Shown piece after piece: positions 1 to 64,000 of a stretch of DNA of 64,000 nucleotides. The translations under genes were made by a program, and so were the position numbers. This DNA is from a virus: the IMG/VR virus record IMGVR_UViG_3300022227_000002, positions 20,088 through 84,087 of that record. One strand, 5' to 3'. A model generated the notes under the pieces. It had not been told where the DNA came from and ran no database searches. It saw nothing but the letters and a program-made list of their open reading frames with translations. Each line of letters starts with the position of its first letter. The first letter of the stretch is position 1.

Positions 1-8
1 CAACTCAA

Positions 9-2513
9 ATGAGAGCCTATAATGGCGCAGATGCAGGTTTTGAAGTATCAAATAATATCAAAAAATCTGTTACCCAAGTAGATGTAGGAGAAGTAACAGC
101 CGATGGTGGTTATTCTGCAATTAAAAAAACAGAAGAAGCTAGAAAAATTTCTTTTCTAGAAGAAAACGCTCTTAACAAATATAGATCATTTAATACAATT
201 TTTACTTTAGCGGCTTTAAATTTTTATGAAGTTAATTTTCCTGAAATTTTATTAGAAAAAGGACCTGCTCATATTGTTGCTAAATCCGGTGGAGGTGGAA
301 AAAGAGTTACAAGTGCTGTAGGAATGGGCATGGACGGCGATTTAGAACTTTTTATAGATAGTGTTAATATTGATGCCATAGTTGCACCAAGTCCTAAAAA
401 TAAACATACTCAAGCGACAGGAGTATCTTTTACTGTAAAAGAACCTTATAGTATGGGAAAATTTTTAGAAACGTTGCATTTAGCCGCAATGGTAGCCAAT
501 GATGATGATGGGACAAAATCTACAAATTATTATAATTCTCCTTATGCTCTTATTATAGATTTTAAAGGTGAAAATGATGCAGGACAATTAGGTTATGGAA
601 AAGATGAAGGTGCATTAAGAAGAATAGTTCCTATAAGAATTACTGCGGCCGATTTTAATGTTACTGCTGGAGGAGCCACATATGAAGTTTCAGCAATACC
701 TTGGAATGAAGCGGCATTTTCAAGTAATGTAGAAAAAATTCCACATGATATTACATTAGATGGTACAACTGTTCATGAAGTTTTACAATCGGGTGAGTAT
801 AGTTTAATGAATCAACTTAATTTTAGAGGAATTCCTAAACCTGAAGTAGCAACATCAGGACGTAGTGCAGGACTCTTGAATATGTATGACGATATCTATC
901 TTACAATGAAAGAAAGAAAAGCAAATGATTATGTTATATGGTTTCCTACAGATAATGAATTAATTACACAAAGAACTGCTCCAGATATAGGAGAAATTCA
1001 AGTAGAACAAGCAACATTAAAATATAAAGGCAAGGGAAAAACAGAATGGCAGAATAATATGTCAAAAGTTCCAACTAGAAATAAAACAATAGAAACAATA
1101 TTCGGTGGCAAATTAAATGTTAGTCAAAGTTTAGGTAATGGAATTCAAGTAACTCAAGCAAGAGGTCGATCTGATTTTGGAGTTGCGGCATTTACAGGTA
1201 ATAACATAGGAAAAGCTAAAATGGTTACCGATGATAGTTTTTATGAAGCTTTAGGAAAAGCATTCCCAGATCCTGAATCTGAAAATCAATCGGTTGATGT
1301 TGGAGGTTTAAATTATTTGTATGATAAAAAGAATAAACTTTATCATAGAAATAAAGTTATTTTTGATGCTTCTTCAAAACATTTTACTTTTTTAGGAGGA
1401 ACACCAATTAGTGATATTATAGAACAAGTAATATTGTTAAGTGATTATGGTCATAGTATTGCTAAAAAAGAATCAGAGCCAGGAAAAACTGATTGGTTTA
1501 GAGTACAACCTAAAGTATTTCAAATGCAAGATTCTGCTATAGCTCAAGCTACTGGTCGACATCCACAAATATTTGCTTATACTTTAATAGTATACAAAGT
1601 TATATCTGATATATTTTTATCACCAACTGATCAAGCAAATGCTGTTGCAACATTAGACAACCAAGTTAAAAAAGCATACAATTATTATTATACAGGACAA
1701 AATTTAGATGTATTAGATTTTGATCTTTCATTTAAGTTTGCATTCTATCAACCTGTGCCTGCGGATAAAGGAGATACTCCTGCCAATCAAACATCAATGT
1801 CTAAAGGTGGAGTACTACAAAGTAAAGGTACATATGAAACTGGTACTGGCTCTTCAATGGATAAAGCTGTCATTGGAGAAGGGTTTGCAACACAACAAGG
1901 AGAATCTAAGGAAGGGTATGGCTCTCAAGATGAAACGCCAGCGGCAAGAGTTGCTAGACACTTTAATGATGTTATTATCAATAGTAGTGTTGATTTAGTA
2001 TCTTGTGACTTAACTATAATGGGAGATACATATTGGTTGCCTAATAGTGGACTAGGTAATTATACTCAACCATCAGGTTACGTATCTATAAACGACGAAG
2101 GCACAGTAAAAGGATTTGCAGATGCAGATGGTGATGCACCTTTTACAACTAGTCAAGTTTTATGTAAATTAAATTTTAGAACTCCATTTGATTATGCAAT
2201 GGATGAAACAGGAGGTCAAATGGCATTTCCTACAGCATCAGCAAAAGATAAAACTCAAAAAATAGGAGCATTCAGTGGCTTGTATAGAGTTTGGCAAGTT
2301 AAAAATGAATTTAATTCAGGAAAATTTGTTCAAATTTTATCAATGTTAAGAGTTAGAAATCAAGAAGTTAAAGTTAAAAGAGGAACAAAAGCCAATATCA
2401 AAAAAGCTGATAAGCCAAATCCTCACGCTGGCTGGAGTACAAATATAAAAACGTCAACAGGAGATGTGTATGCTGTAGGCGATGAATCGCTAGAAGAGAA
2501 AAAAGATTATTAG
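9..2513 (+). CDS. Putative baseplate hub / tail-associated structural protein (possibly 5'-truncated by the window edge)
   Basis: 834-aa ORF directly upstream of the gp5/PAAR/gp25/gp6 cluster, at the usual hub position. The frame has no stop between base 1 and the ATG at 9, so the true start may lie outside the window. Confidence 0.5.
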   Translation: MRAYNGADAGFEVSNNIKKSVTQVDVGEVTADGGYSAIKKTEEARKISFLEENALNKYRSFNTIFTLAALNFYEVNFPEILLEKGPAHIVAKSGGGGKRVTSAVGMGMDGDLELFIDSVNIDAIVAPSPKNKHTQATGVSFTVKEPYSMGKFLETLHLAAMVANDDDGTKSTNYYNSPYALIIDFKGENDAGQLGYGKDEGALRRIVPIRITAADFNVTAGGATYEVSAIPWNEAAFSSNVEKIPHDITLDGTTVHEVLQSGEYSLMNQLNFRGIPKPEVATSGRSAGLLNMYDDIYLTMKERKANDYVIWFPTDNELITQRTAPDIGEIQVEQATLKYKGKGKTEWQNNMSKVPTRNKTIETIFGGKLNVSQSLGNGIQVTQARGRSDFGVAAFTGNNIGKAKMVTDDSFYEALGKAFPDPESENQSVDVGGLNYLYDKKNKLYHRNKVIFDASSKHFTFLGGTPISDIIEQVILLSDYGHSIAKKESEPGKTDWFRVQPKVFQMQDSAIAQATGRHPQIFAYTLIVYKVISDIFLSPTDQANAVATLDNQVKKAYNYYYTGQNLDVLDFDLSFKFAFYQPVPADKGDTPANQTSMSKGGVLQSKGTYETGTGSSMDKAVIGEGFATQQGESKEGYGSQDETPAARVARHFNDVIINSSVDLVSCDLTIMGDTYWLPNSGLGNYTQPSGYVSINDEGTVKGFADADGDAPFTTSQVLCKLNFRTPFDYAMDETGGQMAFPTASAKDKTQKIGAFSGLYRVWQVKNEFNSGKFVQILSMLRVRNQEVKVKRGTKANIKKADKPNPHAGWSTNIKTSTGDVYAVGDESLEEKKDY

Positions 2514-2551
2514 CAAAAACCTTTTAAAGGCAAAAGTAGGATGAGTAGATA

Positions 2552-4066
2552 ATGGGAAAAATAGATAGAAGATCATCAAAGCAAATGAACGTAGGACTTA
2601 ATCCAGGTCCATATGAAGCTATTGTTAGAAATGTTTTAGATCCTAAATATAATGGATCTCTTGAAGTAGAATTGTTAAAAAGCACTGGATCAGGAAATGT
2701 TTCTAAAGCTTCGGGTCAAAGAGTAACTGCAAAATATTTGTATCCTTTTTATGGTGCAACATCTCCTAGTTCTGTATCTAATAATGTAGGTTATAAACAT
2801 AGTCAACAAAGTTATGGAATGTGGTTTGTTCCACCTGACGTAGGAAATATTGTTATGGTTATATTTGTTGAAGGTCATATTAACAAAGCATATTGGTTTG
2901 GATGTGTACAACAAGAGTTAATGAATTTTATGATTCCTGGACATTCAGCAACTACTAATACAGATATAGATCCAGAGGAAAGAGCAGGTGGCGAAAAGGT
3001 TCCTGTTGTAGAACATAATAAAGTTCGTTGGGGCACTCAAACAACAAATAAAGCTAATATGGTTAATTTGAAAAAACCTGTTAATGAAGATTTAGAAAAT
3101 GTTTTAAAAACTCAAGGACTGTTAGCAGATGAAACAAGAGGAATAACAACAAGTAGTGCTAGAAGAGAAGTTCCTTCTTCTGTATTTGGGATTAGTACTC
3201 CTGGACCTTTAGATAAAAAGACTGCTTCGTCAAATTTATCGAGATTAGGTGGAAGTACTTTTGTAATGGATGATGGGGACGATAAATTTATTAGAAAAAC
3301 TAGTGCAAGTGAAGGTCCTTCAGATTATTCTAATTTAGAGTTAGGAGATGATGACGGAGATACAGGTTTACCTCATAATGAATTAATTAGATTAAGAACT
3401 AGAACAGGTCATCAACTTTTATTTCACAATACAGAAGATTTAATTTATATAGGTAATGCAAAAGGAACTTCCTGGGTAGAATTAAGTTCTGATGGAAAAG
3501 TAGATGTATATGCAGAAGATAGTATAAGTTTTCATACAAAAAATGATTTTAACTTAACAGCAGATAGAGATATTACTATGGAAGCAGGTGGAAATATAAA
3601 CATTAAAGCAAGTGGACAAACTACTGCTGAAAAAGATACAAAAGGAAAAATTCAAATTGAATCTGCTTCAAAAACTAGTCTTGTAGTAGGTGAAGGAACA
3701 TATATTACAACAACAGGAAATTTAGAAGTTAATTCAACAGGTGAAACAAAAATTACATCAGGAGGAGGATCACATATTAACTCAGGTGGTAATCATTTAG
3801 AGACTGCACCAGAAATTCATATGAATGGTCCTGCGGCGGGTATAGCCATACAGGCTGTAGAACTTCCTACGCATAAATTACCTGGACATGAAGAATTACC
3901 TATATTAGCACAACGTTCACCACAGCATGAACCGTGGATACAACACGAAAATTTAAACCCTGTAGCATTTAAAAGTACATTAACAGATAGAGATAAAACA
4001 GAAACAGTTAAAAATGATCTAGAGATTACACCTATACCAGATACATTTAAAAACGCAAGGACTTAA
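2552..4066 (+). CDS. Baseplate central spike protein, gp5/VgrG-like (OB-fold plus C-terminal beta-helix)
   Basis: N-terminal OB-fold signature MWFVPPDVGNIVMVIFVEG...YWFGC; later beta-strand repeats (IRLRTRTGHQLLFH, SWVELSSDGKVDVYAEDSISFHT); followed by a PAAR gene. Confidence 0.8.
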   Translation: MGKIDRRSSKQMNVGLNPGPYEAIVRNVLDPKYNGSLEVELLKSTGSGNVSKASGQRVTAKYLYPFYGATSPSSVSNNVGYKHSQQSYGMWFVPPDVGNIVMVIFVEGHINKAYWFGCVQQELMNFMIPGHSATTNTDIDPEERAGGEKVPVVEHNKVRWGTQTTNKANMVNLKKPVNEDLENVLKTQGLLADETRGITTSSARREVPSSVFGISTPGPLDKKTASSNLSRLGGSTFVMDDGDDKFIRKTSASEGPSDYSNLELGDDDGDTGLPHNELIRLRTRTGHQLLFHNTEDLIYIGNAKGTSWVELSSDGKVDVYAEDSISFHTKNDFNLTADRDITMEAGGNINIKASGQTTAEKDTKGKIQIESASKTSLVVGEGTYITTTGNLEVNSTGETKITSGGGSHINSGGNHLETAPEIHMNGPAAGIAIQAVELPTHKLPGHEELPILAQRSPQHEPWIQHENLNPVAFKSTLTDRDKTETVKNDLEITPIPDTFKNART

Positions 4067-4070
4067 TATT

Positions 4071-4358
4071 ATGACTATACCAGTACATAGAGATACAGAT
4101 TCACGTGTTTGTGGAGCATCTACAACTGTTGCAGGTAATACAACTGTATTTGCTAATACTTTATTAGTATCAGTTGATAGTGATCCAAACAGTCATGGTG
4201 GAGGATCTTTAACAGCAACAAGTAATGCTGTTTTTGCCAATAATAAATTAGTGGTACATAACGCACCAGATTCTGCTTCACCAGATGCATTATGTCCTAT
4301 CCCACCGCATTGTGGGCCTGATACTTCACAAGGATCACCTGATGTATTCACGGGTTAA
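4071..4358 (+). CDS. PAAR-like spike tip protein (gp5.4-like)
   Basis: 95 aa, PAAR-type repeats (VHRDTDSRVCG, VFANTLLVSVDSD, VFANNKLVVH), Cys/His metal ligands, ending GSPDVFTG; directly after the spike gene. Confidence 0.8.
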   Translation: MTIPVHRDTDSRVCGASTTVAGNTTVFANTLLVSVDSDPNSHGGGSLTATSNAVFANNKLVVHNAPDSASPDALCPIPPHCGPDTSQGSPDVFTG

Positions 4359-4367
4359 TTTGAAGGT

Positions 4368-4373
4368 TAAATA
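4368..4373 (+). promoter_or_regulatory. T4-type late promoter core TAAATA, 5 nt before the gp25 ATG
   Basis: TAAATA-attat-ATG; the same motif recurs before many structural genes. Confidence 0.6.
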
Positions 4374-4378
4374 ATTAT

Positions 4379-4825
4379 ATGAGCACAAAAGAAAAAGCAT
4401 TGTACAAACAAATTGAAGTTAAGTCTAAAAACAAAGATAAGGCTTTAACTACCCAAAAATCTTATAAAGGAATTAGTACTGCTAATCCAGATAATACTAG
4501 TTTTACACTTCATAATATTGCTTTAATTAAGCAAGACATAATTAATCATTTTCATATTACTCAAGGGGAAAAATTAGAAAATCCAGAGTTTGGAACAATT
4601 ATTTGGGACGCAATTCATGAGCCATTAACGGATGATTTAAAAGAAGCATTAACAAAAAATGTTACTGAAATAATCAATTATGACCCTAGAGTAAAAGTTA
4701 ATGATGTGGTTATAACTCAATACGAAAGCGGACTTCAAATTGAATGTGATTTAACTTATCTTGCTTACAACATATCTGAAGCAATGATGATGAAATTTGA
4801 TGAGGAGGCTGGGTTAATAAATTAA
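4379..4825 (+). CDS. Baseplate wedge protein gp25-like (GPW/gp25 family)
   Basis: LIKQDIINHFHITQGEKLENPEFGTIIWDAIHEP...YDPRVKV matches the gp25 family pattern (GERxxxPEFG...DPRV). Confidence 0.85.
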   Translation: MSTKEKALYKQIEVKSKNKDKALTTQKSYKGISTANPDNTSFTLHNIALIKQDIINHFHITQGEKLENPEFGTIIWDAIHEPLTDDLKEALTKNVTEIINYDPRVKVNDVVITQYESGLQIECDLTYLAYNISEAMMMKFDEEAGLIN

Positions 4826-4874
4826 CAGAGCAGTTAACTAACACAAATAAATATGTTTAAAACAGGATAAAACA

Positions 4875-4985
4875 ATGATAGCAAGTTTTGTATATACAGC
4901 GTCAAATAGTTATATTACTACAATAATAACCCATACCGATGGTACAGTCCATACGGTTGTTAAACCTAAACCTAAAGGAAAATAA
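4875..4985 (+). CDS. Small 36-aa ORF (MIASFVYTASNSYITTIITHTDGTVHTVVKPKPKGK), absent from the ORF track
   Basis: TAAATA at 4848-4853, AGGA SD-like site upstream of ATG 4875, and its TAA overlaps the gp6 ATG (TAATG). Confidence 0.55.
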   Translation: MIASFVYTASNSYITTIITHTDGTVHTVVKPKPKGK

Positions 4986-7900
4986 TGTCATCTACAAATA
5001 GACAAAATAGATTGTTATTAGCAGAAGATTGGGAGAGAGTTTATCAATCTTATAGAAATGCAGAGTTTAAAAGTTACGATTTTGATACAATTCGTAGAAC
5101 GCTTATTAATTACATAAGACAAAATTATCCAGAAGATTTTAACGATTATATAGAATCAAGTGAGTATCTTGCATTAATAGATATGATTGCGTTTTTAGGT
5201 CAAAATATTGCTTACAGAATAGACTTAAATGCAAGAGAAAATTTTATAGAATTATCTGAACGAAGAGAATCAGTTTTAAGATTAGCTAGACTATTAAGTT
5301 ATAATGCTAGAAGAAATCAAGCGGCAAATGGAATTATTAAAGTAGAAACAGTTTCTACTACAGAAAATATAATGGATAGTAATAATTTAAATCTATCAGG
5401 ACAAACTGTTACTTGGAATGATCCTGGTAATGTAAATTGGTATGAACAATTTGTAAAAGTTTTAAATTCTGCATTACCAGTTAATGAAAAATTTGGGAAA
5501 CCAGTTAAAAAAGATACGATAGATGGTATACCTACAAATACATATAGATTTGCTTCTATAGGAACAGATGTTCCAGTGTTTAATTTTTCAAAACAAGTAG
5601 ATGGAAGAAATACAGATTTTGAAATAGTATCAACTACTACAGAAAATTCATCTATTATAGAAGAAGTACCATTGGCAGGTAGAGCAGTATCTATGATTCA
5701 CAGAGATGACGGTAAAGGTAGTGGTAGTAATAATACTGGATTTTTTATGCATTTTAGACAAGGTATAATGGATGTAGGTAATTTTAATGTTACTACTCCA
5801 AGTTCTAATCAAGCAATTAATATTGATGCTACAAATATTAATGATACAGATGTTTGGTTATATTCTACAAATGCTAATGGCATTGAAACTAATCTTTGGA
5901 CAAAACTTTCAGCAACAGAAGGAAATAATGTAGTTTACAATAGTACAATTAAATCAATTAAAAACATTTATTCTGCAGTTACTAAAACAGACGATAGAGT
6001 ATCATTACAATTTTCTGATGGAACTTTTGGAAATTTACCTCAAGGATCTTTTAAAGTTTATTATAGAACAAGTGATAACAGATCATTTAGAATAGTTCCA
6101 GATGATATGCAAAATGTTGAAATAGATATTCCATATATTAGTGAAAATGGAAAATCGGAAACATTAACAATGGCATTTTCATTAAAATATACTGTAGACA
6201 ATGCTACTATAAGTGAAACAAATGACAACATACGAGCTAATGCACCTTCTACGTATTACACACAAAATAGAATGGTTACAGCAGAAGATTATAATATTTC
6301 TCCTATGGCAGTTAATCAAGAAATTTTAAAAGTTAAATCAGTAAACAGAGTATCAAGCGGTGTGTCTAGATATTTTGATTTAATTGATAGCACAGGAAAG
6401 TATAGTAATACTAATTTATATGGTAATGATGGAATAATTTATAAAGAAGAATTAGACGATTTAGGTACATTTACTTTTACTACAAGAACAGACATTGAAG
6501 GAAATCTTATTAATACAATTGAACCAGGATTGTCAACTAAAAGAGTTTATAACTTTTATACTGATAAATTTCCAAAAATTTTATTAACTGATATTAATCC
6601 AGTATGGACTCAAGTATCTAAAGCAACAAATCAAAGTACAGGTAATTTACAAGATGCAAATTCAACAAAATATCAAGTAGGAACATATACAGCAAGTCAA
6701 TTAAAATATATTGAAGCTGGTGCTCTTTGTAAATTTGAAGCACCAACAGGCTATCATATTATGTCTGATGGAACATTAATGGCGGGTGCGGCGGACCATG
6801 CCGGAGCATCTACTTATAAATGGACAGGAGTAGTTAGTGTTTCTACAGATGGTACAACTGACCTTGCAGATGGTTCAGGTGCAATTAAATTTAATGATAT
6901 TATACCAAGTACTGCAATATTAACACAAATTATTCCTAAATTTAACAAGTATCTAAGTACTGATGTTAAAACACAAATAATTGATCAAATATTTGCATAT
7001 AAAACTTTTGGATTAAGATATGATTTGTCTACTAGAAAATGGAAACTTGTAGATGAAAATAATTTAAATCTTTTTGGTGCGTTTAGTACAGGAAAAACAG
7101 GAGATACTAGTAATGCACAATTAGATGCAAGTTGGCTTCTTAAATTTACTAACAATGGAGAAACGTATACTATGACATCAAGAGGTATGCGTTATGTATT
7201 TGAAAGTGATAAAGAAATTAGATTCTTTTATGATAGTGCAGATAGAAATTTTGATTATAAATCAGGAAAAATATTACAAGACAGAATTTCTGTATTAAGC
7301 ATAAACACTGCTCCAGATGTAATAACACCTATGAATAATGAAGTTGCATTTGATATTACAAAAGAATATAGAAATACAGATGGCTATGTAGACAGTAAAA
7401 AAATAGAATTAACGCATTATGATTCAGATCAAGATGGTATTGTAGATAACCCAACTGCATTTGATGACGTCGTTGCTTCTTCTGTAAACAGTTCTACGAA
7501 ATATATTTTCCAAAAGAAATATACTTCTAATAATATAGAAGAATGGAGATATATTAATGCTACGGCAGAACTTATTTTTGTAAGACAAAATAATAGCTCT
7601 ATAGGAGCATATAGTACCTATACTGATGATAGTATAATTTATTTGATAGATGATGATGCATTTAAAATAGTAAATGGTACTAATAATACACTTACAGATA
7701 CAACAAATTATAAAGTTCATGTAGGTCGAGACAAACTTAAATTTCAATATGTACATACTGTAGATAGTAATACACGATTAGATGCTAGTTCAACTAATAT
7801 TATGGATTTATATATGGTAACTAAAACATTTGATATAAATTTTAGACAATGGTTAAACGGTACACTTACTACAAAACCTTTACCACCTAGTAGTGATGCA

Positions 7901-8428
7901 TTGTATACTAGTTACAGCACACAACTTAATTCTATAAAATCAATTAGTGATGAAATTATATATCATCCTGTAAAATATAAAATTTTATTTGGGTCTCAAG
8001 CTGAAACAGATTTACAAGCCTCATTTAAAATTGTTAAAAATGCTTTAGAAGTTACAAATGATAGTGATATTAAAAGTAGAGTACTAACAGCTATTGGTCA
8101 ATTCTTTGAATTAGACCATTGGGATTTTGGTGATACATTTTATTTTTCAGAATTGAGTACATATGTAATGAATGAACTAGCTCCAGATATTTCAACTTTC
8201 ATTATTGTCCCTAATGAATCTACACAAAGTTTTGGTAGTCTTTATGAAGTTAAATCAGAAAATGATGAAATCTTTGTTAGTGGGGCAACCTTAGACAATA
8301 TAGAAATTATAGATGCCGTGACGGCGGCTAAAATTAAAGCATCTGGCAAAGTTGTGTCAACTACATCCTCAACCAGTACTGGAGTGACAAGTAATACAAC
8401 TGGGACCAGCACTGGAAGTGGATACTAA
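4985..8428 (+). CDS. Baseplate wedge subunit, gp6-like
   Basis: N-terminus YDFDTIRRTLINYIRQNYPEDFNDYIESSEYLALIDMIAFLGQ...RENF and TQNRMVTAEDY are gp6/baseplate-J-like signatures; follows gp25. Confidence 0.8.
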   Translation: MSSTNRQNRLLLAEDWERVYQSYRNAEFKSYDFDTIRRTLINYIRQNYPEDFNDYIESSEYLALIDMIAFLGQNIAYRIDLNARENFIELSERRESVLRLARLLSYNARRNQAANGIIKVETVSTTENIMDSNNLNLSGQTVTWNDPGNVNWYEQFVKVLNSALPVNEKFGKPVKKDTIDGIPTNTYRFASIGTDVPVFNFSKQVDGRNTDFEIVSTTTENSSIIEEVPLAGRAVSMIHRDDGKGSGSNNTGFFMHFRQGIMDVGNFNVTTPSSNQAINIDATNINDTDVWLYSTNANGIETNLWTKLSATEGNNVVYNSTIKSIKNIYSAVTKTDDRVSLQFSDGTFGNLPQGSFKVYYRTSDNRSFRIVPDDMQNVEIDIPYISENGKSETLTMAFSLKYTVDNATISETNDNIRANAPSTYYTQNRMVTAEDYNISPMAVNQEILKVKSVNRVSSGVSRYFDLIDSTGKYSNTNLYGNDGIIYKEELDDLGTFTFTTRTDIEGNLINTIEPGLSTKRVYNFYTDKFPKILLTDINPVWTQVSKATNQSTGNLQDANSTKYQVGTYTASQLKYIEAGALCKFEAPTGYHIMSDGTLMAGAADHAGASTYKWTGVVSVSTDGTTDLADGSGAIKFNDIIPSTAILTQIIPKFNKYLSTDVKTQIIDQIFAYKTFGLRYDLSTRKWKLVDENNLNLFGAFSTGKTGDTSNAQLDASWLLKFTNNGETYTMTSRGMRYVFESDKEIRFFYDSADRNFDYKSGKILQDRISVLSINTAPDVITPMNNEVAFDITKEYRNTDGYVDSKKIELTHYDSDQDGIVDNPTAFDDVVASSVNSSTKYIFQKKYTSNNIEEWRYINATAELIFVRQNNSSIGAYSTYTDDSIIYLIDDDAFKIVNGTNNTLTDTTNYKVHVGRDKLKFQYVHTVDSNTRLDASSTNIMDLYMVTKTFDINFRQWLNGTLTTKPLPPSSDALYTSYSTQLNSIKSISDEIIYHPVKYKILFGSQAETDLQASFKIVKNALEVTNDSDIKSRVLTAIGQFFELDHWDFGDTFYFSELSTYVMNELAPDISTFIIVPNESTQSFGSLYEVKSENDEIFVSGATLDNIEIIDAVTAAKIKASGKVVSTTSSTSTGVTSNTTGTSTGSGY

Positions 8429-11400
8429 TGGCATACGATAAAGATCAAAAAGAATTTCCATTACCCGCAGGAGATGAGTCAAACTCTTTACGCAAGACGT
8501 CTGAGTTTTTACCCAGGTATTTTAGAACACCGGTAAATGAAAAATTCCTTCATAGTACTTTAGATCAATTATTATCTCCTGGATCGGTCCAAAAATTAAC
8601 TGCTTATTATGGTAGAAAATCTAGTAAAGCACATACTACTAGTGATGTTTATGTACCTGAAGTTTCAGCTGATAGAGAAAATTACAAATTAGAGCCTTCT
8701 ACATTAATTAAAGATAATTTAGAACAAACAGTATTTCATAAAGATTATATTGACTATATTAATCAAATTAAAGCATTAGGTGGTAATGCAGATGATCATA
8801 GTATTCTTAATAAACAAGAATTCTATGCTTGGTCTCCACATATTTGTTGGGACAAGTTTTATAATTTTAGAGAATATTATTGGATGCCTTATGGTCCACT
8901 AACTATTTCAATTGCCGGACAACAACAAAATATTACAAGTACCTATACTGTAGAAGTTAAAAATAATGTAGATAGCTATGCGTATTTGTTTACACCTGAT
9001 GGATTAACTCAAAATCCAAATTTAAAATTATATAGAGGTCAAACTTATATTTTTGATGTATCTACAGCTGGTTTACCTTTTACAATTAAAACTGTTAGAT
9101 CATTAAGTGATGATTATCTTTATACTAACGGTGTTTCAGCACAAAAAGTAGAATCAGGATTAGTTGCTTTTCAAGTTCCAGAATCAGCTCCAGATTTATT
9201 GTATTATGGTGCAAGTAATGACATTAATGTATTTGGAGAATTAAGAATTCATAATATAAGTGAAAATACTTACATAAACGTAGATACAGATGTTATAGGT
9301 AAAAAAACTTATACTCTTACTGATGGAACAGAACTTTCAAATGGAATGAAAGTTCATTTTACTGGTAATGTAACGCCAACAAAATATGCATCGGATGATT
9401 GGTATGTTGAAGGTGTAGGTACTGCTATTCAATTAATAAATGAAAAAGATTTAGAAATTTCAAGCATTTATTCTCAAACTTTTGACGTTCCATTTGATAC
9501 ACAAAAATTTGACAGAGTAGGTTTTGGAACAGCAACAACTTATGCAATTGCAAAAGACTATGTTGTAATTAATAAAGGATCTTTAGATAAAAATCCTTGG
9601 TCACGTTATAATAGATGGACTCATAAATCAGTAATAGAATCAAGTGCAAAAGTTAATCAAGAAATCCCTACATTTGATGAAAGTTTAAGAGCTAAACGTC
9701 CTGTTATAGAATTTGAAGCGGGATTAAAATTACATGAATACGGAACTAAAGCTAAAGATAGTATTGACTTAATAGATACAGCAACAACAGATGTAATGTC
9801 AACTATTGAAGGTTCTATAGGATACTATGTAGATGGAACTTTACTTGTAGAAGGTATGCGAGTATTGTTTACTGCTGACACAGATTTAACTGTTAATAAT
9901 AAAATTTATACTGTAAAAATTATAACCATAACTTCAAATGGTGTTGCTACAAAACAAATTGCTCTTCAAGAAGCCGCAGATACTACACCAAATACTAATG
10001 ATGTTGTTTTAATTAAAAATGGAACAAAAAACATTGGTAAAATGTATTATTATGATGGTTCAAAATGGAAAATAACACAATCAAAAACTAAAGTAAATCA
10101 ATCTCCATTATTTGATTTATTTGATAGTAATGGTATAAGTTATGCAAATACAACAACTTATACAAGTACAAATTTTCCTGGAAATAAAATTTTTAGTTAT
10201 AAAGAAGGAACAGGAACTAATGATACAGAATTAGGATTTCCTTTAACATATCAAAGTGTCACTAATATGGGGGACATTGTTTTTAATTTTAATTTAATAA
10301 ATGAAACATTTTCTTATCAAACAGCAGATACATTAACAACAATTGATACTAATACGGGTTTGTTAAGAAAATATTCTGATTTAGCTACTTTTAAAGTTAT
10401 ATCTGGCTGGGAAACTGCAGATGTTAAAAGCAGTCAAAGAGTTATTAGACAATATGATGTGTCTACGCAAGTAAATGATTTTGCAGTAGATGTATATGAA
10501 AGAAGTGGCGATATAAATGATTTAAGTGTTAAAGTTTTTGTTAATCATAAAATTAAAAGAGATACAATTGATTATGCTATTAATAGAATTAATGGTATTG
10601 CATATATTAGATTTACAAAAGATTTAATAGCAGGTGATATAGTTATTTTAAAAACTAAAAGTGCTACAAAGAAAAATACAAATGGATATTATGAATTTCC
10701 TAAAAATCTTGAATCTAATCCATTAAACAACAAAGTATCTACATTTACTTTAGGACAAGTAGGAGATCACGTTAATTCAATTGTAGAAGAAGTTCCAGGA
10801 TTTATTGGGGTTTCACCAGGTAGTAATAATTTAAGAGATTTAGGTATTATTTCTAAATATGGTAGAAAATTTTTACAGCATTCAGGATTAACAAATCTTG
10901 CTATATATCATCTTTGCAACAAAGAGAATAATATAGTTAAAGCAATAAGATATTCTCAAAATGAATATGGTAAATTTAAAAGACAATTTATAGAACAAGC
11001 TAAAAATTTAGGAATGGATGGAACACCAGCTAATATGGTGGATGAAGTTCTTAGAAGAATTAATAAAGATAAAACTAAAAGTATGCCTTTTTATTTTACC
11101 GATATGGTGGGTGCAGGCGGTTCTAAAAAAACATCAATTACAGTAGGAGATCCGGGTAATCCATATTACGCATTAACAAATACATTTTCGTTAAGTGAAT
11201 TAAGTGATAAGTCAGTATTAGTTTATAAAAATGATGTACAATTATTACATGATACTGATTATGTGTTTAATAGTGAAGGCTTTATTCAAATAAAAACAAC
11301 TTTATTAAAAAATGATAAACTTGCTATTGTAGAATATGACACAACAAATGGTTCATATATTCCTGCAACTCCAACTAAATTAGGTTTATATCCTAAATCT

Positions 11401-14400
11401 GTACCTTCAATATATAGTGATACTACAGCAATAACTCCAATTAATGTAATACAAGGACATGATGGTAGTATAGAAGTAGCTTACAATGATTATAGAGATG
11501 ATATATTATTAGAATTAGAAAAAAGAATTTATAATAATCTTAAAGTTGCTTATGATGATGAAGTATTTGACCTTCATGATTTTATTCCAGGACATTATAG
11601 AAAAACAGATTATTCTTTAGACGCTATTAACAAGAGTTTATTAGTAGACTTTACTAATTGGTTAAGTTTTGTAGGCAATATTGATTATACAGAAAATACA
11701 TACCAAACAACACACGGTAGTGATCCTTTTGTTTTTAATTATGGATCTATGTCTAGTTATGATAGTAAACCACTATTAGGTTGGTGGAGAGGAATTTATA
11801 AACAAGCATATGATACAGATAGACCACATAGTCATCCTTGGGAAATATTGGGTTTTGCAGAAAAACCAACTTGGTTTGATACTGTTTATGGATCGGCTCC
11901 TTATACTAGTGACAACTTAATTTTATGGCAAGATTTACAAGATGGTGCTATTCGAGAACCTAATAAAAATGTTGTAATTAAAGACAATTATAAAAGACCT
12001 GACTTACTTAAACATATACCTGTTAATTCTTTGGGCCTTTTAATAAGTCCACACGATAGTAATTTTTCACAAGAATATGTTGCTCATTTAACTAGAGATC
12101 CATTTAAATTTGGTGATCACGCACCAGTAGAAAATGCATGGCGAAGAAGTTCTGATTATCCTTTTGCTGTTATGACATCTTGGATATTAAATCAACCTAG
12201 TCATGCTATTACAGTAGGTTGGGATAGATCAAGAGTTATAAGAAATACTGCAAAACAACTTGTATATAAAGATACAGGATCAAGAATTAAATTAGCTGAT
12301 CTTAAATTTCCAAATTCTATTAGTGATGAAAATAAAGTTTTAACAGCAGGATTTGTAAATTATATTTACGAATATGTTGAAACAGATTTATTAACAAATT
12401 ATTCTGATTATAGAGATAATGTTAAAAAAATTATTAACCAATTAGCATTTAAAGTTCGTGGTTATACTAAAAAAGACAAATTTAAATTACTATTAGATAG
12501 TAGAACTCCTTTAAACACTAGTAACGTGTTTGTTCCTGATGAAAATTATGATGTAATACTTAATACAAGTTCTCCTATAGATGTAGTAACTTATAGTGGA
12601 ATAATTATAGAAAAATTAGCGGCGGGATTTACAATTAAAGGTTATGATAAAAATGCTCCAACTTTAAAATATTTTGCACCTATTAAAAAACAAGCCGACC
12701 CAGTTATTAGAATAGGTGGAATAAGTTCATCTTTTGTAAATTGGGGAGAAAATAAAAGATATGATGTAGGAATGATTGCAAAATTTGGTGATGATTATTA
12801 TTCTACAAAAGATCAACACATATCTAGTACAACATTTGATGGTACAAAATTTATTAAATTACAAGAATTACCTATTGAAGGTGGTGCTTCTGCATACTTA
12901 CGTAACAATTTCGAAACTACTATTTCTGAAATTGCATATGGCTCTTTGTTTAGAGAAATTCAAGATGTTTTTGATTTTATTCTTGGTTATGGAAAATACC
13001 TTGAGTCTTTAGGATTTATATTTGACGAATTTAACAAAGATATAAGAGCAGTTGCTAATTGGCAATTAAGTGCTAAAGAATTTTTATATTGGACAACACA
13101 AGGTTGGGCCGAAGGATCAATAATATCTTTAAGTCCATTAGCTAATAAATTAAAATTAAAAACAAAATATTGTGTGGGAGATAATGTATTTGATAATTTT
13201 TATGATTATACATTATTTAAAGAAGACGGTACTAAACTTGATAAAGAATTTGTAAGAATAGTAAAACAGTATAATGATTATGAAATAATAACAAAAAATA
13301 CTGTTAATGGAATTTATTATGCAAAAATTCCATTAGTACAAAAAGAACACGTAGTATTAATGGATAATAAAACAATATTCAGCGATATAATTTATGATGT
13401 AGAATCTGGATATAGACAAGATAGAATAAAAGTTCTTGGTTATGTTACAGCAGATTGGACTGGTGGATTAAGTATACCAGGATTCATTTATGATCAAGCT
13501 AATATAATTGAATGGTCACCTTATACTGATTATGTGATGAGTGACATTGTAAAACATAAAGAATTTTATTATACTGCTAAAAATAAAATAAAAGGTAGTG
13601 CAACGTTTATTGATGCAGACTGGGATAGATTAGATAACAAACCTAAACCAGATTTATTACCTAACTTCGAATATAAAACTAATCAATTTGCAGACTTTTT
13701 TGATTTAGATACAGATAATTTTGATTCAACTCAACAAAGAATGGCTCAACATTTAATAGGTTATCAAAAAAGACAATTTTTACAAAATATTATTAATGAT
13801 GATGTTTCACAATATAAATTTTATCAAGGATACATTCAGGAAAAAGGAACTAAAAATGTATTAACTAAATTATTTGATGCATTATCGTCTGCAGATAAAG
13901 AAAGTGTAGACTTTTTTGAAGAGTGGGCAATTAGAAAAGGACACTATGGTGTAAGTCAAGGATTTGAAGAAGTAGAATATACTTTAGATGATAGTAAATT
14001 TAGATCTAATCCACAACCTTTTGAATTAACAAATACTATAGATCCTTTAGCTACAGATTTAGTTATTAGACAGAAAGACAGTGATGTATATCTTAAACCT
14101 GAAAATTATACGCATAAACCTTTCCCAACAAAATATGAAAGTATTCCATATTTGCCAACTGCTGGATATGTAGATCCTAGTGATGTTAAATTTATTGTGG
14201 CAAAATATGATGACATATTAAATTTAGATGTAGCTGAATTAAAACAAGGACATTATGTATGGGTAGGAAATTATAAAAATGATTGGGAAGTATTTAAATT
14301 CTCCAATACTCAAGCCAAATTAAGTAAAATAGAAAAGTCAGGTGATTTAATTTTAGTTACTACACAAAATACTGCAAATGTAACCGTTGGAGAAGTTTTT

Positions 14401-17400
14401 GCTATACGAGTAGGAACTGTAACACATATTTTAAAAGCAAACAAAATAGAATTAAATGTTATTACTTGTGACAAAAAAGAAGGTGTTACTGCTGTAGATC
14501 CTGCAACAGGATACATAAGTCAATTTAAAACATCTAGAATTGCAAGTATTACTGATGTAAATGCAAAAATTATGGATTCAGGTCTTCAGGATAATGAAAA
14601 ATTCTGGGTTGATAAAAACGACAATAATAAATGGTCCGTATTGAATAATAGTTTTGTATATAGTTCACATCAAGAAATTTCTAATCCCAACTCTATAGCA
14701 AATACAGAGTTTGGTAAAGTATTAGCTAGTAATGATGCAAATAATATTTTAGTTGTAGGTGCACCAAATGATTCAGACGGTAAAGTTTTTGTTTATAAAA
14801 GAGGAGGCGATAATTCAACATTTAATTTATTTCAAGTTCTTGAAACACCACCAGAAGATCCTGCGTTAAACAAATTAGATGTATTTGATGCTGGTGCAAA
14901 ATTTGGATCAAGTGTAGCAATAAGTCCAGATGGAAAATATATTTTAGTAGGTTCTCCACAAGCCTCTAATGTTAGAACTTATTATAAAGGAAATTATGCT
15001 GTAGGAACTCCATATACAATAGAAGATATTATAAAATACAAAGAACAATTGTGGAAAGTTGTAAATCCTATATTACCTGAAGATCCTTCAGTAGATTTTA
15101 CAACATTTGATAGTCACGTGTTTGCTAAAGAATCAACATATGATTCTGTAACAGGAAATTATACACCATTAACACAAATAATTTTAGGAAATTATATTTT
15201 TACAAATGCTACTACAGATCATTTATTAATTAGAGCATCATTAGATCAATACCAAGGTACTAAAATAGGAGACAAATTACAATTAGCTTGGAATGAATGG
15301 AATACTTTTGTTCCTCCATCAGGAACAGCATACGAACCATTTAATGGTTATAATGCTGATGTTACTAATGCACTTCAAGGTGAACAAACAATTACAGAAA
15401 AAGTAGATGAAATATTAAGCATAGATCAAACTCTTAATGATTTAACAGTAGGTGATGCTATTGCCACTGACAGTGCAGATGGTACAGTAGCTTGGGTAAA
15501 CAAAGTAGGTACTCAGTCTTTAATTTATTTGAAAGATGTTAAAGGTAATTTTTCAGCTACAGGAGATTTATTATTAGGATCTATAAATGTTGGAACATAC
15601 CAACGTGTATTCCAAGAAGATATAAACTATTTAGGTGGCTGGTGGAAAATTAGTATTGGTGCAACAGTTAATAATTGGCCATACATTTCAGAAACAAATC
15701 CATATCTAGTAATATATGATATTATTAGACAAGGAATTACTAGAACAGCATTATCATATTATAATGCTTTATCCGCAACTCAAAATGCAGTTTTACCAGG
15801 TGTTCCAAGAACATCTGAAATAGGAATTTTATCTTATTACAAAACTTATAGTATTGCAGGACAACCAGTGTTCCAGGGTTTAGTTACTGATCAAAGATTC
15901 TTTTTTAGATTAGGCACTGCATTTAATACTAAAGTTGCTGGAAATACTATTAATGGTTGGTTAAACACAATAAGAGATTCAAATAATACAGTGTTTGATC
16001 CAGGTGTAATGGGGTTAAACTTTAGCGATATTAACAAAGAACTTACAATAAGCGGTATTTGGAATGGTTACATAACTGTAGATGCTGAAGCAGATAATTT
16101 AGGTAACTTTTATATACCAACAGTAGGCAGTACTGTTAGAGATCAAACGACAATGAAAACTGCTGAAGTTACTTTTGTTAAAACAATCGACTTTAACAAA
16201 ATACAATTATTTTTAAAAGATGCCACAGGTGCTTTCAAAAAAGGACTTGATGCAGGTGAATCAAGTGACATTTATTTAATAGGTACTCCAGATAGAAAAA
16301 TAGGAACTTTAAGAGACGCAAGATTAGATGTTAATGGTCAAAGTGGACCATACTTTGTATTTGACTCTGGTAAAACATTAATTTCAACAACTAATACAGA
16401 TATAGAAGTAAGACATTTTGATAAAGAATATTGGTTCTATGATGAACAAACATTAGATGGTATAGCTAGATCGGCTAACATTCCTGGAGGTACTAATAAA
16501 GATTATCTTCAAGTGTATAATATTTCTGCTGGAGAAGGAACACAAAGCGGTAATGTTAATGAAGGTGCATATTCAGTTTATGAAATAGGAACAAATAATT
16601 TATTTGCTCATGCAGGAACATTTATAGTACCTGATACTAAAGATAATTTAAAAGTAGGTAGTAAAATAGAAATAAGAAAAGTAGGAGATGAAACTGTTGC
16701 GTATGTAGGAGCTTCGGGAGATTTATCATCAGCTACTCCTGGGAAAATTTATTTTGTTAAAAGAAGTACTACTAAAAATTGGGCACTTTCAACAAATCCT
16801 TTGTATATGGGCGTATTTGATCCAGCTCTTTCATATGCTACAGGTGAATATACAATTTATAATTCAGAATTATATAAAGCAAAAACAAATCTTGTTGCCG
16901 GTGCATGGAATTCAAGTTACTGGGAAAAACAAAGTACAGGTACAGATTATTTAGGATATATTCCTAATGATTCAGGAATAACATTAGAAGGAGATTCAAC
17001 TCTCAATCAAAGTAATTTAGTAATGTTTGGTGATCAATTTGATGTTAATTCTACAGGAACAATTCTTGTAACTAATTTATTATACAGTACTGATGCACAA
17101 AAAGTTGCTGTATATAGATTACAAGAAGGACATTATACATATTCACAAACAATTACATCACCTGAAGATTCATCTCCTAATATAAATTTTGCGAATAGCG
17201 TAGCTATTTCAGAAGATGGAAGTATGTTAGCTATTGGTAGTCCTTTAAAAGACTTTGCTAATGCTGTTGATGCCGGAGTAGTTTATACATATCTACAAGC
17301 AAGTGGTGTTTATTCATTGAATCAAAATTTAAGAAGTCCTGATAGTGAAAATTCAGAAAACTTTGGACACCAATTAGGATTTGATGGAAATACATTGGCA

Positions 17401-20400
17401 GTTACAAGTCTTAAAGGAGATATAACAGTTACCACTGCATTTGATACAGAAACTACAATATTTGATACTGGAGCAACAACATTTTATAAAGTAATGTCAG
17501 ATAGTGGTGCAGTACATTTATTTGAAAGATCAGGTAATACTTTATTATATGCTGAAAAATTTGTATACACAAATGATGGTGCTGTAGAATTTGGACGTAA
17601 TACATTAATAAATGATAATCATGTTTATATAGGTTTACCTACACTTACATTGGCTAATAGTAATAAAGGAACAGTTGTTAATTTTAGAAAAACTAAAGGC
17701 AAATCAAGTTGGATGCAAACAGTAGAAGGTGCTGACCATGTAGAAGTTGATAAAATTAAAAGTGTATTCATTTATAACAAGAAAAATAATTCTGTTGTTG
17801 CTAATTTAGATTATATTGATCCTGTATTAGGAAAAATTGCAGGTACAGCCGAACAAGAATTATATTATAAAACACATTATGATCCAGCAATTTATAATTT
17901 AGGAACTTCATCAGTAACAGTAGATACAAATAATCACTGGGCAGAAGAACAAGTAGGAAGACTTTGGTGGGATTTAAGCACGGTAAGATATTATTATCCT
18001 TATCAAGGTAATATTATATTCAATAACAATCATTGGAATAAACAATTTATTGGTTCATCTGTAGATGTATATGAATGGGTAGAAACAACATATAAGCCTA
18101 GTGTTTGGACTAAACTTTCAGATAGTGGTGAAGGATTAGCTTTAGGAGTAAGTGGTGCACCTAAATATGATGATACTGTATATGTTACTAGAAATACTTA
18201 CGATAAAATTGCTCAAGCCACAAAACCTAAATATTATTATTGGGTTAAAAATAAACAAACTACACCAGATGTAGAATTTAGAAGTTTAAGTTCGTTAGCA
18301 GTTTCACAACTTATAGATGATCCTAAAGGACAAGGTTACAAATATATTACGTTCTTTGATTCAAATAAATTTGCGTTAGTTAATTGTGAATCATTGTTAT
18401 CAAATTCAGATGCTATACTTAATGTTCGTTATTGGACAATAGAAAATAAAGAACTTAATATCCATAATGAATATCAAGTTATGACTGAAGGGTTGTCTAC
18501 TAGTAAACCTTCTTCGGAAATAGAAAAAGTTTGGCATAATAGTTTAATAGGTTATGACGAACAAGGAAATGCTGTACCTGATCCAAATTTAAGTAACAAA
18601 TTAAAGTATGGAACTTTATATAAACCTAGACAAAGTTGGTTTGATAATCATCAAGAAGCATTAAAACAATTAGTAGAAAGAACTAATTCAGTATTGAAAC
18701 TTAATTTAATTGTAGATAAAGTAGATTTAACTAACTTATCTAAAGCAGAAATACAACCTACAGCAAATACTAAACTTTTTGATAAAACTGTAGACGTAGT
18801 AGGAGATTTAGCTTTTGTTGGAACAAATACAATTAAAAAAGCAGAGCTATTGCCAACAATTGTAAATGGTAAAATTACTGCTGTAACTATTTTAAGTGGA
18901 GGTAAAGGCTATGCAACTGTACCTACATTTGAAATTTCAGGAGACAGCGGAAGTGGTGCTGTAATAGAATTAACAATTGATGCTTCAGGACAAGTTGATA
19001 CTGCAATTGTAAAAGTTAATGGAGAAGGATATACATCAAATACAAAAGTTGTTGTTAGACCTTATAGTGTACTTGTAAAAAGTGATGCAGAGCTTGGAGG
19101 TAAATGGGCAATATATGGTTACGATACAAGTTTAAGTACTTGGAGTAGAACAGCTTCACAAAAATATAATACTGATCTTTATTGGTCATATATTGATTGG
19201 TATGACGTAGGATATAATCAATTTACGTCAATAGATTATACTGTTAGTCAATCATACTTGTTAGATTCTTTAAGTGATGAAATAGGAGATATTGTAAAAA
19301 TAGAAAATGTAGGTACAGGTGGTTGGCTATTATTAGAAAAAATAGATAATCAACTTAATGTAGATTATACTGTAAATTATAAAACTATTGGTAGAGAAAA
19401 TGGAACAATTGCATTTAAAAATACTTTATATGATTTTGGTTCTAATACTGTAGGTTATGCGTCAACTAGTTATGATACTGTATTGTATGATAGACAACCT
19501 GTTCAAGAAACAAGAATAATATTAGAAGCTTTAAGAGATAAAATTTTTATTAATGATTTAGAAGTACATTATAATGAACTTTTCTTTGCTAGTTTAAGAT
19601 ATGCATTAAGCGAAAATAAATTAACAGATTGGGCATTTAAAACAAGTTTCATCAAAATAAAACATAATGCGGGTGATCTTAAACAAAAAGTAACTTATAA
19701 AAATGATAATCTTTCTAATTTCGAAGATTATATTAAAGAAACTAAACCATATAAAACTAATATTAGAGAATATGTAAGTTCTTACGAAAATGTAACGCCA
19801 TCTAGTTCAGTTATAACGGACTTTGATTTACCTGCTAGTTATGATGATCAAAATAAAATAGTACCTAGTTCAGCAAAATTTGTAGGTACTGCTTTAACAG
19901 GAACAAGTACAATTGTAAATTATCCTGATAAACATTGGTTAGAAAATGTAGGATTTAAAATTACTTCATTTAATATAGGAGATAAAGGTAGTGGTTATAT
20001 TACGCCACCAGCTGTTTCAATAACTGGTGGCGGAGGTACTGGTGCTATAGCTCAAGCATATATTAGTAGCGGAAAAGTAACAGCAATTAAAATTGTTAAT
20101 GAAGGATTAGGATATTTAACAGCGCCTACAGTAACTTTACAAGGAGGAATTAAAGATGTAACTACAGGAACAGTTGCTAAAGTTAGTGCTGTATTAGGTA
20201 AGTCTTTAGTTAAAGTAACTCATCTTACTGTTAAATTTGACAGAACATCTGGAACATATTTAATAACATCATTAGCAAGAACAGAAACGTTTGCAGGAAA
20301 TAATTCTGTATTAGATTATTATTTAAAATGGCCGATAGATTTAAGAAGAAATACAATCAAAGTAACTGTTAATAATATTGAAAGTTTATCAAGTGAATAC

Positions 20401-23100
20401 ACTTATGTTAATAAATTAGATACAACTAAAGATTATAACAGATATATAGGACATATTAAATTTATTTCACCACCTGCTAATTTACATTCTATTAAAATAG
20501 AATATATGATAGATGCATCTAAATTACAAGCACAAGATAGAATTAATCTTTTCTATACACCAGCGTCAGGAATGCCGGGTAAAGAATTAGCTCAAATTTT
20601 AGATGGAATAGATTATGGTGGAGTTGAAGTTAGAAGTTTAGGGTTTGATACTGCAACTGGTTGGGACACAGAATCATACATGGCAGGTTCTTGGGATACC
20701 TATGATGCAACTTTTGAAGATGAAATTTTAAAAATGGATGGTAGTACTAATTCACTTACATTAAGCAAAGCACTAGAAGATGGTATAGTTTATAACATTT
20801 ATAAAAATGCAATAAGAATAGATGATCCTAACTATGGAACAGGAAATACTGTAACAAATAAAAATGCAATGATGCAAAGTGTTACAGGTGATGGTTCGAC
20901 AATGACTATTACATTTGATACTGTACCAACAGTAGCTGGTGATCTAATTGTAGTTAGAAAATCTACTAGTGATGGTAGCTTCTTACCTGATCCAGAAGCT
21001 TATGATACTTTATTAACAGGCGGTGATTTAACTTATTCAACTGCATCAGGATTAAAAGCAGAAGACATTATAGTAGAAGGAGATGATTTTGTATCGCATA
21101 CAACTTCAAAAGGTCCAGAAGAATTTATACCAGGACAAGTACTTGATACTTTAGACATTCAAGTATTTGACAAAGGTGGAGAATCAGGAAGTAGAATTAG
21201 TAGTTACAATCATACAGGAGATGGTGTTACTACAAATTATCCATTTAGCGAATATCCACAAAGTTCAGATGCAGTATTTGTTTCAGTAGGTAATGTTTTA
21301 CAAGAATCTAATACTTATGTTGTGGACTATCCAAATAAATTATTGAAATTTAATAGTGCTCCTATATTAAATTCTAAAATTAATTTTGTGACTATGAGTA
21401 ATAATGGAGAAAAAGTTTTAGACTTTGATACATTTACAGGAGATGGAAGTACTTTAGATTATGTAACAAGAGCAACATGGATTAATAATAGTATAAACAC
21501 GTTTGTAAGAGTAAATGGTTTATCTGCTTCATACACTATTTTAGAATCAGATAGTTCTTATGCTGTACAAGGCAAAGTTGTTGTAAGATTTGCAGATGCA
21601 CCTCCGGCAGATTCAGTTGTTAATATAGTTGTATACGCAAGTGCTAGTCAAACATTTAGTGAAGTTACTGAAGATAATTTTACAGGAGATGGAAGTACGG
21701 CTTCATTCCAATTAAGTCAAACGCCATTTAATCAAAAACCTTTATCATTTAATACAGTTGTTAGAGTAGGCAGTGAAGTTTTAAATGCAGGATTTACTAA
21801 AACATTTACATTAGATAATAATAGAGAATATGAATTTGAAACTTGGCAAGAAATTCCGGGATCAATACTTCCTGCAGATGTAAGAGCATTTTTAAATGGA
21901 GTAGAATTAATACAAAGTCAACAATATACTTGGAACTCAGGTACTACTAGTATAACACTTGTAACTGGAGTAGGTGTTCCTGGTGATATTTTAAAAGTAT
22001 TTGCTATGAGTAATGGTCAATATACTTTAAATGAAACAACAGGAATGATTACATTTAGTACTGCTCCAAGCCAAGGATTAACTATTTCAGTTTACCAATT
22101 TAGTAATCATGATATAGCAAAAATAGAAAGAATTAATTATGATGTTGTTGCAAGATTAACTGTAACTGTAGGTACAGATGATTATTATATGTACAAACAA
22201 TTAACTAATGGACTTATTAAATTAAGACAATTAGCCGAAGATGCTCAATATGTTTGGGTAACTCTTAATGGAGAATTATTAGCTCCTAGTGTAGACTACA
22301 AGGTTACAAATGATCAAATGTATTTGAAAATAAACAGATCATTGGCTACAAATGATGTTATAGATATTATACACTTTACAGCACCTAAATTTGTATCTAA
22401 ATTTGGTTATAGACAATTTAAAGATATGATGAATAAAACTCACTACAAACGTTTAGGTAATAATAACAAATATCAATTAGCAACTTCGCTTAAATGGACA
22501 GATCAAGAATTAGAATTAACAGATGCAACAGGTATAACAGAACCTAGTATAGCAAATAATATTCCTGGAGTATTGTTTATTGATGGGGAAAGATTAGAAT
22601 ATTTTGTTAAAGTAGGTAATATACTTTCACAACTTAGACGAGGAACATATGGAACAGGAGTAAAAGATACGCATATTGTAGGTGAAGAAGTATTAGATCA
22701 AGGACAGTTTCAAAATGTACCTTATAAAGATGAATTTTTAACTGAACAATATACAGCAGATGGTAGCACTAATGCAATTACTATTGGATTTACTCCTAAA
22801 TCTGCTAACGAATTTGAACTATTTGTAGGTGGTAAAAGGATGAGAAAGAATGATATTTCTGTATATGACCCAACACAAGGTCAAGATAGTCCTGAAGCCG
22901 ATGTTACTTCCCCTGCAGAATTTACTGTAGACGGTATAAGCCCAGTTGTAACACTTACAACAACACCTATAGCTGGCACAAAAATAATAACTATAAGAAA
23001 ACAAGGTAAAAAATGGCAATCTGGCATTAAACCATTAAGTCAATCAGACAATGATATTGCTAGATTCTTGCGACAAAAAGAACTGGCTTTGCCGCAATAA
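8428..23100 (+). CDS. Giant (4,890 aa) baseplate-wedge/adhesin-like virion protein with FG-GAP-type propeller blades, CBM5/12-like repeats and (T/A)GDGS repeats
   Basis: Uninterrupted ORF coupled to gp6 (TAATG). Blades such as FGSSVAISPDGKYILVGSP and FANSVAISEDGSMLAIGSP; GxGY..P.V.I.GG.G.GA modules; five [TA]DG[SV]T repeats near the C-terminus. Confidence 0.6.
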   Translation: MAYDKDQKEFPLPAGDESNSLRKTSEFLPRYFRTPVNEKFLHSTLDQLLSPGSVQKLTAYYGRKSSKAHTTSDVYVPEVSADRENYKLEPSTLIKDNLEQTVFHKDYIDYINQIKALGGNADDHSILNKQEFYAWSPHICWDKFYNFREYYWMPYGPLTISIAGQQQNITSTYTVEVKNNVDSYAYLFTPDGLTQNPNLKLYRGQTYIFDVSTAGLPFTIKTVRSLSDDYLYTNGVSAQKVESGLVAFQVPESAPDLLYYGASNDINVFGELRIHNISENTYINVDTDVIGKKTYTLTDGTELSNGMKVHFTGNVTPTKYASDDWYVEGVGTAIQLINEKDLEISSIYSQTFDVPFDTQKFDRVGFGTATTYAIAKDYVVINKGSLDKNPWSRYNRWTHKSVIESSAKVNQEIPTFDESLRAKRPVIEFEAGLKLHEYGTKAKDSIDLIDTATTDVMSTIEGSIGYYVDGTLLVEGMRVLFTADTDLTVNNKIYTVKIITITSNGVATKQIALQEAADTTPNTNDVVLIKNGTKNIGKMYYYDGSKWKITQSKTKVNQSPLFDLFDSNGISYANTTTYTSTNFPGNKIFSYKEGTGTNDTELGFPLTYQSVTNMGDIVFNFNLINETFSYQTADTLTTIDTNTGLLRKYSDLATFKVISGWETADVKSSQRVIRQYDVSTQVNDFAVDVYERSGDINDLSVKVFVNHKIKRDTIDYAINRINGIAYIRFTKDLIAGDIVILKTKSATKKNTNGYYEFPKNLESNPLNNKVSTFTLGQVGDHVNSIVEEVPGFIGVSPGSNNLRDLGIISKYGRKFLQHSGLTNLAIYHLCNKENNIVKAIRYSQNEYGKFKRQFIEQAKNLGMDGTPANMVDEVLRRINKDKTKSMPFYFTDMVGAGGSKKTSITVGDPGNPYYALTNTFSLSELSDKSVLVYKNDVQLLHDTDYVFNSEGFIQIKTTLLKNDKLAIVEYDTTNGSYIPATPTKLGLYPKSVPSIYSDTTAITPINVIQGHDGSIEVAYNDYRDDILLELEKRIYNNLKVAYDDEVFDLHDFIPGHYRKTDYSLDAINKSLLVDFTNWLSFVGNIDYTENTYQTTHGSDPFVFNYGSMSSYDSKPLLGWWRGIYKQAYDTDRPHSHPWEILGFAEKPTWFDTVYGSAPYTSDNLILWQDLQDGAIREPNKNVVIKDNYKRPDLLKHIPVNSLGLLISPHDSNFSQEYVAHLTRDPFKFGDHAPVENAWRRSSDYPFAVMTSWILNQPSHAITVGWDRSRVIRNTAKQLVYKDTGSRIKLADLKFPNSISDENKVLTAGFVNYIYEYVETDLLTNYSDYRDNVKKIINQLAFKVRGYTKKDKFKLLLDSRTPLNTSNVFVPDENYDVILNTSSPIDVVTYSGIIIEKLAAGFTIKGYDKNAPTLKYFAPIKKQADPVIRIGGISSSFVNWGENKRYDVGMIAKFGDDYYSTKDQHISSTTFDGTKFIKLQELPIEGGASAYLRNNFETTISEIAYGSLFREIQDVFDFILGYGKYLESLGFIFDEFNKDIRAVANWQLSAKEFLYWTTQGWAEGSIISLSPLANKLKLKTKYCVGDNVFDNFYDYTLFKEDGTKLDKEFVRIVKQYNDYEIITKNTVNGIYYAKIPLVQKEHVVLMDNKTIFSDIIYDVESGYRQDRIKVLGYVTADWTGGLSIPGFIYDQANIIEWSPYTDYVMSDIVKHKEFYYTAKNKIKGSATFIDADWDRLDNKPKPDLLPNFEYKTNQFADFFDLDTDNFDSTQQRMAQHLIGYQKRQFLQNIINDDVSQYKFYQGYIQEKGTKNVLTKLFDALSSADKESVDFFEEWAIRKGHYGVSQGFEEVEYTLDDSKFRSNPQPFELTNTIDPLATDLVIRQKDSDVYLKPENYTHKPFPTKYESIPYLPTAGYVDPSDVKFIVAKYDDILNLDVAELKQGHYVWVGNYKNDWEVFKFSNTQAKLSKIEKSGDLILVTTQNTANVTVGEVFAIRVGTVTHILKANKIELNVITCDKKEGVTAVDPATGYISQFKTSRIASITDVNAKIMDSGLQDNEKFWVDKNDNNKWSVLNNSFVYSSHQEISNPNSIANTEFGKVLASNDANNILVVGAPNDSDGKVFVYKRGGDNSTFNLFQVLETPPEDPALNKLDVFDAGAKFGSSVAISPDGKYILVGSPQASNVRTYYKGNYAVGTPYTIEDIIKYKEQLWKVVNPILPEDPSVDFTTFDSHVFAKESTYDSVTGNYTPLTQIILGNYIFTNATTDHLLIRASLDQYQGTKIGDKLQLAWNEWNTFVPPSGTAYEPFNGYNADVTNALQGEQTITEKVDEILSIDQTLNDLTVGDAIATDSADGTVAWVNKVGTQSLIYLKDVKGNFSATGDLLLGSINVGTYQRVFQEDINYLGGWWKISIGATVNNWPYISETNPYLVIYDIIRQGITRTALSYYNALSATQNAVLPGVPRTSEIGILSYYKTYSIAGQPVFQGLVTDQRFFFRLGTAFNTKVAGNTINGWLNTIRDSNNTVFDPGVMGLNFSDINKELTISGIWNGYITVDAEADNLGNFYIPTVGSTVRDQTTMKTAEVTFVKTIDFNKIQLFLKDATGAFKKGLDAGESSDIYLIGTPDRKIGTLRDARLDVNGQSGPYFVFDSGKTLISTTNTDIEVRHFDKEYWFYDEQTLDGIARSANIPGGTNKDYLQVYNISAGEGTQSGNVNEGAYSVYEIGTNNLFAHAGTFIVPDTKDNLKVGSKIEIRKVGDETVAYVGASGDLSSATPGKIYFVKRSTTKNWALSTNPLYMGVFDPALSYATGEYTIYNSELYKAKTNLVAGAWNSSYWEKQSTGTDYLGYIPNDSGITLEGDSTLNQSNLVMFGDQFDVNSTGTILVTNLLYSTDAQKVAVYRLQEGHYTYSQTITSPEDSSPNINFANSVAISEDGSMLAIGSPLKDFANAVDAGVVYTYLQASGVYSLNQNLRSPDSENSENFGHQLGFDGNTLAVTSLKGDITVTTAFDTETTIFDTGATTFYKVMSDSGAVHLFERSGNTLLYAEKFVYTNDGAVEFGRNTLINDNHVYIGLPTLTLANSNKGTVVNFRKTKGKSSWMQTVEGADHVEVDKIKSVFIYNKKNNSVVANLDYIDPVLGKIAGTAEQELYYKTHYDPAIYNLGTSSVTVDTNNHWAEEQVGRLWWDLSTVRYYYPYQGNIIFNNNHWNKQFIGSSVDVYEWVETTYKPSVWTKLSDSGEGLALGVSGAPKYDDTVYVTRNTYDKIAQATKPKYYYWVKNKQTTPDVEFRSLSSLAVSQLIDDPKGQGYKYITFFDSNKFALVNCESLLSNSDAILNVRYWTIENKELNIHNEYQVMTEGLSTSKPSSEIEKVWHNSLIGYDEQGNAVPDPNLSNKLKYGTLYKPRQSWFDNHQEALKQLVERTNSVLKLNLIVDKVDLTNLSKAEIQPTANTKLFDKTVDVVGDLAFVGTNTIKKAELLPTIVNGKITAVTILSGGKGYATVPTFEISGDSGSGAVIELTIDASGQVDTAIVKVNGEGYTSNTKVVVRPYSVLVKSDAELGGKWAIYGYDTSLSTWSRTASQKYNTDLYWSYIDWYDVGYNQFTSIDYTVSQSYLLDSLSDEIGDIVKIENVGTGGWLLLEKIDNQLNVDYTVNYKTIGRENGTIAFKNTLYDFGSNTVGYASTSYDTVLYDRQPVQETRIILEALRDKIFINDLEVHYNELFFASLRYALSENKLTDWAFKTSFIKIKHNAGDLKQKVTYKNDNLSNFEDYIKETKPYKTNIREYVSSYENVTPSSSVITDFDLPASYDDQNKIVPSSAKFVGTALTGTSTIVNYPDKHWLENVGFKITSFNIGDKGSGYITPPAVSITGGGGTGAIAQAYISSGKVTAIKIVNEGLGYLTAPTVTLQGGIKDVTTGTVAKVSAVLGKSLVKVTHLTVKFDRTSGTYLITSLARTETFAGNNSVLDYYLKWPIDLRRNTIKVTVNNIESLSSEYTYVNKLDTTKDYNRYIGHIKFISPPANLHSIKIEYMIDASKLQAQDRINLFYTPASGMPGKELAQILDGIDYGGVEVRSLGFDTATGWDTESYMAGSWDTYDATFEDEILKMDGSTNSLTLSKALEDGIVYNIYKNAIRIDDPNYGTGNTVTNKNAMMQSVTGDGSTMTITFDTVPTVAGDLIVVRKSTSDGSFLPDPEAYDTLLTGGDLTYSTASGLKAEDIIVEGDDFVSHTTSKGPEEFIPGQVLDTLDIQVFDKGGESGSRISSYNHTGDGVTTNYPFSEYPQSSDAVFVSVGNVLQESNTYVVDYPNKLLKFNSAPILNSKINFVTMSNNGEKVLDFDTFTGDGSTLDYVTRATWINNSINTFVRVNGLSASYTILESDSSYAVQGKVVVRFADAPPADSVVNIVVYASASQTFSEVTEDNFTGDGSTASFQLSQTPFNQKPLSFNTVVRVGSEVLNAGFTKTFTLDNNREYEFETWQEIPGSILPADVRAFLNGVELIQSQQYTWNSGTTSITLVTGVGVPGDILKVFAMSNGQYTLNETTGMITFSTAPSQGLTISVYQFSNHDIAKIERINYDVVARLTVTVGTDDYYMYKQLTNGLIKLRQLAEDAQYVWVTLNGELLAPSVDYKVTNDQMYLKINRSLATNDVIDIIHFTAPKFVSKFGYRQFKDMMNKTHYKRLGNNNKYQLATSLKWTDQELELTDATGITEPSIANNIPGVLFIDGERLEYFVKVGNILSQLRRGTYGTGVKDTHIVGEEVLDQGQFQNVPYKDEFLTEQYTADGSTNAITIGFTPKSANEFELFVGGKRMRKNDISVYDPTQGQDSPEADVTSPAEFTVDGISPVVTLTTTPIAGTKIITIRKQGKKWQSGIKPLSQSDNDIARFLRQKELALPQ

Positions 23101-23103
23101 ATA
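23098..23103 (+). promoter_or_regulatory. Late promoter core TAAATA upstream of the 203-aa structural gene
   Basis: gcaaTAAATAcacataagaactGGAGcgtaaATG. Confidence 0.55.
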
Positions 23104-23124
23104 CACATAAGAACTGGAGCGTAA

Positions 23125-23736
23125 ATGAACAATATTAAAGAAAACAGCGGCGTACTACTTCAAGGACATATTAAGATCCATGATCCGGAATCGGGCCATG
23201 TATTTGTTAGTAAAAGAAACGCCATACACTATGAAAATATGAGTCAAGCCTTAGCAGATAGTCTTGCTAATGCTGGACAAGGATTTATAAATTCTATGGT
23301 ATTTGGTAATGGAGGAACGTCCATCGATCCAACTGGTATTATTACATATCTAACGCCTAATTCAACAGGAACTAATGCTAGTCTATATAATCAAACATTT
23401 ACTAAAATAGTTGATGATAGATCAGTATCAAATCTTGATCCATTAAGAAATAAACTTGAAACAAGACACGTTAATGGAACAAATTATACAGATGTATTGG
23501 TTACTTGTTTGTTAGATTATGGTGAACCAAGTGGACAAGATGCAGTAGATAATTCTAGTAATGTAGACGGATTATACGTATTTGACGAATTAGGTTTAGT
23601 AAGTTACTCCCCTAGTGGTACTGGAAATCTACTTACTCATGTAATATTCCATCCTGTCCAAAAAAGTTTAAACAGATTAATCCAAATAGATTATACTGTT
23701 AGAGTACAAAGTTTGACAGGATTTAACGAGGGGTAA
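23125..23736 (+). CDS. Putative virion structural protein (baseplate/fibre attachment)
   Basis: 203 aa, GGAG SD; lies between the giant wedge gene and the fibre genes; ends FDELGL...LLTHVIFHPVQKSLNRLIQIDYTVR. Confidence 0.5.
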   Translation: MNNIKENSGVLLQGHIKIHDPESGHVFVSKRNAIHYENMSQALADSLANAGQGFINSMVFGNGGTSIDPTGIITYLTPNSTGTNASLYNQTFTKIVDDRSVSNLDPLRNKLETRHVNGTNYTDVLVTCLLDYGEPSGQDAVDNSSNVDGLYVFDELGLVSYSPSGTGNLLTHVIFHPVQKSLNRLIQIDYTVRVQSLTGFNEG

Positions 23737-23739
23737 TAG

Positions 23740-25746
23740 ATGTCATATACTGTTAATTTTTCTGATAGCGTAAGCAAAGGCAGTATTACTGTAGAAGATA
23801 ATACGGTCAATCAAGAAACGAGTATATCGTTACCGGGAAAATCCACGACTTCATATGGAACTGTAATAGCTGAAAACTTTTTACATTTATTAGAAAATTT
23901 TGCAAAAAGTTCTGCTCCAGTAAGACCTATCGAAGGTCAATTATGGTTTGATACTACAGTTGGAACTAATCAATTAAAAGTTTATGATGGAACTAATTGG
24001 GTAGCAAGTGGAGGTTTAAAAAAAGCATTAAACCAACCAGCGGCTAGTGAAAGTATTACAGGCGATCTTTGGGTTGATACAGATAATCAACAATTATATC
24101 TTTTTACAGGAACAGGTTGGATTTTAATAGGTCCAGATTATAGTTCAGGTTTATCAACAGGAGCAAAACCTTTAACTATTACAGGTACCGATGACGTTTC
24201 ACATACAGTTGTACAATTAGAAGTTAATGCTAAACCAATTGCCATTATAGCAACAGATTCATTTACACCTAAGTCAACTATTACTGGATTTTCAATGGTA
24301 TTTCCAGGATTCAATTTAAGTACAGCAGATATTACAGGTGCAGGTGTAGGAAAATTTTATGGAACTGCCGAGAAGGCAGAAAATCTTATAGTAGGTACAA
24401 CATCAGTTGCCGCAAGTAATTTTTTAAGAGCGGACACAACTAATATTGCAAATTTCCAACTTAAAGTTAAAAATGATTCAGGAATTGAAGTAGGCTCTAG
24501 CGGAACGTTTTCTGTAGGAGTTGAAGGACAAGCAGGAATAGTAGAACATAAAACATCAGGTTCACATATAGATTTTAGAGTTAATAATCAAGGCACAACA
24601 ACTGCTATAATGAGATTAGACTCTTCTTCTAACGTAGGAATTAATAATTTAGCTCCAACAGAAGCATTAGATGTAATAGGTAATATTAAATCAAGTGCTA
24701 ATGTACTTGCAGATGGTACTACAGATGCAACGTCAATAGGAACAGGTTCTTTAATTGTTAAAGGAGGAGCCGGTGTTGCCAAAAGTCTTTACGTAGGTAC
24801 TGATCTTAATGTTGCAGGAGGAGTTACAGCAGGTTCAATTGTACCAACTGCTAATAATACAGATAGTTTAGGAGCAACTAACAATCAATATTTAAATGTT
24901 TATGCTAATAATTTTGTAGGAAATTTTACAGGTAACGTTAGTGGTACAGTTAGCGGAACTGCAGGTTCATCTAATAAATTATCTACAGCAACTACTTTTG
25001 CAATGACTGGAGATGTTTCAGCAACATCATTATCTTTTGATGGTCAAACAGGTGGAACTACAAAAACTTTTAATACTACAGTAAGCAATAGTTTTATTGC
25101 AGATAAAACATTAACAACTACACCACAATCAACAGATGAAATTATAATTAATCGAACTACAGGATCAACAGGTGTCTATAAAATTTCAGCAGATCAATTT
25201 TTATCTTTTGTAGCAACACCACCAGTAGGATCTATTATGTCTTACGGAGGAGCTAATGCTCCAACAGGTTGGGTATTATGTGATGGTAACGAAATTTCTA
25301 GATCAACATATGCATCTTTATATGCAGTAATAGGAACTCAATTTGGAACACCTAGTAATGCTAGTTTGTTTAAAGTTCCAGATTTAAGAGGAAGATTCCC
25401 ATTAGGTGCAGATAACATGGGTGGTACAAGTGCTGGGCGTGTAACTGATATGACAGCAGATAATTTAGCAGGATACAGTGGTACTGAAACAAAAACACTT
25501 ATTTCTGATAATTTACCAGATCACCAACACGATATGAAATCAACTAATAATGATCAATTTTATGGAATTAGAAATATAACAGCAACGCCTTCAGATCCAG
25601 CAGTAATTGTATATGACGGACCAACAGGTTCTAATACAGCTCAAGCAATGCCTAATTCAGGCGGAGTAGATGGAACTGTAGGACAGTCGTTTAGTGTTAT
25701 GAATCCATACTTAACAATTAACTATATAATTTTTACAGGAGTTTAG
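23740..25746 (+). CDS. Tail fibre / short-fibre protein with C-terminal phage tail-collar domain
   Basis: C-terminal PPVGSIMSYGGANAPTGWVLCDGNEISRSTYASLYAVIGTQFG...FKVPDLRGRFPLG is the tail-collar signature; N-terminal ENFLHLLENFA...GQLWFD is shared with the two following genes. Confidence 0.8.
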   Translation: MSYTVNFSDSVSKGSITVEDNTVNQETSISLPGKSTTSYGTVIAENFLHLLENFAKSSAPVRPIEGQLWFDTTVGTNQLKVYDGTNWVASGGLKKALNQPAASESITGDLWVDTDNQQLYLFTGTGWILIGPDYSSGLSTGAKPLTITGTDDVSHTVVQLEVNAKPIAIIATDSFTPKSTITGFSMVFPGFNLSTADITGAGVGKFYGTAEKAENLIVGTTSVAASNFLRADTTNIANFQLKVKNDSGIEVGSSGTFSVGVEGQAGIVEHKTSGSHIDFRVNNQGTTTAIMRLDSSSNVGINNLAPTEALDVIGNIKSSANVLADGTTDATSIGTGSLIVKGGAGVAKSLYVGTDLNVAGGVTAGSIVPTANNTDSLGATNNQYLNVYANNFVGNFTGNVSGTVSGTAGSSNKLSTATTFAMTGDVSATSLSFDGQTGGTTKTFNTTVSNSFIADKTLTTTPQSTDEIIINRTTGSTGVYKISADQFLSFVATPPVGSIMSYGGANAPTGWVLCDGNEISRSTYASLYAVIGTQFGTPSNASLFKVPDLRGRFPLGADNMGGTSAGRVTDMTADNLAGYSGTETKTLISDNLPDHQHDMKSTNNDQFYGIRNITATPSDPAVIVYDGPTGSNTAQAMPNSGGVDGTVGQSFSVMNPYLTINYIIFTGV

Positions 25747-25747
25747 G

Positions 25748-28030
25748 ATGGGGTATAAACTTAATAAAACAGATGGAAGTTTATTAGTAGATCTAATCGA
25801 TGGTCAAATCGATACTACATCTAGCGACTTAACTTTAATTGGCAGAAATTATACTGGCTTTGGTGAAGTATTAAATGAAAACTTTATCAAAGTATTAGAA
25901 AATTTTGCTAATACAACTGCTCCTGCAAATCCTATCAAAGGACAACTTTGGTATGACTCTTCAGAAAATAAATTAAAAATTTATAATGGAACAGCTTTTG
26001 TATCCGGTGGTGGAACAACTGTTGCAACTACACAACCTAATATGATTGCAGGTGATCTATGGATTGATAGTTCTAAGCAACAAATGTATTTCTTTGATGG
26101 AACAGCTCTTAAATTAGTTGGTCCAGATTATTCACTTGCACAAGGTACATCGGGTTGGGAAGTAATATCAGTTTTAGATACACAAAATCAAACAAGAACT
26201 GTTATTAAGTTTTCTATTCAAGGTTCACTTGTAGGTGCTTGGGCTAATGTAGATTTTACACCAGTACCAACACAACAAATAACAGAACTAGTTAATGCAA
26301 GTACTAATCCTAATGGTGCAATATACAAAGGCTTTAATGCTGTACAAGATTCTTTTATATATAGAGGCGTAGTTTCTAAAGCACAAAATTTAACTAATGC
26401 GGCAGGTACAGCAAGAACCGGTGATCAATATTTGTTTGCAGATGTTGATGATACAACAACAGGTTCAATAACTGTTCAAAATAATGCAGGAGTTATTGTT
26501 GGTTTAAACAATAACACTCAATTAAAATTTGATTTAAACGCATTTACTATAGAAAACGTATTAACTAATCAAGATTTTAATTTTAAAGTACGTAATCCTA
26601 CATCAACATCTGCAATTAAAGTAGATGCCACAAATAGCTATGTAGGAATATTTCAAGCAACGCCAACTAAAACACTTGACGTAGGTGGTGACGTAAACAT
26701 TTCAGGAAACCTAACAGTAAGCGGAACACAAACTAATATTTCTGTTACTAATTTACAAGTTAAAGATAAAAATATTGAATTAGCAATAGATGATGCAGGA
26801 GTTTTTGGAGATGACACTGCGGCAAATGAAGGTGGAATAATTCTTAAATCCACTGGAGGTGATAAACAATTTATTTGGTCAGATGGTACAGATAGTTGGA
26901 CGTCAACAGAAAATATAGATTTAGCAGTAGGAAAAACATTTAAAGTTAATACAAATATTGTATTATCAGAAACTACATTAGGATCTCAAGTAGCAAATTC
27001 ATCTTTAACAAATTTAGGAACGTTAACTGCACTTCAAGTTGATGAAATAATAATAGATGGTTTAACTATTGAAGCAGATAGTAGTAATGCATCAAACAAA
27101 ATTCAACTTAAAAGTCCTCAACCTATTACAATTATGGATAGCCAAAGAATTACAGGACTTGGCACACCAGCAGATCCATCCGATGCAGTAACTAAAGCAT
27201 ATGTAGACGGAAGTGTATCTGTTGGAATAGAATTAGATATTTCTGGACAAGGTTCAGGAACTACTTTATGGAATTGGATATGTAAAGTATTAGAAGATTT
27301 ATATCCTGCAAAAGGATATTCAGCATTGAGTAACCCTAATGCTTGGGCCACTTATGCTCAACCAAACGGTGAACCACCTTTAAACACAAATGTTACGGCG
27401 GCTAATGCCGTTCCAATTGGATCTAAATCTCATGGAGTATTAGCAAGAGTTCGTACAGTTGATTATGGATCAGGCGGAGCAGTATCGGGTATTAATGTAG
27501 AAGGTGTAAAATTAATAGACTATTCACCAGTTGATCAAACAGTTACAGCCGCACAAAGAACTATTAATGCAGTTGTAACAGGAGTAGATGATAATAGTTT
27601 GTTACAAACAACTAAACTTACTATGACAGTCTCTCACTATTATGAGGCAGGTCAGGCAGTTGTAGTTACAGGAACAACGTTTGGAGCGGGCCCTGTTGCA
27701 AACATTGATGGTAATTATACTGTAATAGCGGCAGAATTTATTGCAGAAGCACCTAATTACATTTCACTGACTATTGATTTAGATAGTAGTGCTACTACAG
27801 GATTAAACTTTGCAGGTGGTAATTATAATGCTAATAGTGGAACAATTGAAAGAACACCTGTTGTAGGTAACGCAAATAAACAAGTTGTAGAAGATATTAC
27901 ATTTTCAACTGCTTCAGGAAACATAGGATTTACACCAACAAGAGCTTTATTACAGTTTATAGTTAATGACCCTAATGGTAATGGTACAGGAGCATGGGAA
28001 TACGATAGAACACTTACACACTCTACGTAA
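25748..28030 (+). CDS. Tail fibre/baseplate protein, paralog 2
   Basis: Shares the N-terminal module (LIGRNYTGFGEVLNENFIKVLENFA...GQLWYD...GDLWID) with its neighbours; Gly/Thr-rich beta-repeat body. Confidence 0.65.
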   Translation: MGYKLNKTDGSLLVDLIDGQIDTTSSDLTLIGRNYTGFGEVLNENFIKVLENFANTTAPANPIKGQLWYDSSENKLKIYNGTAFVSGGGTTVATTQPNMIAGDLWIDSSKQQMYFFDGTALKLVGPDYSLAQGTSGWEVISVLDTQNQTRTVIKFSIQGSLVGAWANVDFTPVPTQQITELVNASTNPNGAIYKGFNAVQDSFIYRGVVSKAQNLTNAAGTARTGDQYLFADVDDTTTGSITVQNNAGVIVGLNNNTQLKFDLNAFTIENVLTNQDFNFKVRNPTSTSAIKVDATNSYVGIFQATPTKTLDVGGDVNISGNLTVSGTQTNISVTNLQVKDKNIELAIDDAGVFGDDTAANEGGIILKSTGGDKQFIWSDGTDSWTSTENIDLAVGKTFKVNTNIVLSETTLGSQVANSSLTNLGTLTALQVDEIIIDGLTIEADSSNASNKIQLKSPQPITIMDSQRITGLGTPADPSDAVTKAYVDGSVSVGIELDISGQGSGTTLWNWICKVLEDLYPAKGYSALSNPNAWATYAQPNGEPPLNTNVTAANAVPIGSKSHGVLARVRTVDYGSGGAVSGINVEGVKLIDYSPVDQTVTAAQRTINAVVTGVDDNSLLQTTKLTMTVSHYYEAGQAVVVTGTTFGAGPVANIDGNYTVIAAEFIAEAPNYISLTIDLDSSATTGLNFAGGNYNANSGTIERTPVVGNANKQVVEDITFSTASGNIGFTPTRALLQFIVNDPNGNGTGAWEYDRTLTHST

Positions 28031-28037
28031 AAAAGGA

Positions 28038-28043
28038 TAAATA
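28038..28043 (+). promoter_or_regulatory. Late promoter core TAAATA
   Basis: aaaaggaTAAATAtttaaaATG, 6 nt before the start codon. Confidence 0.5.
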
Positions 28044-28049
28044 TTTAAA

Positions 28050-29513
28050 ATGGCATATTTAGTTAACAAATACGACGGGACTTTACTTACAACTGTAGCA
28101 GATGGTACTATAGACCAGACTACAGACATCAAATTTATAGGTAAAAACTACGCTGGATACGGTGAAATTCAAAATGAGAACTTCTTACATATGTTGGAAA
28201 ACTTCTCAGGAGCGACTTCACCATCAAAAGCGGTTAGTGGACAACTTTGGTTTGATAGTGCAAATAGCAAATTAAAGTTTTATGATGGTACAAAATTTAG
28301 AACAACAGGTGGAGCAGAAGTAGATGCCTCAGCTCCTACAGGTTTAACTACTGGAGATTTTTGGTGGGATACTGGAAATGATCAATTATATGCTTGGAAC
28401 GGAGCAGGATTTGTTTTAGTAGGTCCACAAGGTGTAGGATCAGTTGTTACTCAGTTCAAAAGTAGAACTGTTAAAGATACATTAAACGCAAATCATTTAA
28501 TTATAGAAGGTGTTGTTAATGACAAAACAATAATTGCTATAAGTCAAACAGAATTTACACTAGGTACTTCAGATCCAAATAATTTAATTACAGGTTTTGA
28601 TAAAATTAGAAAAGGAATTACTCTTGTAGACACAAAAGACGCTACAAACGGTACTACATCAACAGATCATTATTTCTGGGGTAGTGCATCTAACTCTTTA
28701 AGATTAGGTGGAAAACTTGCCAGCGATTATCTAACTACCGGTAGTGGAACAACAACGTTTAGTGGAATTGCATCTTTTGTAGATGCTGGTTTTACAGTAG
28801 GTGATAGTAATGACCTTAGAGTATCAATTGTAAACGGTAATGAAGCTAATATATCAAACGAAGTAGGATCAAAAATAGATTTAAAAGTAAATGTTACTGG
28901 ACAAGTTACTACAATTGCAGAAGTAACAACTACAGGTATTAATCCAGGAACTGGAAATAGAAATTTAGGTGATGCGGCAGATAAATGGTTTGAAGTTCAT
29001 GCAACAAGTTTCAAAGGAAATGCAGATTCGGCATCAGGAATTTATTTTAATAATTCAACATATGCAGGAGCAACTACGGCAAGTGCATCTACAACAGCAT
29101 TAAGAGATGTCAGTGGTAATATTACTGCAAATCTTTTTGATGGTACAGCGACAAAGGCTCAATATGCTGATTTGGCAGAAATTTATGAAACTGACGAAGA
29201 ATATTCAGTAGGTACAGTTATGAGAGTAGGAGGAGATAAAGAAGTAACAGCAGATGATGGTTCAAGCCCAATGGGTGTTATTTCCGAAAATCCAGCATAC
29301 TTAATGAATAGTGAAGGCACAGGACAAGCTGTTGCTTTTGTTGGTAAGGTACCTGTTAGAGTTTTAGGCGCTATCTCCAAAGGAGATAAAGTCTATTCTG
29401 GCGAAAATGGCGTAGGAATTGGTCATGGAACCCCTGGTAATGTAATAGGAATTGCTTTAGAAACCAATCAAGAGATATCAGAAAAACTAGTCCAGTGCGT
29501 TTTAAAAGTGTAA
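28050..29513 (+). CDS. Tail fibre protein, paralog 3, with C-terminal intramolecular-chaperone/peptidase-G2-like domain
   Basis: Same N-terminal module (FIGKNYAGYGEIQNENFLHMLENF...GQLWFD); C-terminal ADLAEIYETDEEYSVGTVMRVGG...GVISENPAYLMN...VAFVGKVPVRV...GKGD-type motif. Confidence 0.65.
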   Translation: MAYLVNKYDGTLLTTVADGTIDQTTDIKFIGKNYAGYGEIQNENFLHMLENFSGATSPSKAVSGQLWFDSANSKLKFYDGTKFRTTGGAEVDASAPTGLTTGDFWWDTGNDQLYAWNGAGFVLVGPQGVGSVVTQFKSRTVKDTLNANHLIIEGVVNDKTIIAISQTEFTLGTSDPNNLITGFDKIRKGITLVDTKDATNGTTSTDHYFWGSASNSLRLGGKLASDYLTTGSGTTTFSGIASFVDAGFTVGDSNDLRVSIVNGNEANISNEVGSKIDLKVNVTGQVTTIAEVTTTGINPGTGNRNLGDAADKWFEVHATSFKGNADSASGIYFNNSTYAGATTASASTTALRDVSGNITANLFDGTATKAQYADLAEIYETDEEYSVGTVMRVGGDKEVTADDGSSPMGVISENPAYLMNSEGTGQAVAFVGKVPVRVLGAISKGDKVYSGENGVGIGHGTPGNVIGIALETNQEISEKLVQCVLKV

Positions 29514-29532
29514 ATAATTCAAAGGAATACAA

Positions 29533-30420
29533 ATGGCACTAGTAACAGCTGAAAGATACAATAATTTAAGACAAAGCGTGTTTTCTGTTTTATCAACAGG
29601 AGCAGGCGATTCTGGTTACGGACAAACTTTAACAAGTTCTACGGTATCATCAGGAAATCTAGTCCAAGCAAGTCATATCAATAACATTTACGAAGATATT
29701 AGAAAATGTTACAAACACCAAAATGGTGGCAATCCAACAGCAGGGCAACTTCAAGAAGTTCTTACTACAGATTTAGTTACAGACGACGATCAAACAAATT
29801 ATAAAGGTTGGGATCAATACGAAGCACTTGCAACAAACATATCAACAAATAGACTTACAGCTCACGTAAATCAAATAGCAGTAAACGCCTCGGCGGCTAC
29901 TAAAACTAGAAGCTCGTCTTGGAATGGTACAATTGTCCACGTTTTTACTGTTACATTTACTGATGAAGATGCTAGAAGATACTTTTTTAATTCAGGAGGT
30001 ACAATAAGAATATCAGGAAGTGTGAATACGGGTAGTGCAAAAGACAACGATTGGAATACTATGTTGTCAAGTTGTGGTACTATAGGTTTTGGTGCTAATG
30101 GCACAACTCAAACTTCAGGCAATCCGATAGGAACAGTAGCTACTGGCATGGGAAATTATCAATTAACAGCATCTTATCAAGATATATTTTCGGCAATAGA
30201 TGCTGGAGGCGGATCATATTCAGCAAACGATTTTAAAATCGAAGCCAAACTAGATGGAACTAATAAAATTTGGTTCACAATGACCTATTCAGATGATGCA
30301 GGAGGTAATATCGACGAAAATGTTGCCGATGCTACAGCTACAATTGATTATGGTTTGGCACAAACTGATGTAATTGGTATTGCTCCAGGTTTTGCAATTG
30401 ACGGAACTAGCACTCTTTAA
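29533..30420 (+). CDS. Putative virion structural protein (last gene of the tail block)
   Basis: 295 aa, Gly/Thr/Ser-rich; preceded by TAAATA (29511-29516) and an AAGGA SD. Confidence 0.45.
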   Translation: MALVTAERYNNLRQSVFSVLSTGAGDSGYGQTLTSSTVSSGNLVQASHINNIYEDIRKCYKHQNGGNPTAGQLQEVLTTDLVTDDDQTNYKGWDQYEALATNISTNRLTAHVNQIAVNASAATKTRSSSWNGTIVHVFTVTFTDEDARRYFFNSGGTIRISGSVNTGSAKDNDWNTMLSSCGTIGFGANGTTQTSGNPIGTVATGMGNYQLTASYQDIFSAIDAGGGSYSANDFKIEAKLDGTNKIWFTMTYSDDAGGNIDENVADATATIDYGLAQTDVIGIAPGFAIDGTSTL

Positions 30421-30434
30421 TACCAAAATCCTAC

Positions 30435-30463
30435 TTGATTAAATTCATAAATCCTGTTATAAT
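30435..30463 (+). promoter_or_regulatory. Sigma70-type promoter with extended -10, heading the glycosyltransferase/radical SAM operon
   Basis: TTGATT (30435-30440), 17-nt spacer, TG at 30455-30456, TATAAT (30458-30463), 14 nt before ATG 30478. Confidence 0.75.
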
Positions 30464-30477
30464 CGCAAAGAAAACGT

Positions 30478-30822
30478 ATGGAAGAAATACAACAAAAAAC
30501 CTTGCGACTTGCGGATAGATTAAAAGTCCACAATAACCAAACTAGAATACTGAAAGAAAAGTTTGTGGATTCTAATATTCATTTCCTTAAAGGTCATCAA
30601 TTTACAGTTGATTTAACATTAATCAACTATTGTAAAGGATTAATAGATTTAAACAAAATTGACGTTATTATATTAGATGATTACAAAATTCCTGTTAAAA
30701 TAGATAACGTTCAGGACTTTTTTGACGACATTTCCGACTTATATCAAAGGAATCTTAATTCTTATTGGGTAGAATACAATAAGTTAGAAAAGTCAAAAGG
30801 GGAAATATTAAAGGATGACTAA
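30478..30822 (+). CDS. Hypothetical protein
   Basis: 114-aa ORF, first gene after the sigma70 promoter; overlaps the next start. Confidence 0.6.
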   Translation: MEEIQQKTLRLADRLKVHNNQTRILKEKFVDSNIHFLKGHQFTVDLTLINYCKGLIDLNKIDVIILDDYKIPVKIDNVQDFFDDISDLYQRNLNSYWVEYNKLEKSKGEILKDD

Positions 30823-31672
30823 AGGTGTATTACTATTTGCTCATAACAATAGCCTAATAGATTATGTATCGCAGGCAATCTTTTGTTGTGAACAAATTAA
30901 AAAACATTTAAACATACCAGTAAGTCTGGTAACATCAAATAAAGTACCTCCTGATAGTATTTCCTTGTTTGACAAAATCATTCCTATTAAAAACACTAAT
31001 ACAAACCAAACAAAATCATTTCTAGACGGTTCTACAAACAAATATAATGCTTTATGGCATAACTTTTCAAGGCCTGATTGTTATGATTTAACACCTTACG
31101 ATGAAACTATTGTTATGGACACAGATTATATTGTAGGTAATGATCATCTATTAAAATGTTTTCAATCAAATGCGGACTTTTTAATTAATAAAGATGCAGA
31201 ATATATCAATTATCAACATAGAGAGGATTTATTAGATGTAGATGTAAGTGATCCTAGTATTCCTATGTATTGGGCTACTGTATTTTATTTTAAAAAGACT
31301 GATAAAATGAAAACGTTCTTTGAATTAATTAAACATATTAAAGATAATTGGTCATTTTATAGATTCACATATCAAATAATAGGACAGAATTACAGAAATG
31401 ATCATTCCTTTAGTATTGCTATTCATATGTTTAATGATTTTCAAGAAACTAATTGGCCCATGAAGCTACCAAGTAAGTTGTATTACATAACTGATAGAGA
31501 TGAAGTTATACATTTTGATGGAGATTGGGAATTAAAGTTGTCAGTTGATACAAAAGAATATTATCCGTGTAAAATTAATGGTATGAATTTACATATTATG
31601 AATAAGTTGGCGTTGGGACGTGCAATAATGTATGATCGCTGGATTAAGGAGGATCAACATGATAAAAAATAA
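30815..31672 (+). CDS. GT-A fold glycosyltransferase (GT8-like nucleotide-diphospho-sugar transferase)
   Basis: DLTPYDETIVMDTDYIV (DxD motif), YWATVFYFKK, RNDHSFSIAIH. Confidence 0.7.
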   Translation: MTKGVLLFAHNNSLIDYVSQAIFCCEQIKKHLNIPVSLVTSNKVPPDSISLFDKIIPIKNTNTNQTKSFLDGSTNKYNALWHNFSRPDCYDLTPYDETIVMDTDYIVGNDHLLKCFQSNADFLINKDAEYINYQHREDLLDVDVSDPSIPMYWATVFYFKKTDKMKTFFELIKHIKDNWSFYRFTYQIIGQNYRNDHSFSIAIHMFNDFQETNWPMKLPSKLYYITDRDEVIHFDGDWELKLSVDTKEYYPCKINGMNLHIMNKLALGRAIMYDRWIKEDQHDKK

Positions 31673-32507
31673 AGGGTATCTTATTTTTGTGCAGTCGAAT
31701 AAAAGCACAGACTACTTTAAACAAGCAGTTGCATTGTCTATGAGTATAAAATTACATAATAAAAATGCAAATGTGTGTTTGATGACTAATATTAATGTAC
31801 CTGATGAGTTAAAAAAGTATTTTAATAGTATTATAGGTATACCTGGGGACGATTATGCGGAAGAAAGCATTTGGAAAGTAGAAAATAGGTGTAAAATTTA
31901 TAATGCATCACCGTATGATGAAACAATAGTACTAGATGCTGATATGTTGGTCTTAGAAAACCTGGATCACCGGTGGAAATTTTTAGATAACTTTGATTTA
32001 TACTTTACATCGCAAGTAAAAACTTATAAAAACAAAATTGCATCATCAGACTTTTATAGAAAAGCATTTACAAAGAATAATTTACCAAATTTATATTGTG
32101 GTATGCATTATTTTAAAAAAACAAAAAATAACTTTAATTTTTTTGCTTTAGTAGAACATATAATAAAAAATTATGACATATATTACAAAAGATATACACC
32201 TATGAATACACAAAGATGGTGTAGTATGGATTTATCGGTAGCAATAGCAAGTCAATTAATTAATAATGCTAATAATATAACTTCTAAAGTAAATTTTTTA
32301 ACATTTACACATATGAAACCAAATATACAAAATTGGAAATACAAACCCAATGCTTGGATGTCTTATGTAAACTCTTATTTTGATGATGACTGTAATTTAA
32401 AAATAGGAAATTATAAACAAAACGGAATATTTCATTATGTAGATCCTGGATTTTTAACAAATGAACTATTTGATAAGTTGGAGAATAAATGCAAAGACCT
32501 GATTTAA
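31632..32507 (+). CDS. GT-A fold glycosyltransferase, paralog of the upstream gene (probable start 31659)
   Basis: NASPYDETIVLDADMLVL (DxD), NLYCGMHYFKK, SMDLSVAIA; AAGGAGG SD before ATG 31659. Confidence 0.7.
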   Translation: MIAGLRRINMIKNKGYLIFVQSNKSTDYFKQAVALSMSIKLHNKNANVCLMTNINVPDELKKYFNSIIGIPGDDYAEESIWKVENRCKIYNASPYDETIVLDADMLVLENLDHRWKFLDNFDLYFTSQVKTYKNKIASSDFYRKAFTKNNLPNLYCGMHYFKKTKNNFNFFALVEHIIKNYDIYYKRYTPMNTQRWCSMDLSVAIASQLINNANNITSKVNFLTFTHMKPNIQNWKYKPNAWMSYVNSYFDDDCNLKIGNYKQNGIFHYVDPGFLTNELFDKLENKCKDLI

Positions 32508-33088
32508 CATTTACGCCTGATATAAAAGAACAAAAATGGTATTTTAATTTTAATAAAGATACTGGACAAGTTCTTAATTGTAGTGTCATTAAAAAAGGAA
32601 ATTCTGTAGAAGTTCCAGAGTCTTTAGGACATGATATTGCTAATGGAGTAAAAAATTTATCGCAATACGTTATAATTTTACAAGACGGAAAGTATATTGT
32701 TAAATCTAAAACTGATATGGATGGGATAGCGTATGAAGTTACGTCTTCTAAAAAGACAGAAAATAGAAATGTATACAAAATAGAGTCTAATGATATAAAT
32801 GATAAAATTTCATTTAAACTAGATATGAAAAATAAACAGTGGAATATAGGTATTAATGATAATTTGGGGCAAGAGATACAAAATACTTTAGATATGTCGG
32901 AAGATATAGTTTTAGACTTTTATGTTACTAAAAAAGATGATGCTAATATATTAGATTATATATTACCAGTCAATTTAAACAATTTAATTAAACAAAAAAC
33001 ACTTACAATAGAACATAAAAGTAATAATGTCCCTTCTTTGTATTGTAGAAAACTTTATGATTATAGTTATGAGGTAGTTAATGGATAG
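32489..33088 (+). CDS. Hypothetical protein
   Basis: 199-aa ORF overlapping both neighbours within the operon. Confidence 0.55.
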   Translation: MQRPDLTFTPDIKEQKWYFNFNKDTGQVLNCSVIKKGNSVEVPESLGHDIANGVKNLSQYVIILQDGKYIVKSKTDMDGIAYEVTSSKKTENRNVYKIESNDINDKISFKLDMKNKQWNIGINDNLGQEIQNTLDMSEDIVLDFYVTKKDDANILDYILPVNLNNLIKQKTLTIEHKSNNVPSLYCRKLYDYSYEVVNG

Positions 33089-34028
33089 AATTAAAATTCA
33101 AGATTCTGATTTAGTATTTTTAAGCTATGACGAACCTAATGCTGAAAGAAATTATGCGGATTTAAAGAAAAAATTTCCTTGGGCTAAAAGAGTTCATGGT
33201 GTACAAGGATTAGATGCGGCTCATAAAGCCTGTGCAGATGTATCTGATGCAGAAAGATTTGTTACAATAGACGGTGATACTATTGTAGATAAAGATTTTC
33301 TTGATGTAGAAATAGATTTAAAAGCATTAGGCGTCGACAATACGTATATGTTTAGCTGGTGTGGCAATATTAACTTAAATGGGTTAAAATATGGCAATGG
33401 TAGTTTAAAATTATGGACAAAAGACTTTGTTAAAAATATGAAAACTCATGAAAACCATGATGGTAAAGATAAAAATTCAGTAGAGTTTTGTCATTTTCCA
33501 AACTATTATCAGTTTAATGAAAATTATTCTACAAGTTATATTAATGCTAGTCCTTTACAAGCCTGGAGATCAGGTTTTAGAGAAGGAGTAAAAATGAGCA
33601 TCGACAGAAATGCTAGAGCTCCAAGATTAAAAGAGTTGTGGTGGCAAAATTATCATAGATTGTTAGTGTGGATGTCTGTAGGTGCAGATGTAGAAAATGG
33701 ATTATGGTCAATATACGGAGCAAGAATGGGCTGTCATAAAGTTGTTTGTACTGACTGGGATATAAATCAAGTAAGAGATTTTGAATATCTTTTATCTGAA
33801 TGGCACCCAAACAAAATGGGAAGAGGAGATAATTTAAGAAAAAGTGGGCCTAAACATTCTAAGTTAAATGAAGTAGAATTAATGGCTGAAATAATAAAAT
33901 TAGGACACGAAATTAGAAATAGAGAAGAAATAGATTTACCTGTATTACCTTTGTCTACAGAACAAAGTAAGTTTTTTAAATCTGTTTATATGAATAGTCC
34001 AAGAATTTTTAAAAAAAGGAAACTATAA
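33081..34028 (+). CDS. Putative GT-A fold glycosyltransferase (family distinct from the GT8-like pair)
   Basis: LVFLSYDEPNAE...RVHGVQGLDAAHKACA...FVTIDGDTIV (DxD)...YGNGSLKLW...AWRSGFREGVK. Confidence 0.5.
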   Translation: MDRIKIQDSDLVFLSYDEPNAERNYADLKKKFPWAKRVHGVQGLDAAHKACADVSDAERFVTIDGDTIVDKDFLDVEIDLKALGVDNTYMFSWCGNINLNGLKYGNGSLKLWTKDFVKNMKTHENHDGKDKNSVEFCHFPNYYQFNENYSTSYINASPLQAWRSGFREGVKMSIDRNARAPRLKELWWQNYHRLLVWMSVGADVENGLWSIYGARMGCHKVVCTDWDINQVRDFEYLLSEWHPNKMGRGDNLRKSGPKHSKLNEVELMAEIIKLGHEIRNREEIDLPVLPLSTEQSKFFKSVYMNSPRIFKKRKL

Positions 34029-34735
34029 TGTATGATATTGTTTTTATAAGCTATAAAGAAGTTAATGCTGACAAGCACTTTAATGAATTATATAAAAGAT
34101 TTCCTATAGTTCAACGGGTAGATGGTGTACAAGGAATTCATAAAGCACATAAAACAGCCGCAAGTAAATGTTTGACAAAAATGTTTTGGGTCGTTGATGG
34201 TGATGCTAAAGTATTAGATGATTTTAATTTTGATTTTATGCCTGAAAAAAGAAATGAAAATGTAGTACACGTCTGGAGAAGTAAAAATCCAATTAATAAT
34301 TTAGAATATGGGTACGGTGGTGTAAAACTTTTACCTCGTAGATTAACATTAGAAATGAAAGAAGATACTACAGATATGACAACTAGTATTAGTAACAGAT
34401 TTAGAGCAATGGAACAAGTTTCTAATATTAGCGTATTCAATACAAATGCGTTTAATACTTTTAAATCGGCATTTAGAGAGTGTGTAAAATTAAGTAGTAA
34501 AGTAATTGATAGAGGTGATGATAAAGAAACAGATAGTAGATTAAATGTATGGTGCACTGTAGGTAAAGATAAACTTTATGGTGAATATGCAATTAAAGGA
34601 GCGTTAGCAGGAAAAGAATACGGATCTGAAAGTAAAGATTTACCAAGTAAATTAAAATTAATTAATAATTTTACGTGGTTAGAAGAATATTACAAATATA
34701 AAATGAAGGATAGTGTTTGTGGATTATCAAAATAA
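34028..34735 (+). CDS. Putative GT-A fold glycosyltransferase, paralog of the upstream gene
   Basis: IVFISYKEVNAD...RVDGVQGIHKAHKTAA...FWVVDGDA...YGYGGVKLL...FKSAFRECVK; colinear with the 33081 protein. Confidence 0.5.
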   Translation: MYDIVFISYKEVNADKHFNELYKRFPIVQRVDGVQGIHKAHKTAASKCLTKMFWVVDGDAKVLDDFNFDFMPEKRNENVVHVWRSKNPINNLEYGYGGVKLLPRRLTLEMKEDTTDMTTSISNRFRAMEQVSNISVFNTNAFNTFKSAFRECVKLSSKVIDRGDDKETDSRLNVWCTVGKDKLYGEYAIKGALAGKEYGSESKDLPSKLKLINNFTWLEEYYKYKMKDSVCGLSK

Positions 34736-35705
34736 TATACCATTTAATGATATAGTCAAATTCGGACAAAGAACTATGTTGGAACAAAACGTGTTCTCCG
34801 TTAGTTGGATACTTGGAAGATTTTGTAATTATGATTGTAGCTATTGTTGGCCTTATGCTAAAAGTAAAGTTTTAGATCATAGACCTTTAGAACAATATCA
34901 AAATACTATGAAAGAAATTAAAAGACAAGCAGAAGAAAATGGATTTAGTAAATTTCATTTTAGTTTTAGTGGGGGAGAACCAACAACATATAAAGGTTTA
35001 ATAGAATTATTAGAATATTATGCAGATCCTACTAGCGAATATCTTAGTGTTCATATGACTAGTAATTGTAGTCCAGGTCTTAAATGGTGGAGTCGTTGGT
35101 TAGATGCAACTTATCCATTGGATCGTAGAGGTATTACAGCAAGTTACCATGCAGAATTTTCTAATGAAGAAGAATTTGGAAATAAACTTAAATTTTTACA
35201 AGAACAAGGTGTATTAATAACAATTAATCAAGTTATGGTGCCTGATAGATGGGATGAGTATTTTGATAGATGTAAAAGATTTAGAGATAAAGGATTACAC
35301 GTTACTCTTAAACCCCAAAGTGACACTACAGCAAGTTTTATTGTACAAGGATATACAAAAGAACAAGTTAATATATTACAAAATGAAATGAACCATGAAG
35401 CAAAACAATTAATATTGTTTGATAATTTAGGAAAACAATATGAAATAGACCAAGCAGAAAGACTTAATGCATTTGGATTTAATAAATTTAAAGGTTGGAG
35501 TTGTAGTGCTGGATATCAAAGTTGTATTATAAGAGAACCGGGAGGAGAAATTAAAAGAGGCTACAGTTGTCATGACGAGCCATTAGGAACAATAGAAGGT
35601 GGTTTTAAATTATTTGATAAGCCTAAAGTTTGTATTACACCAACGTGTGTAAGTTCGGCTGATTCTAAAATACCAAAGGAAAAAAATGAAACTAGACAAT
35701 TATAA
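34713..35705 (+). CDS. Radical SAM enzyme (W-x5-CNYxCSYC type, paralog 1) with C-terminal Cys-rich domain
   Basis: SWILGRFCNYDCSYCW, FSGGEP, C-terminal GWSCSAG...CITPTCVSSAD. Confidence 0.85.
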   Translation: MFVDYQNNIPFNDIVKFGQRTMLEQNVFSVSWILGRFCNYDCSYCWPYAKSKVLDHRPLEQYQNTMKEIKRQAEENGFSKFHFSFSGGEPTTYKGLIELLEYYADPTSEYLSVHMTSNCSPGLKWWSRWLDATYPLDRRGITASYHAEFSNEEEFGNKLKFLQEQGVLITINQVMVPDRWDEYFDRCKRFRDKGLHVTLKPQSDTTASFIVQGYTKEQVNILQNEMNHEAKQLILFDNLGKQYEIDQAERLNAFGFNKFKGWSCSAGYQSCIIREPGGEIKRGYSCHDEPLGTIEGGFKLFDKPKVCITPTCVSSADSKIPKEKNETRQL

Positions 35706-35877
35706 GTGTATAGTGACAAAGGGTAAAAAGGAAGTGGTGTGGCATTATAGTCTACCATATAAAATGATATTAGAAGAAGTTGATGAACACTACAAAGAAG
35801 GTGCTGATGCAGTAGAATTAGAAATGATTACGCAACAAGAGTTTGATGATCTTTTACCAAAGGAAGAAGATGTATAA
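35686..35877 (+). CDS. Small acidic hypothetical protein
   Basis: 63 aa, AAGGA SD, overlaps both flanking radical SAM genes. Confidence 0.5.
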   Translation: MKLDNYKCIVTKGKKEVVWHYSLPYKMILEEVDEHYKEGADAVELEMITQQEFDDLLPKEEDV

Positions 35878-36859
35878 TTATACAGAAATAAAAGATGTGC
35901 ATTTAGAAATTACTAGCAAATGTCAAGCTAGATGTCCTATGTGTCCTAGAAGAATAGGTGGAGGTCCTTTAAATCCATTGATACATCTTGTAGAAATTAA
36001 TTTAGATACATTTAAAAAATGGTTTCCTACAGAATTTTTAATTCAATTAGATAGTTTATTCATGTGTGGTAATTTAGGAGATCCTATAATTGCTCAAGAT
36101 ACTTTAGAAATTTATCAGTATATTAGAACTGTTAATCCAAAAATTAGATTAGCTATGCATACAAACGGTAGTGCTAGAGATACAGATTGGTGGGAGGCGT
36201 TAGCTAAAGAAAAAGTAAAAATAACTTTTGGTATAGACGGTTTGGTAGATACTCATCATCTTTATCGTGTTTCTACTAATTGGGAAAAAATAATTACAAA
36301 TGCTAAAGCATTTATTAAAGCAGGTGGTTTTGCAAAATGGCATATGTTAGTTTTTAAACATAATGAACACCAAGTAGAAGAATGCCAAACAATGAGTAGG
36401 GAATTAGGTTTTAAATCTTTTAGTTATAAACACACATCAAGATTTAAAAGTGATAAATTTCATGTTATAGATGAAATGGGAAGAACAACACACATATTAG
36501 AACCAAGTAAAAAGAGTTTTGAAATGATAGATAAAATAAAAGAAGCAAAAATAACTCCTTGTGCAATAGATTGTAAAGCTAAAAAATATAGTCAAATATA
36601 TATTTCTGCAGATGGTACTGTTAGTCCTTGTTGTTGGTTAGACTTGCGATGGACAATACCTACATCAGATGCAAGAGTAGATTATATGGATCAAATAGGA
36701 GAATTTGCTAATTTACATAATAAATCTTTAAAGGAAATTTTTGATTCACAATTTTTTAGAAAAATAGAAGCCACATGGACAGATAAACCTTTAATAGAAT
36801 GTTCAAAACAATGTGGAAAATTTGATAGATTAGGAGAACAATTTGAAACTCAATATTAA
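35843..36859 (+). CDS. Radical SAM enzyme with C-terminal SPASM/twitch domain (probable start 35870)
   Basis: LEITSKCQARCPMCPR, MCGNLGDP, HTNGS; C-terminal YISADGTVSPCCW...ECSKQCG. Confidence 0.85.
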   Translation: MMIFYQRKKMYNYTEIKDVHLEITSKCQARCPMCPRRIGGGPLNPLIHLVEINLDTFKKWFPTEFLIQLDSLFMCGNLGDPIIAQDTLEIYQYIRTVNPKIRLAMHTNGSARDTDWWEALAKEKVKITFGIDGLVDTHHLYRVSTNWEKIITNAKAFIKAGGFAKWHMLVFKHNEHQVEECQTMSRELGFKSFSYKHTSRFKSDKFHVIDEMGRTTHILEPSKKSFEMIDKIKEAKITPCAIDCKAKKYSQIYISADGTVSPCCWLDLRWTIPTSDARVDYMDQIGEFANLHNKSLKEIFDSQFFRKIEATWTDKPLIECSKQCGKFDRLGEQFETQY

Positions 36860-37511
36860 AGATGTAATGTACTGGATGGATGCTATTAGGGGATCCGATG
36901 ACAAGTATAAAACATTAGAAAGTTTTTGGAAAGGACAAATATCTAGTAAAGTTTGGTTAACTGAACAACTTAATGAAATAGTTAGACCTGCTAATGCAAA
37001 TGTTCTTATATGCGGAGGATGGTATGGTGTAATGGCTACATTATTATTTAATAGCAATATTAAAGTTAATAATATTAGAAGTATAGATATTGATCCAGGG
37101 TGTAAACCAATCGCACTTAATATGAATAAACATTATGAAATTAATGGAAAATTTAAAGCAGATACTTGTGATATGTTAGACTTTAAAAATTATAAAGATT
37201 ATGATATTATTATTAATACAGTGTGCGAGCATATGTCTTGGGATCAATATTATAAATGGTTAGAGAATATACCTGAAGATAAATTAATAATTTTACAAAG
37301 TAACAATTTTATAGAACATAAAGAACATATTAGTTGTGTGCTTTCTGAAGAAGCTTTTAAAAAGAAATGTGAATTAACAAATATTTTGTATTCAGGTACA
37401 TTAGAGTTACCTAAGTATGAAAGATATATGGTGATAGGAAAAAAGAAAAGAATTTACAGATTTAATTGCAAGGAGTTGGGACAAGTATGGCGTACAAATT
37501 TGAAGCATTAA
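36843..37511 (+). CDS. Class I SAM-dependent methyltransferase
   Basis: VLICGGWYG (motif I), RSIDIDP (motif II), ADTCDM, DIIINTVCEHM. Confidence 0.7.
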   Translation: MKLNIKDVMYWMDAIRGSDDKYKTLESFWKGQISSKVWLTEQLNEIVRPANANVLICGGWYGVMATLLFNSNIKVNNIRSIDIDPGCKPIALNMNKHYEINGKFKADTCDMLDFKNYKDYDIIINTVCEHMSWDQYYKWLENIPEDKLIILQSNNFIEHKEHISCVLSEEAFKKKCELTNILYSGTLELPKYERYMVIGKKKRIYRFNCKELGQVWRTNLKH

Positions 37512-38857
37512 CAAAAGAGAAATCTAAAATTGTGTTTATTTGTTTAGACACTATGTATAAGATCCAAAGAACTTGGACTAAAGAGTTAATTAAAAATATT
37601 GCAGATTATCAAGTGCAAAATATTACTAGTAGTGGTTATGATTTATTAACTGCGGTAACAGAAGAAAATGGTTTAAAACAATGTGAAAAAGATTATACTC
37701 ACGCAGTAGTTTATACAGTAGATACAGAATTTGAGGGAGATAAATTTTTCACATATTTAGAAGAATTAGTTAAAACAGATTTCTTTATAGCAGGACATAT
37801 ATTAGATAGAAAAGAAGGATACTATGAACTTCATGAACAATGTTATGTTATCAATTTAAAAAAATGGGTTGAATATGATTATCCAGATATGGGTGCAGAA
37901 GTAGAAAACGAAAAACACTTAAAAGCTGTGCCTATTAGAAGTGAAGAAAATTATCATGATAATCATACACCACTTTGGATTAAACCTGGTAATGAAATGA
38001 TAGAGTATAAGGATAAATGGCATGGTTGGAATATACTTAATATTGCTTTAGATAATGATGAGGATATAGTAATATTTGATCAGAAAATAAGAGATAGTAA
38101 AAAATGTTATTATGCTGAATATGATTCAGACTTTCAAGAAAATAGTCAAAGCATATATCAAAAATATAATTTTGCCGCGAACAGACTTTATTATCCTACT
38201 AATACAAAAAAATTACAAGATGTTAATATAAAAGGACCTATTTCACAATTAATTGTTCCTGCCAGTGGATTTAATTGGTTGTTATATTTAGACAAGTACG
38301 GACATGATGAAAATACAGAAGTTATATTTTATGATTATAATCCTAATGCATTATGGTATATGAAAGAAACAATTAATAAATTTAATGGGCATGATTATCA
38401 TAAATTCTTAAAAGGTCTTATAAAAGATAAAGCACCTGATTGGTTTCAAAGTAAACAAGAAATTATTACTAATTTTAGCAAAGTTGCTAAATTGTGGCAT
38501 TTAAAAGATGATATAAAAATGCAATTTGTTCAATGCGATTTATTAAATGAATTTAATATAGATATTAATAATGATGAAAATACAATTTTTAATATTAGTA
38601 ATATTTTTGCTTATGAACCTACAGTAGCTTTTATTACTGTTAAACAAAGATTAGAAAAAGAAAACAAATTATTGCGTATATTAAAAGAGAAAAGTCCTAA
38701 AATACAATTAGTAGTTTCAGTTCATGCTTGGAGTGGCTTGTCAGAATACAAACGACACACAGGCCCAGCAGAAAAATTTGACGAAATGGATCTTGAAGAT
38801 TTAAAAGCTCCGCTATGGAGATTTGGGGAAGATTGGAAAAATTTAAATGAAAAATAA
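37466..38857 (+). CDS. Hypothetical two-domain protein, C-terminal half Rossmann/methyltransferase-like (probable start 37487)
   Basis: LIVPASGFNW...VIFYDYNPNAL...FVQCDLLN resemble MTase motifs I-III; AGGAG SD before ATG 37487. Confidence 0.4.
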   Translation: MQGVGTSMAYKFEALTKEKSKIVFICLDTMYKIQRTWTKELIKNIADYQVQNITSSGYDLLTAVTEENGLKQCEKDYTHAVVYTVDTEFEGDKFFTYLEELVKTDFFIAGHILDRKEGYYELHEQCYVINLKKWVEYDYPDMGAEVENEKHLKAVPIRSEENYHDNHTPLWIKPGNEMIEYKDKWHGWNILNIALDNDEDIVIFDQKIRDSKKCYYAEYDSDFQENSQSIYQKYNFAANRLYYPTNTKKLQDVNIKGPISQLIVPASGFNWLLYLDKYGHDENTEVIFYDYNPNALWYMKETINKFNGHDYHKFLKGLIKDKAPDWFQSKQEIITNFSKVAKLWHLKDDIKMQFVQCDLLNEFNIDINNDENTIFNISNIFAYEPTVAFITVKQRLEKENKLLRILKEKSPKIQLVVSVHAWSGLSEYKRHTGPAEKFDEMDLEDLKAPLWRFGEDWKNLNEK

Positions 38858-40112
38858 AAGTTGTACGTTTTGTATGCATCCATTTACTGGTCTTGCTACT
38901 AGAGAAGATGGCGCAATTAAGATATGTTGTAGAAGTCTTCCTATTGGTAATATTAAAAATGAAAGTTTAGAATTTGCTTGGAATAGTGAAAAAATGCGAG
39001 AAGTAAGACGGCAAGTATTAAATGGAGAACGTCCTGATGTTTGTGCACCTTGTTTTGATTTAGAAGATCAAGGAGTACAAAGTTTAAGACAAAGACATAT
39101 TGCAGATAATATACCGGAATCAAGAGTTAACCTTTATCCTAATGCACTTGATAGTCTTTCTAAAGATATGACAATGCCATTTGAACTTCCTACGATGGAA
39201 ATTAAAATTAATAATTTATGTAATTTAAAATGTCGTATGTGTAATCCATTAGATAGTACACAATGGAAAGATTGGAATAGCATTGTAGAACATTATAAAA
39301 AAGAAGACAACTATCTTGTTAAAGCAGTAGAAGATTTAGGACTTACAAAAGCACCATATGTTGGATTGTTTGACGATAAAAAAGAATGGTGGGATAGCTT
39401 AAGAAAACTATTACCTCATTTTAAAAGAGTAGAATTTGCAGGAGGCGAGCCTTTGATGGACCCTCAACATTATAAAATTTTAGATCTTCTCAGTGAGAAT
39501 GGGAAAAATATAGAAATAAAATATGCAACAAATGGTACAGTGTTAGGAATAAAAGGAAGATGGATTAAAGACTATTGGCCCAAATTTAAAAGTGTAGCTG
39601 TTAATGTTAGTATTGATGGGATAGATGAAGTATATGAATATGTTAGATCCAATGGAAAGTTTCAAGATGTTGTAGATAATGTTAGAATAATGAAAAATAT
39701 ACCTACAGTAAGTAGAATTGTAGGAGCATTTACAGTACAATCTAATAATATAATGCAAATAGACAAGGTAATAGACTATTTTTTAAACAAATTAGAAATT
39801 GTATTTTATAGTCATAGGGTACAATATCCTAGAGCCTTGAGTGCCCAAGTATTACCAAAGGAATTAAAAGATAAAGTTATAGCAAAATTAGAATTAATGA
39901 AGGACAAAGTTAAAGAATATAGGTTAGTTAAGGAACATCCAATATTAGAAAAAATTACATTACAACAAATTCAGGATAATATTAATTTTCTTAAAGCAAG
40001 AGATCTAAACAAGTATTGGAAAGATTGTGTAGATTTTAATCATAAGTTAGATAAAACAAGAAATCAAGGTCCTTTTGAAAAAATTATTCCGGAGTTTGCT
40101 CCATATGTATAG
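38847..40112 (+). CDS. Radical SAM enzyme with N-terminal SPASM/twitch-like domain
   Basis: N-terminal CTFCMHPF...DGAIKICC...CAPC, then NNLCNLKCRMCNP, FAGGEPL, YATNGT, VSIDG. Confidence 0.85.
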   Translation: MKNKSCTFCMHPFTGLATREDGAIKICCRSLPIGNIKNESLEFAWNSEKMREVRRQVLNGERPDVCAPCFDLEDQGVQSLRQRHIADNIPESRVNLYPNALDSLSKDMTMPFELPTMEIKINNLCNLKCRMCNPLDSTQWKDWNSIVEHYKKEDNYLVKAVEDLGLTKAPYVGLFDDKKEWWDSLRKLLPHFKRVEFAGGEPLMDPQHYKILDLLSENGKNIEIKYATNGTVLGIKGRWIKDYWPKFKSVAVNVSIDGIDEVYEYVRSNGKFQDVVDNVRIMKNIPTVSRIVGAFTVQSNNIMQIDKVIDYFLNKLEIVFYSHRVQYPRALSAQVLPKELKDKVIAKLELMKDKVKEYRLVKEHPILEKITLQQIQDNINFLKARDLNKYWKDCVDFNHKLDKTRNQGPFEKIIPEFAPYV

Positions 40113-41022
40113 AGTAGAACATTTATATGAAGATGTACGACAAAGTACTAAAATAGAATGGAACATAGGTAAAAGATGTAACTATGATTGCAGTTATTGT
40201 CCTGCAGAAATTCATGATAATTTTAGTGAACATACTGATATTGAAATACTTAAAAATACTGTAGATATTATTTCTAAAATGAATAAACCTAGAATAAGTT
40301 TTACAGGAGGTGAACCTTGTGTGCATCCAAAATTTACAGAACTTTTAGAATATGCAAAACCAAAAGTTACATGGATAAATGTAACCACTAACGGTACCAG
40401 AACAGCCGAGTATTACCAAAATCTTTTGGACAATTATCTTAACCATATTGTGTTTAGTTTACACTTCGAATATGACTGGAATAAAGTTGTAGAAACAATA
40501 ATAAGGGCAGTTAACAGCTCAGTTAATAAGAATGCTCTTGTACACGTAATGATGCTTCCAGGCTCGTTAAATGACGTGCAAGACGCTTGTAGACGCCTTT
40601 TAAATGGTAATATAAAGTATAGTTTGCGTCCAATTCGGTGGACCAAAAAGCATGATGATTTTGAAGATATGAATCGGTATAGCGAAGAAGAAATAAAGTT
40701 TTTGAAAATCCAAAATCATAATCCACCACATAATACTTTGGTAGACAAATCCAAAACTTGTAATGTAAATGATATGTTAATTTTGAAAACTAATAAATTT
40801 AAAGGATGGCTTTGTAATGCAGGTTTAGAAAGTTTAATGATTAATTGGGATGGTGATGTACATAGAGCAACTTGTAGAGTAGGAGGAAGTATAGGTAACA
40901 TTTATAATGGTACGTTTGAAATTCCAAAAGATCCTATTGTGTGTACAAGAGAATGGTGTACGTGTGCCGCGGATATAAATTTAACAAAAATAAAAAATGA
41001 AAATACACAAAATAACTTATAA
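40075..41022 (+). CDS. Radical SAM enzyme (W-x5-CNYxCSYC type, paralog 2; probable start 40105)
   Basis: EWNIGKRCNYDCSYCP, FTGGEP, TTNGTR; C-terminal GWLCNAG...RATC...CTREWCTCAAD. Confidence 0.85.
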   Translation: MKKLFRSLLHMYRVEHLYEDVRQSTKIEWNIGKRCNYDCSYCPAEIHDNFSEHTDIEILKNTVDIISKMNKPRISFTGGEPCVHPKFTELLEYAKPKVTWINVTTNGTRTAEYYQNLLDNYLNHIVFSLHFEYDWNKVVETIIRAVNSSVNKNALVHVMMLPGSLNDVQDACRRLLNGNIKYSLRPIRWTKKHDDFEDMNRYSEEEIKFLKIQNHNPPHNTLVDKSKTCNVNDMLILKTNKFKGWLCNAGLESLMINWDGDVHRATCRVGGSIGNIYNGTFEIPKDPIVCTREWCTCAADINLTKIKNENTQNNL

Positions 41023-41977
41023 ATTTCCTGAATTAAACAATGTTTTACAAATTGAATGGACTTTAGGTAATACTTGCAATTATAATTGTTCATATTGTTT
41101 ACCTATATTACATGATAATTCTTTTCCTTGGATTAATTTAGAAAAAAGTAAAAAATTTATAGACAAATTACATAATCATTATACTGATATGGGTATTACA
41201 CATTTTATTTGGAAGTTTGGTGGAGGTGAACCTACTCTTTATAAAGATTTTGCAAAACTATGTGAATATATTAATCAAAAAGAAAATAATTTAATAATAC
41301 CTATGACAAATGGTAGTAGAAAAATGGATTGGTGGAAAGATAATTATAAAAATTTTTTTGCAGTGCATTTTAGTATTCATCCAGAATTTACAAAACCAGA
41401 ACATATTAGAGATGTATGTGACTTTTTAATAGAAAATAAAGTAGATAATATTTGTCATATAATGATGAAACCCGATGAATGGTCTAAATGTATGGATATA
41501 ATAGATGTATTAAAAAATAGCAACAGAACTGAATGGGGGATTCAAGCTAAACCATTACATCAAGTTTGGGACACCGATACTGTAAGTGAAAGAGACTTAT
41601 ATCCTTATACAGAAGAACAAAAACAGATATTTAAAGGTACAATTAGAGCTCAAGAAAGAGTTAATGAAAAAATAGATACTAGATTTAATAGAGATATGTA
41701 TATGGTAGAAGATGATCAAACATATGACTTTGATCCATATTGGACAGTAGCAAATGATATTGTTGATTGGCGTGGTTATACTTGTAATGCTGGTATAAAC
41801 AGAATTTATATTAATTATGACAAAAGAATGTATTTAGGAGCAGGTTGCAGAGTTTTATCTGAAGGTTTTACAGGTAAAAAATATGATGAAGATTTTAATT
41901 TTCCAACAACTAGTGTTATTTGTAATCAAGAAAGGTGTGTATGTATAGCGGACATTCAGGTGCCAAAAACAAAATAG
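40997..41977 (+). CDS. Radical SAM enzyme (W-x5-CNYxCSYC type, paralog 3)
   Basis: EWTLGNTCNYNCSYCL, FGGGEPTL, MTNGSR; C-terminal GYTCNAG...GAGC...CNQERCVCIAD. Confidence 0.85.
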   Translation: MKIHKITYKFPELNNVLQIEWTLGNTCNYNCSYCLPILHDNSFPWINLEKSKKFIDKLHNHYTDMGITHFIWKFGGGEPTLYKDFAKLCEYINQKENNLIIPMTNGSRKMDWWKDNYKNFFAVHFSIHPEFTKPEHIRDVCDFLIENKVDNICHIMMKPDEWSKCMDIIDVLKNSNRTEWGIQAKPLHQVWDTDTVSERDLYPYTEEQKQIFKGTIRAQERVNEKIDTRFNRDMYMVEDDQTYDFDPYWTVANDIVDWRGYTCNAGINRIYINYDKRMYLGAGCRVLSEGFTGKKYDEDFNFPTTSVICNQERCVCIADIQVPKTK

Positions 41978-42636
41978 GTTTCTTCGGAGACAGTTTTATT
42001 GCTCACCCTCTTAAAGATAATTGGATGGGTCGAATGGCAGATTCATTAGATGCAGAAATTGTAAATACAGGAATTAGTGGTTCAAGTTATTGGACTGCCG
42101 TTATGCATTTTACAAAAAACTTTCATAAATTTAAAGATTTAGATTATTGTGTATTTGCTTGGACTGATCCTTTTAGAATATATCATTCAAAAGGAGATTT
42201 TAGTCCACCTAGTGCTTATCAAGGTTCTAGTAAAAGACATAAAGCCGCTCAAATGTTTTTTGAAGAATTAGTAGAATGGAATAAAGAAAGATTAAATTTT
42301 CAGGCTGTTGCTTATTGGTTAGACAATGAATACTTGTCTAAAATGAAAGGTAAAATTTTACACTTATGGAGTTTTGGAGATACTAGAGTAGAACCTTGGA
42401 GTGACGCAGAACTAGATCAAATTAAGTATTTGCATACTTGGAAACACGGAATAGAAATAAGAAAACCTTTGTATTATATTAGTTGTAGAACAGATCCAAA
42501 AAGAGCTTGGTGCGAAGAAAATTTAAGATTTTTACAAAGTATATTTGCTTTTAGAGTTAATCATATGGGACCAGATGGTGACAATGAAGTTTTTAATCTT
42601 ATAAAAGATGTGATAACTCGGGAAAAGTGGATTTAG
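41935..42636 (+). CDS. SGNH/GDSL-like hydrolase or acyltransferase
   Basis: IGFFGDSF (block I), NTGISGSS (block II), C-terminal VNHMG (block V-like). Confidence 0.55.
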   Translation: MCMYSGHSGAKNKIGFFGDSFIAHPLKDNWMGRMADSLDAEIVNTGISGSSYWTAVMHFTKNFHKFKDLDYCVFAWTDPFRIYHSKGDFSPPSAYQGSSKRHKAAQMFFEELVEWNKERLNFQAVAYWLDNEYLSKMKGKILHLWSFGDTRVEPWSDAELDQIKYLHTWKHGIEIRKPLYYISCRTDPKRAWCEENLRFLQSIFAFRVNHMGPDGDNEVFNLIKDVITREKWI

Positions 42637-44017
42637 CAGATAATTTTCTTATACCATCTAGTTTAGTAACGTATTCTTTAAATCCTGGAAGTAGATGACT
42701 ATTATCTTTTTCATCCATATGATCCATTACAGCCTCCCAACGTTTCCAGCCATAAGGATTGTGTTTCCAATATTCATCATCTTGTCTGTAGTTTTTCCAT
42801 AACCATTCTTTAAATTCTGTATAACGTTCACGAACTTCTTGTTTATCCTCTTTAGGTAATATTTGAATACTTAAAAATGTAGGTATGTAAAGCAAGTGCA
42901 TATTAACTAATCCACCTCCCATTTGTGTACCGCCGGGTACAGTTCCTAAATTAAGTTTTTTAAATTTAGATTCTACTTTCCATTTCATAAAGTCTGGCAA
43001 GTGTTTTACATTAAAAATTTGTATAGCAGTTGCTAAACTTGTTTGTATATTGTCGGGAGTGTTGTCTAACATACGAAGATTCTTTTCTACGGTATCCCAG
43101 TTAGTTGGAAAACGTATATATTCATCTCGTTCATGACAAGCGTCCATGCTAATTGCAAATTTAACTTTCTTAAACTTGCTCCATAACTCAATTAAATCTT
43201 CGTCTACTAATATACCATTTGAATTATATCTTAATAAGATTTTATCTTGATATCCTTGTCGTACAATTTCTTCAATAAATGTTTTATGTTCTCTAATCAT
43301 TAAAGGTTCACCACCAGCAAAATAAACTTGTTTTAAATTAGGAATTTGTTTATTCATTTCTGCCCAAAATGTATCTTTTTCGTGCCACTTGTTATTAAAT
43401 TCTTGTTTACCCCAAGACATTTGTTTTCTAACTGTAGGTATTGTTAGTTGAGGCATAAGTCGTTGCCAATCTGCAACCCATTTAGAACTGTCATGAGGAG
43501 AACACATAACACACTTAATATTACAAGTATGGCCTAATCTTAAATCTAAATATCTTAATGTTTCAGGTACAGTTCCATCTTCTTGTGTTTGTTTTATTAA
43601 TTCAGGAATATCTACACCATCTTTGTGCCACGTACCCGTTTCCCAAATACGTTTACTAACTACTCCTACTTTTTCTTCATTGAAACATTTAGTACAACTA
43701 GCAGGTATTTTTCCAGCTAACATAGTTTTACGAACTGACTTCATATATTCATTGTTCCAAGCACTCATTGGTGTATCTTTTCCAAAGTTTGCTGGTGTGC
43801 CATCTTCTTTTTTAACAAGACCTACTTTGTGATCTTTTCCTGCTCCACTGGCGTTTGCACTACAACATAAACGCATATCTCCATTAGGGCGTGTAGCAAA
43901 GTGAATCCAAGGCAATACACAAAAAGTACAAGAACCACTAACTGATTCTATTTCTCTTTGCCATTTACCTAATTTAGAATCTTTAGGATTTAACCAATAT
44001 TCATTACTTTCAGTCAC
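42599..44017 (-). CDS. Radical SAM enzyme with N-terminal SPASM/twitch-like domain (paralog of 38847)
   Basis: CTFCVLPWIHFATRPNGDMRLCC...CTKC, then GHTCNIKCVMCSP, FAGGEPL, YNSNG, ISMDA. Confidence 0.85.
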   Translation of the reverse strand: MTESNEYWLNPKDSKLGKWQREIESVSGSCTFCVLPWIHFATRPNGDMRLCCSANASGAGKDHKVGLVKKEDGTPANFGKDTPMSAWNNEYMKSVRKTMLAGKIPASCTKCFNEEKVGVVSKRIWETGTWHKDGVDIPELIKQTQEDGTVPETLRYLDLRLGHTCNIKCVMCSPHDSSKWVADWQRLMPQLTIPTVRKQMSWGKQEFNNKWHEKDTFWAEMNKQIPNLKQVYFAGGEPLMIREHKTFIEEIVRQGYQDKILLRYNSNGILVDEDLIELWSKFKKVKFAISMDACHERDEYIRFPTNWDTVEKNLRMLDNTPDNIQTSLATAIQIFNVKHLPDFMKWKVESKFKKLNLGTVPGGTQMGGGLVNMHLLYIPTFLSIQILPKEDKQEVRERYTEFKEWLWKNYRQDDEYWKHNPYGWKRWEAVMDHMDEKDNSHLLPGFKEYVTKLDGIRKLSAKSTFPELSHLL

Positions 44018-44831
44018 TGTTATCTATTCCCCATTGTCTTTCTTTACACCAAAAACATTTACCACATACTGGAATGTCTTTACCTGGAACATATGTTTTA
44101 TAATCTAGGTTTCCAAATATTTCAGGATAAGTTTCCTTATCACCTTCGCAACTTCTTGTAAGATTAAACAGATTCATGATGCCTAATCTCTTATATTGAG
44201 ATACTATCCAATCTTTTTGTACGAAGGTGAAAGGATGACAAGCCACGCCATTCATGTGTGGCTTTATCAATCGATGTAGATTTTCAACAGTATCATTTGA
44301 TAATGTACTGTCTCTGTCCGTTAATCGGCCATCGAATTTTATTTCAGGATTTTTAGTAAGTCCACAAAACCATGCATCTAGATTATAATTATGACCTATA
44401 TATTCTGCGTGTGATCTTAACTCTATTTGATTACCGCTTTTTAATTTGCCATATTCATCAATAATGTTTGGACCTTTAGAACCCCATTCTAAATCAGGTG
44501 CAATAAAATTTGTATGTTCTATAAACTTTATATCTTTAAATGTTTCTTTAAACCAAGCAAATACTTGTTTAAAAATATGTTGTTGCCAAGGACGTGTTTT
44601 CCATAATCTAACATTATAAATTATGTGTATTTTGGTATAATAATTTTTACGTTTAATTAAATCGCATATAATATATGCCATTAAGGCACTATCACAGCCA
44701 CCACTAAGACTTATTCCTATATTTTTCCAGTTTGGTGACAATGGAAAATATACATCAGATATATCGTGGATTATATTTTGGTATTCACTATTCTCGTAGA
44801 GACTTTTTACTTTGTTATTCATAGGCATCAA
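44010..44831 (-). CDS. queC: QueC-like PP-loop ATPase (7-cyano-7-deazaguanine synthase family)
   Basis: N-terminal IGISLSGGCDS PP-loop and C-terminal TRSC...CGKCFWCKER zinc site, both QueC hallmarks. Confidence 0.6.
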   Translation of the reverse strand: MMPMNNKVKSLYENSEYQNIIHDISDVYFPLSPNWKNIGISLSGGCDSALMAYIICDLIKRKNYYTKIHIIYNVRLWKTRPWQQHIFKQVFAWFKETFKDIKFIEHTNFIAPDLEWGSKGPNIIDEYGKLKSGNQIELRSHAEYIGHNYNLDAWFCGLTKNPEIKFDGRLTDRDSTLSNDTVENLHRLIKPHMNGVACHPFTFVQKDWIVSQYKRLGIMNLFNLTRSCEGDKETYPEIFGNLDYKTYVPGKDIPVCGKCFWCKERQWGIDNSD

Positions 44832-44869
44832 ATAATACTTATCGTAATTAATCCTCAGGTTAATTCTTT

Positions 44870-45568
44870 ATGGTAAATATTGGTATGCTTACAAAGATGC
44901 TTACAAAGACTGGTATAACACATTCCTCTAAAGAAATATATAATTTGGTAAAACATTTTGGTCCTGGTAAAAACATTTTGAATAAACAAACAGGAGATTT
45001 CTTTTATGATGAGTGGGAGGTACTTCCAGAATACAAAGACACTAGTTTAGAAGGGTTACTATCTAAAATAGGAAAAGTAGGACAAGCAAGAGTAAATGTA
45101 TTGAAACCAGGTGAGTGTTTTTTTGCTCATGCTGATATAGATGATCGCTTTCATTTAGCATTAGATTCAGAATATAGTTTTTTAACAGATATAATTGGGG
45201 CAAAACTTTATTGTGTTGGAGACGATAATGTATATGAAATGGACGCAGGTAGATTACATTCTGCAAGTAATTATGGATATAAAAATAGATATCAATTAGT
45301 TATTAGAAAACTTTTAAATAGAATAGATTTACAAGAACCTGTAGTAGTAACTTGTATGGCTCTTCAACCTACACCATATAATTTAAGATATCTTTTTGAT
45401 TGTAGTTTTTCTTGTTTATTAAACAAATTTAATAAGCTAGGAGTAATGACTAATTTTCAAAAAATTAGTGATACGTCTATTAAGTTTGACGTTGAATATG
45501 AATTTGTACAAGAAGTATTAAAATTAAAAGAAACTTGTGGCTTTGGAGTGCTTATAAATTATGATTAA
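44870..45568 (+). CDS. 2OG-Fe(II) Asp/Asn beta-hydroxylase-fold oxygenase with extra C-terminal domain (probable start 44885 or 44897)
   Basis: RVNVLKPGECFFAHADIDDRFHLAL...MDAGRLHSASNYG...RYQLVIR: HxD...H triad and 2OG-binding Arg. Confidence 0.7.
   Translation: MVNIGMLTKMLTKTGITHSSKEIYNLVKHFGPGKNILNKQTGDFFYDEWEVLPEYKDTSLEGLLSKIGKVGQARVNVLKPGECFFAHADIDDRFHLALDSEYSFLTDIIGAKLYCVGDDNVYEMDAGRLHSASNYGYKNRYQLVIRKLLNRIDLQEPVVVTCMALQPTPYNLRYLFDCSFSCLLNKFNKLGVMTNFQKISDTSIKFDVEYEFVQEVLKLKETCGFGVLINYD
44885..44908 (+). repeat. 12-bp tandem duplication ATGCTTACAAAG x2 spanning the start codon
   Basis: Exact direct repeat at 44885-44896 and 44897-44908. Confidence 0.9.
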
Positions 45569-46172
45569 AATGAAAGACAAAGAGTGGGATCGTTTTTATA
45601 AACCAATAAATGCAGTTGCTAATGTTCTTTATGAACCTCTTATAAGCAAAGATAAGAAAGTATTTTGTATGAATTGGAATCCTAGTACTTACTTTGAAAA
45701 TAAATTTTTAAATAATGATTTAAGAGAATACTGGTTTTTACGTGAAATTAAATTTTTATTAAAATTAAGAGGCAAATCTTATATACCTGAAGTAATTGAT
45801 ATTGCATATGATGATAGACAAATATTTTTTAGATGGTATGATAATAAACTATTATCTACAGGAAATTGGCGAGAGCAAATTACAGAAATTAAAACTGATT
45901 TAGAAAATGAAGGTATTTTTAAAATAAATCTTTATCCTCATACTTGCTATGTTAATGATGATGGACAAATTCATATAATGGATGTGTATGGTTGTACAGA
46001 TATAGATTCAAAATGGATTAATACAGAATATTTAAAACCTCTTATGATGGATAATCCACATAAAAGATTTACAGAATCAATAACTGGTAATGATTGTGAT
46101 ACACATAAGTTGTATGCAATTACTATTCAATCAAATTACGCTAAATGGCCAAGAGATTTTTTAAATGCTTAA
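45561..46172 (+). CDS. Protein-kinase/APH-fold protein lacking the canonical catalytic Asp
   Basis: FLREIKFLLKL...YIPEVIDI (alphaC/beta4 pattern), KINLYPHT in place of HxDxxxxN, IMDVYG (DFG-like). Confidence 0.5.
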   Translation: MIKMKDKEWDRFYKPINAVANVLYEPLISKDKKVFCMNWNPSTYFENKFLNNDLREYWFLREIKFLLKLRGKSYIPEVIDIAYDDRQIFFRWYDNKLLSTGNWREQITEIKTDLENEGIFKINLYPHTCYVNDDGQIHIMDVYGCTDIDSKWINTEYLKPLMMDNPHKRFTESITGNDCDTHKLYAITIQSNYAKWPRDFLNA

Positions 46173-46218
46173 ATTTGTTGGAAATTGTAAAGATGTAATA
46201 GATGCAAGAAGGATATAA
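46165..46218 (+). CDS. 17-aa coupled micro-ORF MLKFVGNCKDVIDARRI (peptide or truncated gene remnant)
   Basis: ATG overlaps the upstream stop (ATGCTTAA) and its TAA overlaps the next ATG (TAATG). Confidence 0.35.
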   Translation: MLKFVGNCKDVIDARRI

Positions 46219-46901
46219 TGTTTATAGATTCAACAAAATATAGTTCCTGGGAAGAATTAAAAAACTTTCAAAAAAAAGTAATATTAGAATACCATAATGC
46301 TTTTACAACCGGTTCTAATTCTACAATTGGTTCTTGGGATAAGATAACTAGGGCTCCTATAAAAGAAGGAATTGGGAACACTGAAGCATTAAAAGAAGGA
46401 TCAACAAGAAACCCTGCTCCTTATATAATACAAGAATATTTAGAAAAAGTAGGTGATGATGATACGCATAGTAAAGATTTATATTTTAACGGTGAATTTC
46501 AAAAAGGATATAATGAAAGTGATATTTTTAAAGAATGTATAGACTATGCAGTAAAAAATCTTAAAGGATTATATAAAATTTCAATTGACGGGCTACCACC
46601 TGATGGAATAGCTTTACCACGTACTATACAGCATCAGTCAAATCATTTTCAAAAAGGTCCTTGTTATTCTATGTTATTGAGTATTGATATTCCATCTGAA
46701 GACATTATTAAATGTGGAATTAAAGTAGGAATGTCTCGAAAAGAATTTAATCATGGACACATTTTAACAATTGATCCGACAATGACTTATGAAACATGGT
46801 ATCAAGGATTAGGTCATACTTATATAGAAGGTGCCAATCCTAGTTCTTATAGAATTTTAGTAATCGTAGAAGTTTTAAAGAAGGAATTTAATTTAAATTA
46901 A
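46218..46901 (+). CDS. Degenerate Asp/Asn beta-hydroxylase-fold (DSBH) protein without iron-binding histidines
   Basis: LLSIDIP...CGIKVG...RKEFNHGHILTIDPTMTYETWYQ...RILVIVEV follows the AspH pattern HLGLxIP..CxIRVG..WxEGKVLIFDDSFEHEVW..RLIFIVDV, but the His ligands are replaced. Confidence 0.5.
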   Translation: MFIDSTKYSSWEELKNFQKKVILEYHNAFTTGSNSTIGSWDKITRAPIKEGIGNTEALKEGSTRNPAPYIIQEYLEKVGDDDTHSKDLYFNGEFQKGYNESDIFKECIDYAVKNLKGLYKISIDGLPPDGIALPRTIQHQSNHFQKGPCYSMLLSIDIPSEDIIKCGIKVGMSRKEFNHGHILTIDPTMTYETWYQGLGHTYIEGANPSSYRILVIVEVLKKEFNLN

Positions 46902-46938
46902 GTTTCTTTTTGAATTCACCAGTAACTTCAACTTGCAT
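46888..46938 (-). CDS. 16-aa micro-ORF MQVEVTGEFKKKLNLN with strong SD and its own late-promoter motif
   Basis: AAGGAG 6 nt before ATG (46950-46945) and TAAATA on the - strand near 47002-47007. Confidence 0.4.
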   Translation of the reverse strand: MQVEVTGEFKKKLNLN

Positions 46939-47008
46939 GATAGTCTCCTTTAGAGCGTTGCGTTGTTTGCTTCTGATTTACTATATTAATACGTGTACTA
47001 GTATTTAG

Positions 47009-47548
47009 TTAAGCAGATGATCCTGGATCTGGATAAGGCGCAATTCTAAGAGTCATTAAGTATTCAGGTTGTTCTATACACCACATAACTACTTTTGCTA
47101 TATAGTCTGGATCCATTTTGTGTCCAGAACCAAAAGAAGCTACCCTAGGCGTATCTACAAACCCAGGTTTGATGTTTATTATTCTACAATTACCTTTGCT
47201 ATTTTGTAATTGTTCACATGCATGATCTAACGCACATTTTTCGGTACTATAAGGCCAAATTGTGTTTTTAGTAACATCAGGACTTAAAGAACTAATTGAT
47301 ACTATTTGTTTTTTTTCTTCTTTCCATTTTTGCCATAAATGATACAATACCCAAACTTGTGCGTATTTGTCATGTGCATTATTAATAAAGACATCACAGT
47401 CTAATGCTTTTTCTATAATAGTATGAGGATCATTAATATCGTAACCATTACTTCGAGAAAATCCTATCCATTCGTGATTATTGTTATCGCAATAATTAGC
47501 TAAAGATAAGCCTATACCACTAGTGTGTCCTGTTATTCCAAATTTCAT
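47009..47548 (-). CDS. Short-chain dehydrogenase/reductase (compact SDR)
   Basis: FGITGHTSGIG, DVFINNA, IVSISS, YSTEK (YxxxK), NIKPGFVDT. Confidence 0.8.
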   Translation of the reverse strand: MKFGITGHTSGIGLSLANYCDNNNHEWIGFSRSNGYDINDPHTIIEKALDCDVFINNAHDKYAQVWVLYHLWQKWKEEKKQIVSISSLSPDVTKNTIWPYSTEKCALDHACEQLQNSKGNCRIINIKPGFVDTPRVASFGSGHKMDPDYIAKVVMWCIEQPEYLMTLRIAPYPDPGSSA

Positions 47549-47606
47549 TTATATCTAAATGTTCGTCGAGAGTGATATATTGTTGACCACCAATTCCTTT
47601 AATCAT
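47520..47606 (-). pseudogene. 28-aa ORF MIKGIGGQQYITLDEHLDINEIWNNRTH running out of frame into the SDR start (possible N-terminal remnant)
   Basis: TAAATA-N5-ATG start context; overlaps the SDR ATG in a different frame. Confidence 0.3.
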
Positions 47607-47608
47607 GC

Positions 47609-47630
47609 CAATATTTAGTGTTAAATATTG
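47609..47630. promoter_or_regulatory. Back-to-back divergent TAAATA motifs forming a perfect 9-bp inverted repeat
   Basis: CAATATTTA-gtgt-TAAATATTG between divergently oriented genes. Confidence 0.6.
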
Positions 47631-48245
47631 ATGCCGGAAAAATTCATGGATTATAAAATAATACCTTACGAAGAAAATTTAGATTTAGCTAACTTTTACC
47701 AAAATGCTAAACAAAAAGGATTCGCAAATAATAGTTCAAAAAAAATATTAATAGACTCTATTAGTAAAGAACGTGAATGGCAAGTTTGGTTTTTACAATA
47801 TAAAAATAAAATTGTAGGGTCTACTGCCGCACATTCTTTTGATGAAATGGGAGAAAACAGTTATAGAATACTAGCAAGAACTTGCGTGTTCACAGATGAA
47901 TTGCCTATTAATAATGTAAGGACTAAAAAGCAAATTGTAGAACATCAAAGTATTACACCTCAATTTTTTATGCCTGCTTGTATTGAATGGGTAGGACTTC
48001 AAGGTAAACCTTATGGGGGATATTCATTAGATAATAAAAAACTTTATATAACAACAAATGAAAATGAAGAAGGGTCACAAAAATTAGTGCATAAAATATG
48101 GGCACCTATGTTAGCAAAATCTGGTTGCTTAGAATACATTAAAGATTTTAATTATAGAAATACTCCTCAGAGTGTTTGGCGTTTAAATCCTAGGATATTT
48201 TTATCTCAATTATATAAACAAAGATTATGGAGATATAATGATTAA
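47628..48245 (+). CDS. GNAT-like acyltransferase (probable start MDYK near 47646)
   Basis: WFLQYKNKIVGSTAAHSF...YRILARTCV beta-strand pattern typical of GNAT folds. Confidence 0.4.
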   Translation: MMPEKFMDYKIIPYEENLDLANFYQNAKQKGFANNSSKKILIDSISKEREWQVWFLQYKNKIVGSTAAHSFDEMGENSYRILARTCVFTDELPINNVRTKKQIVEHQSITPQFFMPACIEWVGLQGKPYGGYSLDNKKLYITTNENEEGSQKLVHKIWAPMLAKSGCLEYIKDFNYRNTPQSVWRLNPRIFLSQLYKQRLWRYND

Positions 48246-48930
48246 CAACGATTACGAATATTATTATAATCAAGTTCCGGGTAAAGGACAATGTAGAAAT
48301 AATTTAGTTTACACTAGTTTAATAAACAGACATAAAACTGAATTTGTACAGTGGTTTTTTAATGATACATTTTATCATAATGGACATAACCAAGTAATGG
48401 ATACAGAATTAATGAATGAAAAATGGTTAAGAGAAACGAATATGTTATTAAAAATGCATAGTAAGTATCCTCAACATATACCATCAATACTTGATATAGA
48501 TTATGCAAATAAAAAAATTCATTTAGGTATAGAAGGTGTAGATTTTTGGGAACAAAGTCATAATAAAACATATGAAGATGTATTGCCTAATTGGAAAGAA
48601 CAAATGTTAGAAATAATTCAAGCACATAAAGATATTGGTATGTACAAGTATAGTCTTCATCCTAGCAGTTATTTTGTAGTAGAAGGTAAACTTAAATCTA
48701 TTAATTATTTTTTTAGTTATATGGTTCACGAACCTAAAATTACTGTTAAAGATCATTTAAGTCATATATCAAATGACAGAAAAGTAATAGTATATGAACA
48801 AATGAAAGCCATGAATATAAACGTTAATACTCCAGTATCCTTTGATAAAGCTCAACTATTATGCTTTGAAAGTTTTCGTAATAACTATCCTGATGACTTT
48901 ATTAATCAAGCAATAAGTATCTATAAATAA
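48238..48930 (+). CDS. Protein-kinase/APH-fold protein, paralog of 45561, lacking the catalytic Asp
   Basis: KWLRETNMLLKM...HIPSILDIDY, KYSLHPSSYFV in the catalytic-loop position, KSINYF in the DFG position. Confidence 0.5.
   Translation: MINNDYEYYYNQVPGKGQCRNNLVYTSLINRHKTEFVQWFFNDTFYHNGHNQVMDTELMNEKWLRETNMLLKMHSKYPQHIPSILDIDYANKKIHLGIEGVDFWEQSHNKTYEDVLPNWKEQMLEIIQAHKDIGMYKYSLHPSSYFVVEGKLKSINYFFSYMVHEPKITVKDHLSHISNDRKVIVYEQMKAMNINVNTPVSFDKAQLLCFESFRNNYPDDFINQAISIYK
48922..48929 (+). promoter_or_regulatory. Full T4 late promoter consensus TATAAATA, 5 nt before the ATG of the Tes-like radical SAM gene
   Basis: cTATAAATAattatATG. Confidence 0.65.
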
Positions 48931-48934
48931 TTAT

Positions 48935-50086
48935 ATGAACGATACAAAGACATTAAGTTTATGTCATATTTGCTATAAACATATACCAGCTGAACGTATT
49001 ACTAAAAATAATGCAGTTTATCTTATTAAAACGTGCCCTGAACACGGTCGTATGGAGTATAAGGTAGAGCATGATGTTGAATTTTACAATAATTTAGAAT
49101 ATGATAGAGAAGGTTATAGTATACCGCAAGGTATCCTGATTGAAGTAACCGATCGTTGTAATTTAAATTGTCCTCATTGTTATCATGAACCAGATAATAA
49201 AGTAGTAGACAGGTCTATTAATTCAATTTTAAAACAAATAGAAGAAAATGTACATCCTAGAACAGGTGCTGTAATACTTGCAGGTGCAGAACCTACAGTA
49301 CGTAAAGATTTACCAGAATTAGTTGAAGCTATTTGTAAACAAATAAAAGATTTAAACAGAGATCACCAGGATGTTTGTATTTTAACTAATGGTGTTAAAC
49401 TTTCTGATAGAGCTTGGGTTAAAAGAATTGCAAAAGCAGGTGCTCGAATGGTTATGATAGGATTAAATCATCCTAGTTACCAAGGCAAAACAGTACATAG
49501 AAAACAATTAGAAGGTATTGATAATTGTATTGCAGAAGGTATATTTGTTTATTACATAGGATATACATTAGGAAGTTTGGATCAAATGGAAGATGTATTA
49601 GAAGAAATTCAAAGTTTAGGATACAAAAGTTGGCAATATAGAATTAGAGCAGGTTCGGATATAGGTAGAAGTCCTGATGAACCAAGATTCTTTTTAAGTG
49701 ACCACGTAAAACTTATTAAAAGTATTTGTGATAAAAAAGGTTGGAGTTGGGAAAAGAAACCTGCTGATGATAATTTATATCATTACATGGTTAATATTAA
49801 TGGTATTAGTCATAGAATTATTCAATGGAGTGATCCTAAAACTATAGATATGGAACAATTAATGTGTGGTCCTTGGTGTAATTTTGTTCCATTAAAACCT
49901 GTAACTAACTTTTTACATCAAATAATGTTGCGTGATGCTAACGTTAATAATGGAAAACCGTTATTTGATACTGTACCTGAACGTTATATGTTTAAACCAG
50001 ACACTGTGGATTATAAAGTAACTGAATGGACGTATAAAAGTTGGGATGATTATAAAATTAAACAATCTAACCTAGTTAATCTGTAA
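48935..50086 (+). CDS. Radical SAM enzyme of the Tes/GDGT-MAS (MJ0619, COG1964)-like family with N-terminal rubredoxin-type site
   Basis: KTLSLCHICYKHIPA...KTCPEHG, IEVTDRCNLNCPHC, AGAEPTVRKDLPELV and LTNGVKL closely parallel the recalled MJ0619 motifs KTLSLCPIC..KTCPEHG, IDVTNRCNLNCPIC, AGGEPTVRSDLPELI and ATNGIKL. Confidence 0.7.
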   Translation: MNDTKTLSLCHICYKHIPAERITKNNAVYLIKTCPEHGRMEYKVEHDVEFYNNLEYDREGYSIPQGILIEVTDRCNLNCPHCYHEPDNKVVDRSINSILKQIEENVHPRTGAVILAGAEPTVRKDLPELVEAICKQIKDLNRDHQDVCILTNGVKLSDRAWVKRIAKAGARMVMIGLNHPSYQGKTVHRKQLEGIDNCIAEGIFVYYIGYTLGSLDQMEDVLEEIQSLGYKSWQYRIRAGSDIGRSPDEPRFFLSDHVKLIKSICDKKGWSWEKKPADDNLYHYMVNINGISHRIIQWSDPKTIDMEQLMCGPWCNFVPLKPVTNFLHQIMLRDANVNNGKPLFDTVPERYMFKPDTVDYKVTEWTYKSWDDYKIKQSNLVNL

Positions 50087-50549
50087 CATTATAAGTTATT
50101 GATATTACCGTAGGACTTTTAATCCAAAAATCAATTGTTTTTAAAATTGTTTCACTATCTTTATAAGAACTACTACTAATTTTTAATAATAGCAAATCTG
50201 CATTATCAGGCATTTTCCTTGATGCTAGTATTAAAAATTCTTTTTCTAATAATTTTTTTTGAAAAGCATATTCTGGATCTGGGGTATTATTATCGTCATT
50301 ATCAGTAATAACTGATCCACATACTATCATTTTTTTAACTTTAGTATGTAAGTCTTTTAAAAGATTTAGTTGTAAATGAGGATTAGGATTAGCATTGTTT
50401 ATAAACAAATCACAACCTTCTGATTCTTTTACAATTTTTTCGTAATCATAACCCGAATCAAATCCCTTAACATTGTGATTTTTTGATTTATAATAGACGT
50501 ATAATTTCTTACCAAGCCCTTTTGAGTGGCCCGTTATTCGGATTTTCAT
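50076..50549 (-). CDS. Compact SDR-like oxidoreductase
   Basis: IRITGHSKGLG, DLFINNA, YAFQK (YxxxK). Confidence 0.7.
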   Translation of the reverse strand: MKIRITGHSKGLGKKLYVYYKSKNHNVKGFDSGYDYEKIVKESEGCDLFINNANPNPHLQLNLLKDLHTKVKKMIVCGSVITDNDDNNTPDPEYAFQKKLLEKEFLILASRKMPDNADLLLLKISSSSYKDSETILKTIDFWIKSPTVISITYNVTD

Positions 50550-50558
50550 TTTAGATTA

Positions 50559-51683
50559 TTAATTTAAATCGACCCAACTTGCGCCAGTGTACCCTTGGAA
50601 TTTTGTACCTGTTGTATTAAACACTACCATACCAGCCGCCGGTGTTGCTATTGCGGCATCTCTTGCGGCGTTGTCGGCATATACTTTAAGTTGAACTGGA
50701 CCATCTACATCTAATGTACCAGCAGGACCAGTTGGATTTCCTTTGTTAATTCCTAATCTACCTAAGTAATCAAATGCTAATATTTTTTCTGTAGAACCAT
50801 TGTCTGGTGTAGTAACCATTATAATTTTACCTGGAACTTGTCCAGCACCTACAGTAGCATTTGCATCATTTTCTACTGCATATGATATAAAAGCAGATCG
50901 TCTATAAGCAGTACCATCGTGACCATTTGCAAGATTAGTGAATAATATATCTCCTTTTTGTACTACTTGTGGAGATAATAAAGAATTTCTTGAAGAGAGA
51001 TATTCAATACAATTTGAAGTTGTAGCAGTAACTCCAGCTGTAAAAATTTTATAAGCTGATAAAGTTGTAGTAGGACTGTATTGTTCTATTCCAATACCTG
51101 TTGCAGAATCAGTTCTGCTTACTTTTAATACTGTTTGGGCATTAATTAACTCAAGTGAATTTTCATTCAATACAATGTCACCGTTAGTAATAACATTTGC
51201 ATTACCATCTATTCTTAAAGTACTATCGTTAGCAAATACAGAACCATGTATATCACCGGTTACTGCACCTGTAACGTTACCAATAACTGGACCAGTATGT
51301 GTACCACCAGCACTATTACCAGTTAAATCACCTGTAACGTTTCCTGAAAGATTTCCGTTAAATGTTGTTGCAGATATTGAAGAAAAACCAGCACCAACTC
51401 CACCTGTTATTGAAGCTGTACCGTCATTAAATTTTACGCCGAAAATTTCTTTCCATAATTTAGCGGCTGTACCTATGTCTCTAGTGTTAGTTGTATCTGG
51501 AATGAAGTCTGCCGCAACGTTATTGTATTGTGATGCGACAGTAGTATCTACTGCATTACCACCTACTGTTGAAGCATCTCCTACATATAACTTTTTAGTA
51601 TCTGTAGTATAGATTATTTCACCTTCAGCGGGTGTAATACCGCTTCTTTGAGTGTCTGTTCCTCTTCGTACTTGAAAAGCCAT
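50559..51683 (-). CDS. Fibre/adhesin protein with Mtd_N-like (major tropism determinant N-terminal) domain
   Basis: MAFQVRRGT...PAEGEIIYTTDTKKLYVGD is the Mtd_N signature; ends in the fibre-tip-type module PAAGMVVFNTTGTKFQGYTGASWVDL; AAGGAG SD and two TAAATA motifs upstream. Confidence 0.7.
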   Translation of the reverse strand: MAFQVRRGTDTQRSGITPAEGEIIYTTDTKKLYVGDASTVGGNAVDTTVASQYNNVAADFIPDTTNTRDIGTAAKLWKEIFGVKFNDGTASITGGVGAGFSSISATTFNGNLSGNVTGDLTGNSAGGTHTGPVIGNVTGAVTGDIHGSVFANDSTLRIDGNANVITNGDIVLNENSLELINAQTVLKVSRTDSATGIGIEQYSPTTTLSAYKIFTAGVTATTSNCIEYLSSRNSLLSPQVVQKGDILFTNLANGHDGTAYRRSAFISYAVENDANATVGAGQVPGKIIMVTTPDNGSTEKILAFDYLGRLGINKGNPTGPAGTLDVDGPVQLKVYADNAARDAAIATPAAGMVVFNTTGTKFQGYTGASWVDLN

Positions 51684-51722
51684 TTTAAATGCTACTCCTT
51701 AATATACCTATGTTTGTAACAG

Positions 51723-51737
51723 TATTTATGATATTTA
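51723..51737 (-). promoter_or_regulatory. Tandem late-promoter cores (TAAATA x2) upstream of the Mtd_N fibre gene
   Basis: tattta at 51723-51728 and 51732-51737 on the + strand. Confidence 0.5.
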
Positions 51738-51764
51738 TCATAGGTACGGTATTACAGGACTTTG

Positions 51765-52094
51765 CTATTTGTTCTTTTTTATGAACTTATGGGTGCGTTT
51801 TTGGATGTCTTTTTTAATCTTTTGCGTATCTAGACTAAAATCCACATTTTTTATGGCCCCTGCATAGGTTCTAAATATGTCCTGTAAGGTGTTTTCTAAG
51901 TCAGCATGGGTGAAATTTTTTCTACTAGGTTTAAGCCTAATATCCCAATTTTTACCGTCTTTAAACATTACCTTTATACCTATTAGATATTGTATAGGTA
52001 TAGTTTGTACATCTAAATCGGAAAAAACTTCAGGCCAATGGGCCACAACTTCCTTGGGTAGTTTCTTTTTGTTAAACTTGACCATAACAGACAT
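51765..52094 (-). CDS. Hypothetical protein
   Basis: 109-aa ORF in a co-directional gene run. Confidence 0.6.
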   Translation of the reverse strand: MSVMVKFNKKKLPKEVVAHWPEVFSDLDVQTIPIQYLIGIKVMFKDGKNWDIRLKPSRKNFTHADLENTLQDIFRTYAGAIKNVDFSLDTQKIKKDIQKRTHKFIKKNK

Positions 52095-52098
52095 AGTT

Positions 52099-52656
52099 CT
52101 ATTCTGCTTTTTCGGTCTTGCTTTTCTTAGTAGGCGATAAAGTTTCAGCTTCTTTTCTTAATCTAGCCGCTTCTTTATATAATCTGTCAGCATCACTTCT
52201 CATTTTTGAAGCAATTTGATCATCTGTCATTACTTTTGCTGTTGGTGTTGCTACATTACTTGTAACACCTTCTTTAACAGATAATTCGTCTATAGATACA
52301 CCTCTTTGATTAGCAATAATTTTGTTTAACTCGTCCAATGCTACAGATGTTGTAGGGTTTGGTGTCATTTCTACTTCGCTTGTAGGCACACTTTGCATAT
52401 TTGCGAATTTATGAAATTTAGGTAACATTACATCTCCACTAGAAGTTCTAGTTCTGTTTAAAACTTCATAAAGTTCAAACGCAGTTTGACCTTCATTAGA
52501 CTCTACAGCTTTTATTAAAGAATCATGATCCTGAGCATTTAATTTTGCTGTTTCAATTACTAGTGCAGATTTAGAATCTCCTGGTAATGTTCTGTAAACT
52601 ACAACAACTTTTGCTTTAGACCCTTTAAGTCTGCCAACGTGTTTTGTATCAGCCAT
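52099..52656 (-). CDS. Hypothetical protein (C-terminal coiled coil)
   Basis: 185 aa, coupled to the upstream gene by TAATG. Confidence 0.6.
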   Translation of the reverse strand: MADTKHVGRLKGSKAKVVVVYRTLPGDSKSALVIETAKLNAQDHDSLIKAVESNEGQTAFELYEVLNRTRTSSGDVMLPKFHKFANMQSVPTSEVEMTPNPTTSVALDELNKIIANQRGVSIDELSVKEGVTSNVATPTAKVMTDDQIASKMRSDADRLYKEAARLRKEAETLSPTKKSKTEKAE

Positions 52657-52979
52657 TATTTTTTTCCTCCTGTTGCAACAGCCGGTTTAGCTGGTGCGGT
52701 ATCGGAACCTTTCTTTTCAAGATCCTTTTGTTGTGCTTGGACTACTTGTAAAAAAGACTCTAACTTATTAAATGTGGCGCCAACAGCCTGCATTTCATTT
52801 GCCTTGAATGCTCCTCTTTGGCAAGCCGCATCTATAATAGATTTGATAATCCCTAAATCTTGGACAGTCAAATCTGCAGAAGCACCAGGTTGTCCTGCTG
52901 GACCTTTTGGACCAACGGTACCTGCTCCTGCTGGTGCGGTTGTTTGTTTTGCCGCATCTGTTTTTGCTTGTTCAGTCAT
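52656..52979 (-). CDS. Hypothetical protein with low-complexity Ala/Gly/Pro ends
   Basis: 107 aa, GGAG SD, TAAATA at 53021-53026. Confidence 0.6.
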   Translation of the reverse strand: MTEQAKTDAAKQTTAPAGAGTVGPKGPAGQPGASADLTVQDLGIIKSIIDAACQRGAFKANEMQAVGATFNKLESFLQVVQAQQKDLEKKGSDTAPAKPAVATGGKK

Positions 52980-53023
52980 ATTAATATGTTTCTCCGTATT
53001 GTTTTAATTGTATACAAAGATAT

Positions 53024-53311
53024 TTAATGTTTAGGGAAGTGAGGGCAACTCAAATTGAATATGCTCATCTCTTTTGGATCTTCAAACCCTACCAAAATAG
53101 AATGAATAACTTGATCTGACTTATCAATCTTAATGTGATTACCAATATAATATCTGCTTTTTAGATTATCCGAAATCCAATTTTCTACAATTTTTAGATA
53201 CTCGTGACCTTTCTCAGGTAACTCTTGAAACACCATACCTTTTGGTTTTTTGGTAAATTTTCTAGCGTCTAAAAAGTTTAATGGATTTGGTATATTGGTT
53301 TTTGGAAACAT
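53024..53311 (-). CDS. Hypothetical protein
   Basis: 95 aa, coupled to the VWA gene (TAATG). Confidence 0.55.
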   Translation of the reverse strand: MFPKTNIPNPLNFLDARKFTKKPKGMVFQELPEKGHEYLKIVENWISDNLKSRYYIGNHIKIDKSDQVIHSILVGFEDPKEMSIFNLSCPHFPKH

Positions 53312-54606
53312 TATGCGTCGTAATGAGATGTAATACCAAAAGGTGCTTCTTTATTTTTATCATGATGTTCATGAAGAATCCATATTGTATCGCAATAATC
53401 AGGATCTCCCCAATCATCCCAAGGATAACCATCTGTGAATACTATTAATTTTTTAGGAACAATGTCATTGTCTTTCATATGTCTCCAATTTGCCATAAAG
53501 TCTGTACCACCGCCACCTTTAGCATCATAGTCTTCTAGACTATTATCATTAGCAGTAAAATCTTGTTCATTATAAACTTTAGTATCAAAAGACCAAATTT
53601 TAATATTATAATCTTGATATTGATCCATAATGTTTTGAATTTCTCCTAAGAAATCTTTTAATTGTCTTTCTTCAATAGAACCTGATGTGTCTATTGCTAC
53701 ACAAATATCTATTGTTTTTTGATAGTCTGTTGCAGGTAAAATTATACCTGAATGCCAAGCCTTTCTAGAAGGTCTAGCAAAAGTATAGTCGTTTCTTATA
53801 ACACTTTGTATTTGTTGTTGTAATACTTGTTTCCAATCCATTTTAGGATTAGTAAACTGTTTAATCATTCTTTTAACTTCTTCAGGTAAATTATCTGGAC
53901 CAGCCGCCTGTGCAGATTGCATTATACCTTCTTTAATTTCGTTTTTAATTTTTTCTTGTTCGTCTTTGCTTATAATAGGTTGTTTACTTTTACCATTTTT
54001 ATCTTTGTCTTTTTTACCTGCTCCACTTTCAGGACCTTTTTCCCAATCAATGTGATCATCTAATAGTTTTCCTAATTTGCTTATATCAATTTTTTTAGCA
54101 TTTTTAAATAGTTCGTCATATACTTGTTCTGATGACCAACCGTCGTATTTGTGATCTTGAAATATTTGAATGTCTTTAGGTTTTTCTCCTATTCCTTCTC
54201 TAACTAAAGTATTATTAACGAGATAGTCTGCCGCAATATTATAGAGCATTCTATTTCTATTTTCGTTTCTTTGTAAGTGATTAAAAACACAATGAAGTAT
54301 TTCGTGTCCTATTACAAATTCAATTTCTTTAGTGCTTAATTTGTGAAAAAATTCTGTATTATAATATAAATGTTTACCATCAGTAGCCGCCGTAGGACAC
54401 CACTCATCACACTCTTGGATTTTTAATCTAGTAGCCATATTACCAAAGAAAGGATGTCTTAATAGTAAACCAACTCTTGCTACAATAATTTTATCTAAAA
54501 CTTCAGTTTTTATTTGTCTATACTCGTCGTCTGTACGTTTTATAACTGGTGGTTCTTTAATTTTTTTAATTTTAGTTGTTGTTTTTATTTTAGTTTTTAA
54601 CTGCAT
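53311..54606 (-). CDS. HExxH metallopeptidase-like domain plus VWA domain protein (DUF2201-like), MoxR partner
   Basis: PTAATDG, GHEILHCVFNH (HExxH), MIDAS DTSGS, GGGGTDF, VFTDG. Confidence 0.85.
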   Translation of the reverse strand: MQLKTKIKTTTKIKKIKEPPVIKRTDDEYRQIKTEVLDKIIVARVGLLLRHPFFGNMATRLKIQECDEWCPTAATDGKHLYYNTEFFHKLSTKEIEFVIGHEILHCVFNHLQRNENRNRMLYNIAADYLVNNTLVREGIGEKPKDIQIFQDHKYDGWSSEQVYDELFKNAKKIDISKLGKLLDDHIDWEKGPESGAGKKDKDKNGKSKQPIISKDEQEKIKNEIKEGIMQSAQAAGPDNLPEEVKRMIKQFTNPKMDWKQVLQQQIQSVIRNDYTFARPSRKAWHSGIILPATDYQKTIDICVAIDTSGSIEERQLKDFLGEIQNIMDQYQDYNIKIWSFDTKVYNEQDFTANDNSLEDYDAKGGGGTDFMANWRHMKDNDIVPKKLIVFTDGYPWDDWGDPDYCDTIWILHEHHDKNKEAPFGITSHYDA

Positions 54607-54620
54607 AATTCCTTTTATGT

Positions 54621-54650
54621 GTTATAGGGTACCCGAAAGCACCCTATAAC
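54621..54650 (-). promoter_or_regulatory. Strong RNA hairpin with UUCG loop between the MoxR and VWA genes
   Basis: GTTATAGGGT...ACCCTATAAC perfect 10-bp stem; the - strand RNA extends it with G-U/C-G/U-G pairs closing a UUCG loop; followed by the AAGGA SD, not by a U-run. Confidence 0.6.
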
Positions 54651-54657
54651 GAAAACA

Positions 54658-55776
54658 CTAGTCGGCGCTTTGAGCGGCGGTTATGTACTTGCCGTATTTT
54701 TCATGGAACTCATCGAAAACTTTGATAGCGTCTGGATCAAACGGTAACTGATATTGTGTAAGAGCTAATTTAATACCCATTACAACTAATTCAGTATCAA
54801 AATTGTCCATCATAAATCTAAGAAATTTTCCAACTTTGTCGTTAAACTTCTTATCTTTTTTATCGCAAGCCTCTTTAAGTTCATAACATAAAGAAACCGT
54901 TAGGGAGTACATTGCACTGATTTCTTTACTTTTCAACTTCTCTACTTTACCTTCTAAAATATCAGAAGGGTTAGGAAGTTGTGATGCCACCTTACGGTGA
55001 GCCATAAACTTAACTGCAAGTCCTTCGCCTACTGCACCGCTGACTAAATCAGTCACAGTGTTTTCATCTAAATCATCTGATAAGAGTTCACTTACAAATG
55101 ACCAAGATCTCGGAGTAGCAAAAGACCTACTTGAAGATTTCGGTTCAAAGTCGTATAGGTCTTTTTTGCTAAAAGTCAAATAACCAATTACATCTTTATG
55201 GATGTTGTTGTCTACTGCCCATTCAAACCAATCATCAAAAACAGGTTTCATTTCTAAGTGAATGAATCTATTTGCTAATGGTGCCGGCATTCTATAAGTG
55301 ATACCTTTATCTGCTTCTCTATTACCCGCCGCCACTATAACAACGTTTTCTGGTAATTCGTAAGTACCTACTTTTCTATTCAATATTAATTGGTAAGCCG
55401 CCGCTTGAACACTTGGTGCCGCGGAATTCATTTCGTCTAAAAATAGAATAATGTTTTTATATTTTTTAGACATTTTTTGATCTGGTAATTCTGATGGAGA
55501 TGCCCATTCCATAGATTTTGAATTACTATTAAAGTATGGTATACCTTTAATATCTGTTGGTTCCCATAAACTTAATCTTATATCAATAACATGAGCATTG
55601 ATAGTTTTTGCAATCTGACGAACAACGTCTGATTTACCAATACCCGGACCGCCCCATAAAAAGATTGGTCTTTTGATTTTTAAGGCGTGTAATATACTTG
55701 CCTTTGCTTTATTTGGTGATAATTGTCTAGTAGCTAAACTACTATCTGCTGATGTGTCTTTGCCTTTACGTGCCAT
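54658..55776 (-). CDS. MoxR/AAA_5-type AAA+ ATPase
   Basis: Walker A GGPGIGKS, Walker B LFLDEMN, VAAGNR sensor, LANRF Arg finger, TPRSW. Confidence 0.9.
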   Translation of the reverse strand: MARKGKDTSADSSLATRQLSPNKAKASILHALKIKRPIFLWGGPGIGKSDVVRQIAKTINAHVIDIRLSLWEPTDIKGIPYFNSNSKSMEWASPSELPDQKMSKKYKNIILFLDEMNSAAPSVQAAAYQLILNRKVGTYELPENVVIVAAGNREADKGITYRMPAPLANRFIHLEMKPVFDDWFEWAVDNNIHKDVIGYLTFSKKDLYDFEPKSSSRSFATPRSWSFVSELLSDDLDENTVTDLVSGAVGEGLAVKFMAHRKVASQLPNPSDILEGKVEKLKSKEISAMYSLTVSLCYELKEACDKKDKKFNDKVGKFLRFMMDNFDTELVVMGIKLALTQYQLPFDPDAIKVFDEFHEKYGKYITAAQSAD

Positions 55777-55811
55777 TATGTACTCCTTAAGTTACAATTG
55801 GTTTATTATTA

Positions 55812-55840
55812 ATAATAGCACCTTTTGGTAATTAAGTCAA
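55812..55840 (-). promoter_or_regulatory. Sigma70-type promoter with extended -10 upstream of the MoxR ATPase
   Basis: - strand TTGACT, 17 nt, TGc-TATTAT, then AAGGAG SD. Confidence 0.7.
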
Positions 55841-55870
55841 ATGAAAAGAAGCTTAAATGACCCGCATAAA

Positions 55871-56464
55871 TCAATTGTTAATTACGACGTGAGTAACTAA
55901 ATTACCCTTTTCGTAGGAATCTATAATAAATTTCACTGCATCAAACACTGCGTTGGGGGATAATATAGTGTTTTGTTCTTTACAAATTTCCCACATCATT
56001 GCGGTTTTCTCTACAACAGTAGGTTGTTCAAATAACATATCTATATTTGTGTCAACAAAACCTGGAGAAATTAAACTAGCTTTACATTTTCCACCACTAC
56101 CGTTTACTTCTTGTGTTATTTTCTTTAATCTCATTTTTTCAATGTAGTAATTTTCGTTTGCTAGTTTATAATCAAACATTTCTAATTCAGTTACAATACT
56201 GCCAATAGAAATTGCTAGTTTAGGATGGTCTTTACTATATTTGCAAAATTGATATAAGAGTGCGTGTTGCTTATTAAAGAGATAAGCATTGTTAATTAAA
56301 ACATCAAAACTAAGACATTTGTCTACAACTCTTTGAGTATCCTCAATACCGTTTCCTTCGTTTTTGTCTAGACCTATAACTTCATAATAAGGAGAAAATT
56401 TATCATATAAACATTTTCCTATTCCTGATAAATGTCCTGTAATTGCTATTCTGCGTATTCTCAT
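55871..56464 (-). CDS. Compact SDR-like oxidoreductase
   Basis: IAITGHLSGIG, DVLINNA, ISIGS, YYIEK, LISPGFVDT. Confidence 0.75.
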   Translation of the reverse strand: MRIRRIAITGHLSGIGKCLYDKFSPYYEVIGLDKNEGNGIEDTQRVVDKCLSFDVLINNAYLFNKQHALLYQFCKYSKDHPKLAISIGSIVTELEMFDYKLANENYYIEKMRLKKITQEVNGSGGKCKASLISPGFVDTNIDMLFEQPTVVEKTAMMWEICKEQNTILSPNAVFDAVKFIIDSYEKGNLVTHVVINN

Positions 56465-56495
56465 AGTATATGTTAATTTATTGAGAAGTTTTGGT

Positions 56496-56891
56496 TTATT
56501 CTTCGTTATTGAATTCTTGTCTAGTCATAGCTTTACTAATACCATATTTTCTTATATCTCCAGAAAATAACATTAATTCCATAGCTTTCTTTTCATTAGT
56601 AACAATTATACCATCGTCAGCCAAAAAATATGGACAATTAATAAATCTATCTAAAAAAATTATGGTTTGAGTAGTAACACTAAAGTCTACTGGGAATGGA
56701 ACTTCATATGTTTTTAAATCAAGTTTTTTTGTAATAAAATCTAAACCTTTATCAGTTAATCTTAAACCACCTACATCTTTTGATCTACTATTTTTCCACC
56801 ACATAGGCAAATACTCTTTTAAAGTATTTGGATTAATACTAATATCTGCGTTTTTTAGGAAAATTTTTGTGTAGGTTTCTTTCCAGTTCAT
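56496..56891 (-). CDS. Hypothetical protein
   Basis: 131 aa, ATGA overlap with the upstream gene. Confidence 0.6.
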   Translation of the reverse strand: MNWKETYTKIFLKNADISINPNTLKEYLPMWWKNSRSKDVGGLRLTDKGLDFITKKLDLKTYEVPFPVDFSVTTQTIIFLDRFINCPYFLADDGIIVTNEKKAMELMLFSGDIRKYGISKAMTRQEFNNEE

Positions 56892-57178
56892 TGTTCGTTG
56901 ACAGTTTCACCAGCAGTAAGTTTAACTACTGTGAATTCTTCAACGTTGAAAAGAGTATTCAATTTTTTCGCCAAGTTAAAGGCGTGACCAGGATTAGAAA
57001 AACTAACTTTTTTGTATTTTGGTCCTGGATAGTTGTTAAGCATATTTGCTGATTTAAGGTTAAAAGGTTTGTTCTTATGAAACACAGCCCAGATGGCTTC
57101 CGCTTCAAGAATCTGCTCTGTTTTATAGCTTTTCTTGTCTACGTGTTCCAGTATAATAGTAGGCTTCGGTCTACTCAT
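56888..57178 (-). CDS. Hypothetical protein
   Basis: 96 aa; TAAATA at 57220-57225 upstream. Confidence 0.6.
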   Translation of the reverse strand: MSRPKPTIILEHVDKKSYKTEQILEAEAIWAVFHKNKPFNLKSANMLNNYPGPKYKKVSFSNPGHAFNLAKKLNTLFNVEEFTVVKLTAGETVNEQ

Positions 57179-57298
57179 AATTTTTCAAGGTACCCTCTTT
57201 ATAGTTACACCCCATACTATATTTATCGTGAATTTCACGAAAGAGTGTTACAAAAGTATTAAGTTAATGATTTCGAAACGCCGTTATAGATGCCTATA

Positions 57299-57535
57299 CT
57301 AAAGGCTTCCACCGTCAGCTTTTACACTGATAGTTTCTTCGGCTTTCGATTGTTTAGTTATGAGAGATTCGTAGTCACCGGCAAGTCTAGCCAGTACAAT
57401 TGCTAAAGAATATGTTAAACTTTTGGCAGTTGCAGTATCAATTTTTACTTCTTTTTGTTGACCAATGTCCGCGGCTTTTACTCTTTGTATAAATTGTTGT
57501 ATTGGTGCTGTATTAATAGGTTCATCTGTTCGCAT
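57299..57535 (-). CDS. Hypothetical protein
   Basis: 78 aa, AGGAG SD, overlaps the upstream gene. Confidence 0.55.
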   Translation of the reverse strand: MRTDEPINTAPIQQFIQRVKAADIGQQKEVKIDTATAKSLTYSLAIVLARLAGDYESLITKQSKAEETISVKADGGSL

Positions 57536-58007
57536 TTGCTAACTCCTGTTTCATTTCAAGTGTTGTTTTAAAAGGTCCTTTACTAGGATACCTTTCTAAA
57601 GTAATTAGTTTTGGGCAAAAACTTCGTACCCATCCTTTTTCAAATTTAATAATATAATATCCAGCACTATATAAAGACTTAGATTTTTTGCTTTTTGTAA
57701 ACAATGGTAATTTCTTTTTAACATCATATACCATATTACAAGGTTTAAACTTGCATGGAAAACTGTACACTAGGTGCTCTGTGGGCTCAATGTGTGGGCT
57801 TGAAATAGTACTGTTGCCCCACATCCATTCACCATCAAAATTGTTTCTTAATTGCGTTTCATTATCAAATATTTTAGTTCCTTCATCACAAGTATATAGG
57901 TATTTTCTATCCTCTTGTCTACATAATGTACCTACCTTGTGCCCTTGTTTTTCAACTATCCAGAACCTGCTTTCTAGTATAGGTTTTGCAAAGAATCTTT
58001 CTGTCAT
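57522..58007 (-). CDS. Hypothetical protein
   Basis: 161 aa, AAGGAG SD, ATGA overlap with rnh. Confidence 0.6.
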   Translation of the reverse strand: MTERFFAKPILESRFWIVEKQGHKVGTLCRQEDRKYLYTCDEGTKIFDNETQLRNNFDGEWMWGNSTISSPHIEPTEHLVYSFPCKFKPCNMVYDVKKKLPLFTKSKKSKSLYSAGYYIIKFEKGWVRSFCPKLITLERYPSKGPFKTTLEMKQELANANR

Positions 58008-58996
58008 GCTACTTCTTTCTCCTTATATTTTGCGTTTAAGGGCTCTGCGTAGCTTTGTGGGTATTCTGCAATACGTTGCATATCCCATTTAGCACAGAAT
58101 TTAATAAGTTTTAACCCTACTTGTTCTATTGCTTTTGCTTTAACTGATGCTACAGTTTCTTTTATTACAGCTTTAATTTTGGGTGGTTGGGCATTTAAAT
58201 CACATAGTATTACGTTTCTATTGTAATCATCTACAACTCTATGTTCTTTTCCGTCTTGATCTACCCATCTTTGGAGCATTAAGTTATTCCAATTATATCC
58301 TTTAGTTTTTCGATCTTCAAATGCATCAATTAAACCTACTTTCTTTTTAGTTCCTTTAGCTCTAACGCCAGGGTATGCTGAAAATACATTATCAGTAGGA
58401 TCTCCTCTTACACATTTTTCAAACAACATTAATTTAGGGTTAGGTGCTTTTTTAGGAAATCCTGTTTTCTTATCTATTACAGGTTTCTTTTTATTATCAA
58501 AGTAACCTTCGTGTGTAATAGTAACTTCTTGTATTCCATTGTATTGTTTTACATTAGGTTTTATCAATTGTGCAAAGTCGCTGTCAGTTGATATTATAAC
58601 GTGATTATCGTTTGGGTGTGCATTTACCCAACCTGCAATTAAATCATCTGCTTCTAATTGTTCGTGTTGTATTATTGTACAATTTGTTTTTGTATCTATA
58701 AAGTCTTTGAAATGCGTAAATGTTTCCCAAAAAACTTCTTCTTCTTCTTTTTCTGAAACAGTTAACGCCTCTCGAGCAGTTTTTCTATTCATTTTATATC
58801 TAGGATAAACATCTCTTCTCCAAGATTTTCCTTCTAAACAAAATACAACGTGGTCTCCTTTAAATTCTTGCCATACTCTTCTAATACTATTAAGAGTAAT
58901 ATGTAAAGCCATTCCTATTTTTTCATTTAGAGCTCCTTTAATAACGTGTCTGGCTCTAAAAAAAGTATTTGCAGTATCTACTATAATGTAATTCAT
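58004..58996 (-). CDS. rnh: T4-like RNase H / 5'-3' flap exonuclease (PIN fold)
   Basis: IIVDTAN, SWRRDVYPRYKMNR, LEADDLIA, ISTDSDFAQL, RGDPTDNV. Confidence 0.85.
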   Translation of the reverse strand: MNYIIVDTANTFFRARHVIKGALNEKIGMALHITLNSIRRVWQEFKGDHVVFCLEGKSWRRDVYPRYKMNRKTAREALTVSEKEEEEVFWETFTHFKDFIDTKTNCTIIQHEQLEADDLIAGWVNAHPNDNHVIISTDSDFAQLIKPNVKQYNGIQEVTITHEGYFDNKKKPVIDKKTGFPKKAPNPKLMLFEKCVRGDPTDNVFSAYPGVRAKGTKKKVGLIDAFEDRKTKGYNWNNLMLQRWVDQDGKEHRVVDDYNRNVILCDLNAQPPKIKAVIKETVASVKAKAIEQVGLKLIKFCAKWDMQRIAEYPQSYAEPLNAKYKEKEVA

Positions 58997-59049
58997 GCGT
59001 TAAACTCTATTCCGTTAGAACGGGTGCATACTTTTGTGAATTTCTAACA

Positions 59050-59442
59050 TTAACTAACCTCTGATTTATCATCATCCATTTTGTTGATATTAATATATCC
59101 CATACCAGTATCTGGATTTTGTCCTTGATCTTTTAAAATGTTTCTTGCAATATCTTTAAACCAAGCATCAACTATTTGTTCATTCTTTTCTCCTCTATAA
59201 CCTGAATCTATTAATTGTTCAATAAATTCATTATTCCAATCTAATTCAAAAAAACCATTTTTAATATTATCTTTATTAACTTGAGTATCTAATACTGCTA
59301 CCCATGGTTTTCCTTCTTTAGTTGCTTTTGCTTTTTCTTCCATTAATGCTTTTCTTCTTGGATCTTTTTCAGTATAATCTGATGCAACATCTTTTGCTTT
59401 ATTTGTTTTAAACATACCTTTCATTTTTTTCATTATATCCAT
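59050..59442 (-). CDS. Hypothetical protein
   Basis: 130 aa, GGAGG SD region upstream. Confidence 0.6.
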   Translation of the reverse strand: MDIMKKMKGMFKTNKAKDVASDYTEKDPRRKALMEEKAKATKEGKPWVAVLDTQVNKDNIKNGFFELDWNNEFIEQLIDSGYRGEKNEQIVDAWFKDIARNILKDQGQNPDTGMGYININKMDDDKSEVS

Positions 59443-59464
59443 GTGTTATTTTCCTCCTTCCTTT

Positions 59465-60328
59465 TTAAGTTCCCCATTGATTTCCGAAAATATCGACGTG
59501 CAATCTTGGACTATATCTCCATCCTTTTTGCATTGCGAGTTCGGTAACATTTTTTGCGTTTTGTTGATATTCTTCATAACAACCTCCCACGGCCATACAA
59601 TAGACCGGAGCATCGATCCCTGCTTTTTTATAAATTCCCACAGCTTTTGAAACTTCGTCAACATCGATGCTGTCACAAACGACAAATTTGAAATACAAAT
59701 AACTATTGGGTATATCATAATATCCTTTAGCAACATCGGGTTTAATAGCATCGTCCCAACTTTCACCGGAAACGGTAAGTTTGGGAGAGCACGAAAACGT
59801 AATATGAATTTTAGTTTGATTCGTTGCCCACTCCAATAACCTTTCTCTGATAGGTTGAGTAGTGTTTGTTTCAAATGTAACATTTTTTAAATCTTGCATT
59901 TTAGGGTGTTCAAATAAATCAACATAATGTCTTTGAAAACCTAAAAATGGTTCTCCTCCTGTTATAACAAGATGTACATCTTGTCCGTTATTGCAAGTCC
60001 ACTTGCCTTCTGGCGTTAAAGATAACAACTTATCAACTAAATCATCAATAGTATAATCTGTTGTGAACTTACTAAATCTTGCGTCCCATGATGCATAACT
60101 ATCACAACCTTTATGTACCAAAGGCAAATCTTTTAATTCTTTATATCTATCATCCTCAGCGTCTACTTTTAAATAATCGTCTGCAAGTTCGCCTCTTGGC
60201 ATACCAAATCCACGACATTTAAAATTACATCCAAACAATCGTAAAAATATACTAGGTACACCTACAAATCTTCCTTCGCCTTGTACACTATAAAAAGCTT
60301 CAGTAACTCTTAATTTGTCTGCATCCAT
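59465..60328 (-). CDS. queE: 7-carboxy-7-deazaguanine synthase QueE (radical SAM, atypical CX3CX36C)
   Basis: EAFYSVQGEG..VGVPSIFLRLFGCNFKC...GCDS, VITGGEP, FETN, CSPK, RYSPRLH; adjacent to folE. Confidence 0.85.
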   Translation of the reverse strand: MDADKLRVTEAFYSVQGEGRFVGVPSIFLRLFGCNFKCRGFGMPRGELADDYLKVDAEDDRYKELKDLPLVHKGCDSYASWDARFSKFTTDYTIDDLVDKLLSLTPEGKWTCNNGQDVHLVITGGEPFLGFQRHYVDLFEHPKMQDLKNVTFETNTTQPIRERLLEWATNQTKIHITFSCSPKLTVSGESWDDAIKPDVAKGYYDIPNSYLYFKFVVCDSIDVDEVSKAVGIYKKAGIDAPVYCMAVGGCYEEYQQNAKNVTELAMQKGWRYSPRLHVDIFGNQWGT

Positions 60329-60335
60329 TGTTCAC

Positions 60336-61013
60336 CTAAATGTTATGTCCTTTCATACTAAAGCAGATATCATAAAATTCTTTTTTAAGTGGTGCATGAG
60401 TATCAAAAGCGCCTAACATAATTGCAGTAGTCATATCATTGTCAGATTCTTTTACACCACGTTGTGTTAAACAATGGTGTTTTGCTTTAACTACTACTGC
60501 TACATTAGGTGTTTTAGCATATTTTCTTAATGCTTCAGAAATTTGTGTAGTCATTTCTTCTTGTATCTGTGGTCTTTCTGCAATATGATGTACGATCCTA
60601 TTAAATTTGCTTAAACCTATAACTTCATCTTCAGGTAATACTCCTACCCAACAATTTCCTACAATGTTTTGAAAATGGTGAGCACAGGTTGATCTAACAC
60701 TAATTGGACCACTAGTGTATAAACTTTTATATCCCATATTCGGAAATGATGTAATTTTAGGTAATGAATTATATCTACCTGAATATATTTCATTAACATA
60801 CATTTTTGCAACACGTTTTGCAGTTTCTTTTGTGTTATGATCATTTTCAGTATCAATTACTAATGCTTCTAAAACTTCTTCAAATGCTTCTTCTACTTCT
60901 GTTTCTAATTCTTTTAATTCACCTTTCTCCAAATACTTGGCGATATTGTCGTTTGCATTAAAACGTACCTTTTTGTCTATTAATCTTTGTTTGATCTTTT
61001 CTGATGTTCTCAT
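60336..61013 (-). CDS. folE: GTP cyclohydrolase I
   Basis: ETAKRVAKMY, STCAHHF, VIGLSKFNRIV, RPQIQEEMT, HHCLTQRGV. Confidence 0.95.
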   Translation of the reverse strand: MRTSEKIKQRLIDKKVRFNANDNIAKYLEKGELKELETEVEEAFEEVLEALVIDTENDHNTKETAKRVAKMYVNEIYSGRYNSLPKITSFPNMGYKSLYTSGPISVRSTCAHHFQNIVGNCWVGVLPEDEVIGLSKFNRIVHHIAERPQIQEEMTTQISEALRKYAKTPNVAVVVKAKHHCLTQRGVKESDNDMTTAIMLGAFDTHAPLKKEFYDICFSMKGHNI

Positions 61014-61022
61014 ATTGTTACA

Positions 61023-61631
61023 TTAACAGATTTGTCCAATTTTGTCAATAATTCTTTGATAGACAATCTGATTTCCTTCCTCCGTATAATGGTTAACTAT
61101 TCCTCTATGCTTTATCCAAGTTTGGCAAAGATCTAATTTGTTTTTTTCGGTAGCATAATCGGTACTAATACTAAAATGGTCCAAATGTAAAGAAGTAATT
61201 GGTATTGATTTTGTTATTTCATTTCGTATTAATTCGTAAATATCCTTTTGGTATTCGTCGTCATAAAAATGCTTAAACCAATTTTGGGCAGTTTTAAGTC
61301 TAGAATTGAAAATCGATGTTTTGTCCATAATGTCATTATAAATTAAATCACAATTTTTATGTAATCCTTTTTTATGTACTGGGTGTTTAGATGTATGAAT
61401 TCTACTAGGACTAGTATGTGAAACAATTACTAATCCATATGTTTGAATCCAAAAAGCATCTAACATAGATTTTTGTCTTAATTGTTTTAATATTTTGTAT
61501 TCTCCTACGCCTGCTTCTGCTAAATTATCTACTTGAAATTGTTTACCTAGCAACGTTGGCCACCCATCATATTTAGGCTTATGCCAAGGGCAGGCAAAAC
61601 TATTTCCTATTATTAAAATTTTTTTATCCAT
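61023..61631 (-). CDS. SGNH/GDSL-like protein
   Basis: ILIIGNSF, NLAEAGVG, C-terminal VNHYTEEGN. Confidence 0.5.
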   Translation of the reverse strand: MDKKILIIGNSFACPWHKPKYDGWPTLLGKQFQVDNLAEAGVGEYKILKQLRQKSMLDAFWIQTYGLVIVSHTSPSRIHTSKHPVHKKGLHKNCDLIYNDIMDKTSIFNSRLKTAQNWFKHFYDDEYQKDIYELIRNEITKSIPITSLHLDHFSISTDYATEKNKLDLCQTWIKHRGIVNHYTEEGNQIVYQRIIDKIGQIC

Positions 61632-62455
61632 GGAATATAATTCTCCGCTATTGCTTTATGGTATTCAGTGTTATAATGTTCTTCGTCATCTAAAAAATGT
61701 TTATTTGGATCTATATGTTTGCTTTTCATATAATCTTCTATACTTTGTGAAGCAATTGTTGTAGCTTTTAAATCTCCATAGTAATTAAAATCAACTGGAT
61801 GTTTGGATCTTGATCTCATTACTGATAGATATAATTTTGCATTATTATCTGCACAAATATTATCCATTGTATAAATGTCTTTATAAAAACTTCTATGTTC
61901 TATATGTGTGTTTAAATCATAAAATAATTTGCATTCCATAAACGTTTGCTTTCTTAAATCAGGTTTTATTAATCCTTGTTCAGGTGAAAATTCAAAACCT
62001 ACAAATTTATCATAGTCTTCTTTAATTGGTTTATTAAATAATTGTATAGAATCGTCAACTATAATACCATCTGAATATATTTTCACTAATGGTTTTTCTT
62101 TTGCAAGTGTTGTAAAATGATCTACCTTTATAGTTTTTTCTAATAATGTTTTATTAAATGCAATTACAAATCTATTAAATGCCGCCAAAAGTATGTGTAC
62201 TTCATCTATGTCATTATGTTTTTTAAACATACTTTTAAGCCAATCAGGATATACCATATTAGCAGTACCCGCCACGCAATATACAATTACTTCTTTATCA
62301 TTTAACGTAGCATACTGTTCAGCAAAACTATTATCATTATAAAGAGAATAACTTCCTGGTCCTGTTTTACCTGGGATTGTTTGATAACCAGCTAAATGAC
62401 TATCTCCCATAAACAATGTTTTAGACATTTTTCTTTGTGTAATCTCCTTTTCCAA
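61613..62455 (-). CDS. SGNH/GDSL-like protein
   Basis: LFMGDSH, C-terminal DEEHYNTEYH (DxxH). Confidence 0.5.
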   Translation of the reverse strand: MEKEITQRKMSKTLFMGDSHLAGYQTIPGKTGPGSYSLYNDNSFAEQYATLNDKEVIVYCVAGTANMVYPDWLKSMFKKHNDIDEVHILLAAFNRFVIAFNKTLLEKTIKVDHFTTLAKEKPLVKIYSDGIIVDDSIQLFNKPIKEDYDKFVGFEFSPEQGLIKPDLRKQTFMECKLFYDLNTHIEHRSFYKDIYTMDNICADNNAKLYLSVMRSRSKHPVDFNYYGDLKATTIASQSIEDYMKSKHIDPNKHFLDDEEHYNTEYHKAIAENYIPWIKKF

Positions 62456-62837
62456 CTATAACATTTCTTATTCCGCCTTTGGGATTTTTAGTATCTCCTT
62501 TTTTACGAGGTATTAAATGTACGTGCGGATACATTACAGTTTGTCCGGCACTTTCTCCTACATTAATTCCAATATTATAACCGTCAATAACTCCTTTAGC
62601 AACATTGTCATTAGCAATTTTTAATGCTAAATCAAAACATTTTATTATATTGTTTTGTGTTGCTTCTTTAGGCACAATTAAAGAATGACCTTCTGTTACT
62701 GGGTACCCGTCATTGTACCATACTATATCTTTAAATTCATGAACGACATCTTTCCAAGGTGCTCTATCTTCCTCTTGGGCTTTGTCTAATGTGTCTGGTT
62801 TAATCATTGCCACTCTTCCCAAGGAAACACAATCCAT
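62421..62837 (-). CDS. HIT family nucleotide hydrolase (probable start MIKP near 62807)
   Basis: DGYPVTEGHSLIVPK, YNIGINVGESAGQTVMYPHVHLIPR. Confidence 0.85.
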   Translation of the reverse strand: MDCVSLGRVAMIKPDTLDKAQEEDRAPWKDVVHEFKDIVWYNDGYPVTEGHSLIVPKEATQNNIIKCFDLALKIANDNVAKGVIDGYNIGINVGESAGQTVMYPHVHLIPRKKGDTKNPKGGIRNVIVGKGDYTKKNV

Positions 62838-63304
62838 ACTGGATTTTTTTCTTTATTAATTGTATATCCTTTAAAATGTAAACCTTGAAATTTGCTTGGT
62901 TCATTTTGTATAACACTTGCAAATTTTACATTATCAGGAGTACCAAAATTATCTTTAATATAATTTAATGTTTCTCCTGTATCATTTATATCGTCTATAA
63001 TTAATATTTTTTTTTGAAAAGCATGAGCTTTTTCTAAAACTGCTAAACTAGGTTTACTTTTATGATCTCTGAGTCTAATGTCTAATGCTTCATGAGGTAC
63101 ATCTAAAGCATGACTAAGATAAATGCCTGGTACACAACCACCTCTATTAATTCCTAAAACAATATTAGGTTTCCAGTTAATACCTGACATTTCAGACAAA
63201 ATCATATTAAGACTATGTCTTAACTGTATCATAGTAAAGTAACTTTTTTTAGTTTCTATAGTTTTAAACATCATCTTCTTTTTGTCTCGCCGCCCAATCA
63301 TCAT
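62804..63304 (-). CDS. Type I phosphoribosyltransferase (xanthine/guanine PRT-like)
   Basis: LGINRGG, PRPP loop ILIIDDINDTGETL, C-terminal WIVFPWE. Confidence 0.85.
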   Translation of the reverse strand: MMIGRRDKKKMMFKTIETKKSYFTMIQLRHSLNMILSEMSGINWKPNIVLGINRGGCVPGIYLSHALDVPHEALDIRLRDHKSKPSLAVLEKAHAFQKKILIIDDINDTGETLNYIKDNFGTPDNVKFASVIQNEPSKFQGLHFKGYTINKEKNPVWIVFPWEEWQ

Positions 63305-63776
63305 ATACTATTCTATAAACATTTTTGAATTTTTCATATGCAATTTTTAATGAAGGATATATTACAGTCATATCCTCTACTTGGGAAAGACTAGGCATAG
63401 ATTTTTCAAAAGGTTTGGGTTCTGAGAAATCATAATTAAAGTTGGATTGCCCTGATACTGCATCTTTTTCAAATTGATCTTGTAAAGGGCCTCCTGGTCC
63501 ATATAAACCTGGAGAATCTTGTTCTTCACCTGTAGATGCTGATCCTATTCCATAAGAATAAGTTATGGGTGGGGTGTTAGACGAATCTATTCCTCCACCA
63601 TTGTCATCAAAATTAACTGCTATAGTTCCTGTATCTCTAGGAACTCCGCTATCACTTGGCATCCAAGATGAACTAGGATAAACGGGCCATTCTCCATATG
63701 GTCCTTCCCCTTTAGACCATTGGGCTTTACCAGATAAGTCTGGTGTTTTAGTTTGTTTTTTTGTTTTCTTTGTCAT
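63264..63776 (-). CDS. Hypothetical protein (largely low-complexity/disordered)
   Basis: 170 aa, AAGGAG SD. Confidence 0.55.
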   Translation of the reverse strand: MTKKTKKQTKTPDLSGKAQWSKGEGPYGEWPVYPSSSWMPSDSGVPRDTGTIAVNFDDNGGGIDSSNTPPITYSYGIGSASTGEEQDSPGLYGPGGPLQDQFEKDAVSGQSNFNYDFSEPKPFEKSMPSLSQVEDMTVIYPSLKIAYEKFKNVYRIVYDDWAARQKEDDV

Positions 63777-63788
63777 AAAGAATACTCC

Positions 63789-64000
63789 TTAATAAAGTTT
63801 TTCTATTTTGTCACAGATTGCTAGTTTTTTAGCCTCTTCAGCCGATAACCAAACGTCCTGTGGCGGTAATAATACTTCTTTAATTTTTTTCTCAGACATT
63901 CCAATACATTTTTTGTAATGTTCTACCATTCTTTTAGTTGATAGCTCAAATTCTTTAACACGAGCATATAGTTCGTGTTCTTTGCCATCACTTCCCCAAC
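63789..64000 (-). CDS. clpP: ClpP-like protease, C-terminal part (gene begins beyond the window end)
   Basis: Manual translation WGSDGKEHEL...HYKKCIGMSEKKIKEVLLPPQDVWLSAEEAKKLAICDKI matches the ClpP C-terminal pattern (D-x-W-L-S-A-x-E-A..G/I.D.I). Confidence 0.75.
   Translation of the reverse strand, partial: WGSDGKEHELYARVKEFELSTKRMVEHYKKCIGMSEKKIKEVLLPPQDVWLSAEEAKKLAICDKIEKLY

Follow-up and report, generated by a model that had tools for sequence, protein, structure and literature searches.

Can a phage-encoded relative of an archaeal lipid-joining enzyme still work on lipids, and if not, what does it make? The question is raised by a radical SAM gene in the 64-kb stretch of viral DNA analysed here (the window), which belongs to a cosmopolitan, widespread marine jumbo phage. 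The initial annotation described the product as a stripped-down homologue of tetraether lipid synthase (Tes; GDGT-MAS, MJ0619) behind a late promoter, possibly performing a different radical chemistry on a lipid, a lipid-linked glycan or a pterin. Tes itself was identified only recently, and its mechanism requires an auxiliary cluster on which a lipid radical is kept. In a literature search, no paper describing a phage homologue of Tes turned up.

The reading frame is open (Table 1), and every motif quoted in the initial annotation is present: IEVTDRCNLNCPHC at residues 69-82, AGAEPTVRKDLPEL at residues 116-129, TNGVKL at residues 151-156, and WSDPKTIDMEQLMC at residues 298-311. Pfam matches the protein to Zn_ribbon_HMPTM (PF23545; E 9.6e-15, 54 bits) and Radical_SAM (PF04055; E 1.2e-21, 78 bits against a cut-off of 29.5 bits), and with these E-values the assignment as a radical SAM gene is not due to chance. 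The superfamily features are a CX3CX2C motif, a GGE-like AGAEP motif, and six beta/alpha units in the AF2 model (pLDDT 91). Pfam returned no SPASM domain, and the protein has no membrane segment. The N-terminus is indeed of the rubredoxin type (C10-H-I-C13 and C34-P-E-H37), and its four ligands are kept in 109-110 of 110 family members. The cluster cysteines C75, C79, and C82 are invariant in all 110. Besides these seven positions, only C198 is listed among the Cys and His residues conserved at 96% or more in this set, and the set has no conserved group of cysteines past residue 198.

Table 1. Features discussed in the text, by position in the 64-kb window.
Feature	Position	Strand	Remarks
Collar-domain tail-fibre gene	23740-25746		flanks the island
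Partner 2, GNAT-like fold, 205 aa	47628-48245	+	predicted-structure match only
Partner 1, kinase-like fold, 230 aa	48238-48930	+	without the catalytic Asp, Asn, and DFG Asp
TATAAATA, candidate T4-type late promoter box	48922-48929	+	overlaps stop codon of upstream gene; 5 nt to ATG
Radical SAM gene, 383 aa	48935-50086	+	zinc ribbon, radical SAM core, short C-terminal domain
Rubredoxin-like zinc ribbon, residues 5-43	48947-49063	+	ligands C10, C13, C34, H37; Pfam Zn_ribbon_HMPTM
CX3CX2C motif, C75, C79, C82	49157-49180	+	predicted single SAM-cleaving [4Fe-4S] cluster
Vestige of Tes C-terminal cluster motif, residues 296-315	49820-49879	+	I296, C311, C315; MAFFT alignment with Tes L174 and TrsS
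Mtd_N tail-fibre gene	50559-51683		flanks the island
folE	60336-61013	-	

The homology to MJ0619/GDGT-MAS is borne out, as this enzyme is the best PDB match both by sequence (E 2.7e-24) and by structure. A profile search of PDB sequences also places GDGT-MAS first (E 1.1e-33), with only residues 3-203 aligned; the C-terminal half could be aligned to it only through structure and MAFFT. By structure comparison, GDGT-MAS (PDB 7TOM/7TOL) is the top match, with Z 28, 27% identity, and 327 residues aligned over residues 2-340, and the next match is MoaA at Z 17. The zinc-ribbon spacing C-X2-C-X20-C-X2-H is the same in both proteins (C9X2C12X20C33X2H36 in GDGT-MAS; PMC9433317). The radical SAM core is kept through beta-strand 6, including EPTVRxDLPE, TNG, and IxNC, and the C-terminal part retains the hairpin and a motif resembling FQD..D.E....C. 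In a MAFFT alignment with one bona fide Tes and three TrsS proteins, WSDPKTIDMEQLMC runs parallel to the Tes motif FQDNYNFD..ERxxRC, as the initial annotation noted.

The phage protein nevertheless differs from Tes, beginning with its length of 383 aa against about 500 aa. Its single CX3CX2C pairs in MAFFT with the second, radical SAM CX3CX2C of Tes and TrsS. The N-terminal auxiliary cluster of Tes, [4Fe-4S]N (CX3CX2C plus His, with an insert of ~30 aa), is deleted, and the same four-protein alignment agrees with the initial annotation that the CPxxCGLC motif is absent. The C-terminal ligands are reduced, also as described: the Tes insert of ~90 residues that contains CxHxxC and sits between the hairpin and the FQD motif is deleted, the labile Met439 of the C-terminal cluster (3 Cys plus Met) is replaced by Ile296, and C311 and C315 are kept in 83% and 72% of the 110 family members. 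Helices beyond residue 268 of the AF2 model are short only. Tyr459 is strictly conserved in Tes and lies near the substrate (PMC9433317); the stretch around it ('VHY...', past the aligned Cys-Gly) has no counterpart in any phage sequence of the MAFFT alignment. The NCBIfam model for Tes (NF045702) gives the phage protein 84.4 bits, over profile positions 89-199 only, against a cut-off of 450 bits. A true Tes from a Methanohalobium MAG, which served as the alignment reference, scores 748 bits with the same profile. Membership of Tes proper is not upheld by this score, by the loss of both auxiliary clusters, Met439, and Tyr459, or by the separate position in the tree. Judged on sequence, the phage protein is not a Tes and belongs to a phage-specific sister family.

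In Tes, the C-terminal cluster keeps the first lipid radical during cleavage of a second SAM, and the helical C-terminal insert adjoins the lipid pockets (PMC9433317, PMC13459092; mechanism and conserved residues are taken from these papers). Tes is further characterised by a long hydrophobic tunnel and by a second lipid pocket built from amphipathic helices. With no auxiliary clusters and no such insert, the Tes mechanism is impossible for the phage enzyme. In most members, binding of a cluster by C311, C315, and C198 together is still conceivable. The leading idea of the initial annotation was that a lipid is kept as substrate; the target of the radical chemistry would then be an acyl or isoprenoid chain, or else a lipid-linked glycan in the host's envelope. 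The closest characterised relative does act on lipid tails, and protein language model look-alikes of the kinase-fold partner include the Kdo/WaaP lipopolysaccharide kinase families, although only as a lead. In P22-like phages, the region beside the tail genes often carries surface-conversion genes. Still, a lipid substrate is very unlikely, given that the radical-carrying cluster and the ~90-residue insert are missing, the invariant positions specific to the phage family hold Arg, His, and Asp instead of hydrophobic residues, a membrane segment is lacking, the Tes score is far under its cut-off, and TrsS is at least as close as Tes. The suggestion of a different radical chemistry is reasonable. 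Of its targets, a lipid tail is unlikely once the helical insert and the cluster are gone. The pterin idea draws on an annotation that was rejected in the GDGT-MAS structure paper (PMC9433317) and on folE, which is present in the window as stated but unlinked to the radical SAM gene.

TrsS is the best family match of the phage protein (NCBIfam NF045646), slightly closer than Tes at 102 bits, and its cut-off of 490 bits is not reached. The zinc ribbon and the core are common to both, whereas in TrsS a pair of CX3CX2C motifs is spaced 25 residues apart and the C-terminus is rich in Cys, features that the phage protein does not have. Cellular TrsS proteins have the two CX3CX2C motifs and score 494-642 bits, and the closest cellular relatives among the matches recovered (Desulfobacterales, Clostridia, and Syntrophus) score as TrsS. 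In the literature search, TrsS appears only as a selenoprotein without known function. The best 80 cellular matches are 25-34% identical to the phage protein; by regular expression, 77 have two CX3CX2C motifs and 3 have one. A quick tree separates 75 single-cluster rows from the Tes/TrsS/Tes-like clade (SH-aLRT 95), with a support of 98 for the clade of the query. This tree is in effect unrooted, as its three outgroups, radical SAM proteins from the window, sit on very long branches. Their placement is scattered, so the quick tree does not settle loss versus gain of the clusters. The phage family shares ancestry with the Tes/TrsS group, and its chemistry is probably non-lipid.

The close family occurs in 266 or more contigs of IMG/VR, of which 80 were kept for analysis (44-97% identity); none of the cellular genomes recovered carries it. 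An exact 3-kb stretch is present in sequencing runs from at least 12 studies. Among 50,697 cultured-phage records, no match was found by tblastn with the 383-aa protein or by megablast with 12 kb around the gene. Foldseek against the BFVD viral structures returned generic radical SAM proteins only (E about 1e-6 and worse), and a cluster look-up of distant relatives gave no informative protein name. Since nothing comparable is seen in cultured phages, what the enzyme makes is probably a phage molecule or modification that has not been described before.

Unlike Tes, the protein is phage-borne and linked to a kinase-fold and a GNAT-like partner, with the three genes abutting or overlapping. Across the best 80 of at least 266 viral loci, partner 1 is next to the radical SAM gene in 71 and partner 2 is present in 58, in three different gene orders; several of the 80 have the radical SAM gene without recognisable partners. 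Partner 1 (AF2 pLDDT 91) resembles kinases in all 50 Foldseek matches listed, with KYSLHPSSY as its catalytic loop and INYF at the DFG position. The ESM Atlas model of partner 2 matches GNAT clusters with TM 0.54-0.62, and no sequence-level support for GNAT was found in Pfam or the PDB, including by profile against PDB sequences. In four distant relatives, radical SAM and GNAT domains are fused, and another lies two genes upstream of a GNAT gene. BLASTP and hhalign detected no homology of partner 2 to the fused GNAT domains, so the link is at the level of the fold only. The extra C-terminal domain of a 546-aa relative was also compared with the partners and corresponds to neither. One relative (P0143) lies in a DNA-replication module without either partner, beside ThyX, MazG, helicase, and ssDNA-binding genes, so a common function across the wider clade is not a given.

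The module is part of an island of seven radical SAM genes with tail-fibre genes on both sides. Pfam and PHROGs gave no family of known function for the island genes at 29533-34735, 36843-38857, 41935-42636, and 46218-46901; three weak PHROGs matches at 31632-32504 and 37466-38854 are all to families of unknown function, and these searches did not confirm any glycosyltransferase there. The island encodes three radical SAM enzymes with SPASM domains and one oxygenase resembling Asp/Arg hydroxylases, classes that are typical of peptide and protein modification. The substrate could be a tail-fibre or other virion protein or a small ribosomal peptide, with the kinase-fold protein as the recognition subunit and the GNAT-like protein acylating an amine. 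Degenerate kinase folds often bind proteins, and anSME, SuiB, SkfB, and ChlB match the model at Z 14, but the nucleotide and nucleoside enzymes MoaA, BlsE, and viperin match equally well or better. The enzyme is without a SPASM or twitch cluster, no RiPP-recognition domain was detected, and no conserved short ORF goes with the three-gene module. The flanking fibre genes fit a protein target, as does an unrelated phage with a P22-type coat in which a relative directly follows a Collar-domain fibre gene. However, the fibre gene is not adjacent in the large locus subgroup L124-L139. On this evidence, protein or peptide modification is possible but unlikely.

MoaA (GTP 3',8-cyclase), BlsE, and viperin share with the phage protein a partial TIM barrel with a C-terminal extension (Z 14-17), and viperin is also a one-cluster enzyme, with a polar nucleotide as its substrate. 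They differ in having no zinc ribbon and are only 15-16% identical to the phage protein; MoaA has a C-terminal auxiliary cluster as well. None of the NCBIfam models for these three families reaches its cut-off on the phage protein. A nucleotide or nucleic acid could be the substrate, in a modified-base pathway, as a counter-measure against antiviral nucleotides, or by Elp3-like radical acyl transfer from acyl-CoA with the GNAT partner. Elp3, a radical SAM plus KAT/GNAT tRNA carboxymethyl-uridine synthase in which the radical SAM domain comes before the GNAT domain, is an analogy only for the pairing seen here, as there is no homology past the superfamily and the two phage proteins are separate. 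The distant fusions, N-terminal radical SAM followed by C-terminal GNAT, mirror this order, although they match no Elp3-specific Pfam domains and the phage GNAT-like partner has no detectable relation to their GNAT domains. The next structural neighbours, MoaA and viperin, act on nucleoside triphosphates, and P0143 has its place among replication genes. HIT and phosphoribosyltransferase genes accompany folE in the window, but this run lies on the opposite strand at a distance of 10 kb and is not carried along with the radical SAM gene. No nucleic-acid-binding domain was seen either, leaving a nucleotide or nucleic acid substrate improbable.

In the explanation proposed here, a radical enzyme with one cluster modifies a polar substrate together with its kinase-fold and GNAT-like partners; the chances of this being correct are roughly even. 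The sequence data show the domain architecture, the missing ligands, the restriction to phages, and the synteny, whereas what follows on reaction, substrate, and partner roles is inferred. The enzyme would be soluble, with two metal sites only: a [4Fe-4S] cluster at C75/C79/C82 and a mononuclear Cys3His site at C10/C13/C34/H37. A single 5'-deoxyadenosyl radical would take one hydrogen from the polar substrate, and the substrate radical would then rearrange, eliminate, or epimerise. The polar residues invariant in the family (R236, R238, R245, H179, H188, D278, D279, N280, H283, R294, R333, and D334) map to strand ends and the hairpin of the AF2 model. They outline a putative polar pocket, deduced from conservation and the secondary structure of the model and not from a measured cavity, in which invariant Arg, His, and Asp at the C-terminal ends of the barrel strands and on the C-terminal hairpin would hold the substrate. 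The rubredoxin-like site may pass an electron. The degenerate kinase-fold protein is likely to be a substrate-holding or adaptor subunit, and the GNAT-like protein is likely to carry out acyl-CoA-dependent acyl transfer to the product. As to the class of substrate, we tentatively suggest, at less than even odds, a nucleotide-activated or amino-bearing precursor, sugar-like or nucleoside-like, that is made or used by the variable island near the tail-fibre genes. The position beside the fibre genes may, however, mean no more than that insertions are tolerated at this site. A more daring version has only a slim chance of being right. The three proteins would form a novel type of machine for radical acyl transfer or tailoring, confined to uncultured marine jumbo phages and their relatives, possibly an Elp3-like system split into separate proteins. 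Its radical enzyme would activate acyl-CoA or a partner-held acceptor, so that a virion fibre component, a surface glycan, or a nucleotide gains a C-C or C-N bond, with the rubredoxin-like domain as the sole auxiliary redox site.

A large natural family that keeps the rubredoxin domain and core of Tes without either auxiliary cluster lends itself to direct comparison with Tes. Such a comparison can help to separate the contributions of the clusters and of the rubredoxin site, and to define the chemistry that the scaffold can perform by itself. The gene also marks a conserved three-gene module in a seven-radical-SAM island beside tail-fibre genes. Finding Tes-like genes in viral metagenomes is therefore no evidence that viruses make membrane-spanning lipids.

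Contigs from RNA libraries match pieces of the gene, exactly at 49482-49632 in one study and with 3 differences at 49339-49598 in another; such contigs carry no information on expression level, strand, or transcript start, and could stem from carried-over DNA. The TATAAATA-N5-ATG arrangement reported upstream of the gene is present as sequence. This copy of TATAAATA is the only one on either strand of the window, where 20.5 +/- 4 are expected. The TAAATA core is under-represented about five-fold and, where present, often lies just upstream of gene starts. A late promoter is plausible, given a unique motif that is strongly avoided in the rest of the window. A T4-type box lies at about -10, however, and the 5-nt spacing would place such a start on the start codon, giving a leaderless mRNA.

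The resemblance to the archaeal tetraether-lipid synthase GDGT-MAS (Tes) that the initial annotation had pointed out for the radical SAM (rSAM) protein is real homology across nearly the whole protein, because it is borne out by sequence matches in the PDB and by a structural match over model residues 2-340. Among PDB sequences, only GDGT-MAS (7TOL/7TOM) matches strongly, at E 2.7e-24 when the single sequence is searched and at E 1.1e-33 when the family profile is used. With 60 family members as input, AF2 gave a model (pLDDT 91) that aligns to 7TOM with Z 28 over 327 residues (model 2-340, chain 1-483) at 27% identity. MoaA ranks second at Z 17, the general radical SAM background lies at Z 13-16, and Foldseek gives the same ranking, GDGT-MAS followed by MoaA. 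Every motif quoted in the initial annotation is found in the translated ORF. The zinc ribbon, C10-X2-C13-X20-C34-X2-H37, has spacing identical to the rubredoxin-like iron site of GDGT-MAS, C9X2C12X20C33X2H36 (PMC9433317).

Features of the rSAM protein and of the surrounding window
Feature	Position	Strand	Basis or remark
rSAM gene, 383 residues	48935-50086	+	ORF
HMPTM/MJ0619-type N-terminal zinc ribbon	residues 5-43		Pfam, E 9.6e-15
Radical SAM core	residues 69-223		Pfam, E 1.2e-21
Kinase-like partner	48238-48930	+	directly upstream of rSAM gene
GNAT-like partner	47628-48245	+	next gene upstream
Second kinase-fold gene copy	45561-46172		island
Radical SAM gene starts	34713, 35843, 38847, 40075, 40997, 42599 (minus strand), 48935		Pfam
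SPASM domain before core	38847-40112 (whole gene)	+	island
SPASM domain before core	42599-44017 (whole gene)	-	island
Weak QueC-like PP-loop protein			island
Asp/Arg-hydroxylase-like protein			island
Short-chain dehydrogenase			island
GTP cyclohydrolase I (folE), HIT-domain protein, phosphoribosyltransferase	60336-63304	-	minus-strand run
folE	60336-61013	-	confirmed

Calling the protein a "minimal Tes homologue" is correct in terms of homology but wrong as to family membership or lipid function. The protein scores 84 bits against the NCBIfam Tes model (cut-off 450) and 102 bits against that of TrsS, a radical SAM (seleno)protein (cut-off 490). Ten phage sequences were aligned with a bona fide Tes (748 bits; Methanohalobium MAG, L174) and several TrsS above cut-off. 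Compared with Tes and TrsS, the phage proteins lack the ~30-residue insert bearing the first CX3CX2C, which is the [4Fe-4S]N cluster site, and the ~90-residue C-terminal insert whose start holds the CxHxxC ligands. C198, in an IxNC motif, is common to the window's protein, Tes and TrsS. Across 110 full-length members, conserved Cys/His ligand candidates are confined to the zinc ribbon (four residues), the radical SAM motif (three cysteines) and C198; C311 is retained in 83% and C315 in 72%. The metal sites of the window's protein are one SAM-cleaving cluster and one Cys3His site. At the C-terminus, the motif parallel with Tes drawn in the initial annotation is confirmed, with IQWSD.KTID.E.L-C311-G-PW-C315 pairing with MHFQDNYNFDIERIQR-C-G...PF-C, but Ile296 takes the place of the labile Met, and the phage proteins have a gap where Tes carries its strictly conserved Tyr. 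In Tes, the first lipid radical is stored through a C-S bond to the [4Fe-4S]C cluster (PMC9433317, PMC13459092). Judging from the alignment, this cluster cannot form in the phage protein, and the Tes coupling mechanism would for that reason be unavailable to it. A lipid as the substrate is thus highly improbable, the homology to Tes notwithstanding.

Within the Tes/TrsS lineage, the gene falls in a large single-cluster branch that is restricted to phages and uncharacterised, and it has two conserved partners. Searching 1.84 billion representative proteins with a profile gave 238 clusters at E < 1e-30. Nearly all of the best 150 are of the single-cluster type, with the zinc ribbon near residue 10 and one CX3CX2C near residue 75; a second CX3CX2C occurs in only two. 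The best 80 prokaryote relatives (one-genome-per-species contigs) are just 25-34% identical; by regular expression, 77 carry two CX3CX2C motifs 25 residues apart and Cys-rich tails, and three carry one motif. The subset scanned with NCBIfam is TrsS or TrsS/Tes-like. In a quick maximum-likelihood tree, all 75 single-cluster rows lie outside the Tes/TrsS/Tes-like clade (SH-aLRT 95), and the clade that contains the window's protein has support 98; the root of the tree is unresolved, so cluster loss versus gain can only be inferred. Among AlphaFold DB clusters, a few cellular proteins, all uncharacterised, share the short architecture (e.g., a 316-aa entry, TM 0.81 by hit). IMG/VR holds 266 stretches encoding relatives, 80 of which were kept (44-97% identical), and none were found in cultured-phage records or BFVD. 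Loci L149, L150, L151, L160 and L167 carry two or three tandem paralogues (three in L151), 40-48% identical to the window's protein. P0268, a 671-aa distant relative, has a LAGLIDADG homing-endonuclease or intein-like insert between zinc ribbon and core, reminiscent of the intein-containing Tes variant modelled separately by NCBIfam.

The kinase-like partner is present in 71 of 80 loci and the GNAT-like partner in 58. At least three arrangements occur: GNAT-like/kinase-like/rSAM, kinase-like/GNAT-like/rSAM, and both partners divergently transcribed. Linkage that persists through rearrangement points to joint action of the three proteins. The kinase-like partner is a compact protein-kinase-like domain (pLDDT 91), and all 50 Foldseek matches listed are kinases. 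KYSLHPSSY stands in its catalytic loop and INYF at the DFG position; the catalytic Asp, the Asn and the metal-binding Asp have thus all given way to other residues, which are invariant or nearly so in the family. A second copy, of weak similarity, lies in the island; its identity is 23-32% to most related loci and 46-98% to the closest phages, and so this degenerate fold has been duplicated. The GNAT-like partner matches GNAT acyltransferase clusters solely through an ESM Atlas model (TM 0.54-0.62). Independently of this, four distant single-cluster relatives (P0212, P0246, P0253 and P0262; ~469-488 aa) carry a fused C-terminal GNAT acetyltransferase domain (Pfam), and a further one is followed, two genes on, by a GNAT gene. 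No homology of the fused GNATs to the GNAT-like partner was detected, so what recurs is the pairing of rSAM and GNAT folds and not the linkage of one particular gene. The fusions share the domain order of Elp3 without Elp3 homology, and a nucleic-acid or nucleotide-pool role, an Elp3-like reaction included, appears improbable.

The phage-invariant residues that differ from Tes are all polar (H179, Y182, Q183, H188, R236, R238, D278, D279, N280, H283, R294, R333 and D334). In the AF2 model they map to the C-terminal hairpin and to the ends of the barrel strands on their C-terminal side, the location of the active site in radical SAM enzymes. We propose that the enzyme would take a single hydrogen from a polar substrate, in the manner of viperin, DesII or BlsE-type reactions, that the GNAT-like partner would transfer an acyl group afterwards or in a coupled step, and that the dead kinase fold may serve as an adaptor. 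This general picture has roughly an even chance of being correct. A nucleotide- or sugar-like substrate is suggested tentatively; a protein or peptide is conceivable, though rather unlikely. A pterin had also been put forward because folE is in the window. The gene is indeed there, but 10 kb from the rSAM gene and on the opposite strand, and the paper on the GDGT-MAS structure (PMC9433317) abandoned the annotation of MJ0619 as a pterin methylase. The ORF at 61023-61631 in the folE run, previously called queE, has no Pfam match at E 0.001.

A late promoter had been proposed at TATAAATA (48922-48929). This is the sole copy on both strands of the 64 kb, where 20.5 +/- 4 are expected, and the TAAATA core occurs 47 times (both strands) against ~216 expected from base composition, figures tempered by the partial exclusion of TAA-containing words from coding frames. 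Several TAAATA copies (4368, 23098, 28038, 29511, 47622 and 48924) lie 5-27 nt upstream of plus-strand gene starts. This depletion and placement fit a candidate transcription signal avoided elsewhere. The case is weakened by overlap of the box with the upstream stop codon and by its distance of only 5 nt from the ATG, at which spacing the message from a T4-like start site would be leaderless. In two studies, RNA-library contigs match the rSAM gene over short pieces, with longer and deeper contigs over the neighbouring fibre gene; they are compatible with expression and prove neither transcription nor timing.

The source record is 104.7 kb long (~30% complete by CheckV). Its baseplate-hub and AAA-ATPase genes are nearest to PA5oct-type and other jumbo myoviruses (36-49% identity), and the exact 3-kb stretch surrounding the rSAM gene is carried by 14 marine or seawater runs from at least 12 studies. 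The rSAM gene is the last of a variable island with seven Pfam-confirmed radical SAM genes (34713-50086), two of which have the SPASM domain before the core, not behind it. The island is flanked by a Collar-domain fibre gene and an Mtd_N fibre gene; the glycosyltransferases reported earlier were not confirmed within it. On a sediment contig of 373 kb, a relative with 62% identity neighbours an aminotransferase, a Trp-halogenase-like gene, AdoMet decarboxylase and more radical SAM genes. In a phage with a P22-type coat (L178:6222-8521), the structural module ends with a Collar-domain tail-fibre gene and, directly 3' of it, a 506-aa relative; in a further phage the neighbours of the relative are ThyX, MazG and replication genes. 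One ORF of 4890 codons spans 8428-23100, upstream of the fibre genes. Beside the island, a MoxR-like AAA ATPase (81% median identity across related loci) and a DUF2201 metallopeptidase/VWA protein (53311-55776) form a pair conserved in most related phages.
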